A stretch of DNA of 64,000 nucleotides from Candidatus Peribacteria bacterium RIFCSPHIGHO2_01_FULL_55_13 (lineage in GTDB: Bacteria > Patescibacteriota > Gracilibacteria > Peribacterales > Peribacteraceae): positions 50,464 to 114,463 of the forward strand of contig MFXS01000004.1 in assembly GCA_001788925.1 (NCBI GenBank). The letters run 5' to 3'. The position numbers were made by a program, and so were the translations under genes. This document shows, in pieces, positions 1 to 64,000 of the stretch. Under the pieces are notes generated by a model, which ran no database searches, was not told the origin of the DNA, and was given only the letters and a program-made list of their open reading frames with translations. How positions within the stretch are numbered: position 1 is the first letter of the stretch; each line of letters opens with the position of its first letter.

Positions 1-1
1 T

Positions 2-628
2 TGTGGGTTTGCGCAGATGATTTTTGTGAATGACGGGTCGAAGGATCGATCCCTGGAAATTCTCCGGTCCCTCGCACGCCCGGAGGACATCGTCGTTACC
101 AAGGAAAATGGCGGAAAAGGATCGGCCGTGCATATGGGCTATCGTTACGCGCAGGGGCACTACACCATCGTTCAGGATGCAGATCTCGAGTACAGCCCCG
201 AAGAGATTCCCGCACTTCTCCAGTTTGCAGAAGAGCATGATGCGGCTGCGGTTTTCGGCTCGCGGAGGCTCAAGAAGCAGAAGCAGTTCGTGCACCTCAC
301 GTTCTTCATCGGCGGCAGCCTGCTCACCGGGATCTGCAATATCCTGTACCGCACGCATCTCACCGACCAGCCGACCTGCTACAAGATGGTGCGCACGGAA
401 ATCCTCAAGACGTTCCCACTCAAAGAAAACGATTTCCGCTTCGACCCCGAGCTTACCGTCATGCTTGCGCGCCGCGGCGTTCCTATCCGCGAGTATCCCG
501 TCTCCTACCATCCGCGGTCTGTGGCGGAAGGGAAAAAGATCAACTGGAAGGACTGGTTTAAGTGGGTGTGGGTCTTTGCTTCCCTGCGGCTACGATCCAG
601 GCGCTATTTTGAGATCCATCGGGCATAA
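2..628 (+). CDS. glycosyltransferase family 2 (N-terminus upstream of window)
   Basis: Frame open to window edge; FVNDGSKDRS and DADLEY motifs typical of GT2/Dpm1-like enzymes; TAATG overlap with next gene. Confidence 0.8.
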   Translation, partial: CGFAQMIFVNDGSKDRSLEILRSLARPEDIVVTKENGGKGSAVHMGYRYAQGHYTIVQDADLEYSPEEIPALLQFAEEHDAAAVFGSRRLKKQKQFVHLTFFIGGSLLTGICNILYRTHLTDQPTCYKMVRTEILKTFPLKENDFRFDPELTVMLARRGVPIREYPVSYHPRSVAEGKKINWKDWFKWVWVFASLRLRSRRYFEIHRA

Positions 629-1995
629 TGGTCCCCATGCGCCGTACTCTCATCCTCGGTGGAAGCTGCCTGCTTCTTTTTATCCTCTGGCTTCCGGGGC
701 TCCGGTATCCGATCTTGAGCGATACGGCTTTCTACGCGTTTTTGGGAGAAAGCCTGTGGGTGCACGGCCGCTATGAACTGTTCGATATTCCGTACGCCAA
801 ACACTTGCCGCTGCACGCGTTTCTCTCATACCCGCTTATTCCGATGCTCGGGTTTTCCGTCGGGATGAAAACTGCGACGCTCCTTGCAGGCATGGGCACG
901 CTGCTTTTGACGTATCTGCTCCTTCGCGAAATTTTCTCGCCGCGTGTGGCGCTCATTGCCGTTCCGCTCGTCGCCGTTCATCACGGTTTTGTCCTGATGA
1001 CCATGCTCGGGTCCGCAGATCTACTTTTTACAGCACTCTTCCTTGCAGCACTCTATACGTACCTGCTCGCGGAAGAGGACCAGCGATGGTATCTGCTTTC
1101 CGGGGCGCTGCTCGGGCTTGCTTCACTCGCACGCTACAACGGCGTTCCTCTTTTTGGGGCGTTTGCATTGGCCCTTGTGCTCTGGCGCCGCGAAGACCTC
1201 CGTTCGTGGCATGCCTACGGAGGAGTCGCTCTGGGAGCTGCGATCTTTGGGCTCTGGCTGTATCGGAATTTCCGTGTGTTCGGGAACCCGCTCCATACCT
1301 CCTATACCGGAGAGCTTTCTGAGAGGACACCCAACGCTCTTCTTCAGATTGGGAAAAATTTCCTCTACTACCTCGATCCGTCGCACAACATTCTTCCGAT
1401 TCTCTTCGGCTTTGCGGTCTATGGAATCGTCAAAGAATGGAGAAAACAGAAAGTCGTGATCCTGTGGATCCTTGCAGTGTGGGTGCTTACGTCTTTCTGG
1501 TGGGTGCAGGCGATCCGGTTTGCGTTCCCCGCATACCCGATCCTCATCGGGTTTGGCATCGTCGGGATGCGTCATGCGCTCAAAAAAATCCCGCGATACC
1601 GGAAGCCGGCGCTGTGGCTTCTCGCAGCTGCAATCATCCTCAGCCATTTCGGCGCCCTCTGTCTCTATGGCTACGGCGCTTGCAACAGTCTCTTCGATCG
1701 GACGGTGGGACTGCTTCCCCAGAACCTCGGTCTCACGTCGGAGGGTCTCTATACTTGGCGACTGGCGCAGGAAGTCGCCAACGATCTTCTCCCCCAAAAC
1801 GCCATTTTTGTCTCCACCAGCATTGCACGCATCGAGAAGGAAGGGTTCTTCCGGCGTGATATCCGCATTGTGGAACCTGAAAGCGCGGAATGCCCGTATT
1901 ACCGCATCACGCAGGGGCCGCAATCTGGCGAGAGGCAGTTGTTTGTTACGAAAGCTCATCCGTTGACGTATGTGGTTCTGAAGGAATGCCAGTAA
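628..1995 (+). CDS. multi-pass membrane glycosyltransferase, ArnT/PMT (GT39/GT83)-like
   Basis: 455 aa, about 10 hydrophobic helices, composition and length as in dolichyl/undecaprenyl-phosphate-sugar dependent transferases; coupled to GT2 gene. Confidence 0.6.
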   Translation: MVPMRRTLILGGSCLLLFILWLPGLRYPILSDTAFYAFLGESLWVHGRYELFDIPYAKHLPLHAFLSYPLIPMLGFSVGMKTATLLAGMGTLLLTYLLLREIFSPRVALIAVPLVAVHHGFVLMTMLGSADLLFTALFLAALYTYLLAEEDQRWYLLSGALLGLASLARYNGVPLFGAFALALVLWRREDLRSWHAYGGVALGAAIFGLWLYRNFRVFGNPLHTSYTGELSERTPNALLQIGKNFLYYLDPSHNILPILFGFAVYGIVKEWRKQKVVILWILAVWVLTSFWWVQAIRFAFPAYPILIGFGIVGMRHALKKIPRYRKPALWLLAAAIILSHFGALCLYGYGACNSLFDRTVGLLPQNLGLTSEGLYTWRLAQEVANDLLPQNAIFVSTSIARIEKEGFFRRDIRIVEPESAECPYYRITQGPQSGERQLFVTKAHPLTYVVLKECQ

Positions 1996-2064
1996 CGATT
2001 TGCCATTGGCCATTTGCGATTTGCCATTGAAAAATGGCAAGTGGTAAATGGCCAATGGCAAATC
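1996..2064. repeat. 7-nt-periodic repeat module, inverted pair (GCGATTT/GCCATTG units)
   Basis: Arms 1996-2028 and 2034-2064 are about 26/31 complementary; exactly fills gap between convergent stop codons at 1995 and 2066. Confidence 0.85.
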
Positions 2065-2065
2065 A

Positions 2066-3124
2066 TCAACAGACATTTCTTAATCGTTCACATGTCTCAT
2101 CCATCCATGCCAGCGCCTCCGGTCTTTTAATCAGGTGTTCGTGATCCCTGCGTAATTTCTCCAGATCATTCCGGGAGGGCAGAGAGGGCAGGGGATAACG
2201 CTTTCCGCTGATTTTCTCTGCAAGCTCCTGGATGCAAGAGATCCCAAGCATTGCGGCGAGAATGCCATGGAGCATGTTGGCTCCCCAGCGCTCCACCGGC
2301 GCGCCATGGAAGTATTCCATCGTTTGTTCCGGCGTTTTGAAATAATTCAAAAGCATTACGCCGCCGCTCATGCCCGAAAATCCCGCGATGCATTCCGAGC
2401 GCTTCTTTTCCGGGAGTACGGGGCATCGGTAGCCTTTCGAAAGCAGGATCTCATTGGCTTTGTCGAACGTGTCATACCGCCTCAGGCCTGCTTTACTCGA
2501 ATGGGAATTGCCCTCGGCGGGTTTGAGGGAAAGGTGTTCCTTGTTGCAGAAGATATCCCGGTTGATCACCGTGCAGTAACTGCTGCTGGCTTCATATTCC
2601 TTGCCCGAGATCGTGTATTTCCATCGTCGTGGCCGGAAACTGAGTGATGCAGTCTGGGGGTCGCTGCATTCCCGTTCGATCAGCGGCACGATCCCAGGAG
2701 AAAGCAGGAAAATATCATCGTCGCAGATCCAGCCGAGCCGGCGGTTGCGCGCAATAGAGTACAGAAACTCGTCGCACTTTGTCGCTGCGTAGAAGTTCAG
2801 GAATTTCTGGACTCTGGCCCCGGGAAAATCCGCAGGATCCAGTTTTCCGGAGCAGTCGAAGATCCAGATATCCGCCTTGTCGCCCATAAATTTTTTCGCG
2901 CAGTGATACCACACCGTCATCATCGGCGGCAGGATGTTCATGGTGCAGAGCGCGGGCTTGTCCGATTTCTCCAGAGCCGGCCGCTTCAGGTAGTACGCGA
3001 TCGTCGGGAGGGCCGTCCTCCGTGCGCTGAGCACCGAAAACCGCTTGAAGGAGTATTGCAGGAGCTTGTGATAGGGGCGTTTCATAGGGTTCTGGCTTGT
3101 AGCGTAGCGTTTTTGGGCCGACAC
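2066..3124 (-). CDS. hypothetical protein, possible glycosyltransferase
   Basis: 352-aa ORF in glycan locus; CDDDIF acidic motif resembles DxD; start could be M14 (3085). Confidence 0.5.
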   Translation of the reverse strand: MSAQKRYATSQNPMKRPYHKLLQYSFKRFSVLSARRTALPTIAYYLKRPALEKSDKPALCTMNILPPMMTVWYHCAKKFMGDKADIWIFDCSGKLDPADFPGARVQKFLNFYAATKCDEFLYSIARNRRLGWICDDDIFLLSPGIVPLIERECSDPQTASLSFRPRRWKYTISGKEYEASSSYCTVINRDIFCNKEHLSLKPAEGNSHSSKAGLRRYDTFDKANEILLSKGYRCPVLPEKKRSECIAGFSGMSGGVMLLNYFKTPEQTMEYFHGAPVERWGANMLHGILAAMLGISCIQELAEKISGKRYPLPSLPSRNDLEKLRRDHEHLIKRPEALAWMDETCERLRNVC

Positions 3125-3138
3125 TGCTCGCGGTTCCC

Positions 3139-4188
3139 ATGCTTACCGCCTACACGCGCCGGCTTCCGGGTGTCCCGCTCATACCGCTTCTGTATCCGAA
3201 CTTCGGAAAGGAGGAGCGTGATGCGATTCTCTTCATGAATAACGCGTTCCGGGAGATCCGAGAACCGTTCGTTGCGGTCACCGACGATCCCGCGAAAGCC
3301 GATGTCCTTCTCCTTGCTCATAACTTCTCCACGCTTCGGAAGCGACCAGAGTATGTTGCGGAATTCGAAGAGCTCAGCAAGAAACACGGAAAAAAGGTCG
3401 TCGTCTTTTGGCACGGTGATCGACCCGATCGGGTACCACTCTCCAATGTCATCGTCTTTCGGACGTCCATGTATGACCACTGCCGCCGCCCGGAAGAAAT
3501 CGCGATGCCGGCGTACAGCGAAGATCTGCTTCAGGGTGAAGCACTGCAGATTCGAAAAAAAGGGGAGAAGCCCGTTATCGGTTTTTGCGGATGGGCGGAC
3601 TATCGAAGCCTCAAAAACCGTTTCGGCACGTATGCGCTCAATGCTGCAGTTGATCTACGTGCGGCTTTGGGTCGGCGTCCTGTGCTTCGAAGCAAGCGCA
3701 AAGGGCTCAGCTTCCGTCGTGAGGCGATCCAGGCATTGGAGCATCAGAATCAGGTCACGACGAACTTCATTATCCGCAGCAGCTACTCCGGTCACAGCAA
3801 TACCATCGCCCTAGATCCCGAAACGGCGCGCAGGGAATACCGGGAGAATATGCTTCAGTCCGACCTGGCGCTTGTCGTCAAAGGCGACGGGAACTTCTCC
3901 TATCGCTTTTATGAAGCACTCAGTCTCGGGCGCATTCCGCTTCTCATCGATACCGACTGTGTGTTGCCGTGCAGCGATCGCCTCGATTACGACGCGTTCA
4001 TATTCCGCGTCCCATTCCAAAATATCGATCAGTTGCCGCAGCTGGTGGGGGAGTGGTGGGGCAGGCTCACCGATGAAGGATTCGCTGCCATGCAGAAAAA
4101 GGCGCGGGAGGCGTATGAGGAACATCTCTCCGTGCCGGCGTTTCTGCAATCTGTCCCAGAATTGATCACACAAACACCAAAAACTTGA
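3139..4188 (+). CDS. exostosin-like (GT47-type) glycosyltransferase
   Basis: C-terminal LVVKGDGNFSYRFYEALSLGRIPLLIDTD resembles exostosin-family signature. Confidence 0.55.
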   Translation: MLTAYTRRLPGVPLIPLLYPNFGKEERDAILFMNNAFREIREPFVAVTDDPAKADVLLLAHNFSTLRKRPEYVAEFEELSKKHGKKVVVFWHGDRPDRVPLSNVIVFRTSMYDHCRRPEEIAMPAYSEDLLQGEALQIRKKGEKPVIGFCGWADYRSLKNRFGTYALNAAVDLRAALGRRPVLRSKRKGLSFRREAIQALEHQNQVTTNFIIRSSYSGHSNTIALDPETARREYRENMLQSDLALVVKGDGNFSYRFYEALSLGRIPLLIDTDCVLPCSDRLDYDAFIFRVPFQNIDQLPQLVGEWWGRLTDEGFAAMQKKAREAYEEHLSVPAFLQSVPELITQTPKT

Positions 4189-4552
4189 AGAGCAGAAAGT
4201 TCCACGACGCCCCGAGCCCCATCGTGATGATCTTGCTCCACTCTTCGCCGAGTGCCGTGTGCTCCACGAGCACAAAAAGGAGGATATTGGTGGCTAGGAG
4301 ATTGAACATTTCGACCGAGAAATGCCGTTGAAGATGTTTCATAAAGTCATCCGGTTTTTTGAAAACAATGTATTTATGGAGCGTGAATGTGGTGATGTAA
4401 CTGAGCACGAACGCGACGACCGATGCGCCGATGTACCACGTGCCCCAGTGCAGGAGCAGGAGATACGTCGTGAGCTCCACAACCGCTCCGGTTCCACCAC
4501 TCAGGATATACAGGAGAATTTGTTTCGCATGATGGCGGAAGAGAGGATTCAC
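4166..4552 (-). CDS. GtrA family membrane protein
   Basis: 128 aa, 4 TM helices, SGGTGAVVELTTY and WNFLLFKFLVF motifs typical of GtrA. Confidence 0.75.
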   Translation of the reverse strand: MNPLFRHHAKQILLYILSGGTGAVVELTTYLLLLHWGTWYIGASVVAFVLSYITTFTLHKYIVFKKPDDFMKHLQRHFSVEMFNLLATNILLFVLVEHTALGEEWSKIITMGLGASWNFLLFKFLVFV

Positions 4553-4572
4553 CGGTGCATTCTGCGGTGCCG

Positions 4573-5541
4573 TTACGCGCTCTGCAACTCCACAATCTTC
4601 CCGGCAAGCGCATGTGCGTCTCCTGCCGGCACAAGATAGATGCCCTGGCCCTCTTTGTATCGTTCATGAATCGCCGGGGTATCGGCGGTGATCACGGGCA
4701 CGCGACACGCCATGCATTCGATGACCTTATGAGGGATCACGCGCTTCGTTTTCTCTCCGGTACCAAAAATACCAAGCGTGACATCCGCATCGCGGATGAT
4801 GGTCGGTAGATCTTTGAGCGGTGCGAAGGGCTTGAAGGTGACATTCTGGAGCTTCCATTCCGTCGCGAGAAGCCGCATCTCCCCGTACGTCTGCCCGCCG
4901 CCAATGAGGGTGAAATGAACCCGGGCATGCTTGTCTTGTAGGATTGCAGCCGCCTTCAGAATCACATCGATCCCTTGTAGCGGTATGTAACTTCCATAAA
5001 AGAGCACCTCAAACGTCTCTCCCCGCATATGCCGGTGATGCGGGTCCGGACGGAAATACTCCGGCGCTTCCAGATACACCACCGTGATATCCGCTGGGTG
5101 GATGCGGAAAGCGCGGCTGAAGTACTCCTTGTGCACCTTGGTATCGATCAGGATCTCATCAGCAAGATGGCAGTCGACGAAATCCGTGAGCCAGATGCAC
5201 CATGCTACGGGATTTCCTGGATGTACTTTCTTGCGGTCGGTGACGAGCGTGTCGTATGCGGAGATAAACGCATCAAAGACCAGAATTTTTCGGGGGAATC
5301 GAGTCAGTAACCACGCAAGCCACACCAGATGATGCCCGGGGAACGTGACCACGACGGTCTTGCAACTCTTTCTGTGCGTGCGGAATTGCCGCACAAGATC
5401 GCGGCATTTGGGTAGGAAGCCTTTTCGTGACGTGCGACATTCCACGATCGTTTTCCCCTTACGTTCATAATGCTTGCGCACGGTAAGGTGCCGCGGGGCA
5501 TGCAGGTCATGGAAACCGAACATGAGGACAGATGACTGCAT
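4573..5541 (-). CDS. glycosyltransferase, GT1/GT4-like
   Basis: C-terminal GT-B motif (IFGTGEKTKRVIPHKVIECMACRVPVITADT); start may be M7 (5523). Confidence 0.7.
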   Translation of the reverse strand: MQSSVLMFGFHDLHAPRHLTVRKHYERKGKTIVECRTSRKGFLPKCRDLVRQFRTHRKSCKTVVVTFPGHHLVWLAWLLTRFPRKILVFDAFISAYDTLVTDRKKVHPGNPVAWCIWLTDFVDCHLADEILIDTKVHKEYFSRAFRIHPADITVVYLEAPEYFRPDPHHRHMRGETFEVLFYGSYIPLQGIDVILKAAAILQDKHARVHFTLIGGGQTYGEMRLLATEWKLQNVTFKPFAPLKDLPTIIRDADVTLGIFGTGEKTKRVIPHKVIECMACRVPVITADTPAIHERYKEGQGIYLVPAGDAHALAGKIVELQSA

Positions 5542-5561
5542 CGCGGTTTATACTAGCATCC

Positions 5562-6716
5562 ATGCGCATCACCTACGTCACACATACGCGCTTTCCCACC
5601 GAAAAAGCTCATGGCTACCAGGTGGCTCAGGTGTGCCATGCCATGGCCGCCCTGGATCATGAAGTGACTCTTGTCACGCCGACCGTAGGAGTGGCACCGG
5701 CCGAGAGCGCTTTCCGTTTTTACGGAATCCCGGAGTCTTTCTCCATCTTGCGGCTCCAGCAGTTTGATGCGCTCAGCTCCTCATTCGTTCCGGGGCAGCT
5801 GGCGTTTGCGGTTGCCATGATTTCCTACCGATACGCGCTCAAAAAATATTTCGCCTCGTCCAGGGCGGATCTTCTGTATGTCCGTTCCCCCGTGCTTCTC
5901 CCCGCGCTTCTCGCAACAAAAATTCCGATCATTCTGGAACTGCATACGCTCCCAAGGTTTTTCCGTCAGCGCTTCGTGCGCATGACCAATCGGTGCCGTC
6001 TGGTTATTTGCCTGACGCGTGCGATGCGCGAAGAGCTGCTTTCGTGGGGGTGCGATGCCCGAAAAATCCTCGTAGAAGCAGACGGGGTGGATCACGAGCG
6101 GTTTTATAACCTGCCGCCCGCGAATCTCGCGAAGCAGGATTGGTCGCTGCCGCAGGACCGGACGGTCGTGGGATACATCGGATCCCTCGTTACGCGCGAT
6201 ACGCTGGAGAAGGGAGTGGCCGAACTGATCGACGCTGTCGCCTTACTCCACAAAGCAGGTTCGCCCGTGTTCTGCTGGATCGTCGGTGGCCCCGGCCCCT
6301 GGGTGAAGACCTATAAGCGCAGGGCGGAGGAACAAGGGCTCACGGCCAATGATATCCGTTTTCAGGGGATGATTCCTGTCCGCAAGGTGCCCTCGGCGAT
6401 CGCCGCATGCGATGTCTGCGTCTATCCCGCGCCGAAGAGCAAGCATCCTTACTTCCTCCGAGACACATCACCGCTCAAATTGTTCGAGTATCTGGCTGCC
6501 CGCAAACCGATCGTCTGCGCGGATCTTCCGCCTATTCGTGATGTCGTGAATGAGCGTGTCGTGCATTTCTGTGCACCCGGTGATCCTGCAAGCCTCGCCC
6601 AAGGCATCACTTCCGCCATCGAGTATCCGCTAAAAAGCGCCGAAGAACGCGCGAACATCGTTCATCGGCATTCGTGGAACCAGAGGATGGAAAGAATACT
6701 GACCGAAGCGATTTAA
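5562..6716 (+). CDS. glycosyltransferase family 4
   Basis: MRITYVTHTRFPTEKAHG N-terminus and C-terminal LKLFEYLAARKPIV (E-x7-E-like) motif; ORF track start 5532 trimmed. Confidence 0.75.
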   Translation: MRITYVTHTRFPTEKAHGYQVAQVCHAMAALDHEVTLVTPTVGVAPAESAFRFYGIPESFSILRLQQFDALSSSFVPGQLAFAVAMISYRYALKKYFASSRADLLYVRSPVLLPALLATKIPIILELHTLPRFFRQRFVRMTNRCRLVICLTRAMREELLSWGCDARKILVEADGVDHERFYNLPPANLAKQDWSLPQDRTVVGYIGSLVTRDTLEKGVAELIDAVALLHKAGSPVFCWIVGGPGPWVKTYKRRAEEQGLTANDIRFQGMIPVRKVPSAIAACDVCVYPAPKSKHPYFLRDTSPLKLFEYLAARKPIVCADLPPIRDVVNERVVHFCAPGDPASLAQGITSAIEYPLKSAEERANIVHRHSWNQRMERILTEAI

Positions 6717-6746
6717 GGGGAATAAGGGATGTAAGGGATAATCCCT

Positions 6747-7178
6747 TTGTCCTACAATCCTTCTATGTCCGATCTCAAGACCATCACCGCCCACGGCCGT
6801 ACGCTTGCGATCATCGGCAAGAAACCGAAAGTCGACGGCATCAAGTTCGTCACGGAACCCCAAGATCCTTTTCAGGTCGGCATTATGGAGCGCCCGAAGG
6901 GATACGAGGTGAAGCCGCATAGGCATCCCGACCGACCGATCACCGTGGAATCCGTCAGTGAATTTTTCTACGTAGAGAAGGGCAAAGTCCGTCTCACGGT
7001 CTTTGATGATCAGTGGAATCCCGTCGGCAAAGAGGAAATCGGAGCGGGGGAGTTTGCCCTGATCCTTGGCGGCGGGCATGGTGTGGAATTCCTTGAAGAC
7101 ACGCGGATGCATGAAGTGAAACAGGGCCCCTACCCCGGAGACTCCGGTTCGAAGGAATTCTTCCGAGCGATCGCATGA
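6747..7178 (+). CDS. cupin-fold protein, WxcM/FdtA-like sugar isomerase or epimerase candidate
   Basis: 143 aa, HRHPD and GGGHGVEF cupin-like motifs; sits in NDP-sugar locus. Confidence 0.5.
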   Translation: MSYNPSMSDLKTITAHGRTLAIIGKKPKVDGIKFVTEPQDPFQVGIMERPKGYEVKPHRHPDRPITVESVSEFFYVEKGKVRLTVFDDQWNPVGKEEIGAGEFALILGGGHGVEFLEDTRMHEVKQGPYPGDSGSKEFFRAIA

Positions 7179-7648
7179 CTCCCGAGGAAGTACAACAATT
7201 GGAAGCGTTGCTCAAAAAACTACGCACAGAAGATCTTCTGCCGCCGAAGACACCTCTTCCTGTCTGGAAAGCAATCCACGGTATCGTGCCGGTTCCGTGT
7301 GTTGAAGTGATTGTCACGACGACCGGCAAGGATTTTCTGCTGACGCATCGCAAGGACGCGGATTGGAACGGCTGGCATATTCCGGGCGGCTACCTGCACT
7401 ATCGCGAATCCATCGAAGATGGTTGCAAGCGGATCGCACGTGAAGAACTTGGCATCTCAGTGGTGTTCGAGAAAGTCATCGACACCTACATGTGGCCCGA
7501 TCATCCCTATAGCAGTGCTCTCTCGCTTGTGTGCATCTGTACAACGTCGGAAAAACCCGAGGTGGGGGAATTCTTCACAGAGATCCCAAAAGAAATCATT
7601 AAGCATCACGGGGATTTTTTGCAGAAATTCCTTTCGATGGAGGATTAA
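7175..7648 (+). CDS. NUDIX hydrolase (GDP-mannose mannosyl hydrolase-like)
   Basis: Nudix box GGYLHYRESIEDGCKRIAREELG; adjacent to gmd as in GDP-sugar loci. Confidence 0.75.
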   Translation: MTPEEVQQLEALLKKLRTEDLLPPKTPLPVWKAIHGIVPVPCVEVIVTTTGKDFLLTHRKDADWNGWHIPGGYLHYRESIEDGCKRIAREELGISVVFEKVIDTYMWPDHPYSSALSLVCICTTSEKPEVGEFFTEIPKEIIKHHGDFLQKFLSMED

Positions 7649-8622
7649 CATTTCCCCATCGCCTCTTTTTCAATCTTCATATCCGCCTCGACCATAATCT
7701 TGATCAGATCCTTGTACTTCACCTTCGGTTCATACCCGAAGGTTTTCTTCGCCTTGCTGTAATCTGCAATCAACGTGCTCGTCTTTCCAGGACGGAAGAA
7801 CTTCTGGTCGATGACCACGTGATCTTTCACCTTGAGTCCGAGCTGCGCGAATGTCTCCTCCAAAAATTGCTCTACGGATACTGCTTCTCCCGTGCCGATG
7901 ACAAAATCATCAGGCTCATCAAGCTGGAGAATGTTCCATGCTGCTTCCATGAATTCGCCTGCAAACCCAAAGTCGAGTTTGGCGCTTAAATCGCCGAGCC
8001 GGAGTTCCTTCTGAAGACCAAGCGAGATCCGTACAGCAGACTTTGTGATTTTGCGTGTGACATAGGAATCCGTCCTGCGCGGCGATTCATGGTTGAAGAA
8101 GATCGCCGTGGAAGCAAAGAGCTTGTGGACGTTGCGATAGTACTTTGTCAGCGACCACGCGTAGGTCTTCGCACAGGCGTAGGGGCTCTGGGGATTCAGT
8201 GGAGTCTCCTCGTTTTGCTTTACGGTATCCGTCAGACCGAACATGTTACTGGTCAGCGGTTGAAAGAAGCGGATGGTGGGATCCACGGCCCGGATGATCT
8301 CCAGTACTCTGCCCGGCGCACTTCCGGTGATATCAGAAGCGTAATCCGGCAGATCGTAACTCCAGCCGGCATGGTCCTGGTCCGCTTCGTTGTAGATTTC
8401 CTGAGGACGGACAGAACTGATGGCACGGAGAAGGGAGGTGGCATCGGCGAGATCACCGCGGTGCAGCGTGATCTTTTCGAGAAGATGGTCGATGTTTCGG
8501 GTGTTTCCTGTCGCCGAACGACGGAGAAGGCCGTGTACCTCGTACCCCTTACTGAGCAGGAACTCTGCAAGGTAGCTTCCGTCTTGGCCGGTTATGCCGA
8601 GGATGAGCGCTTTCTTCGTCAT
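7645..8622 (-). CDS. gmd: GDP-mannose 4,6-dehydratase
   Basis: LILGITGQDGSYLAEFLLSKGYEVHG, SPYACAK and FNHESPRR match Gmd closely; start set at MTKK (ATGA overlap with upstream gene). Confidence 0.93.
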   Translation of the reverse strand: MTKKALILGITGQDGSYLAEFLLSKGYEVHGLLRRSATGNTRNIDHLLEKITLHRGDLADATSLLRAISSVRPQEIYNEADQDHAGWSYDLPDYASDITGSAPGRVLEIIRAVDPTIRFFQPLTSNMFGLTDTVKQNEETPLNPQSPYACAKTYAWSLTKYYRNVHKLFASTAIFFNHESPRRTDSYVTRKITKSAVRISLGLQKELRLGDLSAKLDFGFAGEFMEAAWNILQLDEPDDFVIGTGEAVSVEQFLEETFAQLGLKVKDHVVIDQKFFRPGKTSTLIADYSKAKKTFGYEPKVKYKDLIKIMVEADMKIEKEAMGKC

Positions 8623-9884
8623 GGAACCACGCGGAATTGCGGGAGAGGGACGATAAACTGTCCGCCGCCCTTGCGCCACTGTTCTTCCCGCTTATAGAAC
8701 TCGTCGAAGAATGCGTAGGGCAGGACCAGGAAGTAATCGGGCTGGGCTTTTCTTGCTTCGTCTTCGGAAACGATCGGAATGCCGGTGCCGACAGTGAATT
8801 TCCCCCACTTTTCGGGACTGCGCTCCGCGGCGGCTTCGATCACCGTGTGATCCAGTCCGTAGTACTGCAGGATCGTATTGCCTTTCGTGGAGGCGCCATA
8901 GACCCACACACTTTTTCCTTTGGCGACGGCATCTTTTATAAACTCCACGCATTGGCGCTTGCTCTCCTCGATGCGCGCGAAGAATGCGGCATGCACTTCC
9001 CTGGAGTCGATGCCTTGTTCTTCCTTGCGGTACTGTGCCAAGCGCTCCGCAGCTCCCGCGGACATCACCGGGGGATGCCCATCCTTTAAGCCCGCATACA
9101 CACGGTAGCTGCCGCCGTTCACTTTGTTGTGCTCGATATCAATCAACGTGAGACCATTCTTCTCGAGCAGGAATTCGAGGGATTTGAGCGAGTAGAACTC
9201 CAGATGTTCATGGCAGATGTTGCCCACGTCATTGGTATCAAGCATGTTTTTCAGGCACATCAGCTGCGCGATGAAGACGCCGTCGTCCTCCAGGCAGAGT
9301 GCCGCATCGCGAATGAACTGGTTGGGATCTTCCATGTCATAAAACATGCCGATAGCAGTGATCACCTTTGCCTTCTTCGCGCCTGGGATGGCCTTCTCAT
9401 AATTTTCCTTCGTCCAAAAATCGTTGATGAAATAGTCGAGACCTTTCCTGCCTTCCTCAGCGAGGTTCGACGCGGGTTCCACGCCCACTTTGACGATGCC
9501 GGGCACGACATAGGTTCGAAGCATCGTGCCGTCGTTGCTGCCGATATCCATCACGATGTCTCCCGCCTTCAAATTCACGCGTTGCTCAATGCTTTCGGTG
9601 ATATTCCGAAGCGCTTTCTTCATCGTGTCGGTCACGCCGGAGCGATACCAGTAAAAGCGAGCATAGAGCAGCTCCTGAGGAGCGGTATCGCGCAGCTGTA
9701 CGAGCGAGCAGTGTTCGCACATCACCATTTCAAGCGGTGCCTTGATTCCTTGATCCGTCTTCTCCACGAAATCCGACACATACAGATCGCCCAGCGTATA
9801 CAGCGGGCTGATCTCCTTGGAACCGCATACGCGGCAGCGGGAGATCGTTGTATAGGCGGTGGTGTTTCCTTGTGCGGGATTCAT
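8619..9884 (-). CDS. NDP-hexose C-methyltransferase (TylCIII/EvaC-like)
   Basis: N-terminal Zn-ribbon CRVCGS...CEHCSLVQL, SAM motif VMDIGSNDG, long C-methyltransferase C-terminal domain. Confidence 0.8.
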   Translation of the reverse strand: MNPAQGNTTAYTTISRCRVCGSKEISPLYTLGDLYVSDFVEKTDQGIKAPLEMVMCEHCSLVQLRDTAPQELLYARFYWYRSGVTDTMKKALRNITESIEQRVNLKAGDIVMDIGSNDGTMLRTYVVPGIVKVGVEPASNLAEEGRKGLDYFINDFWTKENYEKAIPGAKKAKVITAIGMFYDMEDPNQFIRDAALCLEDDGVFIAQLMCLKNMLDTNDVGNICHEHLEFYSLKSLEFLLEKNGLTLIDIEHNKVNGGSYRVYAGLKDGHPPVMSAGAAERLAQYRKEEQGIDSREVHAAFFARIEESKRQCVEFIKDAVAKGKSVWVYGASTKGNTILQYYGLDHTVIEAAAERSPEKWGKFTVGTGIPIVSEDEARKAQPDYFLVLPYAFFDEFYKREEQWRKGGGQFIVPLPQFRVVP

Positions 9885-10612
9885 GAAGATGGCGTTCTCC
9901 CGCGCATTCTAATGCGGATTACCCGCCACGCATAGTTCACTGCGAGGCGGAAAAAGACGCGGAGGCTACCGTCAGTTTTGGAGACTCCCGCCTGCCGAAG
10001 CCCGTACCGGTACGGCACTTCGACGATGCTCACATTCTTTTCAAGACACGCATACACCCACTCCACGAAGTATTCACCGAAACCGTCGGGAGAGAGAGGT
10101 ACTTTTTGGAGTGTTTCTCTCCGCGCGGCGGCGAAGCCGGATGTCCAGTCCCAGAATGAAAAATGCCCCAGCACTACTCGGGTGTAGAAGTTGAAGACAT
10201 AGCTTAGAAACGCCCGGAAGCGGTGCCTGGTGTCCAAGCCACCCTTCACATAGCGCGATCCCACCGCTACTTCGTACTCATCCAGTCTCTCGACCAGTTT
10301 CACAATATCTTCCGGCGGGATGCCAAGATCACAATCCAGCCACACCACATATTTCCCTTTTGCCGCCTTCGTGCCATCCGAAAGTGCAGAGGCCAATCCG
10401 CGCTTGTCCATGCGTCGCATCAGACGGCAGCGGGGATTACCCAGTTTCTCCACCACTTCCCAGGTGCGGTCTGGGCTGTTGTCATCCACCACGATAATCT
10501 CAAGCAGGCCAGTGCCCAATGCGGAAGCCGTGCGCTCGATGGCGTCTTTGATATTGTCCCGCTCGTTATACGAGGGAATGACGACGGAAATGCTGGAAGG
10601 TTCAGGAATCAT
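9881..10612 (-). CDS. glycosyltransferase family 2 (polyprenol-phosphate sugar synthase-like)
   Basis: SVVIPSYNERDNI, VVDDNSPDRT and LDCDL motifs. Confidence 0.8.
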   Translation of the reverse strand: MIPEPSSISVVIPSYNERDNIKDAIERTASALGTGLLEIIVVDDNSPDRTWEVVEKLGNPRCRLMRRMDKRGLASALSDGTKAAKGKYVVWLDCDLGIPPEDIVKLVERLDEYEVAVGSRYVKGGLDTRHRFRAFLSYVFNFYTRVVLGHFSFWDWTSGFAAARRETLQKVPLSPDGFGEYFVEWVYACLEKNVSIVEVPYRYGLRQAGVSKTDGSLRVFFRLAVNYAWRVIRIRMRGRTPSS

Positions 10613-10628
10613 GATGGGCGGAAGGGGA

Positions 10629-11741
10629 TTATCGATTCTGAGCGATGTCGCGGACCGCCTGCGTTACCGTGGAGAGTTGCTCCTCGGTGAGCGCCAGCCC
10701 GGAAGGAAGGTAGAATCCGCGCTTTGCGATATCTTCGCTTACCGGGAACGATTCCTTCGCCTGCGGATGCGTGCTCAGGAACGGTTGGCTGTGGCAGGGA
10801 TAGAAAAAATCCCGGGTATCCACTCCGCGTTCCGCAAGCTTCTTTCGCAGCGTGTCTTTGGACATTCCGAAGGCATCTTCGACGAGCACAGCGTACATCC
10901 AATAGACGTTGGTTGCGTAGTCCTTTGTTATGGGCAGTCGCAGGCCGGGTACCTTCGAGAGCTCTTCCTTGTAGCGTCGTCCCATCCATTGCTTCTTCTC
11001 CACGTACTCTTTTATATGCGGCATCTGGCCAACCCCCAGGGCCGCCTGCAGGTTGGTCATGCGGTAGTTGAATCCCAAATCGGTATGCACGAAGCGCTTC
11101 TCGGGACTATGCGCCAGGTCACGCAGGCCTTTCGCACGCGCAGCAAGCGCATCATCATTCGTCACGACCATGCCGCCCTCGCCGGTGGTGATCAGCTTGT
11201 TGGCATAGAAACTGAAACAGTTCATCACACCCATCGATCCGCAGAGTCTTCCTTTGTACGTTGCCCCGTGCACTTCGGCCGCATCCTCCACCACTGCCAG
11301 GTTGTGTTTTTTCGCCGTTTCTAAAATCGGGTCCATATCCGCGCTGTGACCGTAGATATGCACCGGAAGAATAGCTTTCGTGCGCGGCGTTATAGCCTTT
11401 GCCATGAGGTCCGGGTCCATCGCGAAGGTCTCGGGGTCAACGTCCACAAAGACAGGCGTCGCACCGGTATACATCACGGCCGTGACCGTCGAAATCATCG
11501 TGAAGTCCGGCACGATGACCTCGTCTCCGGGGCCGATGCGAAGGCTCGCAAGCGCAAGATGCAATGCTGCAGTCCCGTTCATCACTGCGACCCCGTGTTT
11601 CATACCCAAAAAATCCGCAAATTCCCGTTCGAACTGGGTGATACATGGACCTGCCGAAGAAACCCATCCCGTTTCCAGTGCTTCGATCACTGCCTGCCTG
11701 GATTCAGGCGCGATGATCGGTTCGTTGACGGGGATTTTCAT
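10629..11741 (-). CDS. DegT/DnrJ/EryC1/StrS sugar aminotransferase (perosamine-synthase-like)
   Basis: 370 aa; typical N-terminus and PLP-lysine region (FSFYANKLITTGEGG). Confidence 0.9.
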   Translation of the reverse strand: MKIPVNEPIIAPESRQAVIEALETGWVSSAGPCITQFEREFADFLGMKHGVAVMNGTAALHLALASLRIGPGDEVIVPDFTMISTVTAVMYTGATPVFVDVDPETFAMDPDLMAKAITPRTKAILPVHIYGHSADMDPILETAKKHNLAVVEDAAEVHGATYKGRLCGSMGVMNCFSFYANKLITTGEGGMVVTNDDALAARAKGLRDLAHSPEKRFVHTDLGFNYRMTNLQAALGVGQMPHIKEYVEKKQWMGRRYKEELSKVPGLRLPITKDYATNVYWMYAVLVEDAFGMSKDTLRKKLAERGVDTRDFFYPCHSQPFLSTHPQAKESFPVSEDIAKRGFYLPSGLALTEEQLSTVTQAVRDIAQNR

Positions 11742-11782
11742 GCGGAACTGTGGAAGCAGGTGATCTCCTGGCTATTGTGTTT

Positions 11783-12796
11783 TTATTGCACACTCTCCGC
11801 AATGGCTTCCGCAGCCTTTTCGATCGTTTCTGCATGCGGGTGCACGGTGTCCCAGGAGAGGGTTTTGGCTTCATTCCCGAATGTGTCATACAGGTCGATC
11901 ACCGTGAATCCCTCTTGTTCAGCGAGAGCGCGGATCCGGGGCCGGCTCAGGGCGTGAAGTTCCCGGTCCGGCCAGAGAACGAAATATTTTTCGATGCCTT
12001 CGTCGATCTCTTCGGCAAATGCATGTAGCGCCTCACCGTATGCGGTGATCTGTTTTTCGGTAATACTGTCACGGTCCGGGTTCTCTTTGCTTTCTTCCCG
12101 TTCGCGTTCCAGTGTCTCTTTCCCCGCGCGCATGCTCGTGAACTTCTTCATCGCCACGTAGACGGCGCTTCTGCGATCCAGAAAACACTTTCCCGGGATC
12201 ATACTCAGGATTCCTTCCTCCGGAGGATTACATCGAAGCGCCGGGCGGTCTTTCGGATCATCTCCTTCGGCCCGCAGCACGCCGTCTTCGTCCAGCCATC
12301 CGGTTTTTTCGTCCATGTCATTCGGGAAGAAGACCAGAATGATCACTTGAGGATCAAGCTCCGCAATCTTCTCCTTATATGTGGCTCGCTCCTGGCTCAG
12401 CTGATATCCGGGTACGCCGGTATTCAAAAATTGCATCGCCGGCATGCGGGCTTCCAGCCGCGCAGCAAGGGTCTCTTCGTTCTCCACGCCGTAGCCGAAG
12501 GTGATGGAATCACCGATCACCGCCGCAAGCGGGCGCGTCGGGTCAATTTCCGGTGACCGGAATCCCAACGCATTTGTTTTTACCGTCGATCGATAGGCTC
12601 CACGCTCGATTCCCGGGATCAGTTCATAGCTGATATCCGGATTGTCGCTGCTTTGGAAAATCAGCGGAGGATGCGGCCCTACGGTCACGAGCCCCGTCAT
12701 CCTCAGTACGATTTCAATACCCGCAAGAAATATAATTGCTGAGACTAGGGACAAGCCGAGGTTGATCAATGCATTACGCACGTAGATATTCTCCAC
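11783..12796 (-). CDS. membrane-anchored SGNH/GDSL hydrolase
   Basis: N-terminal TM helix, block I VIGDSITFGYG, later FFPNDMD. Confidence 0.6.
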   Translation of the reverse strand: MENIYVRNALINLGLSLVSAIIFLAGIEIVLRMTGLVTVGPHPPLIFQSSDNPDISYELIPGIERGAYRSTVKTNALGFRSPEIDPTRPLAAVIGDSITFGYGVENEETLAARLEARMPAMQFLNTGVPGYQLSQERATYKEKIAELDPQVIILVFFPNDMDEKTGWLDEDGVLRAEGDDPKDRPALRCNPPEEGILSMIPGKCFLDRRSAVYVAMKKFTSMRAGKETLEREREESKENPDRDSITEKQITAYGEALHAFAEEIDEGIEKYFVLWPDRELHALSRPRIRALAEQEGFTVIDLYDTFGNEAKTLSWDTVHPHAETIEKAAEAIAESVQ

Positions 12797-12804
12797 GTTT
12801 AATA

Positions 12805-12830
12805 TGAGGCAAGCCAGTAGGCTTGCCTCA
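12805..12830 (-). terminator. GC-rich hairpin (TGAGGCAAGCC-AGTA-GGCTTGCCTCA), no clear U-tract
   Basis: Perfect 11-bp stem directly 3' of small ORF 12848-13144. Confidence 0.3.
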
Positions 12831-12847
12831 CGATCTCTGGAAATCTG

Positions 12848-13144
12848 TCAGGTCGTCCTCTCCAAGAGGATAACCATCAAAAAGGTGCAGAAACACACAC
12901 TGATACTCGCGCACAGGAAGGTCAGGAATATCCAACCTTGGTATGCATCTAAGTGTTCCTGCTTCAGGGAAAGCTTAAACCTTACCCAGGCATTCCTAGA
13001 CCGTCGGCTTGCGTATCCACCGATCACTAAACTTGCTATCCCAACGAGGGACAGGCAGATCCAAACAAGTGGGCTCATTTCATCACCCCCTTTCCTTCCA
13101 AAGATCGATATCTTGAGTGTATGGATCCCATTACATCTGTCCAT
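12848..13144 (-). CDS. small two-TM membrane protein (hypothetical)
   Basis: ATG overlaps carbamoyltransferase stop (TAATG); two hydrophobic helices; AT-richer than neighbours. Confidence 0.35.
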   Translation of the reverse strand: MDRCNGIHTLKISIFGRKGGDEMSPLVWICLSLVGIASLVIGGYASRRSRNAWVRFKLSLKQEHLDAYQGWIFLTFLCASISVCFCTFLMVILLERTT

Positions 13145-14904
13145 TAATCCAACAAGAATTTTTTCAAATACTCCTCACTACTTCTTTTCCACTCCGGCGG
13201 CAGTTTCTTTTTATCCACGATGCACTGCCCCAGCACCAGATAATCCATGTGCGTATGAACGAAGCAGTTCCAGGCGTCTTGGGGCGATTCCACAATCGGC
13301 TCGCCGCGGACGTTAAAGGAGGTATTGATGATCACGGGGCATCCGGTCTGCTCATCAAAGGCCTTCAGAAGATCGTAGTAGAGCGCGTTCTGGTTTCGGT
13401 TGATCGTCTGGATGCGCGCGGAGCCATCCACGTGCGTCACCGCAGGAATTTCCGCCCGGTATTTCTCCCGCGTGTCGGCTACAAGGAGCATGAACGGGCT
13501 TTCACGATCCAGTTCAAAGTATTCCGATGCCTTTTCCTCAAGCACCGTCGGCGCAAACGGCCGGAAGGACTCGCGGAACTTGATCTTGAGGTTCACTTTT
13601 TTCCAGTTATTGGGATTCCGCGCGTCCGCGATGATCGAACGGTTGCCGAGCGACCGCGGGCCGTATTCCGTGCGTCCCTGAAACCAGCCGATCACATTTT
13701 CGCCCTGCAGGAGAGTGGCGACGTGCTTCGGCAGGTCTACAGCCGGGATCTTTTCCGAAGGAATCCGGTTCTTCGTCAGAAAATCCTCGATCTCCGTTTG
13801 GTTATAACTCTTTCCAAAGAAGACGTGTTCCATCCGCGGAAGCCTTTCGCCCTGCATCATCCCGTGCCATGCCATGAGTGCGGCACCCAGCGCTCCTCCG
13901 GCGTCTCCCGAAGCTGGTTGGATGAAGATGTCTTCAAATATTCCCGACCGCAGAATCTTTCCGTTGCTCACGCAGTTCAGTGCCACGCCTCCGGCGAGGC
14001 AGAGATATCGGCTTCCTGTCAGTTCCTTCGCGGCCCGGGCGAGATTCAGCATCACTTCATCGGTCAACTCCTGCAGCGACCGTGCAATGTCTTTGTGGAA
14101 CTGCTCAAGAGGGGATTCCGGCGTTCGCGTGGGTTGTCCGAACAGTTTTTCGATGCTGCGACCCGTCATCCGCAGTCCGTATTCGTAGGTGAAGTACTTC
14201 ATGTCGAGCGCGAAGCTTCCATCGGGCTTCACGTCGATCAGTTTGCGCATCTGTTCCAGATACTTTGGCTCTCCATACGGTGCGAGTCCCATCACTTTGT
14301 ACTCAGCGCTGTTCACCTTGAATCCAAGGTAATACGTTATCGCGGAGTAGAGGAGTCCGAGCGAATGCGGATAGTGTATTTCCCGAAGCAGCTTCAGCTC
14401 CTTTCCTTTGCCGTGCCCGATGGTTGTCGTTGCCCATTCACCGACGCCGTCGGCAGTCACCACAGCCGCATCCGGAAATCCCGAACAGAAAAATGCGGAC
14501 GCGGCATGTGATTCATGGTGTGACGGATAGTAGATGGGCCCCTTATACGAAAGCTCGCGGCGGATAATATGGGGAATCCAAAGCTTCTTGGGCATCCATT
14601 CCTGCATGGCCATGTGGTACTGCACAAATCCGCGCGGCCAGACCTTCATGGTTGTCTGCAGGATGCGGTCGAAGAACTTCAGTATCGGTTTCTCGTAGAA
14701 CGCGACGGCATCCAGATCTTGCGCGGTGATGCCCGCGTGCTTCAGCGCCTCTTCAATCGCCAGTTTCGGGAACGACTCATCGTGCTTCTTTCTGGAGAAG
14801 CGTTCCTCCTGCGATGCAAACACAATCTGCCCGTCTTTCAGAAGCACGGTGGCGCTATCGTGGTAGAAGCAGGAGATGCCCAATATGTAGACTGGCTTAT
14901 TCAT
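13144..14904 (-). CDS. carbamoyltransferase (NodU/CmcH/SxtI family)
   Basis: ILGISCFYHDSATVLLKDGQIVFASQEERFSRKKHD N-terminus and full-length 586-aa architecture. Confidence 0.92.
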   Translation of the reverse strand: MNKPVYILGISCFYHDSATVLLKDGQIVFASQEERFSRKKHDESFPKLAIEEALKHAGITAQDLDAVAFYEKPILKFFDRILQTTMKVWPRGFVQYHMAMQEWMPKKLWIPHIIRRELSYKGPIYYPSHHESHAASAFFCSGFPDAAVVTADGVGEWATTTIGHGKGKELKLLREIHYPHSLGLLYSAITYYLGFKVNSAEYKVMGLAPYGEPKYLEQMRKLIDVKPDGSFALDMKYFTYEYGLRMTGRSIEKLFGQPTRTPESPLEQFHKDIARSLQELTDEVMLNLARAAKELTGSRYLCLAGGVALNCVSNGKILRSGIFEDIFIQPASGDAGGALGAALMAWHGMMQGERLPRMEHVFFGKSYNQTEIEDFLTKNRIPSEKIPAVDLPKHVATLLQGENVIGWFQGRTEYGPRSLGNRSIIADARNPNNWKKVNLKIKFRESFRPFAPTVLEEKASEYFELDRESPFMLLVADTREKYRAEIPAVTHVDGSARIQTINRNQNALYYDLLKAFDEQTGCPVIINTSFNVRGEPIVESPQDAWNCFVHTHMDYLVLGQCIVDKKKLPPEWKRSSEEYLKKFLLD

Positions 14905-14920
14905 GTTTTCCTCGAACGGC

Positions 14921-14956
14921 GGAATTGAAAATTGAGAATTGAGAATTGAAAATTAA
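14921..14956. repeat. 7-nt-periodic repeat module, single arm (GAATTGA/AAATTGA x5)
   Basis: Tandem heptamers fill the gap between two minus-strand genes; contains the TAA stop of ORF 14953-15180. Confidence 0.85.
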
Positions 14957-15180
14957 AACTGATACCTCATATCAGTGGAGTCTTTGCTCACATCGACCCA
15001 GTACGTGTCTGTTGGAGGCTTCCCCGAAAAGAGGTAAATCATCTTGAGGATGATCGCGTATATGCTGAACACCACAATCCAAATGATTGTGAGGAGAATC
15101 GTACTCATGATGCGCCCGAGCACATGCGAAAAGCGCATCCAGAGGTCATAGAGCTGTTGCAGTGGTTTCGGAAGTTTCAC
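14953..15180 (-). CDS. SxtJ-like small membrane protein
   Basis: 75 aa, LWMRF...hydrophobic helix...YW...MRYQF terminus as I recall for the SxtJ family; adjacent to carbamoyltransferase. Confidence 0.5.
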   Translation of the reverse strand: MKLPKPLQQLYDLWMRFSHVLGRIMSTILLTIIWIVVFSIYAIILKMIYLFSGKPPTDTYWVDVSKDSTDMRYQF

Positions 15181-15186
15181 AGTGTT

Positions 15187-15254
15187 GGATGGCTAAATGG
15201 CTAAATGGTTAGTCCACATCTATAGCATATAACCATTTAGCCATTTAACCATTC
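15187..15254. repeat. 8-nt-periodic repeat module, inverted pair (ATGGCTAA units)
   Basis: Arms 15187-15212 and 15231-15254 nearly perfectly complementary; fills gap between two minus-strand genes. Confidence 0.85.
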
Positions 15255-15260
15255 AGCTCC

Positions 15261-15419
15261 TTAAAAAACCGTGTAGATAAACGGCGCCAGCGGCGACGTC
15301 TGGGCGAAAATCAGGATTAATCCCAAAAGCACGATGATGAGAATGATAGGAAGAAGCCACCACTTCTTGCGCATGCGCATGAAGCGCCAGAGTTCGGTGA
15401 AGATGGAGAGTTTGGACAT
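15261..15419 (-). CDS. DUF5989 (SxtK-like) small membrane protein
   Basis: 52-aa ORF not in track: MSKLSIFTELWRFMRMRKKWWLLPIILIIVLLGLILIFAQTSPLAPFIYTVF; matches the DUF5989 pattern. Confidence 0.6.
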   Translation of the reverse strand: MSKLSIFTELWRFMRMRKKWWLLPIILIIVLLGLILIFAQTSPLAPFIYTVF

Positions 15420-15455
15420 ACACGCAGTATACACTCTTCCACCTCTTTCATTTCA

Positions 15456-16127
15456 TCACAGCATGGATGCGATCATCTCCATCACGTTCACAAACGGACT
15501 CACAATCAAATCAATCCATCCCATCAGCAGCGGAACATTAAAAATATCCTCCGCGATCAAAAGTCCCAAAAGGATCCAGGGACCTCTTCGGAGCCACTCG
15601 TTGTACTGCTCGTCGTAGCGATAGGGAATGAACACCTGGAAGATCTTGCTGCCATCCAGAGGTGCCACGGGCAGAAGGTTGAATGCCATCAGGCCGAGGT
15701 TCAGCGCGATCGAGATCCGCAGGATATCGGTAAGGACCGTTGCAAATGTCCCGCGGCCGCCGCCGGAAAGCAGGTTCCAGAAACCGCCGCCCACAGAATC
15801 GGGCGCGAGAAGTAGGAGTCCGCCGAACGCGAGGAACGCGATAATCAAATTACTGATCGGTCCCGCGATACTCACGAGTGCCGTGTCGCGCTTCCAGCTC
15901 TTGAAGTATCTAGGGTCGATCGGCACGGGTTTGCCCCATCCAAATCCCACCAAGAAGAAGAGGATCGTGCCCATCAGATCCAGGTGCGCGATGGGGTTTA
16001 AGGTCAGCCGGCCCTGTTCTTTCGCCGTCGGGTCGCCGAGGCGATGTGCGACCAGCGCGTGCGCCCATTCGTGGACGGACAGCGCGATCAGCAGGGCGAT
16101 GATGAAGGACGGGCGGAGGGCGGACAC
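15456..16127 (-). CDS. site-2 protease family (peptidase M50) metalloprotease
   Basis: HEWAHALVAHRLGD (HExxH) in TM helix, multi-pass membrane; GTG start. Confidence 0.85.
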   Translation of the reverse strand: MSALRPSFIIALLIALSVHEWAHALVAHRLGDPTAKEQGRLTLNPIAHLDLMGTILFFLVGFGWGKPVPIDPRYFKSWKRDTALVSIAGPISNLIIAFLAFGGLLLLAPDSVGGGFWNLLSGGGRGTFATVLTDILRISIALNLGLMAFNLLPVAPLDGSKIFQVFIPYRYDEQYNEWLRRGPWILLGLLIAEDIFNVPLLMGWIDLIVSPFVNVMEMIASML

Positions 16128-16132
16128 GAGAT

Positions 16133-16214
16133 AATTATGAATTAGAAATTAGAAATTAGGAATTAGCAATTATGTCTCTATCTCGCCAATTGCTAATTCC
16201 TAACTGCTAATTGG
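16133..16214. repeat. 7-nt-periodic repeat module, inverted pair (AATTAGA/AATTAGC units)
   Basis: Arms 16133-16171 and 16188-16214; lies in divergent region between M50 protease and rpmB. Confidence 0.85.
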
Positions 16215-16265
16215 CAAGGTTTAAAGTTGACCTTTGTATCGCCTGTACGTAGGCTTTCCCAGCAA

Positions 16266-16475
16266 ATGGCCCGCAAGTGCGTCAAAACCGGCAAAGGAAC
16301 CGCCTTCGGCAACACCCGAAGCCACTCGAACAGGCACACCCGCCGCACGTTTCGTGCGAACATCCAGAAGAAGCGCGTCTTCGACCCGCGCACGGGCACC
16401 TACGTCACGATGAAAGTCTCTACGAGCTACCTCCGCACGCTTGCGAAGCGGTTGCAGGAAGGCAGGACAATCTAG
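16266..16475 (+). CDS. rpmB: 50S ribosomal protein L28
   Basis: MARKCVKTGKGTAFGNTRSHSNRHTRRTFRANIQKKR is canonical L28. Confidence 0.92.
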   Translation: MARKCVKTGKGTAFGNTRSHSNRHTRRTFRANIQKKRVFDPRTGTYVTMKVSTSYLRTLAKRLQEGRTI

Positions 16476-16481
16476 CCGATC

Positions 16482-16757
16482 TCATCTGGAGAATCTCCTA
16501 AAGACACTTGTGCCGCGATAGGGTTCCGTCTTTTTCATACACTCACGCTTCGTCATCCCTTTCTTGCCCGAACATCTGATCGCACGTTCCTGGTTGCGCA
16601 TGCAGGTACTTTTGCTTGCGCCTTTGAATTCGTTGCAGCGGTAATTAGCCGCCGGAGCCGCGTGATAGGTGGCCGCTTCCACAGAGGCAATCCTGGTGAA
16701 CGCCATGATCACTGCAAGTATAAGGAAGAGGGTGCGCATAGATCTATTGTCGCGCAT
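16482..16757 (-). CDS. small secreted Lys-rich protein with two C-x10-C units
   Basis: Signal peptide; CNEFKGASKSTC and CSGKKGMTKREC. Confidence 0.5.
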   Translation of the reverse strand: MRDNRSMRTLFLILAVIMAFTRIASVEAATYHAAPAANYRCNEFKGASKSTCMRNQERAIRCSGKKGMTKRECMKKTEPYRGTSVFRRFSR

Positions 16758-16815
16758 TTTCTTCCCTACGCAAAACGCCCCCCGGAGGAGGCGTTTTGAA
16801 GGAACACTCAGTGTA

Positions 16816-17286
16816 TTACTGCGCTACGCCGCCCTTGTTGCGGTACTTCATGCGCATGTCTCCGATTTTCTTCATGACACCGGAAGGATTTTTCATCATT
16901 CCTTTCTCCTTCTCAGCTTTCACGCATTCCTGGAATTCCGGAGTGCGCTTCGGGAATTCGCTGCAAGTCTTTTTCATCATCGCAGGGCGCATAACGAGCT
17001 TCTTCACAAAAGACTTTCCCGTCATCTTGCGGTCCTTGATGGTGCTATGAACGCACTCTGCGCGCGATTTGCCGCTCAACTTGGAACAGTTCTGCTTGAT
17101 GGTCTGGCCGAGGTTGTTCTGCTTCATTCTCTTGCTCGATGAGCTGCTTGCCGCAGTGGAGGTTGTGGAAGCGCTCGAGGTGGAAGAGCTCTCGGCGGCG
17201 CTGCTGGAAGACTCATCAGCAAACGCGGGAACTGCCGTAAGGGCGATGGCGCCCGCGGCGAACAGGGAAACGAGACGACGTGTCAT
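16816..17286 (-). CDS. secreted Ser-rich/Lys-rich protein with C-x10-C and C-x12-C units
   Basis: Signal peptide MTRRLVSLFAAGAIALTAVPAFA, poly-Ser linker, CSKLSGKSRAEC and CSEFPKRTPEFQEC; start trimmed to 17286. Confidence 0.5.
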   Translation of the reverse strand: MTRRLVSLFAAGAIALTAVPAFADESSSSAAESSSTSSASTTSTAASSSSSKRMKQNNLGQTIKQNCSKLSGKSRAECVHSTIKDRKMTGKSFVKKLVMRPAMMKKTCSEFPKRTPEFQECVKAEKEKGMMKNPSGVMKKIGDMRMKYRNKGGVAQ

Positions 17287-17352
17287 AGAAAAGTAGGGGA
17301 AAAAAGAAAAATCGTTCTTCGAGCGTAAAGTATACACCTCTTTCCGAGCGTA

Positions 17353-17775
17353 TTACGCAAATCCCTCTTCACCAACAAGCCCCTTGTTCTTTCGGTTCCT
17401 TTTCAGCGCTCCATGAAGCCGCTTATCGAGCAGGACGGATTTCTGGGAACTTGGTTTTCTTCTCCTCCTTTCCAGCTTCTGCACAAACACCTCGTGTCGC
17501 TTTTGCTGCTCCTCGGAAGCGTGCTTATCGATGATGTGCTGGATCAGCATCTGGTACGCGAGTTGGCGGTTGCGGTGCTGCTCGCGCTGCTCGTGAACGC
17601 GCACGGAGATGCCCGTTGGCCGGTGCGTGAGCTCCACGCAGTTATTGGTCTTGTTCACTTTCTGCCCGCCATGGCCTGATCCGCGCGTGAAGGCTTCGGA
17701 GATATCCGCCATGTGAATGCCCAGCTGCTCGGCAGCATGTTCCAGATGCGGGGGGAGGGGAACGGGGAAGGACAT
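17353..17775 (-). CDS. arfB: alternative ribosome-rescue factor ArfB (RF-1 domain peptidyl-tRNA hydrolase)
   Basis: 140 aa, GSGHGGQKVNKT GGQ motif, basic C-terminal tail. Confidence 0.8.
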   Translation of the reverse strand: MSFPVPLPPHLEHAAEQLGIHMADISEAFTRGSGHGGQKVNKTNNCVELTHRPTGISVRVHEQREQHRNRQLAYQMLIQHIIDKHASEEQQKRHEVFVQKLERRRRKPSSQKSVLLDKRLHGALKRNRKNKGLVGEEGFA

Positions 17776-17786
17776 GGACCAATTAT

Positions 17787-17855
17787 GAATGCGGAATTCG
17801 GAATTCGGAATTGATTTTTCCTATGATTCCGAATTCCGCATTCCGAATTCCGAAT
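17787..17855. repeat. 7-nt-periodic repeat module, inverted pair (GGAATTC/GGAATGC units)
   Basis: Arms 17787-17812 and 17825-17855; in divergent region between arfB and the TPR membrane protein. Confidence 0.9.
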
Positions 17856-17866
17856 ATACTCCACTC

Positions 17867-19672
17867 ATGCAATTGCATCGTATCCGTTATCTTGCTGTTC
17901 CCGGATTGTTACTGGTCATTGTGTTCCTGGGATTTGGTCATTCTCTTTTCCAGGACTTCGCGCCAATCGATGACACGCTCCTTGTCCGTGAAAACCTCGC
18001 GATCCGTGGGCTCACGCTCGAAAACCTTCGCTATGTCTTCACGCACTTCGATCCAGAGCTCTATATTCCGCTGACATTTGTTTCGTTTCAGATCAATTAC
18101 GTTCTCGGCGGTTTGAGTCCGTTCGGATTCCATCTGGGAAATGTGCTGCTGCATGCGGCGAACACATCGTTGGTCTTTCTCTTTGTTTCACAATTGATGA
18201 ATGCAAAAAGCATAAAGGATAAAGAAAAAAGCCATTTATCCTTTTTGCTTTATCCTTTTTGCTTTCCGGCGGGCATCGCTGCGCTCCTTTTTGCGGTGCA
18301 TCCTCTTCACACGGAGGCAGTCGTCTGGATTGCCGGCCGCAAGGATCTTCTTTTCACCTTCTTCTATCTTCTTACGATTGTAACGTATCTGCGGAGAGGA
18401 AAGTGGTATTGGGTCAGTATTGTTTTCGCTTTGTGCGCGCTTCTCAGCAAAGCGACTGCGATGACACTCCCGGTGATCCTGATTCTTTTGGATTGGGTTT
18501 TGGATGATGAACGCCGGATGTCTATCAAAAACAAAATCCCGTTCTTCCTCCTCTCCATTGTTTTTGCCTTCATCGCCCTTAGCGGCAAAGAGCGCATTGT
18601 CGGCTCCACTTCCATCCTTGATACCGGCCTCGTTGCCATCCGCAGTATTGGTCATTACCTCTGGCAGATCTTCATTCCCGTTGGCTTCAGCGTCTTCTAC
18701 CAGCAGCGTGATCCGATTCTGAATGTGTATTTCGTTGTATCCCTTCTTTTTCTCGCATCCCTTATTGCTCTCACCTGGTATTTCCGCAACAGAAAGCCCT
18801 GGATAGCCTTTGGCGTCTTGTTCTACCTGATCACACTTAGTCCGACGTTCTTCAACTTCCATAAAGGATTGATCTCATTCTACGCAGTGGACCGCTATGC
18901 GTATCTTCCTTCGATTGGAATTATTTTTATTGCAGCAATGGCATGGCGTGATGTGCAGAAAAGAATTTTCCATTTTCCAGCCTTCGCCAAGGCTACGGCC
19001 GGCAGGCAATTTTCAATTTTCAATTCCATTCCTGTTGTGCTCATCGCACTCATTCTATTGTTCGTGTCACGACATCAAACGAAGGTCTGGGACACTCCCG
19101 AATCCCTCTATGCACATTCCGTTTCCGTCGATCTTGCTTCCGTTCCCGCCCGCGCAACTCTCGCCTCCGTTCTCCGCCAGACAGGTCATCCTGTTGAAGC
19201 CTTCAATGTTCTTAAAGAAGGACTCCCGTACGGCGATGATGTGAGTTATCGCCTGGAAGCAGGAAATATCTACGCAAGTAACGGGCAGATAGCGGATGCC
19301 ATCACGGAATTCACCAAAGCTTCACAGATGAAGCCCGATCTTCCTGAACCAATCTTCTCCATCGGCAATCTGGAAGACCAGCGAGGCAATAGTGATCTTG
19401 CATTGGAGTATTACCGCAAGGCCTTGGCACTGGATCCTTCCTATGTTGGGGCCCGCGTGCGCATCGCGGATATCCATATTGACCGGGGAGAACTGGCGGA
19501 AGCAGAGGAGCAGTTGATTCAAGCACTGCGATGGAATGAGAGTTCATTTGGAGCGAATGTGCAGATGTATCGGTTGAGGATGGCACAAGGGAGGGGAGAG
19601 GAGGCGGAAGTGTATTTGGAAAAGGCGAAGGCGTTACGGCCTGGAGAGGCCATCAATTCTTTAGCACCATAA
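17867..19672 (+). CDS. multi-pass membrane protein with C-terminal TPR repeats (TMTC/PMT-like glycosyltransferase candidate)
   Basis: About 11 TM helices followed by TPR-like repeats (YYRKALALDPSY); track start 17789 lies inside the hairpin, so trimmed to ATG 17867. Confidence 0.7.
   Translation: MQLHRIRYLAVPGLLLVIVFLGFGHSLFQDFAPIDDTLLVRENLAIRGLTLENLRYVFTHFDPELYIPLTFVSFQINYVLGGLSPFGFHLGNVLLHAANTSLVFLFVSQLMNAKSIKDKEKSHLSFLLYPFCFPAGIAALLFAVHPLHTEAVVWIAGRKDLLFTFFYLLTIVTYLRRGKWYWVSIVFALCALLSKATAMTLPVILILLDWVLDDERRMSIKNKIPFFLLSIVFAFIALSGKERIVGSTSILDTGLVAIRSIGHYLWQIFIPVGFSVFYQQRDPILNVYFVVSLLFLASLIALTWYFRNRKPWIAFGVLFYLITLSPTFFNFHKGLISFYAVDRYAYLPSIGIIFIAAMAWRDVQKRIFHFPAFAKATAGRQFSIFNSIPVVLIALILLFVSRHQTKVWDTPESLYAHSVSVDLASVPARATLASVLRQTGHPVEAFNVLKEGLPYGDDVSYRLEAGNIYASNGQIADAITEFTKASQMKPDLPEPIFSIGNLEDQRGNSDLALEYYRKALALDPSYVGARVRIADIHIDRGELAEAEEQLIQALRWNESSFGANVQMYRLRMAQGRGEEAEVYLEKAKALRPGEAINSLAP
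18203..18264. repeat. 7-nt-periodic repeat module, full hairpin read in frame (GCAAAAA/GGATAAA units)
   Basis: Arms 18203-18224 and 18236-18262 inside the CDS; encodes NAKSIKDKEKSHLSFLLYPFCFP. Confidence 0.8.
18963..19027. repeat. composite: heptamer arms (ATTTTCC / ATTTTCA) flanking a core related to the 25-nt element
   Basis: Core CCTTCGCCAAGGCTACGGCCGGCAGGC resembles CCCTTCGACAGGCTCAGGACAGGC; in frame (FHFPAFAKATAGRQFSIFNS). Confidence 0.6.
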
Positions 19673-19683
19673 ATGTGTACCGT

Positions 19684-19707
19684 GGAGACGCACTGGCAGT
19701 GCGTCTC
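19684..19707 (+). terminator. GAGACG...CGTCTC hairpin 3' of TPR gene
   Basis: GGAGACGCACTG-GC-AGTGCGTCTC, followed by AAATTATTT; weak U-tract. Confidence 0.4.
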
Positions 19708-19863
19708 AAATTATTTCGAAGGTGAGGCTTCCCTCCAACACAATTCAAAAATAATCGTCCGGTAAAAATGCGCGATATCGCGATTTTCAATGATCGTGCA
19801 GGTTATTTTTTGTTTCGTGTATGACATGATCGCGATGGAATCATTCCAGGAAAAAATACCCGA

Positions 19864-20142
19864 TTGCCATTGCATGGTCGGCGGAAGCATCCGAACGGTA
19901 TTTTTATATTCCTTTCCGGTCTTGATGACAAAATCCGCGAAGCCTTCTCCGGCCGAACACTCGATGTGCCCCAGATCACAGACGATTGCTCCAAGGAGAT
20001 CCGCATCGAGTCGCGCCAGAAATACGCCGCTCCGCGCAAAGCAGTGGAGGAGAACCTGAAGAAGTGGGATGAATCAGCAAGTGCGCCACCGGCGGAGGAT
20101 GAAATGGGGGCGGAGGAGAAGTTTGAAGAGCCGTTGATATAG
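19864..20142 (+). CDS. hypothetical small acidic protein (uncertain)
   Basis: 92-aa ORF in AT-rich stretch, followed immediately by two-hairpin repeat copy 1; competing frames exist. Confidence 0.3.
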   Translation: MPLHGRRKHPNGIFIFLSGLDDKIREAFSGRTLDVPQITDDCSKEIRIESRQKYAAPRKAVEENLKKWDESASAPPAEDEMGAEEKFEEPLI

Positions 20143-20232
20143 CATGGAAGGGAAACCTACGGTTTCCCTCCCATGAACCCTCCTTTCCCTAAGAGGTGGC
20201 GCTCCAGGCAAGCGGAGCTTGCCTTCGCGCAC
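20143..20232. repeat. two-hairpin ~90-nt repeat, copy 1
   Basis: CATGGAAGGGAAACC-TAC-GGTTTCCCTCCCATG ... CCCTAAGAGGTGGCGCTCCAG + hairpin GGCAAGC-GGA-GCTTGCC; aligns with 21816-21911. Confidence 0.8.
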
Positions 20233-20287
20233 TTATTTGATGGGCGGCCTTCCTCTCTCGTCTTACGATCCCTAAAATCCTTTTCAC

Positions 20288-20378
20288 GGAGAGATGGCCG
20301 AGTGGTCGAAGGCGCGCGACTCGAAATCGCGTAGGCCCCAAAAGGGTCTCGAGGGTTCGAATCCCTCTCTCTCCGCCA
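20288..20378 (+). tRNA. tRNA-Ser (anticodon CGA), CCA encoded
   Basis: Acceptor GGAGAGA/TCTCTCC, anticodon loop CTCGAAA, long variable arm, T-arm GAGGGTTCGAATCCCTC, GCCA end. Confidence 0.93.
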
Positions 20379-20525
20379 TTCGACTCGGCCCTGCGGGGGC
20401 CTCGCTCATGGTCCTCGTTTCGCTCGGGCCATTCTTTACCGAGCCGAGCTGAATGACCCTGAGTGAACGAGCGTGAGCGAGTGAATCGAAGGGCCATGAC
20501 TTTCCCTAGCGACGTGGCTCCGCCC

Positions 20526-21374
20526 TTATTCTTTAATTACGTGTTCTTTTTGCAGGATCCGCAAAATATCCTCCATCCTTTCCTGTGTCGCCTCCTTTCC
20601 GGCATCCATGAATTCCATGCTTTTCTGGAAGTGGTACGGAGCGCCGTCGAGTTTCGGCACGATGATGATGTCGCAGGCTGAGGTACTGGCATGCAGGAAC
20701 TCCTGGCTGGCGTAGAGGACTTTCCGGAGCACCTGCGGCAGATAAGGAGCGACCGTCGTATACGTTGGCGTGGTATCCGTGGCAATGATGTAGTCCACCG
20801 TGTGATGTTTTTTGAGCGACTGCACCGGAACGGCGCCGAACGTGCAGAGATCCATAAAACGGGATTTTCCGACTTTCACCGGTTGGAATACCACCGGTAC
20901 CGCGCAACTGGCCGCGAGTGCATCGAGGATCAGGGTCTCCGGGGGAAAGACGTATGTCTCCACGGACGTGAGCAGCGTCGGGAGAAAATCCTGCTTCATC
21001 ACGTTCTTCCACGGGATCGCTTTCAGGATTCTTCCCGCGACGCACATGAACGGAATCCGGCAGTCGGCAATCCGCGCGCCCTGTATATAAGGGGCAAGGA
21101 TCTCCTTCATACGGTGTTCCAGAACGCCGCCTTCCAAGCCGTCGCTCAGGGGGCGCTTTTTCCATGAGGCGACCGTGGAGGGGGTGAGCTTTTTTCCGAT
21201 CTCCCGGATGGTTTTGGTCTCGATACCCAGGGCATAGAGCCCGGCCACCACAGCCCCCATGCTGCTTCCGGCGATGACATCCGGGGAAAGACCTTCCTTT
21301 TCAAGACATTCTACGACCCCGACATTGGCAACTCCGTATGCCGCGCCGCCGGAGAGGACAAGGCCCCAAGACAT
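20526..21374 (-). CDS. patatin-like phospholipase
   Basis: LSGGAAYG oxyanion motif, GSSMG nucleophile elbow and C-terminal D-containing motif. Confidence 0.88.
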   Translation of the reverse strand: MSWGLVLSGGAAYGVANVGVVECLEKEGLSPDVIAGSSMGAVVAGLYALGIETKTIREIGKKLTPSTVASWKKRPLSDGLEGGVLEHRMKEILAPYIQGARIADCRIPFMCVAGRILKAIPWKNVMKQDFLPTLLTSVETYVFPPETLILDALAASCAVPVVFQPVKVGKSRFMDLCTFGAVPVQSLKKHHTVDYIIATDTTPTYTTVAPYLPQVLRKVLYASQEFLHASTSACDIIIVPKLDGAPYHFQKSMEFMDAGKEATQERMEDILRILQKEHVIKE

Positions 21375-21527
21375 AGGCGTATTGTAGGCTACGAAGCGGT
21401 TTTTGCCCTTACTATCGCCGCGAAAATCGCGCTAATCGGCTTATACATTACGTAATTCCTTGCAAAACGCCGATTCCGTCAATTGCTTTTGCAACGATAA
21501 ATTCACCATTAGGCGTAGATTTTTGGC

Positions 21528-21555
21528 TTGCAGAGGCGTTTTGGGCTGTTACAAT
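21528..21555 (+). promoter_or_regulatory. candidate sigma-70 promoter (TTGCAG-16 nt-TACAAT)
   Basis: Hexamers 21528-21533 and 21550-21555, about 30 nt upstream of the DUF1931 ORF. Confidence 0.3.
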
Positions 21556-21586
21556 CTCGCCGTCTACTTCTCTTCCCCCTTATTTC

Positions 21587-21757
21587 ATGTCCTACGTCGT
21601 CGCTTCGAAGATCAAGGAAGTTGTAAAGAAGCACAACATGATGGCCGCCGGCGACCTCGCCGAGGCAGCCAGCGCTTTCCTCGAGGCCGCCCTCAAGGCA
21701 GCCGTGAAGCGCGCCAGCGACAACGGCCGCAAGACCGTTCGTCCGTGCGATCTTTAA
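21587..21757 (+). CDS. DUF1931 histone-fold-like small protein
   Basis: 56-aa ORF not in track: MSYVVASKIKEVVKKHNMMAAGDLAEAASAFLEAALKAAVKRASDNGRKTVRPCDL; pattern matches the DUF1931 family (Aquifex Aq_328-like). Confidence 0.65.
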   Translation: MSYVVASKIKEVVKKHNMMAAGDLAEAASAFLEAALKAAVKRASDNGRKTVRPCDL

Positions 21758-21781
21758 GCATCTCGATTTGCTTATCAAAGT

Positions 21782-21810
21782 GGGGCTGCCGTAAGGCGCC
21801 CCATTTTTTT
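21782..21810 (+). terminator. rho-independent terminator
   Basis: GGGGCTGCC-GTAA-GGCGCCCC followed by ATTTTTTT. Confidence 0.7.
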
Positions 21811-21815
21811 AACTT

Positions 21816-21911
21816 CATGGAAGAGGAACCTACGGTTCCTCTCCCATGGGCCCACTCTTCCCTAAGAGGTGTCGCTCCAGCGCGGGACCCACAAGACCCG
21901 CGCTTCGCGAC
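21816..21911. repeat. two-hairpin ~90-nt repeat, copy 2
   Basis: CATGGAAGAGGAACC-TAC-GGTTCCTCTCCCATGG ... CCCTAAGAGGTGTCGCTCCAG + hairpin CGCGGG...CCCGCG. Confidence 0.8.
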
Positions 21912-21942
21912 ATCTTTTAGATTGGTGCCGTGCTGAAAGGTA

Positions 21943-23026
21943 TTACGCTCTTGCTTCTCTTTTCAACTCCGCATCAATAAACATCTGGATCTCTCCATCG
22001 AGCACCCCCTGCGTATCACTTGTCTCCGTATCGGTCCGGAGATCCTTGACCATCTGATACGGATGCAGGACGTAGCTTCGGATCTGCTGCCCGAAGTCGG
22101 CGCTTTGCGTTGCTCCTTTTAATTCCTTCTTCGTCGCAAGATCGGCGGCCTGCTGCTTTTCCAACAGCTTCGCACGAAGCAATGCCATGGCACGGGTTCG
22201 ATTTTGCAGTTGCGATCGCTCCGTCTGACAGGCAACAACAATGTTGGTGGGGAGATGGGTGATGCGGATCGCCGTCTCCACTTTGTTCACGTTCTGTCCG
22301 CCCGCGCCGCCGCTGCGGAAGGTATCCACCCGAAGCTCGCTGGGATTGATCGTCACTTCCGTTTCTTCGATCTCCGGAAGTACTTCTACCAGTGCGAAGC
22401 TAGTCTGCCGCAGGCTCTTGGCATTAAAGGGAGAGAGGCGAACCAGGCGGTGCGTACCACGTTCGCATTTCAGATTGCCGTAGGCCATCGCCCCTTCTAC
22501 ATAGATCGTCGCAGTCTTGATGCCGGCCTCCTGGCCGTCCGTCTTATCGATCAGCTCCGTCTTCCATCCCTGCCGCTCGCAGTAGCGCAGGTACATCCTG
22601 AGCAGCATCGCCGCCCAGTCCTGGGCCTCGGTGCCGCCTGCTCCTCCGCTTACCGTCAAATAGCAGTGGGCCGTATCAAATTCTCCGGAGAGATAGAGCT
22701 GCGTTTCCACTTCCTTCCATCGCCCGGCAAGTTTGGCATATTCTTTTTCCAGATCAGGAAGATCCGTTTCCGCTGATGTTTCCGCGAGCGAGATCAGATC
22801 CCTTGCCTCGCTGAGCATCGCGTTGACCGGTTCCCAAGTTTTTTTCAGCGCGCGCAGATCGGCGAACAATTTGTTGGCGGCTTTCTGGTCCGACCAAATG
22901 CCCGGATCCTCCGAGCGCTTCTGTAGGTCGTCGATCTTTTTCGGAACGCCTCTGACCTCAAAGAGAGTCCTTACCCGTGTTCAGAGCAGCCATCAGTTCC
23001 CGGAGATGTTTGAGGAGCTCTTCCAT
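21943..23026 (-). CDS. prfB: peptide chain release factor 2 (two frames joined by programmed +1 frameshift)
   Basis: Frame 0 MEELLKHLRELMAALNTGKDSL then CTT TGA G; the +1 frame continues EVRGVPKKIDDLQKRSEDPGIW into the 308-aa ORF with SPF and GGQ motifs. Confidence 0.93.
22958..22963 (-). promoter_or_regulatory. RF2 autoregulatory +1 frameshift site CTTTGA
   Basis: In-frame TGA after codon 22 preceded by CTT, as in the classical prfB recoding site. Confidence 0.85.
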
Positions 23027-23086
23027 GGGGAAGGGGGAATATCTATCCTTATTACTATACCTCAGATGTCTCTTCTACGGTAGCCA

Positions 23087-23443
23087 TTACCCGAACTGGC
23101 ACCGAATCTTATTATGGATTTTCTGTGTGAGTTCGTTGCAAATTTCGCCTGAATTCCAGAAATTCGTTGGTTGGCGCTCTTTTGGAGCGAGAGAGACAGC
23201 TCTGGCATACATGTCTTCATCCCAGTCATCTATACCCTCCTCAGCAAGGCGTAATGCCCAGGACTGTAGATTTGCTGGAGAAGCATTGCGGTCGTACATG
23301 ATGGCGATATACCAAAATGCGTGCCAGATGATGTCGCATGTGTTTCGAACCTGGTCTGGCGGAAACTGATTTGAAGGAAGATTTCGCTCAAAATGAGCGC
23401 GAAATTCGAAGGCCCCCTCAAAGAAGTATTTCTCGTGATCCAT
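23087..23443 (-). CDS. hypothetical protein (AT-richer orphan)
   Basis: 118-aa ORF with protein-like composition and no recognisable motif. Confidence 0.5.
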   Translation of the reverse strand: MDHEKYFFEGAFEFRAHFERNLPSNQFPPDQVRNTCDIIWHAFWYIAIMYDRNASPANLQSWALRLAEEGIDDWDEDMYARAVSLAPKERQPTNFWNSGEICNELTQKIHNKIRCQFG

Positions 23444-23527
23444 AATTTCATACTATATTTTACACATTCTGCAAGTCTTGGGAAAGGACAAATTGTATAA
23501 ATTTGGCTATAATATAAGGAAAACTTC

Positions 23528-24130
23528 ATGACAGACACATCCACTTCAACGCCGGTTTCCACAGTCCCCACACCAGGACACATCCTTCACAGGATGAGTA
23601 TGCCGGTGCTGCTTTTTAGCGCCGTGTTCGCCACGGCTCTCGGCGTTTCGCGTTTCGCGATTCTACCGACCCTAACGTCGATCGAAGTGGGCGGCGTGAA
23701 GCGCGATGCGGCGGGGCTTCAGAGGCGTACGGAAGAATTGAAGGCACAGATCGCGGACGTTCAGAAAGAGCGCGATGAAGAAATTCTGACACTCCAGGGC
23801 ACGCCCTATCGCGCGCTTGTGAATAGCAAGATCTCCGACGATTCCGGCCTGGAACTTCTCGAGGCCTTTCGCTCATTGGCGCGGGAAGCGGTGCCCGGTA
23901 CTCCGGATGCCGTCGTCATCACCCAGGAGCATATCGACGGAAAGACGCTCACGCTGAAAGGCGACGTCTCGGGTGTAGGTCCGGGCAGCATGACGGTGCT
24001 CGCGCAATTCACAGAAATTCTCCGCGGCGATACGCGCGTTGCTTCGCTCGTTGCTCCCACCTTCACACGTCTTGAAGATCCGAAGGTCGGGCCGCACTCG
24101 CCGTTTACCATCGTGCTCACGTTGCAATGA
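23528..24130 (+). CDS. membrane-anchored coiled-coil protein (hypothetical)
   Basis: N-terminal TM helix then QRRTEELKAQIADVQKERDEE coiled coil; ATGA overlap with next gene. Confidence 0.6.
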   Translation: MTDTSTSTPVSTVPTPGHILHRMSMPVLLFSAVFATALGVSRFAILPTLTSIEVGGVKRDAAGLQRRTEELKAQIADVQKERDEEILTLQGTPYRALVNSKISDDSGLELLEAFRSLAREAVPGTPDAVVITQEHIDGKTLTLKGDVSGVGPGSMTVLAQFTEILRGDTRVASLVAPTFTRLEDPKVGPHSPFTIVLTLQ

Positions 24131-24999
24131 CATTCCATCCTTATCCGCATTGGCAGTCGTCTGTCGCCCGCTGGGCGGGGTCTCTGTCGCTTATTGCGCT
24201 TGGCGCAGTCTTTCTCGCGCAGCATATTTCTACCGTGCGTGATGTGCGCGCTTCTTCGCTTCCCTTGGCCCAGGAAATACCGGGGCTGGAGCGTCGTCTG
24301 AATGTCCTTAAGCAGCAGAAAGAGCTCAGCGAACTCTCACATGCGCTGCGGACGGGTTCGCCCGAAGAGCGCGTCCACGTGTACGTGCTTCCGGAGGAAG
24401 CTGACCTCGATAAAGTCGTCACCGCATTCGACGCACTCGCTCAGGAACTCCGCAAGCGCAAACTTCTCACGGTGATCTCGCCGATTGCATTCGGAGAAAC
24501 GAGGCCGGGTCCTGAGGGGATGAAGGAGCAGTCTGTGACACTGGAGCTCGCGATGCATCAGGAGGGTATCGAGGCTCTGCAGACATTCGTAAAACTCAGC
24601 GGGCTTCTTTCCGTCGCAGATGCCCTCAGCTCCGAAGAGCGTTCGCGGCTGCTTCTCCAGACGGAACTGGAAAACCCCGCCGCCATCGTCGCACTGGAGC
24701 AGTTTCTGAACACGGATCTTCTGAGCTACCTCCGGGAACCCCGCCCGGCCGAGGAACAACTTCTGAAATCCTTCTCCAGCCAGAGCTTCGAGCGCGCCTT
24801 CCGCGACGTGGTCCGCACATCACTCCTTGCGGATGCGGGACGGCTCCTCAGTCCGGCATTCACAGACAAGCTTTCGGCTGCGCGCCTCTGGCCGATGCAG
24901 ATGATGGACATCGAGAGTTTGGAACTGGAAGCCGGAAGGTCGGAGGGGTGGTATCGGGTGAAGCTGAAGATCGACTTGTATATGAGGAGTGTGTTTTGA
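24127..24999 (+). CDS. membrane-anchored protein (hypothetical)
   Basis: N-terminal TM helix, helical extracytoplasmic part; translationally coupled to the previous gene. Confidence 0.6.
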   Translation: MTFHPYPHWQSSVARWAGSLSLIALGAVFLAQHISTVRDVRASSLPLAQEIPGLERRLNVLKQQKELSELSHALRTGSPEERVHVYVLPEEADLDKVVTAFDALAQELRKRKLLTVISPIAFGETRPGPEGMKEQSVTLELAMHQEGIEALQTFVKLSGLLSVADALSSEERSRLLLQTELENPAAIVALEQFLNTDLLSYLREPRPAEEQLLKSFSSQSFERAFRDVVRTSLLADAGRLLSPAFTDKLSAARLWPMQMMDIESLELEAGRSEGWYRVKLKIDLYMRSVF

Positions 25000-25055
25000 T
25001 CCTCGTCGCATTGCTTGACCATCTTCACGCCTACCCTCACGATAGAGCGGCAGTT

Positions 25056-25595
25056 ATGCAGAAACGCAGACAATACATCGGTCACTCCCGCGACCCCAAG
25101 CGTCCGCGGACGAATGAAGAAATCACGTCCCCGGAGGTTCTTTTGGTTACGGACGGCGTCTCGGAGCGTATTCCGACCGCCGAAGCGATCAAGCGCGCAA
25201 AGGACGCGGAGTACGATCTCATCGAAATCGCGGGGAAGGCGAATCCTCCGGTCGTCAAAATCGGCGACATCGGACAGTACCTGTACCAGCAGCAGAAGAA
25301 GGAGCGGAAGCAGAAGAGCGGATCGAAGCAGACGGAAGTGAAGATGCTCCGCTTCGGATTTCGCACGGACCAGCACGACCTCGACCGCCTCGTCGGCCGC
25401 TCGAAGGAATTCCTCGCCGAGCGCCACTTGGTGAAGTTCGTCGTGCGGCTCCGGGGGAGGGAACTTAGTAACAAATCCTTCGCCGGGGATAAACTAAAAG
25501 GCGTCATCGCGGCGCTCAAAGATGTGGCGGAGGTGGAAACGGACATGAGGATGCAGGGCAATAACTTCGTCGTGGTGTTGCGAGCGAAGAAGTAG
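25056..25595 (+). CDS. infC: translation initiation factor IF-3
   Basis: RTNEEITSPEVLLVTDG...DLIEI...PPVVKIGDIGQYLY...KEVKMLRFGFRTDQHD; start set at ATG 25056 downstream of the previous stop. Confidence 0.88.
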   Translation: MQKRRQYIGHSRDPKRPRTNEEITSPEVLLVTDGVSERIPTAEAIKRAKDAEYDLIEIAGKANPPVVKIGDIGQYLYQQQKKERKQKSGSKQTEVKMLRFGFRTDQHDLDRLVGRSKEFLAERHLVKFVVRLRGRELSNKSFAGDKLKGVIAALKDVAEVETDMRMQGNNFVVVLRAKK

Positions 25596-25617
25596 AGACG
25601 TCCGGCCGGACGTCTCT
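25594..25617 (+). terminator. GAGACG...CGTCTC hairpin overlapping infC stop
   Basis: AGAGACGTCCGG/CCGGACGTCTCT perfect palindrome; no U-tract. Confidence 0.35.
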
Positions 25618-25683
25618 GCATGAAAAACATCACCAGTTTTTCTTTGCAAAACCCCCTATCTTCATTAGGATCCCCCGGTACCC

Positions 25684-25878
25684 ATGCCAAAGATCCGTTC
25701 CCACAGCGGCACAAAGAAGCGCGTCCGGAAGACGGGCAGCGGCAAATATGCCATGAAGCGCCACAGCCGCAATCACCTTCTGATGCAGAAGAACAAGCGT
25801 CAGAAGCGCATGAATCGCACCATTACTCTTCCCGGCACGGAGACAGCGCGTCTCCGAGGCCTTGTCCCTTACCTTTAA
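25684..25878 (+). CDS. rpmI: 50S ribosomal protein L35
   Basis: MPKIRSHSGTKKRVRKTGSGKYAMKRHSRNHLL canonical L35. Confidence 0.93.
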   Translation: MPKIRSHSGTKKRVRKTGSGKYAMKRHSRNHLLMQKNKRQKRMNRTITLPGTETARLRGLVPYL

Positions 25879-25899
25879 GTTCTCGAGGACGCGTGCCAT

Positions 25900-25921
25900 G
25901 GTTCGACAAGCTCACCATGAC
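25900..25921. repeat. short element GGTTCGACAAGCTCACCATGAC (variant related to the 25-nt element)
   Basis: Shares the TTCGACA(A/G)GCTCA core with 56126, 61365 and 36829; intergenic rpmI-rplT. Confidence 0.45.
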
Positions 25922-25944
25922 ACGCTTCCCATCCCTCAACCATC

Positions 25945-26289
25945 ATGAGAGTTAAGCGCGGTATCGTCCGCCATCGGCGTCACAAGAAAATCCGCAAGCT
26001 TGCCAAGGGTTACCGCGGCATGCGCTCAAAGACCTTCGTCAAAGCCAATGAGGCCGTGATGAAGGCCGGCCGTTATGCGTACCGCGACCGCAAGGCCAAG
26101 AAGCGCACCTTCCGCCAGCTCTGGATCGTCCGTCTCAACGCAGCGCTCGCCACACACGGACTCGGTTACGCGCCGTTCATCAAAGCTCTGCAGGACAAAA
26201 AAATCACGCTCGACAGAAAGACCCTCTCGGAACTCGCGATCCATGAGCCGGAGGCGTTTGCGGCAGTGGTGAAGGCGACGCAGAAATAA
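25945..26289 (+). CDS. rplT: 50S ribosomal protein L20
   Basis: [25 protein letters not shown] canonical L20. Confidence 0.95.
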
Positions 26290-26354
26290 TTTGCCACGTT
26301 CCATTTGCGATTTACCATTTTTACAATGGCAAATGGTAAATGATAAATGGCCAA
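26290..26354. repeat. 7-nt-periodic repeat module, inverted pair (CCATTTG / ATGGCAA-ATGGTAA units)
   Basis: Fills gap between convergent stops 26289 and 26357; about 18 bp of pairing with a few mismatches. Confidence 0.85.
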
Positions 26355-26356
26355 TT

Positions 26357-27130
26357 TTACACAGTCTTCAATTCATCAAACAACACCATCATCGAAAGCA
26401 ATGCCAGGATGGTTGCCGGTGCATTGAGCGCGGCATCGATCACGTCCATCACCAGAGTCGATGCGGGAGCCAGTCCATCGACTGCGAGATATCCCAAGAA
26501 CGAAATCAGATTCGGAATGCCGTAGACCAGAAGGAAGATCACCACCATCCGCCAGGTCATTGCCCAGAGGTTCCCGCGAACCACGTCCTTGCTGCGCTTG
26601 AGCGCGCCGCGGTAGGCAATATCCTCCGTCACAACGATGATGTCGTTGAAGATCGTGCGCAGGGAATAGATGATGCCCGGGATAACCAGAAGAAGAGTCC
26701 AGAGGAGCGTGAAGCAGGTGCGCAGCAGCTGCGTGAGAAGCAGCGGCAGAATAAAGGAACGTCCTTCACGGGCGACCGCCGCCAGCGACGTGCGGTTTCT
26801 GCCGGCGCGCGAGTGGACGAGTTTCTTTCCGATGAGCAAGACGCACGCGCCGCCCCAGAGCATCACGACTGCAAGAACAAGAATCGCGACGATAGCGATA
26901 GCAACGGCCATATCCTGCTGCGCTTCCGTAAATCCAAGGAAGTCGCCATTTTCGTTCCAGTCCATGAGCGTGGAAAAGATATTCATGAGCGCTCCGGGGA
27001 TCAGGAAAAACCAGAACGCCACTCCTTTGAGCGCGGGCTGTTTCTTTCCGAACTCCCAGGCGGTGCCGATGAGGGAAAAAGGCGACGAGATAGCCAAAAA
27101 GTACGCGGGATAGCCGCTTGATGCAAGCAT
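26357..27130 (-). CDS. multi-pass membrane protein (hypothetical)
   Basis: 257 aa with 5-6 hydrophobic helices. Confidence 0.6.
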   Translation of the reverse strand: MLASSGYPAYFLAISSPFSLIGTAWEFGKKQPALKGVAFWFFLIPGALMNIFSTLMDWNENGDFLGFTEAQQDMAVAIAIVAILVLAVVMLWGGACVLLIGKKLVHSRAGRNRTSLAAVAREGRSFILPLLLTQLLRTCFTLLWTLLLVIPGIIYSLRTIFNDIIVVTEDIAYRGALKRSKDVVRGNLWAMTWRMVVIFLLVYGIPNLISFLGYLAVDGLAPASTLVMDVIDAALNAPATILALLSMMVLFDELKTV

Positions 27131-27143
27131 TCTTCTTCGGCGG

Positions 27144-28106
27144 TTACTTGCGCTTTACGCGGATGAACCCGGAGATATCCACCGTGGAGAGCTGCTTCTC
27201 CTCTTTTCCAAGAATATCGAGCAGCAGGTTGATGCCCAGGGCGTCGCTGGCCATGTGGCTGCACTGGACCATGTTCACGTGGTGTTTCTTGGCCTCATCG
27301 AGCGTCTTCTCGGTGACGTGCATGGAAAGGATGGTGCCGACTCCCGCGTGGGACTGGGCGATCAATTGGTCCTCCGGGCCGTTCGTTCCTCCTGTGAACT
27401 CCGTCGCCGTGATCTTGCCGGGGCGACTGTTCCTCGAGCCGTTCACGATGATCGGGGGATTTCCTTTGCGGGCGTATTCCTTGTATTCTGGAATCTCGAG
27501 AAGCGCATTGAGAATTTCTCCGAGATCATCGAACTCCTTCTTGCAGATCGTCTTTTCAATGAAGCGCCAGACGAGGTTGTCGGTGATGGTGTGGCAGCAG
27601 AACGCCGGAATGCCGAGAAGTTCCGCAGCGCGCTCGGTCCTGAAGAGGTTATCTGCATGAATCGAACGCCAGACACGGTCTTGGCGGGGTCTCAGGTGCG
27701 CTTCCGAGTGGTTTACCGGAACGCCGAGGGAAGCGAGAACATCTACCTGCAGGTCCATCACCTTGTCGAGATCGGCCAAAGCACGGCCCTCGGGATGGTG
27801 AATGAGGACCCCGTCAATTTTCTCTCCCTTGGCGCGCAACCGGTCGATCAAAAGCATTTCGGGTGTCTCGATGTCGATCCCCACGACCAGGCGCTTGATC
27901 TCTTCATTACCGTTTCCATTGATAATCCGGCAGTCGGAGTATGGATTCCATGTCCGTTCGTTGTCGGCGAATTCCTTTTCTTTGCCTTCGAGCTTCGCCT
28001 GGCGCTTTTCCTCTTTCTTCAGCGTCTTCTCGATCTGCTTTCGGCCACGGACATCCGCATCGATGCCGATATCGACGCAGCGTTGGAAGAGTTTAGAGAA
28101 CTTCAT
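27144..28106 (-). CDS. NIF3 (dinuclear metal centre)-like protein, tentative
   Basis: GVLIHHPEG and CSHMASD resemble NIF3 HHP and C-terminal H..E/D motifs. Confidence 0.45.
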   Translation of the reverse strand: MKFSKLFQRCVDIGIDADVRGRKQIEKTLKKEEKRQAKLEGKEKEFADNERTWNPYSDCRIINGNGNEEIKRLVVGIDIETPEMLLIDRLRAKGEKIDGVLIHHPEGRALADLDKVMDLQVDVLASLGVPVNHSEAHLRPRQDRVWRSIHADNLFRTERAAELLGIPAFCCHTITDNLVWRFIEKTICKKEFDDLGEILNALLEIPEYKEYARKGNPPIIVNGSRNSRPGKITATEFTGGTNGPEDQLIAQSHAGVGTILSMHVTEKTLDEAKKHHVNMVQCSHMASDALGINLLLDILGKEEKQLSTVDISGFIRVKRK

Positions 28107-28185
28107 AGTGGGAGCAGAGTACAGCGCTCATGATGGGGGAAGCAACTTTGTCTTACATGGGGAAACAATGATGTCTCTTTCGGTA

Positions 28186-28222
28186 TCCACTTTCTTTTGT
28201 CTCCCCGACAAAAGAAAGTGGA
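28186..28222. repeat. perfect 16-bp inverted repeat (TCCACTTTCTTTTGTC / GACAAAAGAAAGTGGA)
   Basis: Loop TCCCC; sequence related to the GGAAAGT heptamer family. Confidence 0.8.
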
Positions 28223-28385
28223 GAAAGAAAAGCGCACCGCGCGCCAATACTCCTCCGCCCGGCCCTGGGTCTCGATGGAAACGCCTCCAAGGCTTCGGCG
28301 TTTTCATCTCGACTTCCGTCCGCTGCGGCGAACGGAAAAGCAGGGCCTTCCCCAACACCCCCCGTGGCGCGCGGAACCCACCCGC

Positions 28386-30470
28386 CTATGTTTTTACTAC
28401 GACTTTGGCATCCAATACTGAAATCCCTGCATCAGAAACAAGCACGGGATTACAATCAAGTTCTTCTATCTGCGGACATTCGTGAAGCATCTCCGAGACA
28501 GCGACGATTGCTCGTGCCAGCGCATCAATATCACTCCTCGCTTTTCCGCGCATGCCCAGCAGCAGTTTCCAGCTCTTTAATTCCGTAAGCATCCGGTATG
28601 CCTCTTCTTCGTTGATCGGTGCAATCCGGAATACCGTATCTCTGAAGAGTTCCGTATAGATACCGCCGAGCCCTACCATCACCATCGGGCCGAAGGAGGC
28701 ATCCTGAAGACCGCCGATGATGAATTCGTTGCCTGGGGGGAGGTGCTTTTGGATTAAAATTGAGAATGGAGAATTGAGAATTGAGAATTTGGATGCTGTG
28801 ACATTCGCCATGATTTCTTCGCATGCTTTCCGAACGTCCGCTTCATTCTGAAGATTGCCTTTCACGCCTCCGATGTCGGTTTTATGCAGAATCTGCGGTG
28901 AACTGATCTTGGCGATCACCGGAAATCCGATGTCTTTGGCAATCTGCACGGCTTCATCAGCCGACGTCGCGACTTTGGCTTTGGGTTGCGGCAATTGGTA
29001 GAGATCGAAGAGTTCTTTAGAGGTGTCTTCATCCAGTAACCCTGAATGCTTCCCGAGAATCTTCTGGGCCTTCTCTTTCCGTACACGCGCTCCGCGTTTT
29101 TCGGATGCCTCCGCGCCGTTTTTTCGGGGAAGCAGCGTTGCCATCGCATGGACCGCCGCTTCCGGAGTAGGGAAGTGGGGGATGCCGGCCTCCATCAGAA
29201 TTTTTTCTCCTTTTTCCACGCTCGGGCCGCCCATGAAGCAGGCGACAATGGGCATCAGCGACTGGCGTTTATGGAAATCCGCTATCGCGGTGGCGATTTC
29301 TTCGACGGGTGTCATCACCTGAGGGGTCAGAAGCGTCACGACACCATCAATACCCGAGTCATCACCAGTTGCTTCGAGTGCGGAGGAGTAGCGGTCGCAC
29401 AGAGCATCACCGAGAACGTCGATGGGGTTCCCGATGCTTGCGGAAGAGGGGAGTTGGCCTTTCAGGCGATTGCACATTGCAGATTGCAGAGGGGGCAACT
29501 CAAGACCGGCTGCCTCGGTGGCATCTGTCGCAAGGATTCCCGGACCGCCGGCGTTGGTGATCACGGCAATGCGGTTCGTTCGTAATTGTGGCTGCGTGGA
29601 AAGCGTCTGGAGGAGCATCAAAAATTCTTCAGCATTCGCTGCACGATGGATTCCGGCTTGTGCGCATGCGGCATCGATGGCAGCGCTTGATCCGGCAAGC
29701 GCTCCCGTATGCGAAGCAGCTGCTTTACGTCCGGCATCGGAAACGCCGGACTTCAGAAGCACGATTGGTTTTCTTTGACTGATCGTGCCTGCGGTCTTTA
29801 AAAACCGTCGGCCGTCTTTGATGCTTTCAAGATAGAACCCGATCACTTTTGTCTCAGGATCCTCCGCAAGTTCTTCCAAGAAGTCACACTCGTCCATCAG
29901 GGCCTTGTTGCCGATGCTCAAAATCTGCGAGTAGCCGATGCCGAGGCTCAGCGATTGGTCGATCAGCGCCACCGCAAGAGCCCCGGATTGGCTCACCAGC
30001 GCAATCGATCCTGCTTTCGGGAGATCTTTGGCAAAGGAAGCATTCAAGCCAATACTCGGGATCAGGATACCTAAGCAATTTGGGCCGATGATGCGGATTT
30101 TCGATTTACTATTTATGATTTGCGATTGAGCAGCATCGATAATCTGTTGTTCGAGGATTTTTCCTTCATCCGTATGCGTCTCACTGAATCCTGCCGTGAT
30201 GATGACGGCTGTTTGAATACCTTTGGCAACGCATTCTTTCACGATGCCGGGAACCGTGTGCGCCGGCGTCACGATGATTGCGGTATCGACTGCTCCGGGA
30301 ATGTCGCCGATCGTCTTGAACGATTTCTTCCCAAGAATTTCTTCACCTTTCGTATTCACCGCGTACACCTCACCTTTGAATCCTTGCGTCAACAGATTGT
30401 TATAAATCATGTGGCCCACTTTGTGCGGGCTTGCGCTTGCTCCGATGACGGCGATGGATGTTGGGTGCAT
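28386..30470 (-). CDS. acetate--CoA ligase (ADP-forming), fused alpha/beta
   Basis: CoA-binding N-terminus IAVIGASASPHKVGH, succinyl-CoA-synthetase-like and ATP-grasp domains, 694 aa. Confidence 0.9.
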   Translation of the reverse strand: MHPTSIAVIGASASPHKVGHMIYNNLLTQGFKGEVYAVNTKGEEILGKKSFKTIGDIPGAVDTAIIVTPAHTVPGIVKECVAKGIQTAVIITAGFSETHTDEGKILEQQIIDAAQSQIINSKSKIRIIGPNCLGILIPSIGLNASFAKDLPKAGSIALVSQSGALAVALIDQSLSLGIGYSQILSIGNKALMDECDFLEELAEDPETKVIGFYLESIKDGRRFLKTAGTISQRKPIVLLKSGVSDAGRKAAASHTGALAGSSAAIDAACAQAGIHRAANAEEFLMLLQTLSTQPQLRTNRIAVITNAGGPGILATDATEAAGLELPPLQSAMCNRLKGQLPSSASIGNPIDVLGDALCDRYSSALEATGDDSGIDGVVTLLTPQVMTPVEEIATAIADFHKRQSLMPIVACFMGGPSVEKGEKILMEAGIPHFPTPEAAVHAMATLLPRKNGAEASEKRGARVRKEKAQKILGKHSGLLDEDTSKELFDLYQLPQPKAKVATSADEAVQIAKDIGFPVIAKISSPQILHKTDIGGVKGNLQNEADVRKACEEIMANVTASKFSILNSPFSILIQKHLPPGNEFIIGGLQDASFGPMVMVGLGGIYTELFRDTVFRIAPINEEEAYRMLTELKSWKLLLGMRGKARSDIDALARAIVAVSEMLHECPQIEELDCNPVLVSDAGISVLDAKVVVKT
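28751..28792. repeat. 7-nt-periodic repeat module in CDS (AAATTGA/GAATTGA units)
   Basis: Read on minus strand as KFSILNSPFSILIQ. Confidence 0.85.
30093..30130. repeat. 7-nt-periodic repeat module in CDS (xxxGATT units)
   Basis: Read as [10 protein letters not shown]; 30102-30127 matches 63234-63259 at 25 of 26 nt. Confidence 0.85.
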
Positions 30471-30486
30471 GTGTACGTCGAGAATG

Positions 30487-31473
30487 CTACTCCGTTTGTG
30501 CGACAGAGATCAGTTTCCTGTTGGTGAATATTTCTATTGCATCAAGATATTTATCTTTTGCACGATCTTCAGACATTGGGATGCGGTCCAGGTCCTGTTT
30601 GATTGATGCATACACATCAGACCATGCCGTGCTCAGCCCATCGCGCACTTTTTCCAGTATTGCAATTTGCACGGTGCGCACATCGACACCGCGGCCGCCT
30701 TCCACATCTTGGCGATACTTTTGCAGCGTACTTTCGATCTGCTGTTCATTCTCACCTGGGACAAACTTTGTTATGCCCTTTTCGATATTCATCATCATGT
30801 CGATTTCATCAGCCATGTCATAAAGGTCGAGATCTTCCTCGATAAATCCGTTTCTTTCCAGATATTCGATAGCCTGCAGTAGTTGTTTCTTTATTCGTTC
30901 TTCCTCCAAGCCAGAAATTTCCTGTTGTGCAGTTACAAACTTGAACCAATCATCCGGAGTATGCGGCTGGCCTTCTTCTATCTGTTCCATGTACCACACA
31001 CATGCGCTTTGCAGATCGGGGTCCAGCACACTTAAGAGATGAACACGCCAAGCATCTCTCTCCTGGTCAGAGATCGTAGCCTTTGAGGCGCCATTGTAGA
31101 AATCTTCTGCGAGAGCATTTATAAGATTCGCTCCTTGATTTTGTACTACAGGTGCATTGGATTGAGGCTGCGCGGGCGTGTCGATCCACTGTTTTTCAAA
31201 CATTCGAATAAGTACGGCCTTATACCAATCTTGACGTGCCTTTAGTCCGCCCATCACTTCCTCGCTCACACTCTCCCAATCAATAGGCTTGCCTCCCTCT
31301 ATTCGCTGTAACAGTAAATCGTACAATTTATACTCGGTTGTGGCGCCAAGTGTTCTTAAATTTTTATAGATACCAGGAAGATTGGCATCAGGTGTTAGTT
31401 CTGGCTTAGCCGTTCCTGCAGATATTGCATCCACTTTTTCGACATGACTGGGGTGTGGCTCCTTCTGTGTCAT
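30487..31473 (-). CDS. hypothetical protein (AT-richer orphan, acidic)
   Basis: 328-aa ORF with protein-like composition and no motif recognised. Confidence 0.6.
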   Translation of the reverse strand: MTQKEPHPSHVEKVDAISAGTAKPELTPDANLPGIYKNLRTLGATTEYKLYDLLLQRIEGGKPIDWESVSEEVMGGLKARQDWYKAVLIRMFEKQWIDTPAQPQSNAPVVQNQGANLINALAEDFYNGASKATISDQERDAWRVHLLSVLDPDLQSACVWYMEQIEEGQPHTPDDWFKFVTAQQEISGLEEERIKKQLLQAIEYLERNGFIEEDLDLYDMADEIDMMMNIEKGITKFVPGENEQQIESTLQKYRQDVEGGRGVDVRTVQIAILEKVRDGLSTAWSDVYASIKQDLDRIPMSEDRAKDKYLDAIEIFTNRKLISVAQTE

Positions 31474-31535
31474 ATATGATTATTATACATCAATTGTGTG
31501 TTTTAGGCAAATATAGAATAGCTATCAGTAGATTC

Positions 31536-32021
31536 ATGCTATTGCGCTACAATGCGCAGGTGTCATCACTCCAGATTATTTACGCCAGTACCAGCGGGCA
31601 TACCGAGTACGTTGTCGGCGTCCTGACAGAGGTTTTAAAAGGAGCGTTGCAGGTTGCAACGTGCAATGCCGAGGCTGCAACGCCGGAGGATCTTTTGAAA
31701 GGAGATAACCTTATTCTTGCCTGCGGCACCTGGAATACCGATGGGCCTGAGGGGCAGCTCAATCCGCATATGAAAGATCTTCTGGTTGGCAGGGCCAAGG
31801 ACATTGATCTTGCCGGGAAGCAGGTTGCCATTATCGCGCTTGGTGATGACCGTTATTACTATACCTGCAGGTCGGGGGAGCACATGCGCAGGTTCGTGCT
31901 CGATCACGGCGGAAAGATCCTCGGAGATGCATTGCTTGTGGTGAATGAGCCGTACGGTCAGGAGGAGAGAGTGAAGAAGTGGGCGGAAGCTCTTCATCAA
32001 AAATTAGCAATTAGGAATTAG
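31536..32021 (+). CDS. flavodoxin
   Basis: IIYASTSGHTEYV FMN-phosphate loop and LACGTWNTDG; track start trimmed to 31536. Confidence 0.8.
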   Translation: MLLRYNAQVSSLQIIYASTSGHTEYVVGVLTEVLKGALQVATCNAEAATPEDLLKGDNLILACGTWNTDGPEGQLNPHMKDLLVGRAKDIDLAGKQVAIIALGDDRYYYTCRSGEHMRRFVLDHGGKILGDALLVVNEPYGQEERVKKWAEALHQKLAIRN

Positions 32022-32035
32022 CAATTAGCAATTTT
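31999..32035. repeat. 7-nt-periodic repeat module (AATTAGC/AATTAGG units), left arm flanking korA
   Basis: Supplies the last codons and TAG stop of flavodoxin; ends at the korA ATG; inverted partner at 33801-33836. Confidence 0.85.
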
Positions 32036-33826
32036 ATGCGAATTTCACTCAAAGTTACCGGCGCGCAAGGTCAAGGAGTCAACTCCATAGGAGAGATGTG
32101 TGCAAAGGGTCTCAAGCGTGCGGGGTACTGCGTGTTTGGATACAAAGAATATATGTCCCTCATCAAAGGCGGACACAGCAGTTATCAGCTTGATGTCGCA
32201 TCCGAAGCCATCGAGAGCAGCGAGACAACGGTGGATATGCTCGTGTGTTTCAATCACCACGGACTCGAGCGTAATGCACTAGAGGTGAAGAGCTGCGGGA
32301 TCATCCTGCACCAGACGCCGCAGTGGAAATACACCAAAGAACAGCAGAAGGTGCTCGAGGATCGTGGCATCCGGACGGTATATCTCCCTTCAGAGGACAT
32401 CCTGAAAAAGCTCAAGGCGAAGCCGATCTTAGGCAACGTGCTCGTCACATCTGTCGTCTGGGCATTGCTTGGGCGCAAGGCTGAAGAACTGAAGGAGCTT
32501 GTGCAGGAACAGTTCGGGCATAAAGGGGAGAAGGTGGTAGCGATGAACTTCCAGTGCATCGAAGAAGGGTTCGCATTCTTGGGAGAGGAAAGTGGAAAGT
32601 GGAAAGTGGAAAGTGGGCTGCGGTTACCCAAGTCTGATCCTTCATGGAAAGATCATCTGCTGATTACCGGAAGCGAGGCGATGGGACTCGGGCTCATCCA
32701 CGCAGGATGCCGTCTGTACTGCGGATATCCGATGACGCCGAGTTCGCCGCTGCTGAGTTACATCGCGGGGATGCAGAACAAGACCGGGATGATCATCAAG
32801 CAGGCGGAAGATGAGATCACGGCCGCGCAGATGATGAGCGGGGCGATGCACATGGGCACACGCGCAGCGACGGGCACCTCGGGCGGGGGATTCGACCTCA
32901 TGACCGAGACGCTTTCACTCGATGCCATCATCGAAAATCCTTCCGTCTTCATTCTCGCACAGCGCCCTGGGCCAGCAACGGGCCTTCCTACATGGACCGC
33001 GCAGGGTGATCTTCTTCTGGCCGTGGGTTCGTCGCACGGGGAATTCGCGCGCTGCGTGATTTCCGTGGCCGATGCACAGGATTGCTACGACCTGATGCCC
33101 GAAGCATTTAACATTGCCGAGAAATATCAGACTCCGGTGATTGTGATGACGGATAAGCAGATCGCAGAAGCGTTATTCACGCAGAAACCGTACGATCAGA
33201 AGAAGGCGAAGCTTGATCGGGGAAATCTGGTGACCGATCCGAAGGCCTTAAAGAAGCTCAAGAGCACGGACCGCTACGATCCGAATGCTAAGGATGGCAT
33301 CTCCCCGCGATGGCTTCCCGGAAGCCTTGCTGCGACCTACTGTGCGCAGGGTGACGAGCATAACGGCGATGGTTCTGTAGATGAAAGCGCGAAGAATGCG
33401 GTGGAGCAGATAGAGAAGAGGATGAAGAAGATGAAAGCGATGGAGCGGGAGACGCCAGAGCCTGTACTGACGGTAATGAGCAATGAGAAATTAGCAGTTA
33501 GCAATGAAGAGCCGGCATTGGATCTTCTTGTGGTGAGCTGGGGGAGTAATAAGGGGGTGATCATGGATGCTTTGAAGGTTGCGGGTTCCGGGTTACGGGT
33601 TGGGTATCTCCATTACACATACCTCTGGCCGATGAAGACAGAGAGGCTGAGCAAGTTGATGAAAAAGTCGAAAAAGACCGTGCTTGTGGAGTGCAACTAT
33701 GGAGGACAACTTGGCATGTTGATTCAGATGGCCGGAGGCCCCACGATCAAAGAAAAGATTTTGAAATATGACGGCAGGCCGTTCTTCGTCGATGAGCTCC
33801 AAAAATTGCTCATTGCTAACTCCTAA
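32036..33826 (+). CDS. 2-oxoacid:ferredoxin oxidoreductase, fused gamma-alpha subunit
   Basis: 596 aa; GAQGQGVNS gamma-domain N-terminus then the alpha domain (GYPMTPSSPLL). Confidence 0.9.
   Translation: MRISLKVTGAQGQGVNSIGEMCAKGLKRAGYCVFGYKEYMSLIKGGHSSYQLDVASEAIESSETTVDMLVCFNHHGLERNALEVKSCGIILHQTPQWKYTKEQQKVLEDRGIRTVYLPSEDILKKLKAKPILGNVLVTSVVWALLGRKAEELKELVQEQFGHKGEKVVAMNFQCIEEGFAFLGEESGKWKVESGLRLPKSDPSWKDHLLITGSEAMGLGLIHAGCRLYCGYPMTPSSPLLSYIAGMQNKTGMIIKQAEDEITAAQMMSGAMHMGTRAATGTSGGGFDLMTETLSLDAIIENPSVFILAQRPGPATGLPTWTAQGDLLLAVGSSHGEFARCVISVADAQDCYDLMPEAFNIAEKYQTPVIVMTDKQIAEALFTQKPYDQKKAKLDRGNLVTDPKALKKLKSTDRYDPNAKDGISPRWLPGSLAATYCAQGDEHNGDGSVDESAKNAVEQIEKRMKKMKAMERETPEPVLTVMSNEKLAVSNEEPALDLLVVSWGSNKGVIMDALKVAGSGLRVGYLHYTYLWPMKTERLSKLMKKSKKTVLVECNYGGQLGMLIQMAGGPTIKEKILKYDGRPFFVDELQKLLIANS
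32585..32617. repeat. 7-nt-periodic repeat module in CDS (GGAAAGT x4)
   Basis: Read as EESGKWKVESG at the gamma/alpha domain junction. Confidence 0.9.
33473..33509. repeat. 7-nt-periodic repeat module in CDS (GCAATGA/GAAATTA/GCAGTTA units)
   Basis: Read as VMSNEKLAVSNEE; same family as the arms flanking the gene. Confidence 0.7.
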
Positions 33827-33836
33827 TTGCTAATTT
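33801..33836. repeat. 7-nt-periodic repeat module, right arm flanking korA (inverted copy of 31999-32035)
   Basis: Reverse complement differs from the left arm at 2 positions; supplies the korA C-terminus QKLLIANS and the TAA. Confidence 0.85.
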
Positions 33837-33838
33837 CC

Positions 33839-34729
33839 ATGTCTATCCCCCTCGATTCCGGAACGGCCAAAAAGATGAGTGCATTCCACTGCGCAAACCA
33901 GTGCACGTGGTGCGATGGGTGCGGCGACTATGGCATCTGGACGGCGGTGAAGCGCGCGCTCAGTGAGAGCGACATTCCGCCGCACGGGGTTTTGCTCTGC
34001 TACGACGTCGGATGTCATGGAAATACCAGTGACAAGATCCTCGGCTACCGTTTCCACGGCCTCCATGGCCGCGTGATTCCCTTTGCCGCAGGCGCCAAGC
34101 TCGCTAATCCTCGTCTTCCGGTGATGGCCTTCGGTGGCGACGGCGCGAGCTTCTCCGAAGGAGTCGGGCACCTCGTTCACGGTATTCGCAGCAACTACCC
34201 GATCACGTTCGTGCTCCACAATAACGGCAACTACGGGCTCACCACGGGGCAGGCAAGCAGCCTTACACAGCAGGGCCAGCCGATGAACAGTTCCCCGAAC
34301 GGCATCCCCGAGCACACGCTCAATTCCATGGACTTTGTGTTCTCGCTCGAGCCCACCTTCGTTGCCCGCGCCTGGTCGGGGGATATCGATATGATGACAA
34401 AGGTTCTCAAAGCGGCCATCGGCCATCGTGGCTTCGCGTTCGTGGACATCCTTCAGGCATGCCCCACCTACAACCACTTCGCCACGCACTCGTACCTTAT
34501 GGAGAAGTGTTACGACGTGAATGCGGAAGGCCACACGCCGGATGATTTTTCGAAGGCCCGCGCCCTCGCTCTCGATACCTCAAAGCGTATCGCTTGCGGT
34601 GTGCTCTTCCAGCGCGAGGATATGCCGAGTTTTTATGAGAGGTTGGAACCGAGGAAGGATTGCAAAACAACTGCGGTGGAAGAAGTGCAGATTGTGGATA
34701 CGGCGGAGTGGGAGCACGAATTTATGTGA
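33839..34729 (+). CDS. 2-oxoacid:ferredoxin oxidoreductase, beta (TPP-binding) subunit
   Basis: WCDGCGDYG and GGDGASFSEG TPP motifs. Confidence 0.9.
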   Translation: MSIPLDSGTAKKMSAFHCANQCTWCDGCGDYGIWTAVKRALSESDIPPHGVLLCYDVGCHGNTSDKILGYRFHGLHGRVIPFAAGAKLANPRLPVMAFGGDGASFSEGVGHLVHGIRSNYPITFVLHNNGNYGLTTGQASSLTQQGQPMNSSPNGIPEHTLNSMDFVFSLEPTFVARAWSGDIDMMTKVLKAAIGHRGFAFVDILQACPTYNHFATHSYLMEKCYDVNAEGHTPDDFSKARALALDTSKRIACGVLFQREDMPSFYERLEPRKDCKTTAVEEVQIVDTAEWEHEFM

Positions 34730-34816
34730 GGAATGGCCAAAAATCCGGTGCAACAACATGTTGTTTTTTGAAGAAAACACTTTTCATTTCCGGGAACATC
34801 CTTAAAATGCGCGCCC

Positions 34817-35170
34817 ATGGCGAAAAGTAAATCCCCGGAGGCAGATCTTGAAGATCATACCGCTAGAGCAGAGGGGCTCATAAGGGAATATGGAAGACGG
34901 GGGGCAGATAAAACGAACATTTTCATCCAATTAGAGAAGGTGCGAGGAGCGATAACGACGCTTCTGGAGAAAATACATGGAGATGATTGGTTTGAGGCAA
35001 GTACCGATGATCCGAGATTGGATCAGCTCTTCGGAAACATCGGTGCCATTGCGCGCGGACAGGAACGCAAACTGCCTCCTCCAGGGGCAATAAAAAAGAG
35101 CATCACCTCTAAGAGAGCAAAGACAGCGGCGTATCTGGCAAACCCCGCACAGGTCGACCGAATACGCTGA
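34817..35170 (+). CDS. hypothetical protein
   Basis: 117-aa ORF, charged/helical composition. Confidence 0.45.
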   Translation: MAKSKSPEADLEDHTARAEGLIREYGRRGADKTNIFIQLEKVRGAITTLLEKIHGDDWFEASTDDPRLDQLFGNIGAIARGQERKLPPPGAIKKSITSKRAKTAAYLANPAQVDRIR

Positions 35171-35212
35171 ATTCTGTGTACCCAATTCACCGGACGTTAT
35201 ACCCTTTTATCT

Positions 35213-35905
35213 ATGCGGATAGATATCATCACGCTTTTTCCGGCGATGTTCCAAGGTCCTCTAACCGAGAGCATCCTAAAACGTGCCCAGGATGAAGAAA
35301 AACTGGAGATTGTCTTTCATGACCTTCGCCAGTTCGGCCTTGGGAAATATCATCAGGTGGATGACAGCCCGTATGGCGGCGGCGCCGGAATGTTGATGAG
35401 AGCAGATGTAATTGTTCCGGCGTTAGAGAAGATCGCCGAAAGAAAAATGCATAAAGGAAAAAGCAAAAAGCCGTACACGATCTATTTTTCTCCGAGAGGG
35501 AAGAAGTTAAAGCAGGCGAAGGTGGAGAAGCTGGCGAAGAAAGAATGGCTGATCCTACTTTGCGGACATTACGAAGGCATTGATCAGCGTGTCATCGACG
35601 GTGGCTGGTTCGACGGGGCTCACCATAAATGGATCGATGAAGAGATTTCGATCGGGGATTATGTGCTGACCGGCGGCGAGCTTCCAGCAATGGTCCTGAT
35701 CGACGCTGTGGCGCGGCAGATTCCGGGGGTGCTCGGGAAAGAGGCTTCAGTACACGAAGAGAGCTTTTCGGCTTCCCTCGGCCGTAAAAAGGAATATCCG
35801 CATTTCACGCGCCCGGAGGAATTTAGGGGGCTCAAGGTGCCCGATATTCTGCTTTCCGGGCATCACGGGGAGATAGAGAAGTGGAGGAAGGAAAACGTGA
35901 AGTAA
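35213..35905 (+). CDS. trmD: tRNA (guanine37-N1)-methyltransferase
   Basis: MRIDIITLFPAMFQGPL, GHYEGIDQRV and IGDYVLTGGELPAMVLIDAV motifs. Confidence 0.93.
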   Translation: MRIDIITLFPAMFQGPLTESILKRAQDEEKLEIVFHDLRQFGLGKYHQVDDSPYGGGAGMLMRADVIVPALEKIAERKMHKGKSKKPYTIYFSPRGKKLKQAKVEKLAKKEWLILLCGHYEGIDQRVIDGGWFDGAHHKWIDEEISIGDYVLTGGELPAMVLIDAVARQIPGVLGKEASVHEESFSASLGRKKEYPHFTRPEEFRGLKVPDILLSGHHGEIEKWRKENVK

Positions 35906-35935
35906 TTGAAAATTGAAAATGTAAAATTGAAAATT
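35904..35935. repeat. 7-nt-periodic repeat module (AATTGAA units), single arm
   Basis: Runs from the trmD stop to the next ATG; 35904-35933 is identical to 43600-43629 (30/30 nt). Confidence 0.9.
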
Positions 35936-36211
35936 ATGGAAGTTGCTCTCTCAACATTGCAGGCTCAGTTGAGGGAAGCAGGGGAGCTGACCTTCAACGT
36001 GCGTGTTCATCCAGGAGCCCGAAAGACGCAGATCAAAAGCGTGATGGCGGATGGCACGATCAAGATCGACGTTGCTGCTGTACCGGAGGAGGGAAGAGCG
36101 AATGCGGCGCTCGTAAAATTTCTTGCGGAGGAGTTTGGTGTTGCGAAAGGGAATGTGGAGATTGTGGCGGGGGAGACGGGTAGGAAGAAGGTGGTGCGGA
36201 TTGTCGCATAA
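35936..36211 (+). CDS. DUF167 (YggU) family protein
   Basis: VRVHPGARKTQI...EGRANAALVKFLAEEFGV...VEIVAGETGRKKVV. Confidence 0.8.
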   Translation: MEVALSTLQAQLREAGELTFNVRVHPGARKTQIKSVMADGTIKIDVAAVPEEGRANAALVKFLAEEFGVAKGNVEIVAGETGRKKVVRIVA

Positions 36212-36214
36212 ATC

Positions 36215-36937
36215 CTATTTCTCCATCGCTTCCCGTATCTGCCCCTCCAGATCCGCGGCATACGGTAGACCCGTGTACTGCTTTCCATCGATGAAATATG
36301 TCGGCACCAGATTGACGCCAAGGCTGCGAAGCCAGGACTGCTGTTCTTCGATCACGGTAGTGGTTTTCTCGCTTCCGAGGCAGTCCCCGAAGATCTTTTC
36401 ATCGAGCTTCAGCTCTTTTGCATAGGAAAGGAGTGAGGCACGGTCGCTTCCGGTGCGCTCGAAGAGCAGACGGTGCATGCCCAGACCTGCATTCTGCTTT
36501 CCTGCACAGTACAGCGCCGAAGACATCTCTTTGCTTCCCGTATATTTCTTGAGCGGCAGGATTGCGATCGCGAGCCGGAGCGTCCCTGCTTCCAGAAACT
36601 GCTTCTCCAACATCGGCATGTATTCTGTGAGGAAGTCGCGGCAGTAGTTGCAGTGGTGTTCTGTGATCAGGAGCATCGAATGCGCTGCATCACGGTTGCC
36701 GAGTTCCAGGAGGCCGGAAGAAAGGAGGCGCTCGGGAAGAAGAGACCCCGTAAGGCTTTCGGGCTCCATGACTTGTTCTTCAGCCGGAGCTTCACCTTCA
36801 CTTTCGGTCTCTTGGGAAGGTTGCGGAGGCCTGTCCTGAGCATTGTCGAAGGGTTGCGAAGTTTGCGGAGTGGGCAGCGAGCAAGCGCTGAGAATGAGAA
36901 TGGCAGCCAGAGAGAAAGTGAATTTCATCATTGGCAT
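36215..36937 (-). CDS. DsbA/thioredoxin-like lipoprotein
   Basis: Lipobox ILSAC; CNYC active site (HHCNYCRDF). Confidence 0.75.
   Translation of the reverse strand: MPMMKFTFSLAAILILSACSLPTPQTSQPFDNAQDRPPQPSQETESEGEAPAEEQVMEPESLTGSLLPERLLSSGLLELGNRDAAHSMLLITEHHCNYCRDFLTEYMPMLEKQFLEAGTLRLAIAILPLKKYTGSKEMSSALYCAGKQNAGLGMHRLLFERTGSDRASLLSYAKELKLDEKIFGDCLGSEKTTTVIEEQQSWLRSLGVNLVPTYFIDGKQYTGLPYAADLEGQIREAMEK
36829..36853. repeat. 25-nt element (gene sense CCCTTCGACAATGCTCAGGACAGGC) flanked by 8-nt direct repeats
   Basis: Flanks TTGCGGAG and TTGCGAAG; read in frame as PFDNAQDR. Confidence 0.75.
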
Positions 36938-36938
36938 T

Positions 36939-36995
36939 GTAATTGCAGATTGAAAATTACAAAGCAGCTTCTGCAATTTTCAATCTGCAATTCAC
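36939..36995. repeat. 7-nt-periodic repeat module, inverted pair (AATTGCA/GATTGAA units)
   Basis: GTAATTGCAGATTGAAAATTAC / GCAATTTTCAATCTGCAATTCAC between two minus-strand genes. Confidence 0.85.
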
Positions 36996-37000
36996 TGTTC

Positions 37001-37426
37001 TTATAAGCACCGTGCTCCGCCCTCCGTGGGCTCGCACCCTCCCGGGCAGAACGTGTGCTTCAAGTGGTTCGCGACATCCGTGCAGCGCAGAACCTGGGGC
37101 TGACTGCAGGAACAAGAAGGATTGTGCATTTCCTGACATACGCCGTAGCGGATGGCACAGATGGCAGTCGGGCTGTTGCAGTCGTCCTCCTGGGTGCAGC
37201 CTGTCGTTGTTACCGTGGGGACTGTCTGGGGGGCGGAAGGTTGCGTGGGTTGCGAAGGTTGCAAAGTTTCTTGATCAGCTGTGACAGGCGGGCGGGCAAG
37301 AATGTTAGCGGCGCCGGGAACCACCACCACTCTTGTTTCCGGCTGAATAGCCTGAAGCACCAGAATCGTTGCGACTCCGGCAAGGTAGGCGACAAGGGTG
37401 ACGGCGATAGAGGGGATACGCTCCAT
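37001..37426 (-). CDS. membrane-anchored Cys-rich protein (hypothetical)
   Basis: TM helix then Thr/Pro linker and 12 Cys in the C-terminal 60 aa; start trimmed to MERIP. Confidence 0.5.
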   Translation of the reverse strand: MERIPSIAVTLVAYLAGVATILVLQAIQPETRVVVVPGAANILARPPVTADQETLQPSQPTQPSAPQTVPTVTTTGCTQEDDCNSPTAICAIRYGVCQEMHNPSCSCSQPQVLRCTDVANHLKHTFCPGGCEPTEGGARCL

Positions 37427-37477
37427 TTTCGTGAATTTTCCGCGTATCTTCCTCTGAATGCAATAGACAACAGACAA

Positions 37478-37539
37478 ATGCATAAAGCAAAAAGGATAAT
37501 GCAAAAATATTTTTGCTTTTTGCTTTATGCTTTATGCAT
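37478..37539. repeat. 7-nt-periodic repeat module, near-perfect palindrome (GCATAAA/GCAAAAA/GGATAAT units)
   Basis: In the divergent region, ending 6 nt before the wecG-like ATG. Confidence 0.9.
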
Positions 37540-37545
37540 TTCCCC

Positions 37546-38280
37546 ATGGCTTCACGCATTCCCATTCTCGGCGTTCCCATTGATCCCGTCACGATGGAGG
37601 AGGCGGTTACGTGCGTTCTGTCGATGCTCCATGGGTTGAAGCAGTGCCATGTGATGACACCGAACAACGAGATGCTCGTGGAGGCAGACCGCAATGCCGC
37701 TTTTAAAAGCGTCCTTCAGAGGAGCGATCTCAATCTCCCGGACAGCACCGGGCTTCTGTGGGCGGCTCGTAGAACAGGGGAGAGGATTCCAGAGCGTGTG
37801 AGCGGGGTGGATTTTGTGGAGAGACTGTGTGGGGCGTTGGATCAGAGTATTCCGGTGTTTTTTTTGGGGGGGAGGGGTGGAGCAGCGGAGAAAGCGGCGG
37901 AGAAATTCGGAATGCGGAATTCAGAATTCGGAATTGCAGGAGTATTTGAAGGATCTCCGAAAGATATGGATGCAGATCAGATCATCCAGGCAGTGAATAC
38001 TTCCGGTGCCAAGCTGCTACTGGTGGCTTACGGTGCGCCGAAGCAGGATCTCTGGATCGCGAAACATCTTTCGAAGATGCCTACGGTGCGTGTCGCGATC
38101 GGCGTCGGTGGTACATTCGATTTTCTGTCAGGAACGATCAAACGGGCGCCACGATGGTTGCGGTCACTGGGACTCGAGTGGTTGTGGAGACTGATCCTTC
38201 AGCCGTGGCGTATCAAAAGAATCTGGACGGCCGTCGTTATATTTCCGATGCTCGTCCTCATGTCAAAAAAGCAGAACTGA
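37546..38280 (+). CDS. WecB/TagA/CpsF family glycosyltransferase
   Basis: ILGVPIDPVTMEEAV, TPNNEML and LGLEWLWRLILQPWR motifs. Confidence 0.85.
   Translation: MASRIPILGVPIDPVTMEEAVTCVLSMLHGLKQCHVMTPNNEMLVEADRNAAFKSVLQRSDLNLPDSTGLLWAARRTGERIPERVSGVDFVERLCGALDQSIPVFFLGGRGGAAEKAAEKFGMRNSEFGIAGVFEGSPKDMDADQIIQAVNTSGAKLLLVAYGAPKQDLWIAKHLSKMPTVRVAIGVGGTFDFLSGTIKRAPRWLRSLGLEWLWRLILQPWRIKRIWTAVVIFPMLVLMSKKQN
37902..37937. repeat. 7-nt-periodic repeat module in CDS (GGAATGC/GGAATTC units)
   Basis: Read as KFGMRNSEFGIAG; same peptide as the guaA insert. Confidence 0.85.
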
Positions 38281-38290
38281 TACAGGGCGG

Positions 38291-38608
38291 CTACTCATGC
38301 ATCTGCTCCTCGTGCGCCACATACCATTCTTTCTCTCCCTTCTGAAGCTTCACGAGCTTCGGTCCGTTTTTTGTTTGCACCAGGTAGTCTCTCTGGTTCT
38401 CATTACTCCGCAGCAGCGTCGAACTCGTGACGACGTCGTCTTCCAAAAGAAGATACACCGCGATATCCGGCTTATCGGTGAGCGCCGCCTTCACATTGGC
38501 CATCGCGCGGCCGAGGGTGGCGGCGAGCGCCACGACGAGCATCGAAAGGAGCACGGCCCACATCATCGTGTGGCCGTACCGCTTGCGGGAGATGAGGGAA
38601 AGTTCCAT
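38291..38608 (-). CDS. small membrane-anchored protein (hypothetical)
   Basis: 105 aa with one TM helix. Confidence 0.45.
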   Translation of the reverse strand: MELSLISRKRYGHTMMWAVLLSMLVVALAATLGRAMANVKAALTDKPDIAVYLLLEDDVVTSSTLLRSNENQRDYLVQTKNGPKLVKLQKGEKEWYVAHEEQMHE

Positions 38609-38655
38609 TTCTCAGTATTATAGCAGAAGTCTACATCGGGTGGTACCTTTGCCGC

Positions 38656-40164
38656 ATGCCCCGTGTCTGTCTCATCATCATCGACGGCTTCGGAGTGGCT
38701 CCTCCGGGACCCGGAAATGCCCGGACGCTCGCTAAAATGCCCACCGTGGCGACATTGGAGAGCGAAGTCCCAAATGTCCTGATGGAGGCTTCGGGCAATG
38801 CCGTCGGGCTTCCGGAAGGCCAGCAGGGCGCTTCGGAACCCGGCCATCTGACGATGGGGGCGGGGAGAGTGGTGTGGCAGCCGCTGGAAAATATCAACCG
38901 CGCGATCCGCGAAGGAGATTTTTTCGAGAATCCCGTCCTGATCGCCGCGTGCGAACGCGCGAAAGAAAAAAATGTCCCGCTTCACCTCCTCGGTCTCTAC
39001 TCCAGCGGGGGAGTACACAGTCATCTCGATCATATGCACGCGATGCTCAGGCTCGCGAAGCAGAAGGGCGTCGCGAAAGTGTTTCTCCATCTCGTTGGCG
39101 ACGGGCGCGACATGCCGGAGCAGTACTTCTGCACGGATTTCGATCTCCTGAAGAAAGAAATTTCGAAGGAGCAGCTCGGCACCATCGCCTCGCTCGTGGG
39201 CCGATACTTTGCCATGGACCGCGACAAGCAGTACGTCGATCGGACAAAAGTCGCCTACGATCTTCTGGCGGAAGGCAAAGGGGAGGACTCCAGCGATTTC
39301 TGCGCGTCGGCGAAACAGTGGTACATCGCGGCTCCCGACAAACAGAAGACGGATTACTATATTCGCCCGCTCAAAACGAAGGAGTTCCAGCCTGTACAAG
39401 GGAAAGACGTCGTGGTGTGTGTGAACTTCCGCAGCGACCGCATGATCCAGATTGTGCGTGCTCTGGAAGAGGAAAATTTCGCGGAGTTTCCCCGCCCGGT
39501 ACGCGTCACCGACGTCGTTTGCATGGGACCGTATTCCAATCACTTGCCCGTGGCGTTTCCTGCTCAAGAAGTCCTCAATACCCTTGGATCGGTGGTGTCG
39601 AAGGCTGGTATCAAACAGCTACGCGTTGCGGAAACCGATAAATTCGCGCATGTGACATTCTTCTTCAATGCGCAGGAACATGAGCCATATAAAGGAGAAG
39701 ATCGCCTGATGGTGGAATCGCCGAAAGTCGCGAACTTCGCGGAAGCTCCCGAAATGAGTGCGGATCAGATCACGGAGACGGTGCTCGGCAATATCAAAGA
39801 TGGCACATACGGACTGATCGTCATGAACTACGCGAACCCCGATCTTGTAGGCCATGGCGGCAAGCTCGATGCGGCCGTGAAAGCATGCGAAACCGTCGAT
39901 CGCAATCTTGCGAAGCTTCTTCCGGCACTCGAAGCCGCCGGCTACGACTGGATCGTCACGGCCGACCACGGCAATGCGGAGTGCATGCTTCTGGAAGACG
40001 GTGCCACGATCAATCCGAGTCATACGACGAGTCCCATCCAGACGTTCGTGCATTCCTCGATTATCAAATCGTCTGCAGATCTGAAAGATCTCAAGGGGCT
40101 CAAAGATATTGCGCCGCTTTGCCTGAAGATCATGGGCATTCCGGTGCCGAAAGAGATGCAGTAG
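38656..40164 (+). CDS. gpmI: 2,3-bisphosphoglycerate-independent phosphoglycerate mutase
   Basis: LIIIDGFG, SGGVHSH and TADHGNAE motifs; 502 aa. Confidence 0.93.
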   Translation: MPRVCLIIIDGFGVAPPGPGNARTLAKMPTVATLESEVPNVLMEASGNAVGLPEGQQGASEPGHLTMGAGRVVWQPLENINRAIREGDFFENPVLIAACERAKEKNVPLHLLGLYSSGGVHSHLDHMHAMLRLAKQKGVAKVFLHLVGDGRDMPEQYFCTDFDLLKKEISKEQLGTIASLVGRYFAMDRDKQYVDRTKVAYDLLAEGKGEDSSDFCASAKQWYIAAPDKQKTDYYIRPLKTKEFQPVQGKDVVVCVNFRSDRMIQIVRALEEENFAEFPRPVRVTDVVCMGPYSNHLPVAFPAQEVLNTLGSVVSKAGIKQLRVAETDKFAHVTFFFNAQEHEPYKGEDRLMVESPKVANFAEAPEMSADQITETVLGNIKDGTYGLIVMNYANPDLVGHGGKLDAAVKACETVDRNLAKLLPALEAAGYDWIVTADHGNAECMLLEDGATINPSHTTSPIQTFVHSSIIKSSADLKDLKGLKDIAPLCLKIMGIPVPKEMQ

Positions 40165-40350
40165 ATGAGTAGCGGAGGTTCATGAACCTCTGGTCAGTGC
40201 ACTTACGCCGGAGCAGCAAAAGGCACGAGGAGTATTCCTTGAAGAATTCATTCGTTGGGTCGTTTCTTTGCGGAAATAAACATCCCAGAAATATTCGACA
40301 AAAGTTAATTTATAGTGTATTATAGTTATAATATTTCTTTCAACATCCAT

Positions 40351-40899
40351 ATGAAACACGCCATACATCGTAGGAAATATCTTCTGTGTGCGCTTGTAGT
40401 GGTTGGGGCACTCTTGGCACTCTCATTTGCTGCAAAGTATTTTGCAGAGCTAAACACCATAAGTGCAGCAACCATAGATACGGGTGGGAACCATTCGAGT
40501 CCACCATGGCAATCCTATTGTATGGAATCTGTCACGGAAAGTTCCGCGAGTACAACGGCTGTTACCGATGCAAGAACAAGAGTGAGCGATTGTGCTGAGA
40601 GCTTTAGATCTGCTTGCGAAGTGCAAGGGTCTCCTCTGGGGGTACTCACTGTAGGCGCACAAACGGAGACTTCGATGACATACTCGTATCATATGTGGCC
40701 GCTCAGCCTGATATTTAACGATGTGATGACAACCATTCAGCAAGAAGTGAAATGTGACTATCTTCCTGGATATTTGGAGGAGATGGCAAGAAACGCTCTC
40801 AATAGTGCAAGTTCGGGTATGCCAGTGTCTGCACCATCCGGAACGACTGCACCAACCGGAGTGCCTGCAATGCCTGCGACAAATGGGATCATCCCGTAA
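40351..40899 (+). CDS. secreted/membrane-anchored hypothetical protein (AT-richer orphan)
   Basis: N-terminal TM/signal sequence MKHAIHRRKYLLCALVVVGALLAL. Confidence 0.5.
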   Translation: MKHAIHRRKYLLCALVVVGALLALSFAAKYFAELNTISAATIDTGGNHSSPPWQSYCMESVTESSASTTAVTDARTRVSDCAESFRSACEVQGSPLGVLTVGAQTETSMTYSYHMWPLSLIFNDVMTTIQQEVKCDYLPGYLEEMARNALNSASSGMPVSAPSGTTAPTGVPAMPATNGIIP

Positions 40900-40979
40900 A
40901 TGTGGGCATCTGGATGAAGCGTTCTTCCATTGATGTTCGGGTCCACAGGTAGCGGAGGATCGTAATCTTCCGCTACGCT

Positions 40980-42332
<1,353 letters not shown>

Positions 42333-42356
42333 CTGCTCACTAGTAGGGTTATAGGG

Positions 42357-43793
42357 ATGCTTCAACGTATCCGCGAGGGGCTTACCTTGGTACTCATTGC
42401 AGTGCTGCCCTTTCATGCGTTTCTCGTTACCGTCGGGACAAAGCTCATCGCGGGGTCAGGGCAATCACCGTTGCCCGTGTTGGCGCTTTGGAAAGAGGCA
42501 GTCCTTGGGATGATTTTGCTTGTTGCTTTGGTGGAGATCTTTCGAGAGTGGAAAACGGAAAGTGGAAAGTGGAAAGTTGATGTTTTCGACATTCTGATCG
42601 TTGGGTTAATTGCCTGGTCGATCATTTTGTATTTCGTTTTCCACTTTCCACTTTCCACTTTCCACTTCGCATTCGGGTTTAAGTATGACTTCCTCCCGCT
42701 CGTTGCATTCCTGATCCTGCGGCGGGTGCCTTGGTCACCGTGGTTCATCAGCACGGCAGTAGCCGTGCTGCTAAGCGTGGGTGCGGTCGTCGCGGTCTAT
42801 GGAATCGCTGCGATATTCCTGCCGATGTCGTGGTTCACGGCGTTGGGATATTCCGATCTTCATTCCTTGTATGTCCCCGGGGGGCCGCTTGCACCGTTCC
42901 AGCAGATTGAATCGATCGGCATCAGAAGAATGCAGTCGGTAATGAGTGGGCCGAATCAGATGGGGCTGTGGCTTTTGATTCCCTGGAGCATTGCGTTCGT
43001 TGATCTTGTTCGCAGGCGGTCGTTTGCTGGTTTGCTGGTTTGCTCGTTGCTCGTTGTAGGCATTCTCCTCTCTTTCTCAAGATCCGCCTGGATCGCGGCA
43101 GCCGTCATCGGCGCAGTCGTTGCATGGAAGCATTTGTCTCGCAAACAGATGGTCATGGCTGCCTCTTTCTTGATCGTTCTTGCCGTTATTGCCGTTGCTG
43201 CATTTCCAAGCATTGTTTTACGTGCCACATCTACCACCGGTCATATTGATCGGCCTCTTCAGGCGTTGCAGATCATGAAAGAACATCCGCTGGGTCTGGG
43301 TCTTGGTTCTGCCGGCCCGGCAAGTAATCGCTTCAGCGATGCCTGTGTGGATCTTCCCGCAGGCAGCGACGCTTCATGGGCGCAGGCGCATTCGCAGCTG
43401 TGTGTGTTTGTCGGCGGCAATCAAGTCCAGCCTCCGCTCCCTTCCGGGGAGCTACGGCCGGCAGGCCAACCTGCGGATCGTACGTGCTCCTGTCCGCTTC
43501 TACCCGAAAATTGGTATCTGCAGATCGGTGTGGAGTTGGGGTGGATAGGTTTTATCCTGTATGTGACGTTGGTGCTGATGCTTTTGAAACGCTTGACGGA
43601 ATTGAAAATTGAAAATGTAAAATTGAAAAAAGAAGAATTTTCAATTTTCAATTTTCAATTTTCAATTGGTCTCGCATTCCTCGGCATCAGTATCGCCGCC
43701 CTCTTCCTGCATGCATGGGAAGACAGCGCGGTGGCGTATACGGTGTGGATTCTTATGGCAATGGGGCTTTTACTGAGAAGGAGGATCCATTGA
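42357..43793 (+). CDS. O-antigen ligase (Wzy_C)-like membrane protein
   Basis: About 11 TM helices, LLSFSRSAW loop motif, 478 aa. Confidence 0.75.
   Translation: MLQRIREGLTLVLIAVLPFHAFLVTVGTKLIAGSGQSPLPVLALWKEAVLGMILLVALVEIFREWKTESGKWKVDVFDILIVGLIAWSIILYFVFHFPLSTFHFAFGFKYDFLPLVAFLILRRVPWSPWFISTAVAVLLSVGAVVAVYGIAAIFLPMSWFTALGYSDLHSLYVPGGPLAPFQQIESIGIRRMQSVMSGPNQMGLWLLIPWSIAFVDLVRRRSFAGLLVCSLLVVGILLSFSRSAWIAAAVIGAVVAWKHLSRKQMVMAASFLIVLAVIAVAAFPSIVLRATSTTGHIDRPLQALQIMKEHPLGLGLGSAGPASNRFSDACVDLPAGSDASWAQAHSQLCVFVGGNQVQPPLPSGELRPAGQPADRTCSCPLLPENWYLQIGVELGWIGFILYVTLVLMLLKRLTELKIENVKLKKEEFSIFNFQFSIGLAFLGISIAALFLHAWEDSAVAYTVWILMAMGLLLRRRIH
42546..42670. repeat. inverted GGAAAGT arrays separated by 57 nt, all in frame
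   Basis: Arms 42546-42579 (EWKTESGKWKVD) and 42637-42670 (FHFPLSTFHFA) bracket a predicted TM helix. Confidence 0.85.
43598..43669. repeat. 7-nt-periodic repeat module, complete hairpin in frame (AATTGAA / TTTTCAA units)
   Basis: Read as ELKIENVKLKKEEFSIFNFQFSIG. Confidence 0.9.
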
Positions 43794-44282
43794 GGTCAGA
43801 AGATGCTCATCACCATTTCCAGCAGCCATGATCGTGGATTTCCGCTCCCCAACATCCGAAGGGTCATTCAGCCACTCTGTAACATCGTCTCCGGTAAACT
43901 GTTCATTCGGAGGATACACCTGCTTCATGCCTGTTACGGAACCAGGCGCCTTCTGATGTGCTGTGGAAAGAACGACAATTGCCTCATTGTGTATTTTGCG
44001 GACAGCAAGAGTGAGCTGGGTGAGATTGTTCAAGCTCTGCGTGAGCTTTTCATCTCCATCAACGATGACAGACGAAATCTCGCCTTCTTTTCGTACGTGT
44101 ATTCGCTTGTCTCTTTGCAATAAGTTATTTGTTTGTAACCCCGTATACAGCCCTGGATTTTTTGTTTCGGGGAGGACAATATCGCCATTTTGAACTTCTG
44201 CATGCAATTCCATAAGTACAGTATGTTCTCGCTGCGGCACCCTTTTGTCAATTCCCTCTGGAAAGGGGTAGGCTTTGCCCAT
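43770..44282 (-). CDS. hypothetical protein (AT-richer orphan); start uncertain
   Basis: 170-aa ORF filling the 487-nt gap; its ATG overlaps the guaA ATG (CCATGG); M24 (44213) is an alternative start. Confidence 0.4.
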   Translation of the reverse strand: MGKAYPFPEGIDKRVPQREHTVLMELHAEVQNGDIVLPETKNPGLYTGLQTNNLLQRDKRIHVRKEGEISSVIVDGDEKLTQSLNNLTQLTLAVRKIHNEAIVVLSTAHQKAPGSVTGMKQVYPPNEQFTGDDVTEWLNDPSDVGERKSTIMAAGNGDEHLLTSMDPPSQ

Positions 44283-46107
44283 GGAAGGTTCCGTTCATCC
44301 AAAGTCCATCGCTATTCTCGATTTCGGAGGCCAGTATGCGCACCTGATCGCCAGCCGCATCCGGCGTTTTGGGTATCCCTCCTATATCTACCCGTGTGAC
44401 ATCGATCCCACAGAATTAAGGGGAGTTGCTGGCATCATTCTCTCTGGTGGGCCACAGAGCGTGTACGACAAGGGGAGTCCGCAGGCGGATCCGAAGATTT
44501 TTGATCTTGGTATTCCGGTTCTGGGACTTTGCTACGGGCATCAGTGGCTGGCGCATGCGCTTGGCGGCCGAGTGGCTGCTGCGAAGGTTAAGGAATATGG
44601 ATCTACGCTGGTGAAGCGAGCGGAAAAAGAAAAAAGCAAAAAGGAAAATGATTTGTTTGAAGGATTTCCGGAGCAGTGGACGGTCTGGATGTCGCATGGC
44701 GACGAAGTGAGTGAGCTTCCGCCGGGATTTATCCGCACTGCAAGTACGAAAGATTGCATCAACGCGGCGATGGTGAATCCGGAGAGAAACATTTTCGGCA
44801 TCCAGTGGCATAACGAGGTGACGCACACGGAGCATGGCATGGAAATCCTCCGGAGGTTTGCGGAATTCTGTAAGCCTGCGCAGTGGTCGATTAAAAGTTA
44901 TGCCGATCATGTGGGTGCGCAGATCAAAGAAGAGGTGGGTGGCAAGAAAGTCTTTATGCTGGTCTCCGGAGGGGTGGATTCCACGGTCGCGTTCACGCTT
45001 CTGAACAAGGTCCTTGGCGCAGATCGTGTACAGGGGCTCCTCGTCGATACGGGATTGATGCGCAAAGGAGAGGTGAAGATGATTGAAGAAGCGTTTGCAA
45101 AGCTCAAGATCAAAAATCTGCACATCGAAGATGCATCAGAGGAATTTTTTGCGAATCTGAAAGGCGTTTATGGACCGGAAGAGAAGAGGAAGATCATTGG
45201 GAATACATTTTTAGAGGTGCAGAAGAGGGTGTTTGAAGAAATGCGGAATTCGGAATTCGGAATTCGGAATGAGGTGTGCTTGTTGGGTCAAGGGACCATT
45301 TATCCAGACACGATTGAAACCGGAGGGACCAAGCACGCGGACAAGATCAAGACGCATCACAACCGTGTGGAGGCGATCCAGAAAATGATTGAGCAGGGAC
45401 TCGTGATCGAGCCGCTCAAGGAACTCTATAAAGATGAAGTGCGTATTCTGGGCGAAGAACTGGGATTGCCGCATGCACTCGTATGGCGGCATCCATTTCC
45501 GGGGCCGGGACTTGGCGTTCGAATTCTTTGTGCGAAGAATTCGAACGAATTGAAAATTGAAAATGGAAAATTGAAAATTGAGTTCCAACACACGGTGTTG
45601 CCCGTGCAATCGGTGGGTGTGCAAGGTGACGGAAGAACCTATCGGCATGCGATCGTTGTTTTCGGTAAAGATCCCTCGAAGATTACTACGGAGCATCTGG
45701 AGCTTGCGACGCAGGTGCCTAACAGTAATCGCGAAATCAATCGTGTGCTTCTTTGCACGTCTCAATCTGAGCGCACAGAATTTTCGGTGACGCCGGGGGC
45801 GATCACCCGCGAGCGCGCAGACCTTCTCCGTGAAGCAGATGACATCGTCCTTCAGGAAATGCGAAACGCAGGTCTCTATGAAAAAATCTGGCAGTTCCCA
45901 GTCGTGTTACTTCCTCTCGGGAAGGGGAAAGGACAGTCGATTGTCCTTCGCCCTATCTCTTCCACCGACGCGATGACAGCGAATGCATTTGTATTGCCTC
46001 CCGAAGTCATCCAAACGATCACCAAAAAGATCATGCAATTGCCGGGCATCGATGCGGTTTTCTATGACCTCACCAATAAGCCGCCGGCGACTATAGAGTG
46101 GGAGTAG
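44281..46107 (+). CDS. guaA: GMP synthase (glutamine-hydrolysing), long form
   Basis: ILDFGGQYAHLIASRIR, LGLCYGHQ, SGGVDSTV and GQGTIYPD motifs. Confidence 0.93.
   Translation: MEGSVHPKSIAILDFGGQYAHLIASRIRRFGYPSYIYPCDIDPTELRGVAGIILSGGPQSVYDKGSPQADPKIFDLGIPVLGLCYGHQWLAHALGGRVAAAKVKEYGSTLVKRAEKEKSKKENDLFEGFPEQWTVWMSHGDEVSELPPGFIRTASTKDCINAAMVNPERNIFGIQWHNEVTHTEHGMEILRRFAEFCKPAQWSIKSYADHVGAQIKEEVGGKKVFMLVSGGVDSTVAFTLLNKVLGADRVQGLLVDTGLMRKGEVKMIEEAFAKLKIKNLHIEDASEEFFANLKGVYGPEEKRKIIGNTFLEVQKRVFEEMRNSEFGIRNEVCLLGQGTIYPDTIETGGTKHADKIKTHHNRVEAIQKMIEQGLVIEPLKELYKDEVRILGEELGLPHALVWRHPFPGPGLGVRILCAKNSNELKIENGKLKIEFQHTVLPVQSVGVQGDGRTYRHAIVVFGKDPSKITTEHLELATQVPNSNREINRVLLCTSQSERTEFSVTPGAITRERADLLREADDIVLQEMRNAGLYEKIWQFPVVLLPLGKGKGQSIVLRPISSTDAMTANAFVLPPEVIQTITKKIMQLPGIDAVFYDLTNKPPATIEWE
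44620..44650. repeat. 7-nt-periodic A-rich repeat module in CDS
   Basis: Read as RAEKEKSKKEN in the GATase domain. Confidence 0.6.
45241..45273. repeat. 7-nt-periodic repeat module in CDS (GGAATTC x3 plus variants)
   Basis: Read as MRNSEFGIRNE just upstream of the conserved GQGTIYPD. Confidence 0.9.
45537..45582. repeat. 7-nt-periodic repeat module in CDS (AATTGAA units, third unit AAATGGA)
   Basis: Read as NSNELKIENGKLKIE. Confidence 0.9.
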
Positions 46108-46164
46108 CCAAACCTCACCTTTTACTGGATTTGTGCAAATTAACAGCGTAGGATTCCTTTCACT

Positions 46165-46773
46165 ATGGTTGCGCCCAAGGCACTGACGAGCGACGAGGTA
46201 CGGCAGCTGGTAATGGAGGCCCAGAGCGGGGACACGGGGGCGTTTAGCAAGCTCTACGATTTTTATTTTCCACAGGTATTCCGCTACTGCGCATTTCGAG
46301 CTCCTGCGGAAGTCGCCGAGGATCTTGTGGCGGAAGTTTTTGTGAAAGCGTGGGAGAAACTGCACACCTACAAAGTGCAGAAGGACATTCCCTTCGGTGC
46401 ATGGCTCTTTCGTGTGGCGCGCTACACGGTGATCGACGCCTATCGCACCAGCCGCACGTGGGAAGATCTCGATGAGACACTCGAAGATCCCGATACGCTC
46501 AACTCCGCAGACGGGATGCTCCGCCAGAAAGAGGTGGTCCGTGTGGTGCGTAAAGCGCTGAACGCATTGCCGCGCCGGTACCGTGATGTGCTGGTGCTCC
46601 ACTACATTGCGGGCCTTCCCAGCGACGAGGTGGCACGCGTTTTACGGCTGAGCCAGGGGGCTTCCCGCATCCTCAAGTTCCGGGCGCTCAAAAAGCTTGA
46701 ACAAGAATTGCCGTCAGAATACCGGGAAGGGCGTAACAAGGCTGCTTTGGCATCGTTTTCACCATTGCAATGA
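46165..46773 (+). CDS. ECF-type RNA polymerase sigma-70 factor
   Basis: Region 2 (FSKLYDFYFPQVFRYCAFR) and region 4 (LPRRYRDVLVLHYIAGLPSDEVARVL). Confidence 0.88.
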   Translation: MVAPKALTSDEVRQLVMEAQSGDTGAFSKLYDFYFPQVFRYCAFRAPAEVAEDLVAEVFVKAWEKLHTYKVQKDIPFGAWLFRVARYTVIDAYRTSRTWEDLDETLEDPDTLNSADGMLRQKEVVRVVRKALNALPRRYRDVLVLHYIAGLPSDEVARVLRLSQGASRILKFRALKKLEQELPSEYREGRNKAALASFSPLQ

Positions 46774-48680
46774 GGCTTGAACAGCGTCTCCAGAGGCTTT
46801 CCCAAGACATCACACCTTCTGGGGCTATCAAAAGTCGCATATTCGATCGTATTGAGCAGAGAATCGGCGCTCCGGAGGTGCTCCGAATGGCGGCCAAAGA
46901 GATGACGCCGAGGGCTGCCGTCCGTGACCGCGTGTGGGACAAGGTAGCGCAGGTTGTCACACAGTCTCCCGTTGCCTTCCTCGATCGCGTCCGTGGCGCG
47001 CTGCTTCCTCCCGTCGAACTTTCCAAAGATCTCTGGCAGTCCTTCATCCTGCCGCGGCTCCAGCCGCAGCAGGTTGCCGCCCGTTCCTATCGTGGTATTG
47101 CGTGGGTCACGGCCGTGGCGATTCTTATCGTGACCGTTCGCGTCAGTCCGAGCCTCTTCTTCGCCGCTCCCACCGCCGCCGAGTCGGCTGTGACGCTTCT
47201 GCCTACGCGTGGAGCAGTCACGGTGAAGATCGCGGGAGTCATACAGGAAGTCGATCAGGAAGTGGCCCTTGTGCCGGGGATGCAGATCCGCACGGGCGAC
47301 AGCGAGGCGAGCATCCTTCTGCGCGATGACGGCGTGATTCGCATGGACCGCAACACCGTCGTCACGCTCCACGATCTCACGGAGCGCCTAGAACCGGCGC
47401 CTGAGATTCTGCCCACGCTCACGCTCGAACAGGGACGCATCTGGGTGCAGGGGCTCGTGCCGGCCACACTTAGGGGCATCACACTCGCTACTGCCGAAGG
47501 CCATATTACGGTGAATGAAGGCAGCGTCTCGCTTGCCCGGGAAGATCTCCTGACGGTCGAAGTCTATAACCGCACCGCCACGCTCCTGCGCGAGGACCGT
47601 GAAACGCGGCTCATCACGGGAGACCGCATCCAGCTCTGGGCTGGAAGCGTCCCGCTCATCCGTCATATCCCGCTCTCCGCCTATGATGACAGCTGGGTAA
47701 GCCAGAACATCGGCCGCGACGCCGTGCATCGCAAGGATATCGCCCAGCAGCAGCAGGATCGCAAAGTGGCGCGCGCAGGCATCCTCCCGACATCCAAACT
47801 CTACGCCGTGAAGCGTGCCGCGGAAGCCGTGGACGTGATGCTCACCTTCGACGGTCGCACGCGCGTCGAGAAGCAGATCGCCTACGCAGGCGTCCGTCTC
47901 GACGAGGCGGCCGCTCTCATTGAAGAGGGGGCGGTGGAAGCCGTGGAGGCACCGTTGCAGGAATACCGCAGGGCGCTTGTTGCCCTTGCGGGAGAGTCCA
48001 CTGACGGGACCGAAGCACAGTTCCTTCTGCAGCAGGCTGTGTCCGAGGATTCCGCCGAGATCGCGGCGGCTTCCGTGGGCGACAACAACTATCTTCTGAA
48101 AAAGACCGTGCTCGAGGCCTACTCTGAGCTTCCGGGACAGGACGGGGAAATCATCGAAGCGGCGCTCCTTGTGGACGGGCTCTCCACGCTCGCAGAGGCC
48201 GCAGAAGCGGGAGACCAGATGCAGGTTACCGGCGCCTGGGATGCACTGGAGCCGTATCTGAAAGCCATCGAAGAGAATCCTGAACTTGCCGAAGCGGTAG
48301 AAGCAAAGGCCCTTTTGAAGCGTTTCGCGCTGGCCGTCCAGGACACGGAGGGCTTTGATCCGGATCTGATCGCCGCGTCGGAGGAATTCCTGCCTGAGGA
48401 GCCGGTGACGGTAGTGGCCCACCTCACGGACGAACAGGTGCTCGCGATCGCCTCGAATATCAAGGAACGTATTTTCACGCAGTACCGCATGCCCCAGTCC
48501 CGCAGCAACGTACTTCTCGCCGAACTGCGGAAACTGAAAGGCAATGCGGATGAAGGCCGCATCCTGCGCGCGCTCTATCACGCAATGCCGGAAGATACCG
48601 AGCTCCGCGTACCCGTGCGCCGCTCCATCACGCAGCTGAAGTGGTCGGTGGTGGCGGGGGAAGAAGGGGATTCACTGTAG
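46770..48680 (+). CDS. anti-sigma-like membrane protein (FecR-like plus DUF5667-like helical domain)
   Basis: ATGA overlap with the sigma gene; TM helix; FecR-like IRTGDSEASILLRDDGVIRMDRNTVVTL; long helical C-terminus. Confidence 0.6.
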   Translation: MRLEQRLQRLSQDITPSGAIKSRIFDRIEQRIGAPEVLRMAAKEMTPRAAVRDRVWDKVAQVVTQSPVAFLDRVRGALLPPVELSKDLWQSFILPRLQPQQVAARSYRGIAWVTAVAILIVTVRVSPSLFFAAPTAAESAVTLLPTRGAVTVKIAGVIQEVDQEVALVPGMQIRTGDSEASILLRDDGVIRMDRNTVVTLHDLTERLEPAPEILPTLTLEQGRIWVQGLVPATLRGITLATAEGHITVNEGSVSLAREDLLTVEVYNRTATLLREDRETRLITGDRIQLWAGSVPLIRHIPLSAYDDSWVSQNIGRDAVHRKDIAQQQQDRKVARAGILPTSKLYAVKRAAEAVDVMLTFDGRTRVEKQIAYAGVRLDEAAALIEEGAVEAVEAPLQEYRRALVALAGESTDGTEAQFLLQQAVSEDSAEIAAASVGDNNYLLKKTVLEAYSELPGQDGEIIEAALLVDGLSTLAEAAEAGDQMQVTGAWDALEPYLKAIEENPELAEAVEAKALLKRFALAVQDTEGFDPDLIAASEEFLPEEPVTVVAHLTDEQVLAIASNIKERIFTQYRMPQSRSNVLLAELRKLKGNADEGRILRALYHAMPEDTELRVPVRRSITQLKWSVVAGEEGDSL

Positions 48681-48686
48681 GAAAAG

Positions 48687-48770
48687 CACCAAATCCCAAT
48701 GACCAAACAGTGACAAGAAAAAAATAACCAGGCAATATTTTGGTGATTGCCTGGTCATTGGTACTTGGTT
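48687..48770. repeat. nested inverted repeat (CCAAATC/CCAATGA units plus AACCAGGCAAT hairpin)
   Basis: Fills the gap between convergent stops 48680 and 48773. Confidence 0.75.
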
Positions 48771-48772
48771 AT

Positions 48773-49615
48773 TTACCGAATCCTGTACGCATTACTGCAA
48801 TGCGTTGCATCATTGTCTGTACACAAATAGATCCACTGTGTGGGGCCCAGCAGCGGCTGCATGCCCCGGATATTCACCCGCGCTGTGCCGTGATCAACGG
48901 CGTCGCAGGTAAAGGGCTCATCATCATAGGAAACTTTCTGCGTCTCTCCGGCGCCGTTCCAACGGACGATCTCTGTGCATCCTTCTCCCTTGGAATATGT
49001 GACGGAGAGATAGGCATTGCGTGCGATGGTGGCGGAATGGATGGTGATAGCTTCCTGCGCGGCTCCATGCGTACCGCCTCCGGATGTCACTGCGATTGGC
49101 TGGCTGCAGTACTGACGGGCGTTCGTGCAGACCTGCACGAGCTGGCCTTCAGTCACCGCCGGCTGGATTCCCTCGAGTCGCAGGTGCGCGGAGAGTTCTC
49201 TTGCATTCAGGGAGCATGGCACGCCGCCGATGACATTGAGGCGCTGGAATTCCTGGTTTGCGGCTCCCGTCATCCAGAGGGAGACACATTCGGCTTCCGG
49301 GAGAGCGTAGGCGACATCCAAATGATCCATTGTCAGCTGTGCGCTTCGAAGTGTGATCGCATCTACACCCCCCGTTGATTCTCTCTGTTCCCTCACGGCC
49401 GGCACTGCCGTGCGGATGCTTTCGCGCAAGGCACGCCAGTCATTGCGTGCGCGGCGAACGACTGCCCGAGGGGCCATGCGGTACGTACCGCCGTTTTCGG
49501 AAACGGCTCCGCTCAGGCTCGATGTGGAAACACTCGCGGCGTAGACACTGAGGGCCGCGAGAAGTACGCCGCTTCCAAGAACAAGGCGTGAAGCTTTCTT
49601 TTTGAGAAGACTCAT
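48773..49615 (-). CDS. secreted hypothetical protein
   Basis: Signal peptide MSLLKKKASRLVLGSGVLLAALSVYA; Cys-containing beta-rich composition. Confidence 0.55.
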   Translation of the reverse strand: MSLLKKKASRLVLGSGVLLAALSVYAASVSTSSLSGAVSENGGTYRMAPRAVVRRARNDWRALRESIRTAVPAVREQRESTGGVDAITLRSAQLTMDHLDVAYALPEAECVSLWMTGAANQEFQRLNVIGGVPCSLNARELSAHLRLEGIQPAVTEGQLVQVCTNARQYCSQPIAVTSGGGTHGAAQEAITIHSATIARNAYLSVTYSKGEGCTEIVRWNGAGETQKVSYDDEPFTCDAVDHGTARVNIRGMQPLLGPTQWIYLCTDNDATHCSNAYRIR

Positions 49616-49712
49616 AAAGGAATGTGGGTATGTATTATCATTATATAATAAATGTAAAGATTTTGCAACAACGGTTGACGCTCTGCAGCTGACACTTCAA
49701 ACTGCCGCAACT

Positions 49713-50279
49713 ATGGGACTTTTGACGATTACCGAGCTAAAACCGGGCAGAGCGGTCGTTCTCGACGGCGAACCGTATATCGTCGTGGCTTCGCAGTTCG
49801 GCCGCAAAAGCCAGTCCAAGGCGAATATGCAGTGCAAACTGCGGAATCTGAAAACAGGGGGAGTGATTGCCCGCAACTTCCAGGGCAGCGAAACCGTGGA
49901 GCCTGCGGATGTCGGATACCGCCGCGTGCAGTACCTCTATAAGGATGACGTCGGATACGGCTTCATGGATCTTAATGATTACAACCAGTTCTCGCTTTCC
50001 GAAGAGATCATCGGCGACGCGGGGAAGTATCTCGTGGAAGGAGGGGAGGTGGACGCGCTGATGTTCGATGACAAGCCGATCGCCATCGAGCTCAAGTCCA
50101 CCGTCGAACTGAAAGTTGTGGAGACTTCGGCGGGTGTTCGCGGCGACACGGCCACAGGCGGCAATAAGCCCGCGATTCTCGAAAGCGGATTACAAGTCAA
50201 CGTGCCGCTGTTTATCAATGAAGGAGACAAGATCAAAGTGAATACGGAGACGGGGGCGTATATGTCGAGAGCGGATTAA
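49713..50279 (+). CDS. efp: elongation factor P
   Basis: ELKPGRAVVLDGEPYIVV...KLRNLKTGGV...VETSAGVRGDTATGGNKPA. Confidence 0.92.
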   Translation: MGLLTITELKPGRAVVLDGEPYIVVASQFGRKSQSKANMQCKLRNLKTGGVIARNFQGSETVEPADVGYRRVQYLYKDDVGYGFMDLNDYNQFSLSEEIIGDAGKYLVEGGEVDALMFDDKPIAIELKSTVELKVVETSAGVRGDTATGGNKPAILESGLQVNVPLFINEGDKIKVNTETGAYMSRAD

Positions 50280-50578
50280 TTTTTGTTATACCATCGAATA
50301 ATGGCTGCAGCGCGTTTTTGGTGTTCCCCCAAAAAATGAGCAAGGTCTTTCACCAACTCCCCTTGAATTCCGGGGCAGCAGACTCGCTCAGCTTGGAAGC
50401 GGGCCTCCGCCATGCTTGCGTACGTATTTTCCTGAAGCGTTACCGCCTTCTGAAGAATTTGCGGTGCGAATGCCTGGCGTAACACTTCCGCCCGCGTTCG
50501 CATGCTTGTTTGCTGGCTCCTGAGCAGAGCATCGTTCGTAGCAAGGAGGTCCGCTTTGTATTCCGCGTTCTTTACCAT
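50276..50578 (-). CDS. hypothetical protein downstream of gatB
   Basis: 100-aa ORF starting 4 nt after the gatB stop. Confidence 0.45.
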   Translation of the reverse strand: MVKNAEYKADLLATNDALLRSQQTSMRTRAEVLRQAFAPQILQKAVTLQENTYASMAEARFQAERVCCPGIQGELVKDLAHFLGEHQKRAAAIIRWYNKN

Positions 50579-50581
50579 GGT

Positions 50582-52027
50582 TCAGGAGAGTAGTTTTTTC
50601 AGAATCGCATTCACTTTCCCCGGATTTGCCTGTCCTTTGCTCTCTTTCATCACCCAACCCACAATCGTACCAAGGGCCGCTTCTTTGCCTGCTTTCCACG
50701 ATTCAATCGCTTTGGGATTTGCAGCAATCGCCTTCTTCACCAGCTCTTCAATTGCGGAATCATCGCTGATCTGCTGCATGCCCTCCGCAGCGATAATTTC
50801 CTGCGCAGATTTTCCCGTGGCGACCATTTTTTCCATGACGTCTTTGCCGGCATTTCCGGAGATCGTTCCTGTTTCGATGGCCTCCACCAGTTCTAGCATT
50901 GCTTTCGCCGACGGACCTTCGGCTACGGTTTTATTGGCGGCATTTAAAAATCCCAGGAGTTGTGTGAGGACAAGGCTCACGGCGCGTTTGCCGTCGCCTG
51001 TTTTTTCGTAGACGGCATCGAAGATCATGCGCAGTGCGGCGTCATCGATCACCTGCATAGACTGCTTACTATCCAGACCGAGCTTGAGATACCGATCCCG
51101 TAGTGCTTTGGGCAGCTCGGGCAGTTTCTTTTTGATGGCATTGAGTTCTTTTGCATCAAATTCCAGCGGAGGAATATCCGGCTCCGGGAAATAGCGGTAG
51201 TCATCCGCGGTTTCTTTGTCGCGGAGCATACGCGTCTTTTCCTCATCATCCTGCCATCCAACGGTGATCGCGCCTTTCATGGGGCCGCCCTCTTCCTCCC
51301 AGAGTTTTCGGAGCCGTTTCTCTTCATATTGCAGCGCTTTTTCCAGCGACTTAAACGAGTTTAAGTTCTTGATCTCACTACGCACATTCAGCTTTTCGGT
51401 TCCTTTTTCTCGGAGCGAAATCGACGCGTCGAAACGCATCATGCCTTTGAACATGTCCGCTTCGGAGGCATCCACGGCGATCAAAATCCTGCGGAGCTCC
51501 TGCACAAAGGCCACGGCCTCGTCGGCTGAGCGTAAATCCGGCTCCGTGACGATTTCCATGAGCGGCGTTCCGGCGCGGTTGTAATCGCAGAGCGTCTTCT
51601 TCCCTCGGTGGGTCAATTTTCCCGCATCGTTCTCCATGTGCAACCGTGTGATGCGGCAGACTTTTTCTTCAGTCACCTTGCCGCTGCTGTCTCGGAGTTC
51701 GTAATCGACTTTTCCAGCCTTCGAAAGCGGAAAATCGTACTGCGAAATCTGATACCCAGCAGGGAGATCGGGATAGAAATAGTGTTTGCGGTCGAAGTGG
51801 CAATTGGGAGCTACGGTGCAGCCGATGGCCAAAGATGCTTTTACGGCTTTCGCAACCGCCTCAGCATTCGGCACGGGCAAGGTTCCCGGGTGACCCATGC
51901 AGACGGGGCAGACGGTGGTGTTGGGTGCCTTATTCCAGGCGTCATTATCGCATCCGCAGAACATCTTCGTTTTGGTGCTCATTTGGGCATGGATTTCGAG
52001 GCCGATAATGGCTTCCAGCTCTGGCAT
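50582..52027 (-). CDS. gatB: Asp-tRNA(Asn)/Glu-tRNA(Gln) amidotransferase subunit B
   Basis: EAIIGLEIHAQMSTKTKMFCGC and full-length match to the GatB architecture. Confidence 0.95.
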   Translation of the reverse strand: MPELEAIIGLEIHAQMSTKTKMFCGCDNDAWNKAPNTTVCPVCMGHPGTLPVPNAEAVAKAVKASLAIGCTVAPNCHFDRKHYFYPDLPAGYQISQYDFPLSKAGKVDYELRDSSGKVTEEKVCRITRLHMENDAGKLTHRGKKTLCDYNRAGTPLMEIVTEPDLRSADEAVAFVQELRRILIAVDASEADMFKGMMRFDASISLREKGTEKLNVRSEIKNLNSFKSLEKALQYEEKRLRKLWEEEGGPMKGAITVGWQDDEEKTRMLRDKETADDYRYFPEPDIPPLEFDAKELNAIKKKLPELPKALRDRYLKLGLDSKQSMQVIDDAALRMIFDAVYEKTGDGKRAVSLVLTQLLGFLNAANKTVAEGPSAKAMLELVEAIETGTISGNAGKDVMEKMVATGKSAQEIIAAEGMQQISDDSAIEELVKKAIAANPKAIESWKAGKEAALGTIVGWVMKESKGQANPGKVNAILKKLLS

Positions 52028-52038
52028 ACGGATCAGTT

Positions 52039-52488
52039 TTACCCGATAGCCTGATAATCAACAATCAATACTCCTTCGAGATGGTCTACTTCATGCTGAA
52101 CAACCCGTGCATCAAAATGCTTCAATTTCCGTTCCTGGGCCTTACCCTTCGCATCAATGTACTTGAGCGTTATCTCCACCGATCGCGGAACATCGACGGC
52201 GATTCCTGGAAGGCTCAGGCACCCCTCTTCCGCTGATTCCTTCTCTTCACTTTTCTTCGTGATTTTTGGATTGATCAAGGGAATCATCTTTCCGGAGATC
52301 AATGCGAGGCAGACGCGTTCCGTGCGGGCCACCTGCGGCGCCGCGATTCCCGCACCATCGGCGTCTTTTACCGTTTCCTGGAGGTCCTTGATCAGCTTCA
52401 GAAGCTCTTTGGTCACCTTCGGCACGCTCTTCGTCTTTTTGCGAAGGAGCGGGTGGTCTGCGCCGATGATGATGGGAAGTACGGACAA
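52039..52488 (-). CDS. def: peptide deformylase
   Basis: GAGIAAPQV, EGCLSLPG and QHEVDHLEG motifs; the TTG start lies at the edge of the repeat hairpin. Confidence 0.92.
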   Translation of the reverse strand: MSVLPIIIGADHPLLRKKTKSVPKVTKELLKLIKDLQETVKDADGAGIAAPQVARTERVCLALISGKMIPLINPKITKKSEEKESAEEGCLSLPGIAVDVPRSVEITLKYIDAKGKAQERKLKHFDARVVQHEVDHLEGVLIVDYQAIG

Positions 52489-52557
52489 TTCGGAATGAGG
52501 AATGCGGAATGCGGAATTGCTGCAACATCATAATTCCGAATTCCGAATTCCGCATTC
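52488..52557. repeat. 7-nt-periodic repeat module, inverted pair (GGAATGA/GGAATGC / GAATTCC units)
   Basis: Exactly fills the gap between the dnaQ-like stop (52558) and the def start (52488). Confidence 0.9.
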
Positions 52558-53142
52558 TTAATTTCTTGCCAATTGCTTCACTGCCGCCCGCTTCCGCAAT
52601 TCGTCCAGCGACCGGATATTGCCCTTTTCCATCATCTTCAAGAATGCCTGTGCCGTGAGGAGCACATCAGGAAGTGCGCGGTGGCGGTCTGTGGGGAGAA
52701 CAAGGCCGCAGCGCAGCGCCAGGACATCAAGGTTGTGGCGGAACTCCTGGGGGAAAATCGACCGGCTGAGGACCAGACTGCAGAGGCATTCGGGGAGATC
52801 GACGTAGCCCCAACAGAAGTCCTTTTCCACCTGCAAAAATCCCATGTCGAAGTTGGCGTTGTGGGCGAGAAGGGTCGATCCTTCGGCGAAGGTCAGAAAC
52901 TGCGGTAGTACCTGGTCGATGGTCGGAGCATTGGCCACCATCGTGTCATCAATCTTGTTCACCTGTTTGGCTTCCCACGGGATCAATCGCTCGGGATTTA
53001 CATACGTCTGAAAGGCCGTTTCTCCCTGAATAACTCCGCCTTCAATGCGAACGGCGGCGATCTCGATGATCCGGTGACCGCGCTTCGGATCGAGACCGGT
53101 CGTCTCGACGTCGAACACGGTGAAAGGAGGGAGGAAAGACAT
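52558..53142 (-). CDS. DnaQ-like 3'-5' exonuclease
   Basis: FDVETTGLDP (Exo I), AHNANFDMGFL (Exo II) and HRALPDV (Exo III) motifs. Confidence 0.85.
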   Translation of the reverse strand: MSFLPPFTVFDVETTGLDPKRGHRIIEIAAVRIEGGVIQGETAFQTYVNPERLIPWEAKQVNKIDDTMVANAPTIDQVLPQFLTFAEGSTLLAHNANFDMGFLQVEKDFCWGYVDLPECLCSLVLSRSIFPQEFRHNLDVLALRCGLVLPTDRHRALPDVLLTAQAFLKMMEKGNIRSLDELRKRAAVKQLARN

Positions 53143-53213
53143 GCGGGGAGTGAACTGTAAGTGAAAATACGTCCGGTCGGAATTGTGAACATGCTATATT
53201 GTTCTCTAGTTTC

Positions 53214-53891
53214 ATGACACGACTCTCTTTGCGCATTGTGCTCGATACGCTGCGGAAAAGTCACACTCCTCCGAAGACGTTTTTGCAGTTCCGCACGCCC
53301 CTCGATCTCCTCGTCGCCACCATTCTTTCGGCGCAATGCACCGATGTGCGCGTGAATAAAGTAACGAAGGAAATTTTGTATCCGAAGTATAAAACACCGT
53401 CCGATTATTTGAAGGTTTCACGCACCGAACTCGAGCGCGACGTCCATTCCTGCGGCACATACCGGAACAAAGCGAAATACATTCAGCTCATGTGCGGCAT
53501 GCTCATCGATCAGTATCAGGGAGAAGTCCCTCATACGATGGAAGAGCTGACCGCGCTTCCGGGCGTGGGCCGAAAGACGGCATCGGTCATTCTTTCCGCG
53601 GCATTCGGCATTCATGAAGGAATCGCCGTGGATACACATGTGTTCCGCGTCGCTCGTCGTTTCGGATTGAGCAGAGGGAATACTCCTGAGAAGGTAGAGC
53701 AGGATCTGATGCAGGGCGCGCCCAAAAAAGAATGGGGCAAGGTAACGACGCTCCTCATCAGCCACGGCAGAAGCGTCTGCACAGCCCGTAACCGCGCGTG
53801 TGATCAGTGCCCGTTCCAAAACAATTGCCCTTCCTCATGGGTTCAGGGGAGGAAAGACCTGGGAAAACTTGCAAAGAGATCGCGTTCATAA
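53214..53891 (+). CDS. nth: endonuclease III
   Basis: HhH-GPD LPGVGRKTASVIL and C-terminal C-x6-C-x2-C-x5-C cluster. Confidence 0.92.
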   Translation: MTRLSLRIVLDTLRKSHTPPKTFLQFRTPLDLLVATILSAQCTDVRVNKVTKEILYPKYKTPSDYLKVSRTELERDVHSCGTYRNKAKYIQLMCGMLIDQYQGEVPHTMEELTALPGVGRKTASVILSAAFGIHEGIAVDTHVFRVARRFGLSRGNTPEKVEQDLMQGAPKKEWGKVTTLLISHGRSVCTARNRACDQCPFQNNCPSSWVQGRKDLGKLAKRSRS

Positions 53892-53951
53892 ACTGTTTTC
53901 CAGGGAACATTTCTGCGCTACAATGGGCCCCTCCTCCTTTTTCTTCTTTTT

Positions 53952-54668
53952 ATGCAGATCCGCCGCTCTCTTCTGGTTCTTTCCTTGGTCGTTCTTGCAG
54001 CCTGTCTCCCCGCGAAGAACGCCGCAAATCCTAATGGAAGCGCGATGTCGCAGGGTGCCGCCGCACGTTCCGTACAGCCTTTGACGGAAGACGGCGTCAC
54101 GATGAAAGGTGGAATGATGCTCACGATCAAAGACGGACAGATGTCGCGGATGCAAGAGGATCTGGAGTATGACGACGGCACGACGGTGAAAACCGACGGC
54201 ACGGTAATACTTTCGGACGGTACCACGCTGGTCCTCCCCGAAGGCATGATGATCACGGTGGATGGCCGCCTCCAGATGCGCGAGGAGTTTGCGGTGCAGG
54301 GAAATCCTGTGATTACGGTTCCTCCGACATCGTCAGGCACGGCATCCACCGGCACACAGGCTGCCGCAGAGGCGACATATCAGGATTACACAGCCGATGT
54401 CCTCATGAACGGCGAAACAAAGGTGCTCTTCTTCCATGCCTCCTGGTGTCCAGAATGCAAGAAGGCAAATGCGTATCTGCAATCCATTCTGCCGTCCGGG
54501 GAGTATTCCCGGTCGGTTTACAAAGTGGACTACGACACCGCCAAGGAGCTCAAGGCGAAGTACAATGTGGTGTACCAGCACACGTTTGTGGTGGTGGATG
54601 GAAACGGCGTGAAGCTTTCCTCGGTGCAGGGCCCCACGGAGGTTCAGCTTGAGGCGTTGCTGAAGTAA
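53952..54668 (+). CDS. thioredoxin-domain lipoprotein
   Basis: Lipobox VLAAC; WCPEC active site. Confidence 0.7.
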   Translation: MQIRRSLLVLSLVVLAACLPAKNAANPNGSAMSQGAAARSVQPLTEDGVTMKGGMMLTIKDGQMSRMQEDLEYDDGTTVKTDGTVILSDGTTLVLPEGMMITVDGRLQMREEFAVQGNPVITVPPTSSGTASTGTQAAAEATYQDYTADVLMNGETKVLFFHASWCPECKKANAYLQSILPSGEYSRSVYKVDYDTAKELKAKYNVVYQHTFVVVDGNGVKLSSVQGPTEVQLEALLK

Positions 54669-54736
54669 GAAAAGGCAGAAAGGGTAGGAAAGGCAAAACA
54701 TGTTTTGCCTTTCCTGCCATTTCCCCCATTCCTGCC
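54669..54736. repeat. 7-nt-periodic repeat module, imperfect inverted pair (AAAGGCA/GAAAGGG units)
   Basis: Centre GGCAAAACA/TGTTTTGCC; between two plus-strand genes. Confidence 0.7.
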
Positions 54737-54749
54737 CTATCATCCATGC

Positions 54750-56624
54750 ATGTCTACACTTCCGACCGCACTCGTTCTCTTTCTCGCAGGAATGCTCACT
54801 ATCTTTTTGCCCTGCATTCTGCCGCTTCTGCCGATCGTGCTTGGGGTTAGCGTCGCCGGACGTAGCCGATGGCGGCCGCTTCTCACTGTCCTTGGGATGG
54901 TCGTGAGCTTTGTGGGGTTCACGTTTCTCCTTACGCTGGTCCTGAGCCAGTTCGTTGCATTTGCCGACGTGCTCCGGATTTCCACGTACTACATCCTGCT
55001 GCTCTTCGGCGTGGGATTCCTTACAAACAACCGCACACTGCAGCTTCTGGGTGCCGTGATGGGAGGATTTTTCTTTGAACGCTACGGATGGATCTCGGTC
55101 ACGATCGCGCAAACCGTCGGAGCGACCGCCATGGAACTCGGGTCCAAGATCGCGACGAAACTCCAGCAGTGGGGAGGGGAGATACAGCAGGAAACAGGCG
55201 AGAAGCTCGGACGTGAAAATCCGCTCGCAGCATTCATCATCGGTCTCACACTCGGCCTCGTATGGGTGCCGTGTGCCGGTCCCGCGTTAGGCTTCGCTTT
55301 CACGCTCGTCCGGGAGGAGCCCGGGCCGCGTGCAGCATTTTTGCTTTCGATGTACGGCCTCGGGACCGCAGTTCCTCTGCTGATCGTCGGCTACGGCGGA
55401 CAGGCGATCACCCGGCGCGTACGGGCCCTCAACCACTATAGCGGGCTTATCAAGCGGATTGCCGGCGTAGTACTCATCCTCACGGCCGTGGGACTGCAGT
55501 ATGGAGGCCTGATGCGGCTGCAGACGTATCTGGTGGAGAAAGTAGGGTACGGGGATTTCGGGAGCCGGGTGGAGGAGAAGTTATTTGGGGAGGATTCAGA
55601 AGAGACAACGTCATCCTCCAGCTTTGAAAATCCGTTTACTGCGAAGCTTCCTGTCATTTCCTCTGCCCCGGAGTTCTCCGGTCTTGCTCCTTGGCATAAC
55701 AGTGATCCATTCACGATGGAGAGTCTTCGTGGAAAAGTTGTGCTCGTCGATTTCTGGACGTACTCGTGCATCAACTGCATCCGTACGCTCCCCTACATTC
55801 AGGGCTACTGGGAAACATTTAAGGATACGGGGAAATTCGTCCTCATCGGCGTTCACACGCCTGAGTTTATTTTCGAGAAGGATCAAAAAAATGTCGCTGA
55901 TGCCATCAAGCGCCACGGACTCACGTACACAGTGGCCCAGGACAATGATTTTGGAACGTGGAATGCCTTCGAGAACCGCTACTGGCCGGCGAAGTACCTG
56001 ATCGATGTGGAAGGGAATGTCCGCTACACCCATTTTGGGGAAGGAGACTATGAGGAGACGGAGGAGGCGATTAAAAGTTTGTTGCGCGAAGCAGGTGTGA
56101 CAGTAGGGGGTCCAGAAGATTCAAACCCTTCGACAGGGCTCAGGACAGGCGATTCAGAGGATGTAAAAGAGTATTACGGTAAGCAGACCCCGGAGATCTA
56201 TCTTGGGCCCAGAAGCTGGAGTTCTTTTGGCAACGGAGGAATGTTTCCCACCGAGGATGCCGTTGTCTACACCGCGCCCGAAGAAATGGAGCTTCATGAA
56301 TACACTCTCGATGGCACCTGGCAGATCGTGGATGATGAACAGAGAGTCCTTCGATCTGAGACCGGAGAGATCCGCATGAAGTTTTTGGGAGGGGAGATCA
56401 ATCTGGTGATGGGAGTAGAGGGAATGGATGCCGCACTGCTCACCACAGGCTCTCTATCGCTACCAATGGTGCAGGTCTTCGTTGATGGAAAGCTGGAGAA
56501 GACGTTTACCATCGACCGTTACGATCTCTTCGTGCTTTGGAAAGGGGAATACGGCGAACATGAAATAATCCTGAAGATCGCCGGGGCGGGAGCGGAGGGA
56601 TATGCGTTTACCTTTGGGCAATAA
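54750..56624 (+). CDS. DipZ-like protein: CcdA/DsbD membrane domain fused to thioredoxin-like and C-terminal domains
   Basis: CcdA-type helices with LPCILPLLP and VPCAGP motifs; redoxin domain WTYSCINC. Confidence 0.8.
   Translation: MSTLPTALVLFLAGMLTIFLPCILPLLPIVLGVSVAGRSRWRPLLTVLGMVVSFVGFTFLLTLVLSQFVAFADVLRISTYYILLLFGVGFLTNNRTLQLLGAVMGGFFFERYGWISVTIAQTVGATAMELGSKIATKLQQWGGEIQQETGEKLGRENPLAAFIIGLTLGLVWVPCAGPALGFAFTLVREEPGPRAAFLLSMYGLGTAVPLLIVGYGGQAITRRVRALNHYSGLIKRIAGVVLILTAVGLQYGGLMRLQTYLVEKVGYGDFGSRVEEKLFGEDSEETTSSSSFENPFTAKLPVISSAPEFSGLAPWHNSDPFTMESLRGKVVLVDFWTYSCINCIRTLPYIQGYWETFKDTGKFVLIGVHTPEFIFEKDQKNVADAIKRHGLTYTVAQDNDFGTWNAFENRYWPAKYLIDVEGNVRYTHFGEGDYEETEEAIKSLLREAGVTVGGPEDSNPSTGLRTGDSEDVKEYYGKQTPEIYLGPRSWSSFGNGGMFPTEDAVVYTAPEEMELHEYTLDGTWQIVDDEQRVLRSETGEIRMKFLGGEINLVMGVEGMDAALLTTGSLSLPMVQVFVDGKLEKTFTIDRYDLFVLWKGEYGEHEIILKIAGAGAEGYAFTFGQ
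56126..56150. repeat. 25-nt element CCCTTCGACAGGGCTCAGGACAGGC flanked by 8-nt direct repeats
   Basis: Flanks GATTCAAA and GATTCAGA; element plus one flank is 33 nt, read as NPSTGLRTGDS. Confidence 0.8.
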
Positions 56625-56772
56625 AAGACCCAACCTGGAAGTTTTAAGCTTGGGCCCCTTCACATGCATGTAGGCCCGCTGCTGAGCTGGAACAGCCCTC
56701 CAGGTTGGTCCTGCAATTTCGCCGCGGAAACTGCATTGTTCCCACTCTACATTGAGGATGTCCGCATACAAT

Positions 56773-56803
56773 AAAAACGGCGGAGAGTTGCTCCGCCGTT
56801 TTT
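56773..56803. terminator. bidirectional rho-independent terminator
   Basis: AAAAACGGCGGAG-AGTTG-CTCCGCCGTTTTT between the convergent DipZ-like gene and glnA. Confidence 0.75.
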
Positions 56804-56818
56804 GAAATTCCCAATTTC

Positions 56819-58321
56819 CTAGGCGTCGAAGTACTTATAGAACTCCCATGGAGTTGGGCGCATGCCGCATTCGGCGACTTCCGCACGTTTGCCTTCGATG
56901 TAGGAAGCGATGAAGGCCTCGGAGAACACGCCGTTTTTTGTGAGGAAGGTGTGGTCGTCCTCCAGTGCATCAAGTGCATCGGCGAGCGTTGCCGGCGCGT
57001 GCGGGATTTTGCTGAGTTTGGATGCCTCCATCTTGTAGAGGTTCTCATCGGTGTGCGATCCGGGCTTCAGTTCGCGCTCAATGCCGTCGAGACCAGCAAG
57101 AAGCATGGCGGAGAAGGCGAGATAGGGGTTGCAGACGGCGTCGGGCATGCGGAATTCCACGCGCTTGGCCTTGGGGTTATTGCTGTACATGGGAATGCGG
57201 ATGGCGGCGGAGCGGTTGCGTGCCGAGTAGATCAGATTCACCGGCGCTTCGAAGCCAGGTACCAGGCGCTTGTAGCTGTTGGTCGTCGGGTTACACAGTG
57301 CGCAGAGTGCAGGAGCGTGTTTCAGGAGCCCTGCAAGGTAGGACATCGCCATGGTGCTGAGGCCCGCGTACTCGCCCCCGGCAAAGAGCGGCTTGCCGTT
57401 CTTCCAGAGGCTCTGGTGGACGTGCATGCCCGTGCCGTTGTCCCCATAAATCGGCTTTGGCATGAAGGTAACAGTCTTGCCGAACTGCGCGGCAACGTTT
57501 CTCAGGATGTATTTATAACGGATCAGCTTATCCGCCATCGTGAGCATCTCGTCTCTTTCCATGTCGATCTCGCCCTGGCCGGCTGTTGCTACTTCGTGGT
57601 GCGAGGTTTCCACCTTGATGCCCGAAGCTTCGAGCTCGCGGACCATCGCGGAGCGAACGCCTTTCAACTGATCCATCGGTGCCCCCGGAAAATAACCCTC
57701 TTTGTTCCGGATCTTGTAGCCCATGTTTCCACCCACCTCTTCCTTGCCGGTGTTCCAGATGGCTTCTGAAGAATCTACAGCATAGAAAGCGCTGCCCTGC
57801 TGCTGATCGTAACGGACGGAGTCGAAGATGAAGAATTCGGCCTCCGGACCGAAGTACGCGGCATCGGCAACGCCGCTTTTCTGCAGGCGCTCCACAGCTC
57901 GCTTAGCAATCGTCCGTGGAGATGAGTCAAACAGGTTGCCGCTTATGGGATCCTTCACGTCACAGAGCAGTGCGATCGTCGGTTCCCCTGCAAACGTATC
58001 CAAGAATGCCGTCGCGGGGTCGGGCATCAGGAGCATGTCGCTTTCCTCGATGTTCCGGAATCCGCGGATACTGGAACCATCGAACCCCGCGCCTCCTTCA
58101 AAAACATCACTGAGCTCGTGGATCGGCTTTGTCGTGTGTTGCAATGTCCCCGGCACGTCGACGAAGGTGTAATCGGCGAACGTTGCGCCGTGTTTCTTGG
58201 CAAAGGCGATCACATCGGCCTTTGTTTTCATTGCCGGCGTAAAATCAAGATCCGCTCCCGTGCGTGCGAATTTGGCATCAGCAACGAGCGCTTCTTTCAT
58301 GGGGGAGGAGACGGGGTTCAT
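56819..58321 (-). CDS. glnA: glutamine synthetase
   Basis: 500 aa; GSSIRGF, MPKPIYGDNGTGMHVHQSL and NSYKRLVPGFEAP motifs. Confidence 0.93.
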   Translation of the reverse strand: MNPVSSPMKEALVADAKFARTGADLDFTPAMKTKADVIAFAKKHGATFADYTFVDVPGTLQHTTKPIHELSDVFEGGAGFDGSSIRGFRNIEESDMLLMPDPATAFLDTFAGEPTIALLCDVKDPISGNLFDSSPRTIAKRAVERLQKSGVADAAYFGPEAEFFIFDSVRYDQQQGSAFYAVDSSEAIWNTGKEEVGGNMGYKIRNKEGYFPGAPMDQLKGVRSAMVRELEASGIKVETSHHEVATAGQGEIDMERDEMLTMADKLIRYKYILRNVAAQFGKTVTFMPKPIYGDNGTGMHVHQSLWKNGKPLFAGGEYAGLSTMAMSYLAGLLKHAPALCALCNPTTNSYKRLVPGFEAPVNLIYSARNRSAAIRIPMYSNNPKAKRVEFRMPDAVCNPYLAFSAMLLAGLDGIERELKPGSHTDENLYKMEASKLSKIPHAPATLADALDALEDDHTFLTKNGVFSEAFIASYIEGKRAEVAECGMRPTPWEFYKYFDA

Positions 58322-58322
58322 A

Positions 58323-58357
58323 AAAAAGGAAAAATGAAAAAGGATAAAGGAAAAATT
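58323..58357. repeat. 7-nt-periodic repeat module (GGAAAAA/TGAAAAA/GGATAAA units) abutting the glnA start
   Basis: Inverted partner at 58560-58599. Confidence 0.85.
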
Positions 58358-58410
58358 CGCTAGCGAGTCTGGCGTTGAGCGCAGCCCATTACAAACGCAT
58401 GTTCGTATAC

Positions 58411-58433
58411 AAGAATTGAACTGTTCAGTTCTT
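58411..58433. promoter_or_regulatory. candidate operator palindrome AAGAATTGAAC-T-GTTCAGTTCTT
   Basis: Perfect TGAAC-T-GTTCA core (58417-58427) in the divergent glnA/TrmB-like region. Confidence 0.3.
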
Positions 58434-58559
58434 TATCAACAATGCATCGTACGATCTTTGGCTTAGTAAAGTCTTCCTACTCACTGGTGTGTATCTTGTG
58501 CAATAAAAAACCGTCTTTGTTGTAAAAATTAATAACACCTTGCTACACTCTCAAAGTCA

Positions 58560-58599
58560 TTTATTTTTCCATTATCCTTTTTCATTTTTCCTTTCTTTC
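58560..58599. repeat. 7-nt-periodic repeat module abutting the TrmB-like gene start (inverted copy of 58323-58357)
   Basis: TTATCCTTTTTCATTTTTCCTTT is shared by both leaders in gene sense. Confidence 0.85.
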
Positions 58600-59346
58600 A
58601 TGGCCCGCGACCTTCTTCCCATTCTTGAATCTATCGGCCTCGACCCGAAAGAGGCGCAGCTGTATCTCACCGGCCTCCAGATCGGCTCGGCGCCAGCGTC
58701 CGAATACGCGAAGCGCAGCAAACTGAACCGAATCACGAGCTACAACTCCCTTGAAGAAATGGTGCAAAAGGGGATCTTCACGATGGAGCGGAAAATGCGC
58801 GCGAAGTGGTATGCACCGGTTGCTCCCGAGTATCTGAGTATTGAAGCGCGCAAGAATGCCGAGTCTCTCGAGCGTATTCTTCCGGAATTACGGTCACTCC
58901 AGGGAGCCAAGCACCGCAGCCCGCATGTACGGTTCTTCGAGGGGTGGGAAGGCGTTCAAAAAGTGTACGAAGACACGCTCACCGCATCCGGAGAACTGCT
59001 GAACTTCGCAAACTCCTCTGTCGTCCGGGAATTCTGGCCGGAGTATGACGAGGAATACGTGGCGCAGCGCGTGAAGCGCGGCATTCATCTCCGTGGTATT
59101 TCTCCCGACGACGCCGCCGGCAGGAAAGTGCACGGCGATGACAAGCAATATCTGCGTGAGATCCGCCTTGTTCCTGCAAAAGAATTCGATTTTCAAAATG
59201 AGATCAACATCTACGACCACAAAGTGGCGATTTGCTCGTTTGGAGATGGAGGAAATGTTTTCGGCGTGATTATTGAAAGCAAGGAGGTGGCGGAAACCCA
59301 ACGTCAAATCTTCGAGATGGCTTGGCGCTACGCTGGTAGAAAATAG
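58600..59346 (+). CDS. TrmB family transcriptional regulator
   Basis: N-terminal wHTH LGLDPKEAQLYLTGLQIGSAPASEYAKRSKLNRITSYNSLEEMVQKG. Confidence 0.7.
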   Translation: MARDLLPILESIGLDPKEAQLYLTGLQIGSAPASEYAKRSKLNRITSYNSLEEMVQKGIFTMERKMRAKWYAPVAPEYLSIEARKNAESLERILPELRSLQGAKHRSPHVRFFEGWEGVQKVYEDTLTASGELLNFANSSVVREFWPEYDEEYVAQRVKRGIHLRGISPDDAAGRKVHGDDKQYLREIRLVPAKEFDFQNEINIYDHKVAICSFGDGGNVFGVIIESKEVAETQRQIFEMAWRYAGRK

Positions 59347-59348
59347 GA

Positions 59349-59744
59349 CTACTGGAATGCCTTGTACTCAAAGAAATCTTTCTGATGTTCCTGACCTTCT
59401 TTATGCACATTGTGTTTGATAGAGCAGGAATAGATTTCTGTTCTATTCACGATAGCCTTAAGCCAAGCTACGCCCCCATTTGCATACTCACAGTAGAGGC
59501 AGGCAAGTTTTTGAAATATATTGAGATGCCGTAATTTATAACGATCGAAAATGCAATAATCGCTGAATCTGACTTTGGGAATGTCATAAATTGGAAAATA
59601 GATTTGTTGATAGATCCATATGCTTCCGTGCAATAAGAGTCCGAAAGGAAGAACAGACCAAATAATCACCGTTGCCACCAATTGCAGAAAAAGACCCCGT
59701 TTTTTCAGTGTCTGTTTCGTGACGACGAAGTTATCATAGAGCAT
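59349..59744 (-). CDS. membrane protein with CxxC motif (AT-richer orphan); start uncertain
   Basis: 131-aa ORF; its ATG is back-to-back with the thyA ATG (CATATG); internal TTG/GTG starts are possible. Confidence 0.45.
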
Positions 59745-60578
59745 ATGAAGGCGTACTTGGATTTACTGCAGCATATCCTCGATAGCGGCGCGGCAAAAGA
59801 CGACCGAACGGGCACGGGCACGTACTCGATGTTTGGCGCACAGCTGCGGTTTGATCTCAGCAATGGATTTCCCATGCTCACAACGAAGAAGCTTTCTACG
59901 CGTGCGATCATCCACGAACTTCTCTGGTTTCTGATGGGTTCTACGAACATCGGCTATCTCAAAGAGAATGGTGTTTCGATTTGGGATGAATGGGCGACAG
60001 AGCGCGGGGATCTCGGGCCTGTGTATGGCAAGCAGTGGCGGGCGTGGGAAGGGCCCAGCGGCCGCGTGATCGATCAGGTGAGCGAGGTCATCGCGCAGAT
60101 CAAGAAGCGACCGCATTCGCGCCGTCTTATCGTCTCTGCATGGAACCCTGCGGACCTTCCGGATGAATCGATCAGTCCGCAGGACAACGTGGAGCAGGGG
60201 AGGATGGCGTTAGCACCATGCCATTGTCTGTTTCAGTTCTATGTCGCGAATGATCGGTTGAGTTGCCAGCTCTATCAGCGTTCCGCCGATGTCTTTTTGG
60301 GCGTTCCATTCAATATCGCATCCTATTCCCTGCTCACACACATGGTCGCGCAGGTCTGTGGGCTCGGTGTAGGGGATTTCGTCCACACCTTTGGCGACGT
60401 GCATCTCTATAAAAACCACGTGGATCAGGCGCGTCTTCAATTATCACGTGCGCCCAAGGCGCTGCCGCAGCTCAAGATTAATCCGGAGGTGAAATCCATC
60501 TTTGATTTCCGGTTCGGAGATTTTGAGGTTCTGAATTATGACCCGGAGCCGAGCATTAAGGCGCCGATTGCGGTGTAA
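59745..60578 (+). CDS. thyA: thymidylate synthase (ThyA type)
   Basis: [31 protein letters not shown] and [12 protein letters not shown] motifs. Confidence 0.95.
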
Positions 60579-60589
60579 TGCCGCCGCGT

Positions 60590-60660
60590 TGGTGGAGCGG
60601 AGGGGAATCGAACCCCCATTCCTTCGATTAGCAAGTCGAGGAATGCACCATGCCCGCCCC
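60590..60660 (-). ncRNA. aberrant tRNA-like element (acceptor/T-arm/CCA with G3:U70, no canonical D or anticodon arm)
   Basis: GGGGCGG...GGGGGTTCGATTCCCCT-CCGCTCC-A-CCA; central 9-bp bulged hairpin with 8-nt loop CTTGCTAA. Confidence 0.35.
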
Positions 60661-60768
60661 ACAACGGCGGCATATGAACCGTAACAAGGGATCTTGACAT
60701 GCACGAGTGCACAAACGTACACTGTATGCACGATTAGCAAGTCGACGGATGCACTATAGGTGCTCGGA

Positions 60769-60790
60769 CCCCCGCTTCTAGCGGGGTTTT
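60769..60790 (+). terminator. terminator-like hairpin CCCCCGC-TTCTA-GCGGGG-TTTT
   Basis: Plus-strand orientation, 190 nt after the thyA stop. Confidence 0.45.
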
Positions 60791-60850
60791 CGTATGTGCA
60801 AAAATCTTTTTGTTTTAACCAATTTTGGCATTTGCTGGTAGGTTGGATCC

Positions 60851-61354
60851 ATGCGCATCTCCCTTATTGCCGCCGCCTCGGAAAACAACGTGATCGGCGA
60901 TCATGGGAAGATTCCGTGGAACATCCCGGAAGACATGAGGCATTTCCGGACACTCACAACCGGAAAGCCCGTGATCATGGGGAGGAAGACCTATGAATCC
61001 ATCGGGCATCCGCTTCCGAAGCGTCCAAATATCGTCGTTACGAGGCAGAAGGGATATATGGCAGGAGGGTGTCACGTTGTTGCTTCGCTCGACGAGGCAT
61101 TGCAGATTGCCCGCCTGCCGGACGGGCAGGCAGATTGCAAAAATGCTGAAGAAGTCTTTGTCATTGGAGGAGGGGAAATCTATCGCGAGGCACTCGAAAA
61201 AGCAGACCGCATTTATCTCACGCGCGTGCATGCGACTGTTCCGGGTGATGCGTACTTTCCGGAGTTTCATCCGGAGCGTTGGAATGCTGTGAGTGAAGAG
61301 AGGCACGAGGGGAATCCGGCGTATACATTCTTGATGTACGAGAAGAAGTTGTAG
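60851..61354 (+). CDS. folA: dihydrofolate reductase
   Basis: ISLIAAASENNVIGDHGKIPWNIPEDMRHFRTLTTGKPVIMGRKTYESIG. Confidence 0.93.
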   Translation: MRISLIAAASENNVIGDHGKIPWNIPEDMRHFRTLTTGKPVIMGRKTYESIGHPLPKRPNIVVTRQKGYMAGGCHVVASLDEALQIARLPDGQADCKNAEEVFVIGGGEIYREALEKADRIYLTRVHATVPGDAYFPEFHPERWNAVSEERHEGNPAYTFLMYEKKL

Positions 61355-61364
61355 GGGGGTAGGG

Positions 61365-61389
61365 CCCTTCGACAGGCTCAGGACAGGCT
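61365..61389. repeat. 25-nt element copy (CCCTTCGACAGGCTCAGGACAGGCT), intergenic
   Basis: Flanked by GTAGGG direct repeats (61359-61364 and 61390-61395). Confidence 0.75.
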
Positions 61390-61514
61390 GTAGGGTGTTG
61401 GATGGGTTTCGCAGGGAACGAGATTTTGGCTTATGTAAGACAAAAAAATGATGCATAGGAGATTCAGGTGCCGCGATTCGGACATCGCAAACATGGTGCC
61501 ACACACTGGGCGCG

Positions 61515-62471
61515 ATGAACGAGAACCGAGCAGCACTGGCAGAGATGGAAGCGCAGCCGATGGAGATCCTTACAGCAGCAGAGCGGCTGCAGAGGGCCAC
61601 CACATATGCGGATACTCTGGGAGAAGTTTCCAGCCAGATCGATACGGAACTCCAGATTCTGGAGGAGGAAGTGGAGCAGGGCATCATCGATGCAAGCGAC
61701 GGCACCGCAGCGGATATCCGCCAGGCATTACTTACACGACAAGACGTCATCGCGCCGCTTGCTTCCGAGTACAGCAGCGTGCAGGTGGCGCAGCTGGAGC
61801 CCGGCGTCGGTGGCATGGCGCCTGTAGGAGGAGAGGTTTCTGAGATTTTCGTGAGCGCGGGGCAAGTGGCGAATGGGGACCCGAGAAAACTGAAAGGTAT
61901 TCTTGTGCATGAAGTACAACACACAGATCAAACTGATTTGCAGACTGCAGGTGGATCCGTCCTGATTGTGGACGGAAAGACAGTGACAGACGAAGTTGTC
62001 CTCCTTGAAGGAGACACCGAAAAAACTGCAAAAAAGGTGATCGGTGATCGGGATGACAGACCCGATGCTGTATACGGAGAGGGTTTGGAGATTGCCGAGG
62101 AGATTCAGACGTATGCAGCAGATACGTGGCAAACCACTCTGGAGGGAGATGGGAATGTAGAGGCGCTTCAGAATGCCGTTTGGATCAATGGCGTTGAACA
62201 GGAAAAGCTCTCTGCTGAGGAACTCGTCGAGCAAGCGGATCAAACCGGATATATGTTCAACGAAGCCTTCATTGCGGCGCAAAATACGGAATGGGCGGCA
62301 GCGATTGAGAACGGAAAATTGACTGCGCAAGAAGTGCAGGAAGTTGCGGAGCAGCTGGATATTGAACTTACTTCCGAAGTGAATCTGGCCATTGCGAAAG
62401 TCGCGGCGGAAACGCGGAATCTGTACATGTACGGGCCGCGGGCTGAACGGCCAACCGCGCTGGCGGCTTGA
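61515..62471 (+). CDS. acidic hypothetical protein with HExxH motif
   Basis: 318 aa, highly acidic; ILVHEVQHTDQ. Confidence 0.55.
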   Translation: MNENRAALAEMEAQPMEILTAAERLQRATTYADTLGEVSSQIDTELQILEEEVEQGIIDASDGTAADIRQALLTRQDVIAPLASEYSSVQVAQLEPGVGGMAPVGGEVSEIFVSAGQVANGDPRKLKGILVHEVQHTDQTDLQTAGGSVLIVDGKTVTDEVVLLEGDTEKTAKKVIGDRDDRPDAVYGEGLEIAEEIQTYAADTWQTTLEGDGNVEALQNAVWINGVEQEKLSAEELVEQADQTGYMFNEAFIAAQNTEWAAAIENGKLTAQEVQEVAEQLDIELTSEVNLAIAKVAAETRNLYMYGPRAERPTALAA

Positions 62472-62480
62472 TCACCTTGG

Positions 62481-62503
62481 GAGACGCAACAGAGTTGCGT
62501 CTC
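62481..62503 (+). terminator. GAGACG...CGTCTC hairpin 3' of gene
   Basis: GAGACGCAAC-AGA-GTTGCGTCTC; no clear U-tract. Confidence 0.35.
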
Positions 62504-62515
62504 TACGGATGCCGT

Positions 62516-63058
62516 TTACCTTCCTATTAACCGCAGGAATTCCTCCCGTGTCTTTTCATCTTTCTTGATCAATCCCTTCACGCAGCTGGTCATGGCTTTG
62601 GAATGCTGCTTCTCCACGCCCCGCATCATCATGCAGAGGTGCTCGGCTTCTACGACGACCGCGATGCCCTTGGGCTTCAGCACCGATTCCAGCGCGTCGC
62701 AGATTTGCTGGGTGAGGCGTTCCTGGGTCTGGAGCCTGCGGGCGAACATGTCGATGATGCGCGGGATCTTGCTGAGGCCGATGATGTGCTTATTCGGGAC
62801 GTAGCCCACATGCACCTTGCCGATGAAGGGCAGGAGATGATGCTCGCACAGGCTGTAGCATTCGATATCGGTGACGATGACCATTCCATCGGTCTCACTG
62901 GGAAAAAGCGCGTCGTTCACAATCGTTTCCAGATCTTCCCCGTAGCCTTTTGTCAGAAATTGAAAGGCGTCTGCTGCCCGCTTGGGGGTTTTCAGAAGCC
63001 CTTTGCGTTTCGGGTCTTCGCCGATGGCCTTGAGAAGATCATGGAACAGTTTTTCCAT
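62516..63058 (-). CDS. folE: GTP cyclohydrolase I (FolE type)
   Basis: [30 protein letters not shown] and HLCMMMRGV motifs; start set at MEKLF. Confidence 0.9.
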
Positions 63059-63065
63059 GGCTCCA

Positions 63066-63560
63066 TCATAAAGCGATGTCCGTGAGGACACACTCCTGTT
63101 CTAGGGTTTTTTCGAGCAAATATTCCCAGGATTGCTTTATGACGGGGTGCTTGAATTGCGGGTCGATCAGTTCGCAGAGGGGCTCGAGGACAAAACGGCG
63201 TTCGTGCATGCGAGGGTGGGGCAGGACGATTTGCGATTTACTATTGATGATTTGCGATTTGTTTCCATGCAATAAGAGATCGAGATCAATTGTTCTGGGG
63301 CCGAAACGGAAGGGCGGAGCTTTGCCCAGCGATTGCTCGATGCTTTGCAAGATACGATAGATATCTTCAGAGGATTTCTGGGTATCACAGGTTGCAACGG
63401 TATTCAGGAAATCATTCTGATCCTCCACTTCGCGGGCGGCCGTGCGGTAGACGGAGGAGAATTCGATATCAGGAAAATGTTCCCGGAGCAAAGCGGCTGC
63501 TTTTTGAAGATTCATTTCAGGATCGATATTGCTGCCGAGGCCGAGGAAGATCTGTGTCAT
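63066..63560 (-). CDS. folK: 2-amino-4-hydroxy-6-hydroxymethyldihydropterin pyrophosphokinase
   Basis: [19 protein letters not shown] and [12 protein letters not shown] motifs. Confidence 0.88.
63226..63262. repeat. 7-nt-periodic repeat module in CDS (xxxGATT units)
   Basis: Read as [12 protein letters not shown] between the conserved DLDLLL and PHPRMHER. Confidence 0.85.
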
Positions 63561-63898
63561 GGGCGGGTGATGGTTGCTTTCACTCCACGCACCCCTGGCA
63601 GAGGCTCTTTCCAGACGGAGACTTTCACGGATTCAGGATTATACAATGCAATGATCATCGCTGCGATGTCCTCCGCGAGCCTTTCGATCGTTTTGCGTTC
63701 GGTCTTGGCAAGCGCGCGGACCTCATTTGTCAGCATTTCATAGTCGATGCCCTTGGAAACGTCATCAGACTTTCCGACAGGAGAGAGATCGCCCTGGAGC
63801 TCAATCGTCACGAGGATCCGTTGCTCCGCTTTGCGTTCCTCATCGGGGACGCCGATGCGGGTCCAGAGCTCGAGATCGGTGATGGTCAGCGTATCCAT
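63557..63898 (-). CDS. folB: dihydroneopterin aldolase
   Basis: MDTLTITDLELWTRIGVPDEERKAEQRILVTIEL; the frame stays open upstream to the window edge. Confidence 0.8.
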   Translation of the reverse strand: MDTLTITDLELWTRIGVPDEERKAEQRILVTIELQGDLSPVGKSDDVSKGIDYEMLTNEVRALAKTERKTIERLAEDIAAMIIALYNPESVKVSVWKEPLPGVRGVKATITRP

Positions 63899-64000
63899 CG
63901 AGGTTAGGACGGCATTTCCTGCTTTCGCTTCACTCCGAAGAGCTCCGACCGCTGCGCCAGCGGCGTTGCAGCGATTCTTTTCGCCAGCCACTTGGTGACA

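Follow-up and report, generated by a model that had tools for sequence, protein, structure and literature searches.

That heptanucleotide repeats are in excess in bacteria has been on record since 2007; in the summaries that report it, this is left unexplained and treated as an intergenic curiosity. Heptanucleotide LSSRs of prokaryotes were described by Mrazek et al., 2007 (summarised in PMC4679880 and PMC4692102), and GGGAATC repeats of Xanthomonas and GGGGAYT repeats of Nostoc by Rehm et al., 2015 (PMC4692102). In addition, TAACTGA heptamer direct repeats occur in marine Beggiatoaceae, cyanobacteria and Bacteroidetes (MacGregor, 2015; PMC4679880), and STRR heptamers are mentioned for Calothrix PCC 7601 (cited in PMC4692102). 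Other short repeats that bear comparison are the Rickettsia palindromic elements (RPEs; Ogata et al., 2000, summarised in PMC10969869) and the REP/REPIN elements, which depend on RAYT transposases for their mobility (PMC3116915). Heptamer repeats do not feature in the Peribacteria genome paper (PMC4736985), and no paper found in our literature search mentioned AATTGAA arrays in bacteria.

Here, we analysed a 64-kb window (the whole stretch of DNA under study) from a groundwater CPR bacterium (Candidatus Peribacteria) of the Rifle aquifer. An earlier note on this DNA had reported a 30-nt module shared between a spacer and a gene. Exact copies of AATTGAAAATTGAAAATGTAAAATTGAAAA were indeed found in the window at 35904–35933(+) and 43600–43629(+), and 100 dinucleotide-preserving shuffles gave a chance expectation of none, even with three mismatches allowed. 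The reported contexts were also confirmed. One copy lies between the trmD stop (TAA, 35903–35905) and the DUF167 start (ATG, 35936), both genes being supported by Pfam; the other is read as ELKIENVKLK in the O-antigen-ligase-like ORF 42357–43793 (PF04932). Likewise, the intergenic copy carries the TGA-avoiding unit, namely GT in unit 3, which is needed only in the coding copy. The idea of a discrete 30-nt module was not upheld: the 30-mer is a member of the AATTGAA subfamily of a genome-wide family of heptanucleotide tandem arrays, one of about 31–38 period-7 arrays in the window. Nor is it without further family members, a case that the note had named as refuting it. A one-mismatch copy, with GG in place of GT, is found in guaA at 45548–45577(+), and at 43638–43667 the minus strand holds a two-mismatch copy that forms an inverted pair with the copy at 43600. 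The note had missed this pairing, which gives a 28-bp hairpin with the 43600 copy as one arm.

The last two A's of the trmD stop codon are the first bases of the spacer array, which ends 0 nt before the DUF167 ATG and is unstructured as a single strand according to folding. Identity between the 30-mer copies ends exactly at the array edges, and the flanks are unrelated. The spacer locus is identical in six loci from independent assemblies, and the exact Wzy-like protein is encoded on 14 contigs. An assembly artefact was ruled out, because both loci are identical across the independent ENA, NCBI, JGI and Logan assemblies. The arrays, array pairs and genes discussed below are collected in Table 1.

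Table 1. Period-7 arrays, inverted array pairs and associated genes in the 64-kb window.
Feature	Position	Strand	Remarks
Inverted pair (ATTTGCC)n / (AAATGGC)n	1998–2063	+	fills spacer between convergent genes; −53.4 kcal/mol, z = −12.3
AATTGAA/AATTGAG array	14923–14958	+	18 nt upstream of minus-strand carbamoyltransferase gene start
AATTAGA/AATTAGG array	16133–16172	+	40 nt, longest in the window; 5 nt upstream of minus-strand gene start
Inverted pair (GAATTCG)n / (ATTCCGA)n	17787–17855	+	z = −7.2
Inverted pair (GCATAAA-like)n / (TTTATCC/CTTTTTG)n	18203–18265	+	in long ORF 17789–19672; z = −4.8
AATTGAG array	28758–28789	+	32 nt; within minus-strand ADP-forming acetyl-CoA synthetase-like gene
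Arrays around and inside POR alpha-like gene	32002–33835	+	five arrays: 32002–32033 (AATTAGC x4 + AATT), 32587–32616 (GGAAAGT), 33475–33503, 33577–33601, 33805–33835
trmD (tRNA m1G37 methyltransferase)	35213–35905	+	Pfam PF01746, 1.8e-55
trmD–DUF167 spacer array	35904–35935	+	32 nt, AATTGAA AATTGAA AATGTAA AATTGAA AATT; fills whole spacer; first 30-mer copy
DUF167/YggU-family gene	35936–36211	+	Pfam PF02594, 1.8e-25; gene calls in five assemblies
Inverted pair (GCATAAA/GCAAAAA)n / (TTTTTGC/TTTATGC)n	37478–37537	+	between divergent genes; z = −7.1
AATTCGG array in wecG	37904–37935	+	peptide KFGMRNSEFGIA
wecB-like UDP-GlcNAc 2-epimerase	40980–42332	+	in-frame arrays 41440–41473 (AATGGAA x4.9, peptide EWKMENGKWKMD) and 41703–41733 (AAAGGAA)
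Wzy_C / O-antigen-ligase-like membrane protein	42357–43793	+	Pfam PF04932; four arrays as two hairpins
Second inverted pair in Wzy-like CDS	42550–42667	+	(GGAAAGT)n, 60-nt spacer, (TTTCCAC)n; −60.3 kcal/mol, z = −8.5
Inverted pair in Wzy-like CDS	43600–43667	+	arm 1 43600–43629, second 30-mer copy; loop aagaagaa; arm 2 43636–43667, (AATTTTC)x4 AATT; 28 bp, −32.2 kcal/mol, z = −6.1
guaA (GMP synthase)	44275–46107	+	three in-frame arrays: 44624–44648, 45240–45270, 45548–45581
AATTGAA array with GG in unit 3, in guaA	45548–45581	+	peptide NELKIENGKLKIE
Inverted pair (GGAATGC)n / (AATTCCG)n	52492–52557	+	fills spacer between two minus-strand genes; z = −5.5
AAAAAGG array	58323–58355	+	1 nt upstream of minus-strand gene start

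Built on many different units, the period-7 arrays occur at ~0.5 per kb, or one every 2 kb. Among periods 3–13, 31 arrays had period 7, compared with 0–3 for each other period, and our own lag scan gave 26 perfect lag-7 runs of 9 or more versus 0–2 at other lags. TRF returned ~45 period-7 rows of 4.3–4.9 copies in the window and described both copies of the 30-mer in the same terms. The excess was also present in the related loci L127, L129, L130, L252 and L254 and weak in L253 (two arrays versus one at period 6). The typical form is (AATKNNN)x4 + AATT, that is, 32 nt, with length capped at ~32–40 nt; the 32-nt mode was also seen in unrelated metagenome contigs across phyla. Identical-unit pairs among loci numbered 30, against 1.8 expected. 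In the window, no consensus common to the arrays was found beyond AAT(T/G), the listing of flanks revealed no conserved flanks, terminal motifs or target-site duplications, and an Rfam scan matched none of the arrays, only a tRNA at 20288–20375 reaching the gathering score.

Around two-thirds of the arrays (~26 of 38) lie inside long ORFs and are read in frame, several of them in genes with conserved domains confirmed by a Pfam scan that took in 10 ORFs of the window. Genes with in-frame arrays include guaA, wecB, wecG, POR, trmD and the Wzy-like gene; the remaining third of the arrays fill intergenic spacers exactly. In the conserved proteins, in-frame arrays sit in variable loops. Sequence logic indicated that T or G at unit position 4 tracks the reading frame, avoiding TGA or TAG. 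Moreover, since 7 and 3 are coprime, a stop-free array yields one and the same peptide, with a 7-residue period, whichever frame it is read in. In the AF2 model, all three guaA arrays fall in coil or loop stretches with lower pLDDT. Some array peptides, LKIENGKLKIE and WKMENGKWKM for example, resemble designed NG-turn hairpins. A beta-hairpin conformation of the array peptides was unsupported, the AF2 GuaA segments being only coil with a pLDDT of about 65.

Like LSSRs, as far as the summaries portray them, the arrays consist of head-to-tail 7-nt units, are over-represented relative to other periods and contain heterogeneous unit variants. As in Xanthomonas, they mostly comprise four units, and some form inverted pairs on opposite strands (PMC4692102). 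As for LSSR-type repeats, a given intergenic site also differs in array length and sequence from one related species to another. However, LSSR-type repeats are described as intergenic, G-rich and G-quadruplex forming, whereas the AATKNNN arrays are A/T-rich and mostly in frame in conserved genes; unlike LSSRs, they are capped in length and place many units side by side at high density. Similar to STRRs, as far as these are characterised in the citing paper, several heptamer units occur here in tandem and dispersed over the genome. Of the hallmarks of LSSR/STRR repeats, a 7-nt tandem unit and a period-7 excess were found, but a predominantly intergenic location was not. STRR arrays belong to cyanobacteria, where they may reach much greater lengths than the arrays described here. 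To our knowledge, neither in-frame residence in housekeeping genes nor a 32-nt mode forms part of the STRR description.

TAACTGA repeats, in 2–6 copies, are located a few nt upstream of starts that lack canonical ribosome-binding sites, a position matched by the arrays at 35904, 32002, 16133 and 58323. The 32002–32033 array ends 2 nt before the ATG, and the 33805–33835 array spans a stop and the next start. In contrast to these AATTGAA, AATTAGC, AAAAAGG and other units, the TAACTGA system has one dominant unit, related heptamers being rarely repeated. It also differs in being mostly intergenic and in that conserved intragenic hairpin pairs are not described for it; neither TRF nor our own scan found TAACTGA arrays in the window. 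Replacement of the Shine–Dalgarno sequence by arrays was considered and rejected, as a loose test detected the motif in only 17 of the 72 window genes; array leaders without it are not unusual, because most window genes lack it. A replication-strand bias was also rejected, since the purine-rich array strand does not switch at the GC-skew sign change near 31–32 kb.

At least eight of the arrays in the window form inverted pairs, which make long hairpins of 25–30 bp, and arrays also occur singly. The pair containing the 43600 copy is translated throughout as ELKIENVKLKKEEFSIFNFQFSI. An intrinsic terminator, with a G+C-rich stem and a T-run, does not fit this hairpin, which is located within a CDS, has a stem rich in A/T and continues into GGTCTC. 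Variant units are mirrored between the arms of the 1998–2063 pair; intergenic pairs between convergent genes, such as this one and L129 7126–7176, could act as terminators. The long ORF around the 18203–18265 pair matches TPR repeats in its C-terminal part. RPEs, as summarised in the source cited above, are likewise palindromic repeats lying in frame, translated and at fold-compatible positions, in unrelated housekeeping genes of a small genome. However, RPEs are given there as ~100–150 bp long, with a family-specific conserved sequence and an encoded conserved peptide, whereas the hairpins here measure 60–120 nt, consist only of heptamer repeats and change units between genomes, and the single arrays are non-palindromic. 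REP/REPIN elements are similarly short (about 20–40 nt), abundant and often arranged as inverted pairs that form spacer hairpins, but REPs have a conserved family sequence, an extragenic location and a RAYT gene, none of which was found in the 64 kb and the 10 ORFs scanned with Pfam.

Comparison with related Peribacteria further indicated that array sites are maintained while units change. At the trmD–DUF167 spacer, the syntenic sister genome L127 has only 12 nt with a single unit, TAAATTGAAAGTTTTATG, so the array appears to be lineage-specific on alignment; the DUF167 ATG is conserved. At the Wzy hairpin site, inverted heptamer pairs are present in three other Peribacteria, with AATGAAG units in L127, TTGCAAC in L130 and window-like AATTGAA/AATGGAA in L254, and L252 and L253 have a single GGTTATG array. 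The hairpin arms remain complementary across genomes although the units change. At the 42550–42667 pair, L127 has an array at each of the two positions and L130 has one at the second; the 37478–37537 pair is absent in L127. More generally, arrays at orthologous sites differ in unit but keep the AAT register. trmD holds a further, degenerate A-rich array (35453–35471), whose orthologous arrays in L127 and L252 are built on another unit, and at wecG all units change in concert from CGG to AAG; the wecG array stands where L252, L253 and L254 have a non-array segment of equal length. In L127, AATGAAG is dominant and common to arrays at five loci. Net length changes at array sites relative to orthologs were 0, +12, +15, +18 and +21 nt. 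Such variable changes point to overwriting rather than insertion of a fixed unit, and some arrays are lineage-specific gains, having replaced a loop of about the same length.

The guaA loop array (AATTGAA..GG..) is identical at 31 of 31 positions in L129 and at 31 of 32 in L252 (GuaA identity 81% and 67%, respectively), and is more conserved at the nucleotide level than its flanks. The L252 array looks like an independent gain, because the 87%-identical sister L253 has none; compared with L253, the array overwrites a loop of equal length. These near-identical arrays show that identity can be retained, or can emerge in parallel, with no copying between the two loci compared. Array nucleotide conservation above that of the flanks could reflect a sequence-specific function rather than neutral turnover.

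Among 170 AATTGAA arrays sampled from metagenomes, GT in unit 3 was found in one and GG in seven. The GT variant removes the in-frame TGA; as it is unneeded in the spacer, this favours the view that the spacer received its array by copying from one that was already free of stops and thus pre-adapted. The rare shared GT, the absence of the spacer copy in L127, the recurrence of units and the AATGAAG unit of L127 together argue for exchange between loci. This agrees with the earlier note insofar as it had preferred copying to low-complexity drift. Its view that the copying was recent was not supported, given the guaA parallels, since near-identical arrays (31/32 nt), apparently independent, in the guaA loop of distant lineages mean that identity is no proof of recency, and given the lack of the strain polymorphism that it had proposed to look for: none was seen among six assemblies. 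Furthermore, no repeat-number (indel) differences were found at six arrays in six independent consensus assemblies. Slippage, if any, is therefore slow, and a phase-variable contingency locus was rejected on this ground and because the arrays lie in housekeeping genes.

We consider it probable that the heptamer family is renewed by slippage and inter-array template switching, and that the spacer copy was primed from a fixed array of the coding type. Arrays would be born and renewed by replication slippage and by microhomology-primed template switching (non-allelic conversion) between arrays, with fold-back switching making the inverted pairs. Selection would then act as a filter: within coding DNA, an array would survive only if it has no stop in the frame read there and alters the length by a multiple of 3. 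In a pure AATTGAA array, every seventh codon is TGA, so an array in a gene that is kept functional must be stop-free from birth, and GT (or GG) in unit 3 would be the fix. Most likely, a pre-existing single AATTGAA unit in the trmD–DUF167 spacer primed the copying. The donor would have been an array of the coding type that was already fixed, be it the Wzy copy at a distance of 7.7 kb or another array identical to it, and the now needless GT would have been carried along. The spacer array would then merely be an unstructured A/U-rich 30-nt linker between stop and start codons. The sharp 32-nt mode, which simple slippage does not predict, counts against this explanation.

An origin in situ at each locus, by slippage from local AATTGAA seeds with GT arising twice and no transfer between loci, is possible but rather unlikely. 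The L127 spacer does contain a single AATTGAA seed, and AATTGAA is a recurrent attractor in that arrays of 30–34 nt are common in very many unrelated organisms among the matches listed; the L252 guaA loop seems to have gained its near-identical array independently, and the L127 guaA array carries a GT-type unit, AATGTAG. GT might be reached in place, for example, by TGA to GGA under selection followed by a neutral change of GGA to GTA. However, TG to GT needs two substitutions and is as rare as the metagenome sample shows, TGA is not selected against in the spacer, where a pure array would be expected, and unit-by-unit growth in a functional gene would pass through in-frame stops. The recurrence of few units within each genome and the dominant unit of L127 would also be left unexplained. 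GT would be needed in both copies if the spacer copy were itself coding, with DUF167 starting at TTG 35906 after the trmD stop and gaining LKIENVKLKI at its N-terminus, as (M/L)KIENVKLKIMEV. ORF 35906–36211 is open from that TTG, both flanking genes share their frame with the array, and its sole in-frame stop is the one that GT abolishes; in-frame placement has a chance of 1/3 in any case. Of five public gene calls, four begin at ATG 35936 and the fifth further downstream, none at TTG 35906, and ATG with its Met–Glu start aligns with L127, making such a start very improbable.

The 32-nt mode across phyla and the conservation of the guaA array above its flanks would suit functional cis-elements under selection, with copy identity reflecting a shared binding specificity. 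Single arrays near starts would be A/U-rich ribosome standby or protein-binding sites (S1-, CsrA- or Csp-like), and inverted pairs would be terminators or mRNA/DNA hairpins. Several arrays end 0–5 nt from start codons, as do the Beggiatoaceae TAACTGA repeats (PMC4679880), in a window where most genes lack a Shine–Dalgarno motif. Moreover, hairpins fill convergent-gene spacers, their arms stay complementary despite unit change, and the L129 hairpin is preceded by an A-run and followed by a T-rich run, resembling a bidirectional terminator. Nevertheless, the wide divergence of units, from array to array and at orthologous sites, speaks against a sequence-specific ligand, and the arrays show no consistent orientation with respect to transcription. 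Close relatives differ by gains and losses of arrays, the arrays match nothing in Rfam, and a regulatory role is not obvious for the two-thirds that lie in CDS loops. We regard this reading as improbable. Those gains and losses (L127, L130 and L252–L254), together with palindromic structure, in-frame residence in housekeeping genes as in RPEs (PMC10969869) and the presence of AT-rich arrays in GC-rich contigs, would also be expected of miniature mobile elements (MITE-, RPE- or REPIN-like), especially the inverted pairs, inserted in frame by a trans-acting transposase. Of the marks of MITEs and RPEs, in-frame residence with presence/absence was found, but a conserved element, terminal inverted repeats and target-site duplications were not, nor were conserved flanks or terminal motifs. 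Length changes of 0 to +21 nt imply no fixed element size, units are too diverse for one transposase, and none was found among the 10 Pfam-scanned ORFs of the window, so that mobility of this kind is highly unlikely. A more speculative possibility, to which we give a small chance, is that quantised cross-phylum 32-nt modules, (AATTNNN)4AATT, are written by an active templated process (polymerase-intrinsic or by a dedicated enzyme) rather than by passive slippage, overwriting loops and spacers with frame-neutral sequence whose identity is kept by sequence-specific function or re-copying from masters. If this were true, the loops of essential proteins in Peribacteria would owe much of their evolution to the process.

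In this window, heptamer arrays are translated in housekeeping genes and form long perfect hairpins within coding DNA; related species carry arrays in the same protein loops, with units that turn over. The origin of heptamer repeats thus becomes testable by comparative genomics of Peribacteria, and the arrays suggest how repeats with a non-triplet period could give rise to new sequence in protein loops. For annotators, short identical "modules" in such genomes are members of repeat families and not proof of specific gene-to-gene transfer. In a check of phage origin, an AATTGAA array was present on only 10 IMG/VR contigs. Related complete Peribacteria genomes are ~1.25 Mb, and the source genome is probably small.

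Exact match search located the 30-nt sequence AATTGAAAATTGAAAATGTAAAATTGAAAA at two places in the window, one in the trmD–DUF167 spacer and one in a Wzy_C/O-antigen-ligase-like (Wzy-like) gene, as the earlier note had reported, and Pfam assignment and reading frame agreed with its translation of the second copy as ELKIENVKLK. No match was expected by chance in dinucleotide-preserving shuffles, even at three mismatches. Both loci have the same sequence in independent public assemblies, and an assembly artefact was therefore ruled out as the source of the identity; the source population is Rifle-aquifer Candidatus Peribacteria (Peregrinibacteria, CPR). The flanks of the two copies are unrelated, and the identity stops at the array edges. 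The earlier note had held it against its own reading if the 30-mer lacked further relatives, which is not so: the window holds many tandem runs of 7-nt units, and the "module" is one member of this heptamer-array family.

Coordinates of the 30-mer copies, their genes and related arrays in the window
Feature	Position	Strand	Remark
trmD	35213-35905		Pfam
30-mer, spacer copy	35904-35933	+	exact
DUF167 gene	35936		start ATG; Pfam
Wzy_C/O-antigen-ligase-like gene	42357-43793		Pfam
30-mer, Wzy copy	43600-43629	+	exact
Inverted partner of Wzy copy	43638-43667	-	8 nt away from it
GG-for-GT relative of the 30-mer	45548-45577		mismatch search
guaA sites 1, 2 and 3	44624-44648, 45240-45270, 45548-45581		in-frame arrays
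Arrays ending 0-5 nt upstream of start codons	35904, 32002, 16133, 58323		
Arrays bridging stop-to-start or stop-to-stop gaps	33805, 52492-52557, 1998-2063		

In the Tandem Repeats Finder output, the window has about 45 rows of period 7, almost always with 4.3–4.9 copies. A simple lag scan of the window gave 31 arrays of period 7 against 0–3 at each other period from 3 to 13, and 26 perfect lag-7 runs of at least 9 against 0–2 at other lags, with an array density of about 0.5 per kb. The typical array is (AAT[T/G]NNN)x4 plus AATT, or 32 nt, and the longest does not exceed 40 nt. Units vary (AATTGAA, AATTCGG, AATGGAA, GGAAAGT, AAAGGAA, AATTAGC, AATGGCA and others), and a few recur, giving 30 identical-unit pairs among the window arrays where 1.8 were expected. 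About two-thirds of the arrays lie within long ORFs and are translated in frame, several of these ORFs being housekeeping genes by Pfam. Array-bearing genes are guaA (three in-frame arrays, including peptides MRNSEFGIRNE and NELKIENGKLKIE), wecB (peptides EWKMENGKWKMD and AKAKRKKEKGKN), wecG, trmD, the POR alpha subunit, ADP-forming acetyl-CoA synthetase and the Wzy-like gene. Arrays outside ORFs exactly fill intergenic spacers.

As 7 and 3 share no common factor, translation of a heptamer array runs through the three phases by turns, and the 7-residue periodic peptide that results is identical in any frame, each cyclic trinucleotide of the unit serving as a codon. In AATTGAA one of these trinucleotides is TGA, which puts a stop at every seventh codon of a pure array; over 32 nt, in-frame TGA affects only one or two units. 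In the Wzy and guaA copies it would hit unit 3, exactly where TG is replaced by GT or GG. The array at 33475 alternates AATGAGC and AATTAGC, with TGA and TAG never in frame, and AATGGAA, AATTCGG and GGAAAGT units are stop-free in all six frames. Since a functional gene cannot tolerate an in-frame-stop intermediate, a coding AATTGAA array would have been stop-free from birth, which, we infer, speaks for the copying of arrays that were already "fixed" and against growth one unit at a time.

Syntenic loci of six related Peribacteria were retrieved via GuaA homologs. One of them, L127, has about 70% nucleotide identity to the window across roughly 20 kb, and its trmD–DUF167 spacer, GTGAAGTAAATTGAAAGTTTTATGG, is 12 nt long with a single AATTGAA unit and no array; the window array is therefore lineage-specific, and the site already held a seed unit. 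The Wzy hairpin site carries heptamer arrays in all genomes examined, with units AATTGAA/TTCAATT in the window, AATTGAA/AATGGAA plus complement in L254, AATGAAG/CTTCATT in L127, TTGCAAC/GTTGCAA in L130 and a lone GGTTATG array in L252 and L253; the hairpin arms are still complementary in the window, L127, L130 and L254. Other orthologous arrays keep position and AAT register, with the variable bases altered jointly in every unit (CGG to AAG in wecG), which is concerted evolution. AATGAAG is common to five arrays at different L127 loci, where the window has four different units, and this points to inter-locus homogenisation within one genome. The wecG array is exactly as long as the non-array segment of L252, L253 and L254. 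At wecB and guaA site 1 the array lengthens the gene by 5–7 codons. Such cases show outright gain of arrays. Site 1 of guaA has three unrelated units in three genomes and no array in three. The site-3 array is identical at 31/31 positions in L129 and 31/32 in L252, with diverged flanks; no such array is present in L253, where the loop is like the one in more distant lineages even though the GuaA proteins of L252 and L253 share 87% identity. Therefore, near-identical arrays can be acquired in parallel. This wider pattern in Peribacteria is of more interest than the 30-mer pair. As a clean case of a protein loop overwritten by an array, the guaA loop of about 12 residues in L253, QAFDPDADLDLAIP, is replaced at L252 11232-11263 by an AATTGAA array (KELKIENGELKINGIE), with a net gain of only two residues.

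The GT variant is required in the Wzy copy only and lies two substitutions from the pure unit; among the 170 AATTGAA metagenome arrays listed, unit 3 carried TG in 156, GG in 7 and GT in 1. The most economical explanation, which we moderately favour, is that the spacer received a copy of a stop-free array of coding type, with the Wzy copy or an identical array elsewhere in the genome as donor. The resident AATTGAA unit of the spacer would have primed this copying, by template switching or non-allelic conversion. Copying, which the earlier note had read from the identity, is plausible; its recency is unproven, given the parallel acquisition of near-identical guaA arrays. The same parallel gains keep alive the main rival, independent slippage with convergence, although we regard it as doubtful.

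Less probable still is that the arrays are functional cis-elements: their position near start codons, like that of the Beggiatoaceae TAACTGA repeats (PMC4679880), the conserved hairpins and the 32-nt length mode would fit such a role, but units are diverse, orientation is inconsistent and arrays reside in coding loops. An origin by transposition, as MITE-like or RPE-like elements, is unlikely, as conserved ends and target duplications are absent and length differences from orthologs are not constant. A DUF167 start at TTG 35906, which would make both 30-mer copies coding, is possible but unlikely.

At least eight inverted array pairs in the window fold into long hairpins (z −4.8 to −12.3), including the Wzy pair at 43600-43667 (−32.2 kcal/mol, z = −6.1); folding of the single array at 35904 gave no structure. 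A pair at 15189-15257, (ATGGCTAA)n / (CCATTTAG)n, has the same build with an 8-nt unit and also forms a hairpin (z = −6.3, as DNA). In L129, a perfect (AATTGAG)x3.5 / (AATTCTC)x3.5 hairpin (7126-7176) lies between convergent efp and gatB, preceded by an A-run and followed by a T-rich run, resembling a bidirectional intrinsic terminator.

Beyond Peribacteria, an AATTNNN x4 AATT pattern scan with one genome per species gave, among the matches listed, true heptamer arrays in Cyanobacteria, Bacteroidota, Ignavibacteria, Acidobacteriota, Planctomycetota, Chloroflexota and CPR lineages. The AATTGAA array occurred in metagenome contigs of many biomes (contig GC 24% to 68%), often as inverted pairs in GC-rich contigs, and 85% of 124 arrays measured 30–36 nt with a mode of 32, again among the matches listed. 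In seven contigs of 62–68% GC (L138, L156, L165, L167, L222, L228 and L240), pure AATTGAA inverted pairs surround a short GC-rich segment, the AT-rich hairpins contrasting sharply with host composition. In seven others, probably Bacteroidota (L139, L152, L154, L170, L190, L196 and L197), the array directly adjoins GCAAAG(G/A)TA(C/T)A, whose reverse complement is the -7 promoter box of Bacteroides, TAnnTTTG. On this reading the array would lie immediately upstream of a promoter that faces away from it on the opposite strand.

Given their presence in many phyla and the 32-nt mode, the arrays belong to a known, unexplained class, the over-represented heptanucleotide simple repeats (Mrazek et al., 2007, as cited in PMC4679880 and PMC4692102). 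In Xanthomonas, too, the majority of heptamer arrays consist of four units, and some are arranged as inverted pairs. The Peribacteria genome paper (PMC4736985) does not mention heptamer repeats, and a literature text search for the repeat found no mention. Features that appear to be new are how densely the arrays occur, their A/T-rich AATK core, a length limit close to 32 nt and, most notably, that arrays routinely sit in frame within housekeeping genes, at conserved sites and with unit turnover.

In the AlphaFold2 model of the window GuaA (mean pLDDT 78.7), all three array-encoded segments (116-128, 321-333 and 424-436) are coil with reduced confidence, consistent with tolerated surface loops. 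The model gave no support for ENG-containing peptides as autonomous beta-hairpins. Compared with every solved GMP synthase, GuaA has about 90 additional residues at 419-507 (window 45529-45795), placed between its ATP-pyrophosphatase and dimerisation regions; this insertion is conserved among Peribacteria homologs about 600 aa long and holds a second VLPVxSVGVQGDGRTYRHA-like motif. The closest homolog, L129 GuaA, has a different 16-residue insertion, KEPNTQEPKKGSNTQDQKSQ (alignment columns ~350-370), internally repetitive by look, where the window has an AATTCGG array.

GC skew changes from negative to positive near 31–32 kb, where gene orientation also flips and the 30–32 kb bin is AT-rich (GC 0.478); 30000-32100 may be a replication origin region. 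A loose Shine-Dalgarno-like tetramer (AGGA, GGAG, GAGG or AAGG beginning 6–22 nt upstream of the start codon) precedes 17 of the 72 predicted greedy ORF starts in the window, and translation initiation seems largely SD-independent, judged on predicted start positions. The sole Rfam match in the window is an 88-nt tRNA gene of the long-variable-arm type at 20288-20375.

Follow-up and report, generated by a model that had tools for sequence, protein, structure and literature searches.

Heptanucleotide arrays in three loops of a Peribacteria GMP synthase, probably long-lived and rewritten in place

The window analysed here is a stretch of 64,000 nucleotides of contig MFXS01000004.1 from Candidatus Peribacteria bacterium RIFCSPHIGHO2_01_FULL_55_13, a CPR organism. 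A single open reading frame of 608–610 amino acids encodes the glutamine-hydrolysing GMP synthase GuaA and contains three repeat modules in frame. Its start is ATG 44281, with TTG 44275 as a possible alternative. NCBI annotates the protein as 'hypothetical protein'. The GATase, ATP-pyrophosphatase and C-terminal dimerisation domains are present with their motifs, including the GLCYGHQ cysteine, the SGGVDS P-loop and the KPPATIEWE end in invariant columns. Homologues carry the Pfam domains GATase, NAD_synthase and GMP_synt_C, PDB sequences match with E-values down to ~1e-112, and fold comparison matches GMP synthases, human GMPS (2vxo) ranking first. The window GuaA is a long form with an extra sub-domain (aa 417–505), which is absent from the short bacterial-type GuaA sequences in the PDB (~500–540 aa). 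The features of the gene are listed below.

44281–46107, + strand: guaA, glutamine-hydrolysing GMP synthase (from the open reading frame, Pfam domains of homologues, PDB sequence matches and fold match)
44620–44652 (array core 44624–44648), + strand: module 1 at site 1, AAAAAGN in 3.6 copies, read as RAEKEKSKKEN, aa 113–123
45238–45270 (array 45240–45270), + strand: module 2 at site 2, AATGCGG, three AATTCGG and AAT, read as MRNSEFGIRNE, aa ~320–330
45516–45547, + strand: perfect hairpin abutting module 3, 13 bp with a 6-nt loop, 100% complementary
45548–45581, + strand: module 3 at site 3, AATTGAA in 4.9 copies, read as ELKIENGKLKIE, aa ~423–434
Module-junction peptides predicted for GuaA: ENDLFEGFPEQWTVWMSHGDEVSELPPGFIR, NSEFGIR, NEVCLLGQGTIYPDTIETGGTK, IEFQHTVLPVQSVGVQGDGR

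Tandem Repeats Finder (TRF) reports each of the three modules as a period-7 array. Module 1 is the weakest (3.6 copies, 88% matches, score 36); modules 2 and 3 comprise 4.4 copies with 95% matches and 4.9 copies with 92% matches, respectively. The modules are thus three members of one element class with a 7-nt unit, about 4.5 copies and a length of 31–34 nt. A sequence-only reading of the window had placed them correctly, in frame within the one GuaA frame, as three separate families; the unit and length common to all three were overlooked. Since 7 and 3 are coprime, the arrays encode a peptide repeat of seven residues per 21 nt and are therefore read through as segments of 10–11 mostly hydrophilic residues. 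Judged from the continuity of the frame, the modules are probably translated as parts of an intact GuaA, as had been proposed. The cluster member recorded on 11 contigs carries identical modules.

The modules occupy three surface loops or linkers. Site 1 is a β-hairpin loop of the amidotransferase domain; in the AlphaFold model it comprises aa 114–131, flanked by a strand on either side, and pLDDT falls below 50 at aa 118–120. Site 2 is the helix-to-strand loop in front of the QGTIYPD strand, and in the model module 2 spans the end of helix 299–323 and the loop to strand 333–336. Module 2 does not directly precede GQGTIYPD, as had been stated; four residues (VCLL) lie in between. Site 3 is the linker into the extra C-terminal sub-domain, modelled as a loop (aa 421–435) ahead of strand 436–439. 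The predicted positions in loops, not in the catalytic core, and the orthologue alignment, in which the segments are not conserved at the protein level, agree with the sequence-only reading, and we infer no role of the modules in GuaA catalysis. Among PDB GuaA sequences, length varies at sites 1 and 2.

The proposal that the modules overwrite linkers rather than add length is only partly borne out. At site 3 the median linker is ~30 aa with or without an array, so no length is gained. Module 1 adds 21 nt relative to the related locus L003 (L numbers denote related loci) and 7 aa relative to the nearest array-free relatives. At site 2, module 2 replaces the GLxxEDGW segment conserved in Peribacteria with a net gain of 4 aa (12 nt).

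All three guaA modules are solo direct arrays, with neither a palindrome nor terminal inverted repeats. The hairpin next to module 3 encodes the invariant GVRIL with its left arm and KNSNE with its right arm (RNA fold −25.3 kcal/mol, z = −3.2). It is absent from the L004 orthologue.

The window contains about 31–35 period-7 arrays in total, and their density in this genome is about 5 per 10 kb. Our own scan found 31 period-7 runs versus 0–1 in shuffles; other periods (3–6 and 8–12) gave 0–3 runs each. Pattern searches of the window allowing up to 3 mismatches returned 17 matches of the GGAATTC family (0.06 expected), four of the AATTGAA family (0 expected) and two of the A-rich family (0 expected). 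Arrays related to the guaA modules are the following.

14923–14958, + strand: solo AATTGAR array adjoining a gene start, no hairpin
17782–17855 (arms 17787/17826), no strand assigned: inverted GGAATTC-family pair (hairpin), family of module 2
35904–35935, + strand: solo AATTGAA array, family of module 3, exactly filling the spacer from the trmD stop to the next start
37904–37935, + strand: GGAATTC-family array in a WecG/TagA-type glycosyltransferase gene, translated FGMRNSEFGI
41703–41733, + strand: AAAGGAA array, A-rich family of module 1, in the UDP-GlcNAc 2-epimerase gene, translated AKAKRKKEKGKN
43600–43667, + strand: inverted AATTGAA pair, family of module 3, in a Wzy_C (O-antigen-ligase-like) gene, both arms translated, ELKIENVKLKKEEFSIFNFQFSI
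52492–52563 (arms 52492/52532), no strand assigned: inverted GGAATKC-family pair (hairpin), family of module 2, between two minus-strand genes

The module families had been located in hairpins at 17787, 52488, 14921 and 35904. Their recurrence is borne out, as are the hairpins 17787/17826 and 52492/52532; the arrays at 14923–14958 and 35904–35935 are solo. The arms of the hairpins mirror each other's variant units. The variant units of module 2 follow the order seen in the arms at 17787 and 52532, and the third unit is the variant one in module 3 and in the arrays at 35904 and 43600 alike. Genes with arrays include those for GuaA, WecB, WecG, TrmD, a pyruvate:ferredoxin oxidoreductase (POR) subunit, an ADP-forming acetyl-CoA synthetase-like protein and the Wzy-like protein. 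An Rfam scan of the whole window matched one tRNA and nothing at the arrays. Among 40 window ORFs scanned against Pfam there was no transposase, integrase or reverse transcriptase, and no gene for a Y1 (RAYT-type) transposase.

A period-7 excess is also present in most of 41 related loci. The 42 loci (711 kb) contain 212 arrays, 146 of them (~69%) fully inside ORFs, and 99 of the latter are in ORFs with homologues. The length mode is 31–33 nt in coding and intergenic DNA alike. There are 119 canonical units, the unit families are genome-specific and array density differs sharply among related genomes. About 25 of the 78 intergenic arrays lie within 3 nt of a start or stop codon, and some provide GGAG just 5' of ATG. 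[quoted passage not shown] Units with a stop, for example AATTGAA, vary where it would fall in frame: in module 3 the third unit is AATGGAA, which turns TGA into TGG, and in the Wzy gene the change is to GTA. As read from these sequences, selection removes versions with an in-frame stop codon.

In the 42 Peribacteria genomes all guaA arrays lie at the same three sites, with more than 20 different units; site 1 is occupied in nine genomes, site 2 in six and site 3 in 19. The contigs JAHFJN010000001.1 and CAZHLW010000001.1 are array-bearing, and the 1.39-Mb contig CAVZXD010000001.1 has no array at its guaA locus. This class-wide recurrence at exactly three sites was overlooked earlier, as was the rewriting of old positions described below. 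The arrays recur in independent assemblies from many studies, and the same site carries an array in some close relatives and none in others. Lag-7 identity at array-bearing sites is 0.50–0.64 versus ~0.27 gene-wide. Array-free linkers were considered as decayed arrays and show no clear period-7 residue (lag-7 0.29–0.33 versus 0.25–0.33 at other lags). The poorly conserved FecR-like neighbour has no array in 37 genomes, and therefore a rule of 'any permissive loop' is too simple. Its GC content of 62%, versus 51% in guaA, may be the reason.

Comparison of orthologous sites indicates what happens to an array over time. At site 1, arrays of equal length and register are present in six genomes with the units AAAATTG, AAGAATK, CAAATCG and AAAAAGN; module 1 is orthologous to, and in register with, stronger arrays of different units in L001, L004, L039, L036 and L002. 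Lag-7 identity within these arrays is 0.69–1.0, compared with 0.61 between genomes. In a total of 166 comparisons of an array with its orthologue over seven genomes, the orthologous segment also has period 7 in 100; of these, 83 are gap-free and 59 are less than 70% identical. Mean identity is 0.62 for the arrays and 0.72 for their flanks. In the Wzy gene, alignment of the window with L001 pairs GGAAAGT with GAGAATT and the inverted partner ACTTTCC with AATTCTC, with no gaps. The L001 orthologue of the pair at 43600–43667 has AATTGAG/CTCAATT on both arms. By this comparison the array positions are old, with sister genomes keeping the place and mostly the length and register while carrying another unit, and the arms of inverted pairs change together. 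The frame of an essential gene survives because such rewriting preserves length and register. On this comparative evidence the modules are best regarded as long-lived 'pads', old positions rewritten in place, and not as three recent independent insertions.

Within populations, no case of rewriting was observed. GuaA is recorded without change on 11 contigs, cluster members of guaA show no strain-level length variants, and the contig from a second sample differs by substitutions only. The sole variant, confined to the assembly L042, is a cluster of four substitutions at the module 1 edge and could be an assembly error; no match to a donor of this cluster was found in the window.

The AATTGAA array extends beyond Peribacteria. 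Arrays of 31–34 nt are also found in Bacteroidota-type and viral contigs; the metagenome contigs with such an array number at least 120, are unrelated and come from many habitats, and nine viral contigs carry one. Of 140 AATTGAA arrays, 100 have this length. Within Peribacteria, module 3 and its site-3 counterparts in L004, L006 and L028 are 90–100% identical at a gene-wide nucleotide identity of 64–77%, the synonymous sites being near saturation between these genomes. Around 107 AATTGAA arrays, whose starting phase is biased by the search pattern, there are no conserved flanks or termini, no target consensus and no target duplication. A literature search did not find the array sequence in a relevant context.

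Taken together, the arrays are probably long-lived occupants of tolerant loops that are rewritten in place through replication misalignment or template switching and filtered by selection for the frame and against stop codons. Transient slippage by one unit would homogenise the units within an array, fold-back copying would keep inverted arms complementary, and copying of arrays between loci would disperse unit families through a genome. Arrays would be retained only in loops that accept any hydrophilic filler. The 13-bp hairpin formed with the invariant GVRIL arm at module 3, absent from L004, and the mirrored variant units point to template switching; the genome-specific families and the shared order of variant units at unlinked arrays point to copying between loci. 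Simple slippage does not predict the sharp length of 31–34 nt, also seen in metagenome contigs, the 90–100% identity of AATTGAA at site 3 at near-saturated divergence, or identical units in Bacteroidota-type and viral contigs. Fixed length, site-3 identity and cross-lineage units suggest a sequence-specific constraint or machinery outside the model, and the cross-lineage conservation of the AATTGAA array is left unaccounted for by it. A speculative and rather unlikely candidate is a 'heptad writer', a host, mobile or viral activity common to Peribacteria, Bacteroidota-type organisms and viruses that overwrites a patch of ~32 nt with length and register preserved, even in essential genes. Such a patch corresponds to 4.5 heptads, or three helical turns. 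If real, the heptad writer would be the smallest known copy-and-overwrite genetic element and would account for the excess of four-unit heptanucleotide repeats in bacteria.

About as doubtful is an enzyme-driven, ultra-small mobile element, with ~32-nt arrays or inverted pairs copied or rewritten by a dedicated trans-acting protein and the guaA modules as copies in tolerant loops. Such an element would resemble REP/REPIN sequences with RAYT transposases, or the MITE-like in-frame Rickettsia palindromic elements (RPE), which provide a precedent (PMC10969869). Whole arrays with equal variant-unit order at unlinked loci, the quantised length of 31–34 nt, the frequent inverted pairs and the sharp differences in density among related genomes are consistent with it; so are the conservation of AATTGAA far above synonymous-site identity and its presence in nine viral contigs and in no fewer than 120 metagenome contigs of diverse habitats. 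However, the 40 window ORFs include no transposase, reverse transcriptase or integrase, and AATTGAA arrays lack conserved termini, a target consensus and a target duplication. The net change at occupied sites is 0, +12 or +21 nt and never the element length (25–34 nt), more than 100 different units exist, and orthologous sites that hold length and register while the unit differs resemble rewriting rather than excision and re-insertion. Selection for nucleic-acid signals is less likely still. The arrays would then be heptads bound by a DNA- or RNA-binding protein, intercistronic translation spacers rich in A/U and with stops in three frames, or sequences similar to uptake signals that molecular drive has spread, with spill-over into coding sequence such as guaA. 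The nucleotide conservation of module 3 across deep divergence, the constant array length, the joint change of inverted arms and the intergenic arrays within 3 nt of start or stop codons (~25 of 78, some giving GGAG before ATG) would fit, and similar proposals exist for TAACTGA repeats upstream of start codons (PMC4679880). But 119 canonical units fit no single binding specificity, the same guaA site is occupied in some close relatives and empty in others, array-free linkers have no residual periodicity, no Rfam family matches, and copies in the middle of enzyme genes are left unexplained.

The remaining explanations concern the protein or the data. It is very improbable that the modules are adaptive insertions through which Peribacteria GuaA acquired some new property, for example an interaction surface or improved solubility. 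The class uses the three sites repeatedly and the peptides are charged and hydrophilic, but amino-acid conservation is absent there, many relatives are array-free, and what is conserved is the nucleotide periodicity with synonymous positions, not the peptide. Model confidence at the sites is low, and the same arrays are also intergenic. Even less credible is a phase-variation switch in which gain or loss of one unit turns guaA off and on. The translated heptanucleotide repeats of E. coli K1 neuO (PMC13001214) provide a precedent, and a 7-nt unit does shift the frame unless units change in threes, but the arrays have only ~4.5 imperfect copies, lie mid-gene and not at the 5' end, and belong to a housekeeping gene whose cluster member has the same three modules on 11 contigs. 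Full-length alleles with a frameshift were absent; a single read-level fragment (P0123) is frameshifted, with a 1-nt change within an A run. An artefact of assembly or of compositional bias in linkers is the least probable explanation. The A-rich sequence and weak periodicity of module 1 (TRF score 36) speak for it, but this module is in register with strong arrays of five relatives, the excess is specific to period 7, and independent assemblies from many studies have arrays at the same sites. Two further ideas were set aside: diversity-generating retroelements, since the changes between units show no adenine specificity, and integration in the manner of CRISPR spacers, since there is no repeat context.

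Long-lived arrays rewritten in place partly resemble known repeats. Quasipalindrome or transient-misalignment (template-switch) mutagenesis produces templated, length-preserving clusters of substitutions that perfect inverted or direct repeats. The hairpin at 45516–45547, the mirrored variants of hairpin arms and the in-register unit change are alike in kind; to our knowledge, the process is known for rare clusters of point mutations and not for the upkeep of hundreds of fixed-length arrays. The neuO gene carries a long, perfect tract of variable copy number near its 5' end that acts as an on/off switch. As in guaA, all three frames of a 7-nt unit are used, giving a 7-residue peptide repeat within an enzyme. 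PMC13001214 is the source for this translated heptanucleotide repeat in a phase-variable O-acetyltransferase. The guaA arrays, in contrast, are short, imperfect and mid-gene, and no copy-number variation between strains that would switch the frame is seen on 11 contigs. RPE likewise place translated repeat DNA in unrelated housekeeping enzymes at fold-compatible positions (PMC10969869), and both include hairpin-forming copies; here, the Wzy gene translates both arms. In contrast to RPE, which are palindromic, ~150 bp long and encode a conserved peptide, the Peribacteria arrays are tandem with period 7, 31–34 nt long and without a conserved peptide, and they largely replace resident sequence instead of adding their full length. 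Of the marks of MITEs and RPE, in-frame presence in housekeeping genes at tolerant places is found; defined palindromic ends, target duplication and full-length insertion are not. In Borg extrachromosomal elements, the units of intragenic repeats are multiples of three nucleotides long and their copy number varies, whereas the Peribacteria arrays have a 7-nt unit and a constant length of about 32 nt. The likeness lies in pervasive, fast-evolving tandem repeats in and between genes that give low-complexity or disordered protein segments (PMC9879509).

The closest relatives are the bacterial heptanucleotide repeats, which are over-represented, with polymerase slippage as the proposed cause (PMC4679880, PMC4692102, both citing Mrazek 2007). 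In the accounts of Mrazek 2007 given there, examples include cyanobacterial STRR, GGGAATC in Xanthomonas, GGGGAYT in Nostoc and TAACTGA in Beggiatoaceae. Shared with the Peribacteria arrays are head-to-tail 7-nt units dispersed over the genome, a strong period-7 excess, frequent inverted pairs, a preference for ~4 units (PMC4692102) and frequent positions next to start or stop codons (PMC4679880). Thus head-to-tail units, over-representation and the ~4-unit preference are all found in the Peribacteria arrays, and a mainly intergenic location is not. The repeats of Xanthomonas, Nostoc and Beggiatoaceae are mostly intergenic and ORF-poor, whereas 146 of 212 Peribacteria arrays are in ORFs, including those of conserved enzymes; this intragenic share of ~69% is unusual. 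Known heptanucleotide-repeat genomes have one or few units, compared with 119 canonical units here. The A/T-rich Peribacteria units are unable to form G-quadruplexes, which therefore cannot account for their four-unit preference. Recurrence at orthologous sites with in-place rewriting of the unit is not described in the heptanucleotide-repeat literature examined, and a literature search gave no report of such repeats in Peribacteria or Peregrinibacteria.

Heptanucleotide repeats, recognised since 2007 as the long simple repeats with the strongest over-representation in bacteria, have no established cause or function. Any explanation must meet a fixed length of ~32 nt independent of G-quadruplexes, persisting positions with in-register rewriting of the unit, the joint change of arms, and an AATTGAA array conserved far beyond neutral expectation and common to distant lineages. 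Arrays of this kind create lineage-specific loops able to mislead annotation, with GuaA as an example, and naturally mark the places where conserved enzymes permit insertions. Essential enzymes are able to carry non-triplet repeats in the long term, against the usual divisible-by-three rule for genic repeats.

The guaA gene is a single ORF on the + strand (44275/44281–46107, 608–610 aa) and plainly encodes a GMP synthase; the NCBI label is 'hypothetical protein'. The closest protein matches belong to Candidatus Peribacteria and Peregrinibacteria (Candidate Phyla Radiation), and a cluster member with all three modules is on record for 11 contigs. In an alignment of 17 relatives the catalytic and binding motifs are invariant. 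The enzyme is of the long form. Bacterial-type GuaA sequences of the PDB lack an equivalent of residues 417–505, which represent an extra C-terminal sub-domain as in eukaryotic GMP synthases; the best fold match of the predicted model is human GMPS (2vxo). In nearly all Peribacteria loci guaA is followed 3′ by genes for an ECF-type sigma factor and a FecR/DUF5667 protein (window 46165–48680).

The three repeat segments that the sequence-only reading had placed inside guaA are real, and Tandem Repeats Finder returns each as an array of a 7-nt unit. All three are one kind of object, heptad arrays, a point which that reading overlooked.

Repeat modules of guaA (Tandem Repeats Finder) and their place in the AlphaFold2 model
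44624–44648, + strand: module 1, AAAAAGA, 3.6 copies, 88% matches; aa 113–123, in the loop aa 114–131 between two strands, pLDDT <50 at aa 118–120
45240–45270, + strand: module 2, AATTCGG, 4.4 copies, 95% matches; aa ~320–330, end of helix 299–323 and loop to strand 333–336
45548–45581, + strand: module 3, AATTGAA, 4.9 copies, 92% matches; aa ~423–434, in the loop aa 421–435 ahead of strand 436–439

The model was calculated from a 17-sequence alignment and has a mean pLDDT of 79.5, with means of 59 over a 10-residue block of module 2 and 58 over the block of module 3. The modules are located in loops of this model, not in the catalytic core, and are not conserved family-wide at the protein level. 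At sites 1 and 2, the positions of modules 1 and 2 in orthologues, the length also differs among solved GMP synthases (PDB sequences). That the three modules occupy permissive loops of GuaA and are read through is well supported. The proposal that they overwrite linkers instead of adding length holds in part. At site 3 the linker has a median of ~30 aa with or without an array, and a related Peribacteria locus (L034) carries an array at site 1 with zero length change. Compared with its nearest array-free relatives, however, GuaA of the window has 7 aa (21 nt, three units) more at site 1; at its site 2 the array takes the place of the Peribacteria-conserved GLxxEDGW segment, with a net gain of 4 aa. 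Array length is never matched by the net length change at occupied guaA sites. In the sister genome (L001, 6160–6190) a 15-nt insert, TCCTTCGACGGGCTC, splits the site-3 AATTGAA array; this shows one route of array decay into ordinary linker.

A scan for periodic runs found 31 period-7 runs in the 64-kb window versus 0–1 in shuffles; the other periods from 3 to 12 gave 0–3 runs each. The module families recur in the window far above chance (17 matches versus 0.06 expected, 4 versus 0 and 2 versus 0). Four recurrences had been read as intergenic hairpins. Those at 17782–17855 and 52494–52563 are indeed inverted array pairs, whereas those at 14923–14958 and 35904–35935 are solo arrays. Overall the finding is real and its earlier interpretation is largely right. 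At least eight window genes have translated arrays, encoding GuaA, UDP-GlcNAc 2-epimerase, a WecG-type glycosyltransferase, TrmD, a pyruvate:ferredoxin oxidoreductase subunit, an ADP-forming acetyl-CoA synthetase-like protein, a TPR protein and a Wzy-like membrane protein.

Within the window, the glycosyltransferase and sugar-modification gene cluster (1–14900) holds a single array pair (1997–2064), compared with more than 30 arrays in the remaining 49 kb. The inverted pair at 15175–15266 has an 8-nt unit, not 7 nt (ATGGCTAA / TTAGCCAT), and a few further period-8 and period-9 arrays are present in related loci. The Wzy_C (O-antigen-ligase-like) gene contains two inverted array pairs (42546–42674 and 43600–43667) with both arms translated, the A-rich arms into charged and the T-rich arms into hydrophobic stretches (FSIFNFQFSI, FHFPLSTFHF). 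The first pair flanks 60 nt coding for a hydrophobic, possibly membrane-spanning, stretch. Intergenic arrays often start within a stop codon or stop 0–3 nt short of a start codon (window 32002–32036 and 35903–35939; L001 3680–3714; 6374–6408 of the related locus L035). About 25 of 78 intergenic arrays are no more than 3 nt from a gene end, and some boundary arrays provide GGAG or AGGA immediately 5′ of ATG.

Most of 41 guaA loci fetched from Peribacteria genomes carry period-7 arrays; other periods do not behave in this way. A total of 212 arrays was counted in 711 kb, 146 of them wholly within ORFs. Their length has its mode at 31–33 nt in coding and intergenic DNA alike. Distinct canonical units number 119, and each genome has its own unit families. 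In guaA, counted over 42 genomes, all arrays are confined to sites 1, 2 and 3 (9, 6 and 19 genomes, respectively) and comprise more than 20 different units. Arrays are also found in the Wzy-like gene at recurrent sites (22/33 genomes) and in the UDP-GlcNAc 2-epimerase gene (11/30). None was found in the sigma factor gene next to guaA (0/41) or in the FecR-like gene (0/37), though the latter is poorly conserved (~40% identity); its GC content is 62% versus 51% for guaA. Membership of the modules in a pervasive class of ~32-nt heptad arrays is well supported.

The array units are shaped by selection on reading frame. Since 21 nt of an array reads every trinucleotide of the 7-nt unit as a codon, a stop-containing unit blocks read-through on that strand. 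Of 99 coding arrays, 19 have a stop in the consensus unit on the sense strand and 36 have one on the antisense strand; for intergenic arrays the count is 24 of 56 strand-instances. In stop-containing units such as AATTGAA, a variant unit is present where the in-frame stop would occur: TGA is replaced by TGG in module 3 and by GTA in the Wzy array.

At site 1, six related genomes have length and register in common with different units (AAAATTG, AAGAATK, CAAATCG or AAAAAGN). Lag-7 identity inside each array is 0.69–1.0, versus 0.61 between genomes. When the window is aligned globally with L001 (77–88% nucleotide identity), every window array has an array or array wreck at the orthologous place, usually ungapped and with a different unit. 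In the Wzy gene GGAAAGT of the window corresponds to GAGAATT of L001, and the inverted partner 60 nt off reads ACTTTCC and AATTCTC, respectively, so that the arms are complementary within each genome. Likewise, the AATTGAA/TTCAATT hairpin of the window is AATTGAG/CTCAATT in L001. Of 166 comparisons of an array with its orthologue, drawn from seven genomes, 100 have a period-7 segment on the orthologous side as well; 83 of these pairs are ungapped and 59 share less than 70% identity. Arrays have a mean identity of 0.62, compared with 0.72 for flanks. Array-free linkers at the guaA sites showed no clear leftover periodicity. The view that array positions are old, and that the unit at each of them is rewritten in place with time, is well supported. 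Such behaviour is concerted evolution that keeps length and register, and for this reason the frame of an essential gene survives the rewriting.

Where L001 has a clean AAAAACC / GGTTTTT array pair (9846–9910), the window has its decayed counterpart, an imperfect 40-nt inverted repeat 3′ of the FecR-like gene (window 48680–48777). A contig of the window's species from a different sample (L042, 1006–1019, corresponding to window 44612–44625) differs from the window by four substitutions clustered in 14 nt where module 1 has its 5′ edge; apart from the contig end, the remaining ~3 kb contain only one more. A search of the window for a donor found none; the cluster may reflect templated mutation or an error of assembly.

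Several features speak for copying between loci and for template switching as the origin of the arrays. Module 2 consists of AATGCGG and then AATTCGG units, a variant order shared with the arms of the hairpins at 17787 and 52532, and the third unit is the variant position in module 3 and in the arrays at 35904 and 43600. Hairpin arms mirror each other's variant units. Both Wzy pairs belong to one family in L001 and to two families in the window. Immediately 5′ of module 3 there is a perfect 13-bp hairpin (45516–45528 / 45535–45547) with a 6-nt loop, the left arm coding for the invariant GVRIL and the right arm for the linker start, KNSNE. The orthologue of the related locus L004 does not have this hairpin, which looks like a template-switch (quasipalindrome) event. 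Fold-back and misaligned copying in replication probably generate the arrays, and these features are the traces that such copying should leave.

This model does not account for the conservation of the AATTGAA array at site 3 or for its spread across lineages. The array is 90–100% identical among the window and three Peribacteria loci (L004, L006 and L028), whose nucleotide identity is 64–77% over guaA and 43–51% for third codon positions at identical residues. At least 120 stretches with the AATTGAA 31-mer were found when metagenome contigs were scanned. The matches listed come from contigs whose names indicate gut, marine and other habitats, with G+C from 0.21 to 0.65; they hold further period-7 arrays with Peribacteria units (e.g. 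AATGGAA, GGAAAGT, AATGAAG, AATTAAG), and 100 of their 140 arrays are 31–34 nt long. Nine IMG/VR viral contigs (L163–L171) have the exact AATTGAA array. One of them, L166, contains 13 period-7 arrays within 8.4 kb; the viral matches include a giant-virus bin (26% G+C). The SusC/SusD pair is a hallmark of Bacteroidota; contig L087 has such a pair and is therefore Bacteroidota-like. In translation, its arrays (251–320, 4274–4340, 5883–5950) form part of lipoprotein signal peptides (MKYSVFSIQYSVF...), and those of contig L155 (3731–4486) lie within transmembrane segments of a P-type ATPase. The fixed length of ~32 nt, together with a unit conserved in distant lineages, suggests a sequence-specific constraint or machinery. 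Around AATTGAA arrays there was neither a flank consensus nor a target duplication, and no mobile-element gene was found among 40 ORFs of the window.

Like Rickettsia palindromic elements (PMC10969869), the arrays are translated inside housekeeping enzymes, but they lack the defined ends, target duplication and full-length insertion of an element of that type. Phase variation of the neuO type was ruled against, as copy-number variation was not seen in 11 contig records. Among long simple repeats, those of heptanucleotides are reported to be the most over-represented in many bacteria, and slippage of the polymerase has been proposed to cause them (Mrazek 2007, as cited in PMC4679880 and PMC4692102). 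In Xanthomonas and Nostoc a four-unit preference is ascribed to G-quadruplex formation (PMC4692102), and in Beggiatoaceae TAACTGA repeats are found just upstream of start codons (PMC4679880). The Peribacteria arrays match bacterial heptanucleotide repeats in period, copy number, inverted pairs and gene-boundary placement. Unlike these, they are mostly intragenic and their units are highly diverse; unlike the repeats of Xanthomonas and Nostoc, their A/T-rich units are unable to form G-quadruplexes. A literature search found no description of such repeats in Peribacteria.

Follow-up and report, generated by a model that had tools for sequence, protein, structure and literature searches.

What fills the space between a dnaQ-like gene and def in this member of the Peribacteria, and why does it reach from the stop codon of one gene to the start codon of the next? 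The Peribacteria, like other CPR bacteria, are uncultured and have very small genomes, so that transcript ending and translation start in CPR are read from sequence alone. We analysed the locus within a 64,000-nt stretch of DNA (the window), across the genome and in relatives. On balance, we lean towards the view that the hairpin belongs to a lineage-wide, fast-turning-over repeat class that fills free DNA, and that its members are not purpose-built terminators.

The dnaQ–def hairpin and other hairpins of the window

The locus comprises three adjoining features:

52039–52488, minus strand: def, peptide deformylase; TTG start at 52486–52488, 4 nt off the stem
52489–52557, minus strand: hairpin module occupying the entire 69-nt gap from the dnaQ-like stop to the def start
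52558–53142, minus strand: dnaQ-like 3′-5′ exonuclease gene with an RNase_T domain; its TAA (52558–52560) adjoins the first word

The gap folds as a single hairpin (−30.8 kcal/mol, z −4.05) that none of 200 shuffles equals, which confirms exactly the codon-to-codon span, from the dnaQ-like TAA to the def TTG, described in an earlier note on this DNA. Its arms consist of four copies each of GAATKCG and CATTCCG (4.4 and 3.7 copies according to Tandem Repeats Finder). In gene sense, the 5′ arm reads GAATGCG, GAATTCG, GAATTCG and GAATTAT and the 3′ arm AATTCCG, CATTCCG, CATTCCT and CATTCCG, with a loop of about 13 nt between them, and in the outermost helix one stop-codon base is paired with both U's of the start codon. 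The TTG start of def is supported by Pfam and by tblastn alignments beginning at residue 1 in more than 20 relatives, and neither a −10 box nor a Shine-Dalgarno site lies upstream of def.

Further hairpins of the window are as follows:

1996–2065: convergent-stop hairpin with ATTTGCC / GGCAAAT words, 1 nt from each stop (ΔG −53.4, z −11.4)
15181–15260, minus strand: tandem-gap hairpin between DUF5989 and SxtJ-like small genes, with the 8-nt word ATGGCTAA (z −6.8)
16133–16214: divergent-gap hairpin with AATTAGN words
17787–17855: divergent-gap hairpin with GGAATKC words (z −6.3)
26290–26356: convergent-stop hairpin between rplT and a membrane-protein gene, with ATTTGCS / GGCAAAT words, 3 and 5 nt from the stops
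36940–37000, minus strand: tandem-gap hairpin with AATTGCAGATTGAAAATT arms (z −7.1)
37476–37541: divergent-gap hairpin with AAAGCAN words (z −6.6)
48681–48772: convergent-stop hairpin whose CCAAWNN words are degenerate, 7 nt from one stop and 3 nt from the other
54678–54723, plus strand: tandem-gap hairpin with GAAAGGSWA-type words, unlisted in the earlier note

All nine hairpins noted earlier fold stably (z −3.1 to −11.4), and six of them lie within 8 nt of a coding boundary on both sides. At 1996–2065, the pyrimidine-rich arm comes first. The codon-to-codon fit proposed for the eight sites other than dnaQ–def stands for five, which lie no more than 8 nt from the boundary on either side, and fails for the three placed between divergent starts, since these depended on over-long ORF calls and the hairpin either meets a −10 box or fits flush at a single end. 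In the tandem gaps, about 5–8 nt separate the hairpin at 15187–15254 from the boundary on either side, and the hairpin at 36940–37000, a module also carried by the related genome G002, has a TAA stop 8 nt before it and the ATG (36937) of a DsbA-like lipoprotein gene 1–3 nt after it.

The hairpin at 17787–17855 is bordered on the minus strand by the −10 box (17782–17787) of an arfB-like gene, in the arrangement CATAAT-N6-ATG, and on the plus strand by that of a TPR membrane protein (17855–17860; TATACT-N6-ATG at 17867); the 11 nt left on each side are the −10 box, 6 nt and then ATG. At 16133–16214, the outer end overlaps the CATAAT −10 box (16134–16139, minus strand) of an M50 peptidase gene, and the fit is flush toward this gene only: 51 nt with a conserved promoter lie toward rpmB (L28), whose real start is 16266 and not 16227 according to Pfam. 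The hairpin at 37476–37541 is flush toward WecG only (ATG 37546, 4 nt), the start of the other gene (37426) being 49 nt away.

Several start codons called at these hairpins were rejected. Orthologues of the gene called from ATG 17789 align from Met27 only, which moves the start to 17867; TTG 16227 is ruled out as the L28 start by the Pfam evidence; TTG 36976 and TTG 37513, both within hairpins, are probably spurious in the light of orthologue and Pfam evidence.

Abundance, vocabulary and placement across the genome

A detector run returned 173 long hairpins across the genome and none in a shuffled contig of 118 kb; 115 of the 173 have periodic arms. Tandem Repeats Finder assigned period 7 to 421 of 1154 arrays, with fewer at periods 8 and 9, and the modal array length is 31–33 nt, or about 4.5 units. 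The 354 heptamer arrays draw on only 64 words (canonical heptamers), the ten commonest making up 58%; 8- and 9-mer words exist beside them. AAT is present in 61% of words (22% expected), and A makes up 41% and G 27% of the purine-rich strand, with GGG in only 10% of words. About 60% of arrays are paired, and many are translated in frame inside genes.

Of the 115 periodic hairpins, 95 have their purine-rich arm in first position; among relatives of the same genus, the ratio is 15 to 4. Purine-first outnumbers pyrimidine-first by 13 to 0 inside genes, 20 to 3 in divergent, 50 to 12 in tandem and 12 to 5 in convergent gaps. This polarity looks intrinsic, since convergent gaps, the place at which termination should count most, show the least bias. 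Bidirectional terminators were rejected as its driver on the same ground and because the bias is absolute inside genes.

The claim that modules make up most intergenic DNA overstates their share, which is 836 of 6114 nt (14%) in the window, where 14 of 40 gaps of at least 40 nt hold modules. Genome-wide, they account for about 10% of intergenic nucleotides and occur in 31–44% of gaps of at least 40 nt.

With home-made gene calls, in which stop positions are reliable and start positions noisy, the stem edge lies at a median distance of 6 nt from the stop codon, against 26 nt from the start codon. As a structural class, the hairpins hug coding boundaries across the whole genome, in support of the earlier note. 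A both-sided fit within 10 nt applies to 53% of hairpins in convergent gaps, 25% in tandem and 13% in divergent ones, compared with 29%, 21% and 3% when modules are inserted in random module-free gaps (P = 0.03, 0.26 and 0.03, respectively); a length-weighted insertion null yields about 1%. As the convergent and divergent fits exceed the unweighted null, compaction alone may not explain all of the flush fit.

Genome-wide, the stop codon overlaps the array or is supplied by a word at 28 of 97 stop-side flanks, as in TAA+TTCG GAATTCG, T+AATTAGC and the in-frame TGA or TAG within AATGAGA or AATTAGA words. The idea that hairpins donate codons to their neighbours is thus upheld for stops, whereas the window holds no supported case of a donated start, three of those proposed being ORF-calling artefacts. 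TAA at flush stops shows a trend only (60% vs 45%, P = 0.08). A word that contains a stop triplet terminates each of the three frames (MacGregor 2015, PMC4679880), and the forced ORF end that would follow was considered as a cause of the stop fit; it is not the main one, as 43 of 97 proximal arms are stop-free in every frame. In these 43 cases, the stop codon still adjoins the arm edge. Where hairpin edges lie 15–30 nt from a start codon, a −10 box is found at −14 to −12 in 14 of 19, against a background among divergent-gap genes of 13% for −12 by itself and about 27% for positions −14 to −12 together.

Expression context, turnover and competing explanations

The genome is indeed one with few canonical terminators, as the earlier note had held: their motifs stay at shuffle level (17 against 21 ± 5). 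No match to Rho was detected in the genome, which is 97.7% complete. RNase III is present, no Shine-Dalgarno signal was found genome-wide, and promoters are of the leaderless type, with the −10 box at −12. As neither Rho nor an excess of canonical terminators nor a Shine-Dalgarno signal was detected, and promoters are leaderless-type, co-option of modules as 3′ hairpins is plausible. A terminator consensus scan of 44–64 kb listed no module, and Rfam at gathering score returned one tRNA and nothing else in the 64-kb window.

A general role as terminators, insulators or RNA-processing sites had also been proposed. It survives insofar as use as 3′ hairpins is plausible, and is opposed by placement and by the lack of a U-tract and of a G·U excess. 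Periodic hairpins are present in 8.5% of convergent gaps, 9.6% of tandem gaps and 12.4% of divergent gaps, and another 13 are found within genes, a placement that is not terminator-like; non-periodic, GC-richer hairpins have the terminator pattern (6.5% convergent, 4.5% tandem and 2.7% divergent). Leaderless-type promoters place divergent-gap hairpins upstream of both transcription starts, so that these would not be transcribed. The stems span 25–32 bp with a mean GC content of 38% and mismatches every 7 nt. No T-run follows the stem at the nine sites, and a sense-strand G·U excess among stem mismatches, sought as a signature of RNA-level selection, was not seen (49 vs 40).

In a stronger form, the modules would be dedicated RNA elements (factor-independent terminators, insulators of leaderless units or RNase III sites) whose flush fit reflects functional design, which we consider rather unlikely. 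Stem edges at a median of 6 nt from stop codons, in a genome with RNase III, undetected Rho and unenriched canonical terminators, speak for such elements, as does the structure of convergent gaps: among gaps of 40–160 nt, 69% of convergent against 18% of divergent ones are strongly structured (z below −3). Stems of 25–32 bp are good RNase III substrates, and the purine-first order puts U-rich words (GCUUUUU, CCAUUUU) in the 3′ arm whichever strand is transcribed; yet the stem lacks a following U-tract, its mismatches show no asymmetry of G·U against A·C, and the polarity bias is weakest at convergent gaps. Nor would dedicated elements be expected to be equally common or commoner between divergent starts, untranscribed under leaderless promoters, to occur 13 times inside coding sequences, or to be missing from the hairpin-free gaps below 40 nt of about 40% of convergent gene pairs. 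Orthologous spacers bear on the matter in both directions. At the three convergent sites, those relatives that yielded an orthologous spacer have either a different module or a GC-rich hairpin there, an alternation that makes 3′-hairpin use plausible and favours dedicated elements, whereas the hairpin is missing from orthologous tandem gaps of 6 nt, 34 nt and 1–4 nt.

The dnaQ–def spacer itself turns over among relatives. Its words are GAATKCG in G000, AGTATTA in G002 (93% amino-acid identity) and GAGAATG in G005, and still others in more distant genera; a decayed CATTCTC module is found in G001 and G003. The scan of metagenomes for close strains returned only one near-identical strain and one G004-type contig; the hairpin at dnaQ–def is identical in L061, a 99%-identical strain. 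In G004 and the metagenome contig L058 the spacer is only 6 nt long, which argues that tandem-gap hairpins are dispensable, and the residual spacer around the module measures 4–8 nt against these 6 nt of the empty state. G000 and G005 share the inner junction GAATTATGRT and differ in the word of both arms (AATKCGG vs AATGGAG), a pattern suggesting that a module going back to a common ancestor has been rewritten in concert.

A MITE or REP-type element was rejected on the basis of unique loops, words that differ between sites and the lack of a target-site duplication at the filled/empty pair. The latter was sought in the sole pair examined, G004 (empty, TAA-TTGAGA-ATG) and G005 (filled, TAA-A-TTGAGAATG...CTCCAT-TTG), and none was found. 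In a related proposal, the modules would be non-autonomous relatives or binding/writing sites of a cassette with a gene for a PF05635 '23S rRNA intervening-sequence' (Avd-like four-helix-bundle) protein; short-loop hairpins would be its empty MITE-like form and the arms the element ends. All three PF05635 genes of the genome are bracketed by inverted heptamer arrays of the same vocabulary (GAATTAG...ATTGCTA, ATTTGCC...AAATGGC and AATGACC...TTGGTCA), and arms also flank, in each of the five genomes of the same genus, a 200-nt control region that separates glnA from a regulator gene. The small, dispersed vocabulary, the fixed array length and the seemingly intrinsic polarity would fit as well. 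We nevertheless judge this origin improbable: three protein genes face more than 100 hairpins, loops are unique to each site, even in the two GGAATKC hairpins (17787 and 52488), the filled and empty dnaQ–def spacers reveal no target-site duplication, and the different words at orthologous sites imply that no single sequence has transposed.

Translational coupling offers a further explanation, in which the hairpin would act as a bridge that holds stop and start together and lets terminating ribosomes re-initiate on internal cistrons such as def. In its favour, the stop region pairs with the start region in the base helix, the module-free spacer of 6 nt is of the coupling type, a both-sided flush fit holds for about 25% of tandem hairpins, and def, with its TTG start, lacks a −10 box in a genome devoid of a Shine-Dalgarno signal. 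We give this account very little weight as an origin, since flush fit in tandem gaps is no commoner than in the insertion null (25% vs 21%, P = 0.26), most hairpins lie outside such contexts, and coupling accounts for the tolerance of modules and not for their existence.

In the reading that we prefer, a fast-turning-over repeat class filling free DNA, each module is an inverted pair of arrays of about 32 nt, in each of which a word of 7 nt, or at times 8 or 9 nt, is repeated in tandem about 4.5 times. Modules would arise and be rewritten at the DNA level, with slippage, conversion or template switching as the putative mechanism, and would persist wherever nothing else constrains the sequence. 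In this very compact genome, DNA free of constraint would amount to only a few bases per gene pair (6 nt in the empty dnaQ–def spacer of G004), and arrays would extend to the first constrained base, be it a stop codon, a leaderless-type −10 box or a start codon; the AA of the stop codon often begins the first word, or the word supplies the stop outright. A module after a gene is probably transcribed and, as Rho is undetectable and canonical terminators are few, probably acts as a 3′ stem-loop, damping read-through or protecting the 3′ end. We read this role as co-option and not as the determinant of module location. In operon-internal gaps such as dnaQ–def, the stem base would keep the stop and start codons side by side, which may be the reason why the insertion is tolerated without a Shine-Dalgarno signal.

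Several observations run against the filler reading. Both arms change word together with pairing kept, which could equally reflect selection on the stem; neither the small shared vocabulary nor the constant array size of about 32 nt would follow from simple slippage; and among gaps of 40–160 nt, modules are somewhat commoner in convergent (51%) than in divergent ones (31%).

It is also conceivable, if quite improbable in our estimation, that the word-hairpins combine a general punctuation of gene expression with a dedicated repeat-writing activity. In a lineage without Rho or Shine-Dalgarno sites and with mostly leaderless, per-gene transcription units, a hairpin after a stop would end or protect the transcript, one before a −10 box would insulate the next promoter, and an operon-internal one would hold stop and start codons together for ribosome re-initiation. 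The writing activity, possibly the Avd-like PF05635 protein, would regenerate hairpins purine-first and at about 32 nt.

One repeat architecture, touching stops and promoter boxes, builds about a third to half of the longer spacers. Modules acting on RNA would punctuate genes in a way specific to the lineage. If they are self-renewing filler only, they are a clear case of a mutational process shaping gene ends, one that supplies stop codons and C-terminal tails and has probably provided a start codon at least once. A further consequence would be errors of gene calling: several 'starts' (ATG or TTG) within hairpins of the window are artefacts.

Relation to known repeats and hairpins

The REP/BIME elements of enterobacteria are short hairpins between genes, found at 3′ ends and inside operons, often near stops, and can stabilise upstream mRNA; REPs have one GC-rich consensus and a link to RAYT transposases, and are not built from tandem words. 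The modules resemble them in being short intergenic hairpins at gene 3′ ends and in operons, and differ in sharing an architecture alone and no common sequence. With intrinsic terminators they share a stem-loop straight after a gene and, with bidirectional ones, a polarity that is A-rich in the 5′ and U-rich in the 3′ arm; unlike terminators, they have long stems of 38% GC with 7-nt-spaced mismatches and no U-tract, and occupy divergent gaps and gene interiors. Classical intervening sequences lie within 23S rRNA and are excised by RNase III, whereas the cassettes and short hairpins described here lie between protein-coding genes.

The closest known systems are the inverted GGGAATC pairs of Xanthomonas and the cyanobacterial STRR, of which the modules are the Peribacteria counterpart. 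STRR and the TAACTGA direct repeats of Beggiatoaceae, Cyanobacteria and Bacteroidetes are intergenic heptamer arrays of 2–6 copies that end 1 nt from start codons or overlap stops; they use a single word and are nearly all direct and unpaired, with one indirect repeat in 170 (MacGregor 2015, PMC4679880). The position of heptamer arrays at start codons or overlapping stops is common to these repeats and ours, although inverted pairs dominate here and the word varies per site.

The repeats of Xanthomonas (GGGAATC) and Nostoc (GGGGAYT) are tandem 7-nt units with a preference for about four units (Rehm et al. 2015, PMC4692102). There are 70–75 paired arrays per genome, all 'convergent', that is, with the purine- or G-rich arm first, and their arrays are strongly biased to lie less than 50 bp from, or overlapping, a stop codon (PMC4692102). 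The C-rich strand is found upstream of start codons, the type is conserved and the length varies between species, and the one dominant G-rich word, capable of forming G-quadruplexes, is under-represented between divergent ORFs (PMC4692102). Our modules share the head-to-tail 7-nt units, the arrays of about four units, the purine-first pairs and the proximity to stop codons, and the dnaQ–def word GGAATKC almost equals that of Xanthomonas. They depart from it in using 64 canonical heptamers plus 8- and 9-mers instead of one word, most of them A/T-rich and incapable of forming G-quadruplexes, in not being under-represented between divergent genes, in being incompletely paired and often translated within genes, and in their host, a CPR bacterium with a 1.2-Mb genome. 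The purine-first polarity and the roughly four-unit length common to these repeats suggest that a common mechanism, acting across phyla, may underlie the heptamer repeats of Peribacteria, Xanthomonas and cyanobacteria.

Architecture of the dnaQ–def hairpin and of eight further sites

The hairpin under study fills the spacer between two minus-strand genes:

52558–53142, minus strand: dnaQ-like exonuclease gene (RNase_T domain), upstream of the spacer; TAA stop at 52558–52560
52489–52557: spacer, 69 nt
52039–52488, minus strand: def (peptide deformylase) gene, downstream of the spacer; TTG start at 52486–52488

Read in gene sense, the spacer is TAA/GAATGCG GAATTCG GAATTCG GAATTAT-loop-AATTCCG CATTCCG CATTCCT CATTCCG AA/TTG (slashes mark the two codons) and folds as one hairpin (−30.8 kcal/mol; z = −4.05; 0 of 200 shuffles as stable). 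In over 20 relatives, tblastn alignments of def begin at residue 1 (MSVLPI...), so its TTG start is sound. The earlier note's account of a single hairpin filling the interval from the dnaQ-like TAA to the def TTG is exact. The outermost helix takes in one stop-codon base and two start-codon bases; we deem it very improbable that the hairpin serves as a coupling bridge between the stop and start codons. GAATTCG predominates in the 5' arm and the complement of GAATGCG in the 3' arm. Each arm is thus homogenised on its own, which produces one mismatch per 7 nt.

Every one of the other eight sites for which a codon-to-codon fit had been proposed folds stably (z from −3.1 to −11.4), and five are flush on both sides:

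1996–2064: 1 and 1 nt from two stops
26290–26354: 3 and 5 nt from stops
48687–48770: 7 and 3 nt from stops
15187–15254: about 5–8 nt on each side
36939–36995: TAA 8 nt before, ATG of a DsbA-like lipoprotein 1–3 nt after

At the three sites described as divergent starts, the fit arose from over-long ORFs, the longest having been taken as the gene. ATG 17789, inside the 17787–17855 hairpin, was rejected as the start of a TPR membrane protein, orthologues aligning only from Met27 (17867), as was 16227 for L28 at the 16133–16214 site, where Pfam places the start at 16266. Beside the 37478–37539 hairpin, the gene on the left starts at 37426 and the WecG start is most likely ATG 37546. The 17787–17855 hairpin leaves exactly 11 nt per flank: one strand carries CATAAT-N6-ATG, the opposite strand TATACT-N6-ATG. 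Its limits are therefore two −10 boxes rather than two codons.

We detected no Shine–Dalgarno signal genome-wide, and the TANNNT −10 box has its maximum at position −12 relative to start codons (13% versus a background of 2–3%; examples at 5542–5561, 16128–16139, 17776–17787 and 17855–17866), which implies that leaderless mRNAs are widespread in this genome. Divergent gene pairs lie as little as 20 nt apart.

Abundance and fit to gene boundaries

Across the genome (1.17 Mb, 43 contigs, 97.7% complete), Tandem Repeats Finder returned 421 period-7, 124 period-8 and 211 period-9 arrays with a modal length of 31–33 nt, and an ungapped stem detector found 173 long hairpins, compared with none in a shuffled 118-kb contig. 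Both arms are built from tandem words (periodic hairpins) in 115 of the 173. All 354 non-redundant heptamer arrays are covered by 64 canonical words, the top ten accounting for 58%, and AAT occurs in 61% of words versus 22% expected. These inverted pairs of arrays, or modules, do not make up most intergenic DNA, as had been proposed: they represent only 14% of intergenic bases and occur in 14 of 40 gaps of at least 40 nt in the window (about 10% and 31–44%, respectively, genome-wide). The Peribacteria genome paper leaves the hairpins unmentioned (PMC4736985). Apart from the unpaired arrays beside start and stop codons, 140 lie inside genes, and complete word-hairpins, for which in-frame translation is expected, are present within an O-antigen-ligase-like gene (43600–43667) and the TPR membrane-protein gene (18207–18265).

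From the edge of a periodic stem, the median distance is 6 nt to a stop codon and 26 nt to a start codon, our own gene calls being robust for stops and noisy for starts. A module has 10 nt or less on both sides in 53% of cases where the gap is convergent, 25% where it is tandem and 13% where it is divergent, versus 29%, 21% and 3% for modules placed in random module-free gaps (P = 0.03, 0.26 and 0.03) and about 1% when insertion is proportional to gap length. The boundary fit is therefore real genome-wide: it exceeds the length-weighted null throughout and the unweighted null in convergent and divergent gaps. The fit in tandem gaps is as predicted for insertion into already minimal spacers. 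At dnaQ–def, the empty orthologous spacer is 6 nt long and the spacer remnant around the module 4–8 nt (this genome and its same-genus relatives G002 and G005).

Word turnover and codon donation

Orthologous spacers in the same genus, whose genomes are not independent of each other, usually hold a module with another word; some have a GC-rich hairpin instead, and some are empty. At dnaQ–def, the word is GAATKCG here, AGTATTA in G002 (93% protein identity) and GAGAATG in G005; the module is decayed in G001 and G003, the spacer is 6 nt long in G004, other genera carry still other words, and the hairpin is unchanged in a strain of 99% identity. This genome and G005 have the inner junction GAATTATGRT in common while the word differs throughout both arms (AATKCGG versus AATGGAG), which indicates that the module was probably inherited from a common ancestor and then rewritten in concert.

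In G004, one GC-rich double hairpin (CGGCAGCCGTCTCGGCTGCC...CAGGCGG..CGCCTGCCG) occupies two convergent gaps, L037 and L040, orthologous to 1996–2065 and 48681–48772, both of which hold heptamer modules in the present genome; the double hairpin resembles a REP-like repeat that occupies an identical niche. In each of the five same-genus genomes, the control region that separates glnA from a regulator gene (roughly 200 nt, 58322–58599) is flanked by inverted heptamer arms, with AAAAAGG here and AATTGAG in the other four (orthologues L036, L040, L048 and L054). The 279-nt spacer 28107–28385, strongly structured (−118 kcal/mol) and without an Rfam match, is almost identical in G002; single-copy within our assembly, its right-hand 200 nt have 82–87% identity to several further contigs in each relative, and the spacer could represent either an RNA not yet described or a dispersed element. 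The only Rfam match in the 64-kb window is an 88-nt long-arm tRNA gene (20288–20375).

The proposal that modules donate codons holds for stops genome-wide, 28 of 97 stop-side flanks having a stop codon that overlaps the array, and lacks a supported case for starts within the window; at the nine window sites there is no stop donation past direct abutment. The first word often begins with the AA of TAA (T/AATTAGC, T/AATTGAA, T/AAGGTTGCG, TAA+TTCG GAATTCG), and in roughly a dozen genes words make up both the stop and the codons just before it, as in ...AATGAGC AATGAGA (in-frame TGA) and ...AATTAGC AATTAGA (in-frame TAG). At dnaQ–def, G005 reads TAA-A-TTGAGAATG-GAGAATG...CTCCAT-TTG(def). In G004, apparently its sister, and in a metagenome contig (L058) the sequence is TAA-TTGAGA-ATG(def), and in the more distant G001 and G003 a CATTCTC module persists in decayed form. 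This is most simply explained by a deletion in G004 that left the ATG of the first word as a new def start codon.

Candidate functions and relation to known heptamer repeats

The earlier note suggested that the hairpins act as terminators, insulators or processing sites. Such dedicated RNA punctuation would suit a genome in which the Rho RNA-binding domain (PF07497) has no match at 97.7% completeness, RNase III is present (C11:12642–13028) and, as the note had supposed, canonical terminators are few (17 terminator-like motifs versus 21 ± 5 in shuffles). Those that exist include GC-rich stems with T-runs at 16740–16815 and 56625–56818 (AAAACGCCCCCCGGAGGAGGCGTTTT; AAAAACGGCGGAGAGTTGCTCCGCCGTTTTT); intrinsic terminators of the ordinary kind are evidently available to this organism. 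Among 40–160-nt gaps, strong structure (z below −3) is found in 69% of convergent versus 18% of divergent ones, modules are somewhat more frequent in convergent (51%) than in divergent (31%) gaps, and the three convergent sites have a module or GC-rich hairpin in relatives with a recovered orthologous spacer, although a gap of this length may exist only because of the insertion, and G004 has its GC-rich hairpin as a dispersed repeat. Placement argues against punctuation: the occupancy by periodic hairpins is 8.5% for convergent, 9.6% for tandem and 12.4% for divergent gaps, and 13 of these hairpins fall within genes, whereas non-periodic hairpins, richer in GC (51% versus 38%), show the terminator-like pattern (6.5%, 4.5% and 2.7%). 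Given leaderless mRNAs, modules between divergent genes would lie upstream of both transcription starts, and where a module edge is 15–30 nt from a start codon a −10 box intervenes in 14 of 19 cases. Stem mismatches lack a sense-strand G·U excess (49 versus 40), and no U-tract follows the stems. We thus consider dedicated punctuation unlikely; the earlier observations are largely right, with gene starts and abundance corrected, and their functional interpretation is supported only in part.

All three genes of the PF05635 family ('23S rRNA intervening-sequence', Avd-like) in this genome are bracketed by inverted heptamer arrays with words from the short-hairpin vocabulary:

C36:20000–20490: PF05635 gene with flanking arrays
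C28:17657–18227: PF05635 gene with flanking arrays
C36:3457–4117: PF05635 gene with flanking arrays

This association raises the distinctly doubtful idea that each short hairpin is either an empty relative of a PF05635 cassette or a site for its protein. On balance, we lean towards a self-renewing class of word-hairpins that fills DNA free of constraint as far as the first constrained base and whose members probably serve secondarily as 3' stem-loops.

The purine-rich arm comes first in 95 of the 115 periodic hairpins, a property identical on either strand (purine-first to pyrimidine-first, 13:0 in genes, 20:3 divergent, 50:12 tandem and 12:5 convergent), and likewise in same-genus relatives (15:4). 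Unpaired arrays are pyrimidine-rich in gene sense beside start codons (23 versus 5) and unbiased beside stop codons (25 versus 19). Because the bias is weakest where termination matters most, we interpret the polarity as a trace of module formation or of a start-side constraint, not of terminator selection. In Xanthomonas, all 70–75 inverted pairs of the GGGAATC repeat, which prefers four units and lies at or overlapping stop codons, are 'convergent' (Rehm et al., PMC4692102), the same polarity as the purine-first modules; the pyrimidine-rich unpaired arrays at starts agree with the Xanthomonas observation and with the generally C/T-rich leaders of the present genome. The nearest known counterparts of the class are the heptamer repeats of the Xanthomonas, Nostoc, STRR and TAACTGA types (PMC4692102, PMC4679880), from which it differs in using many words, in forming mostly pairs, in having no G4 potential and in being present between divergent genes.
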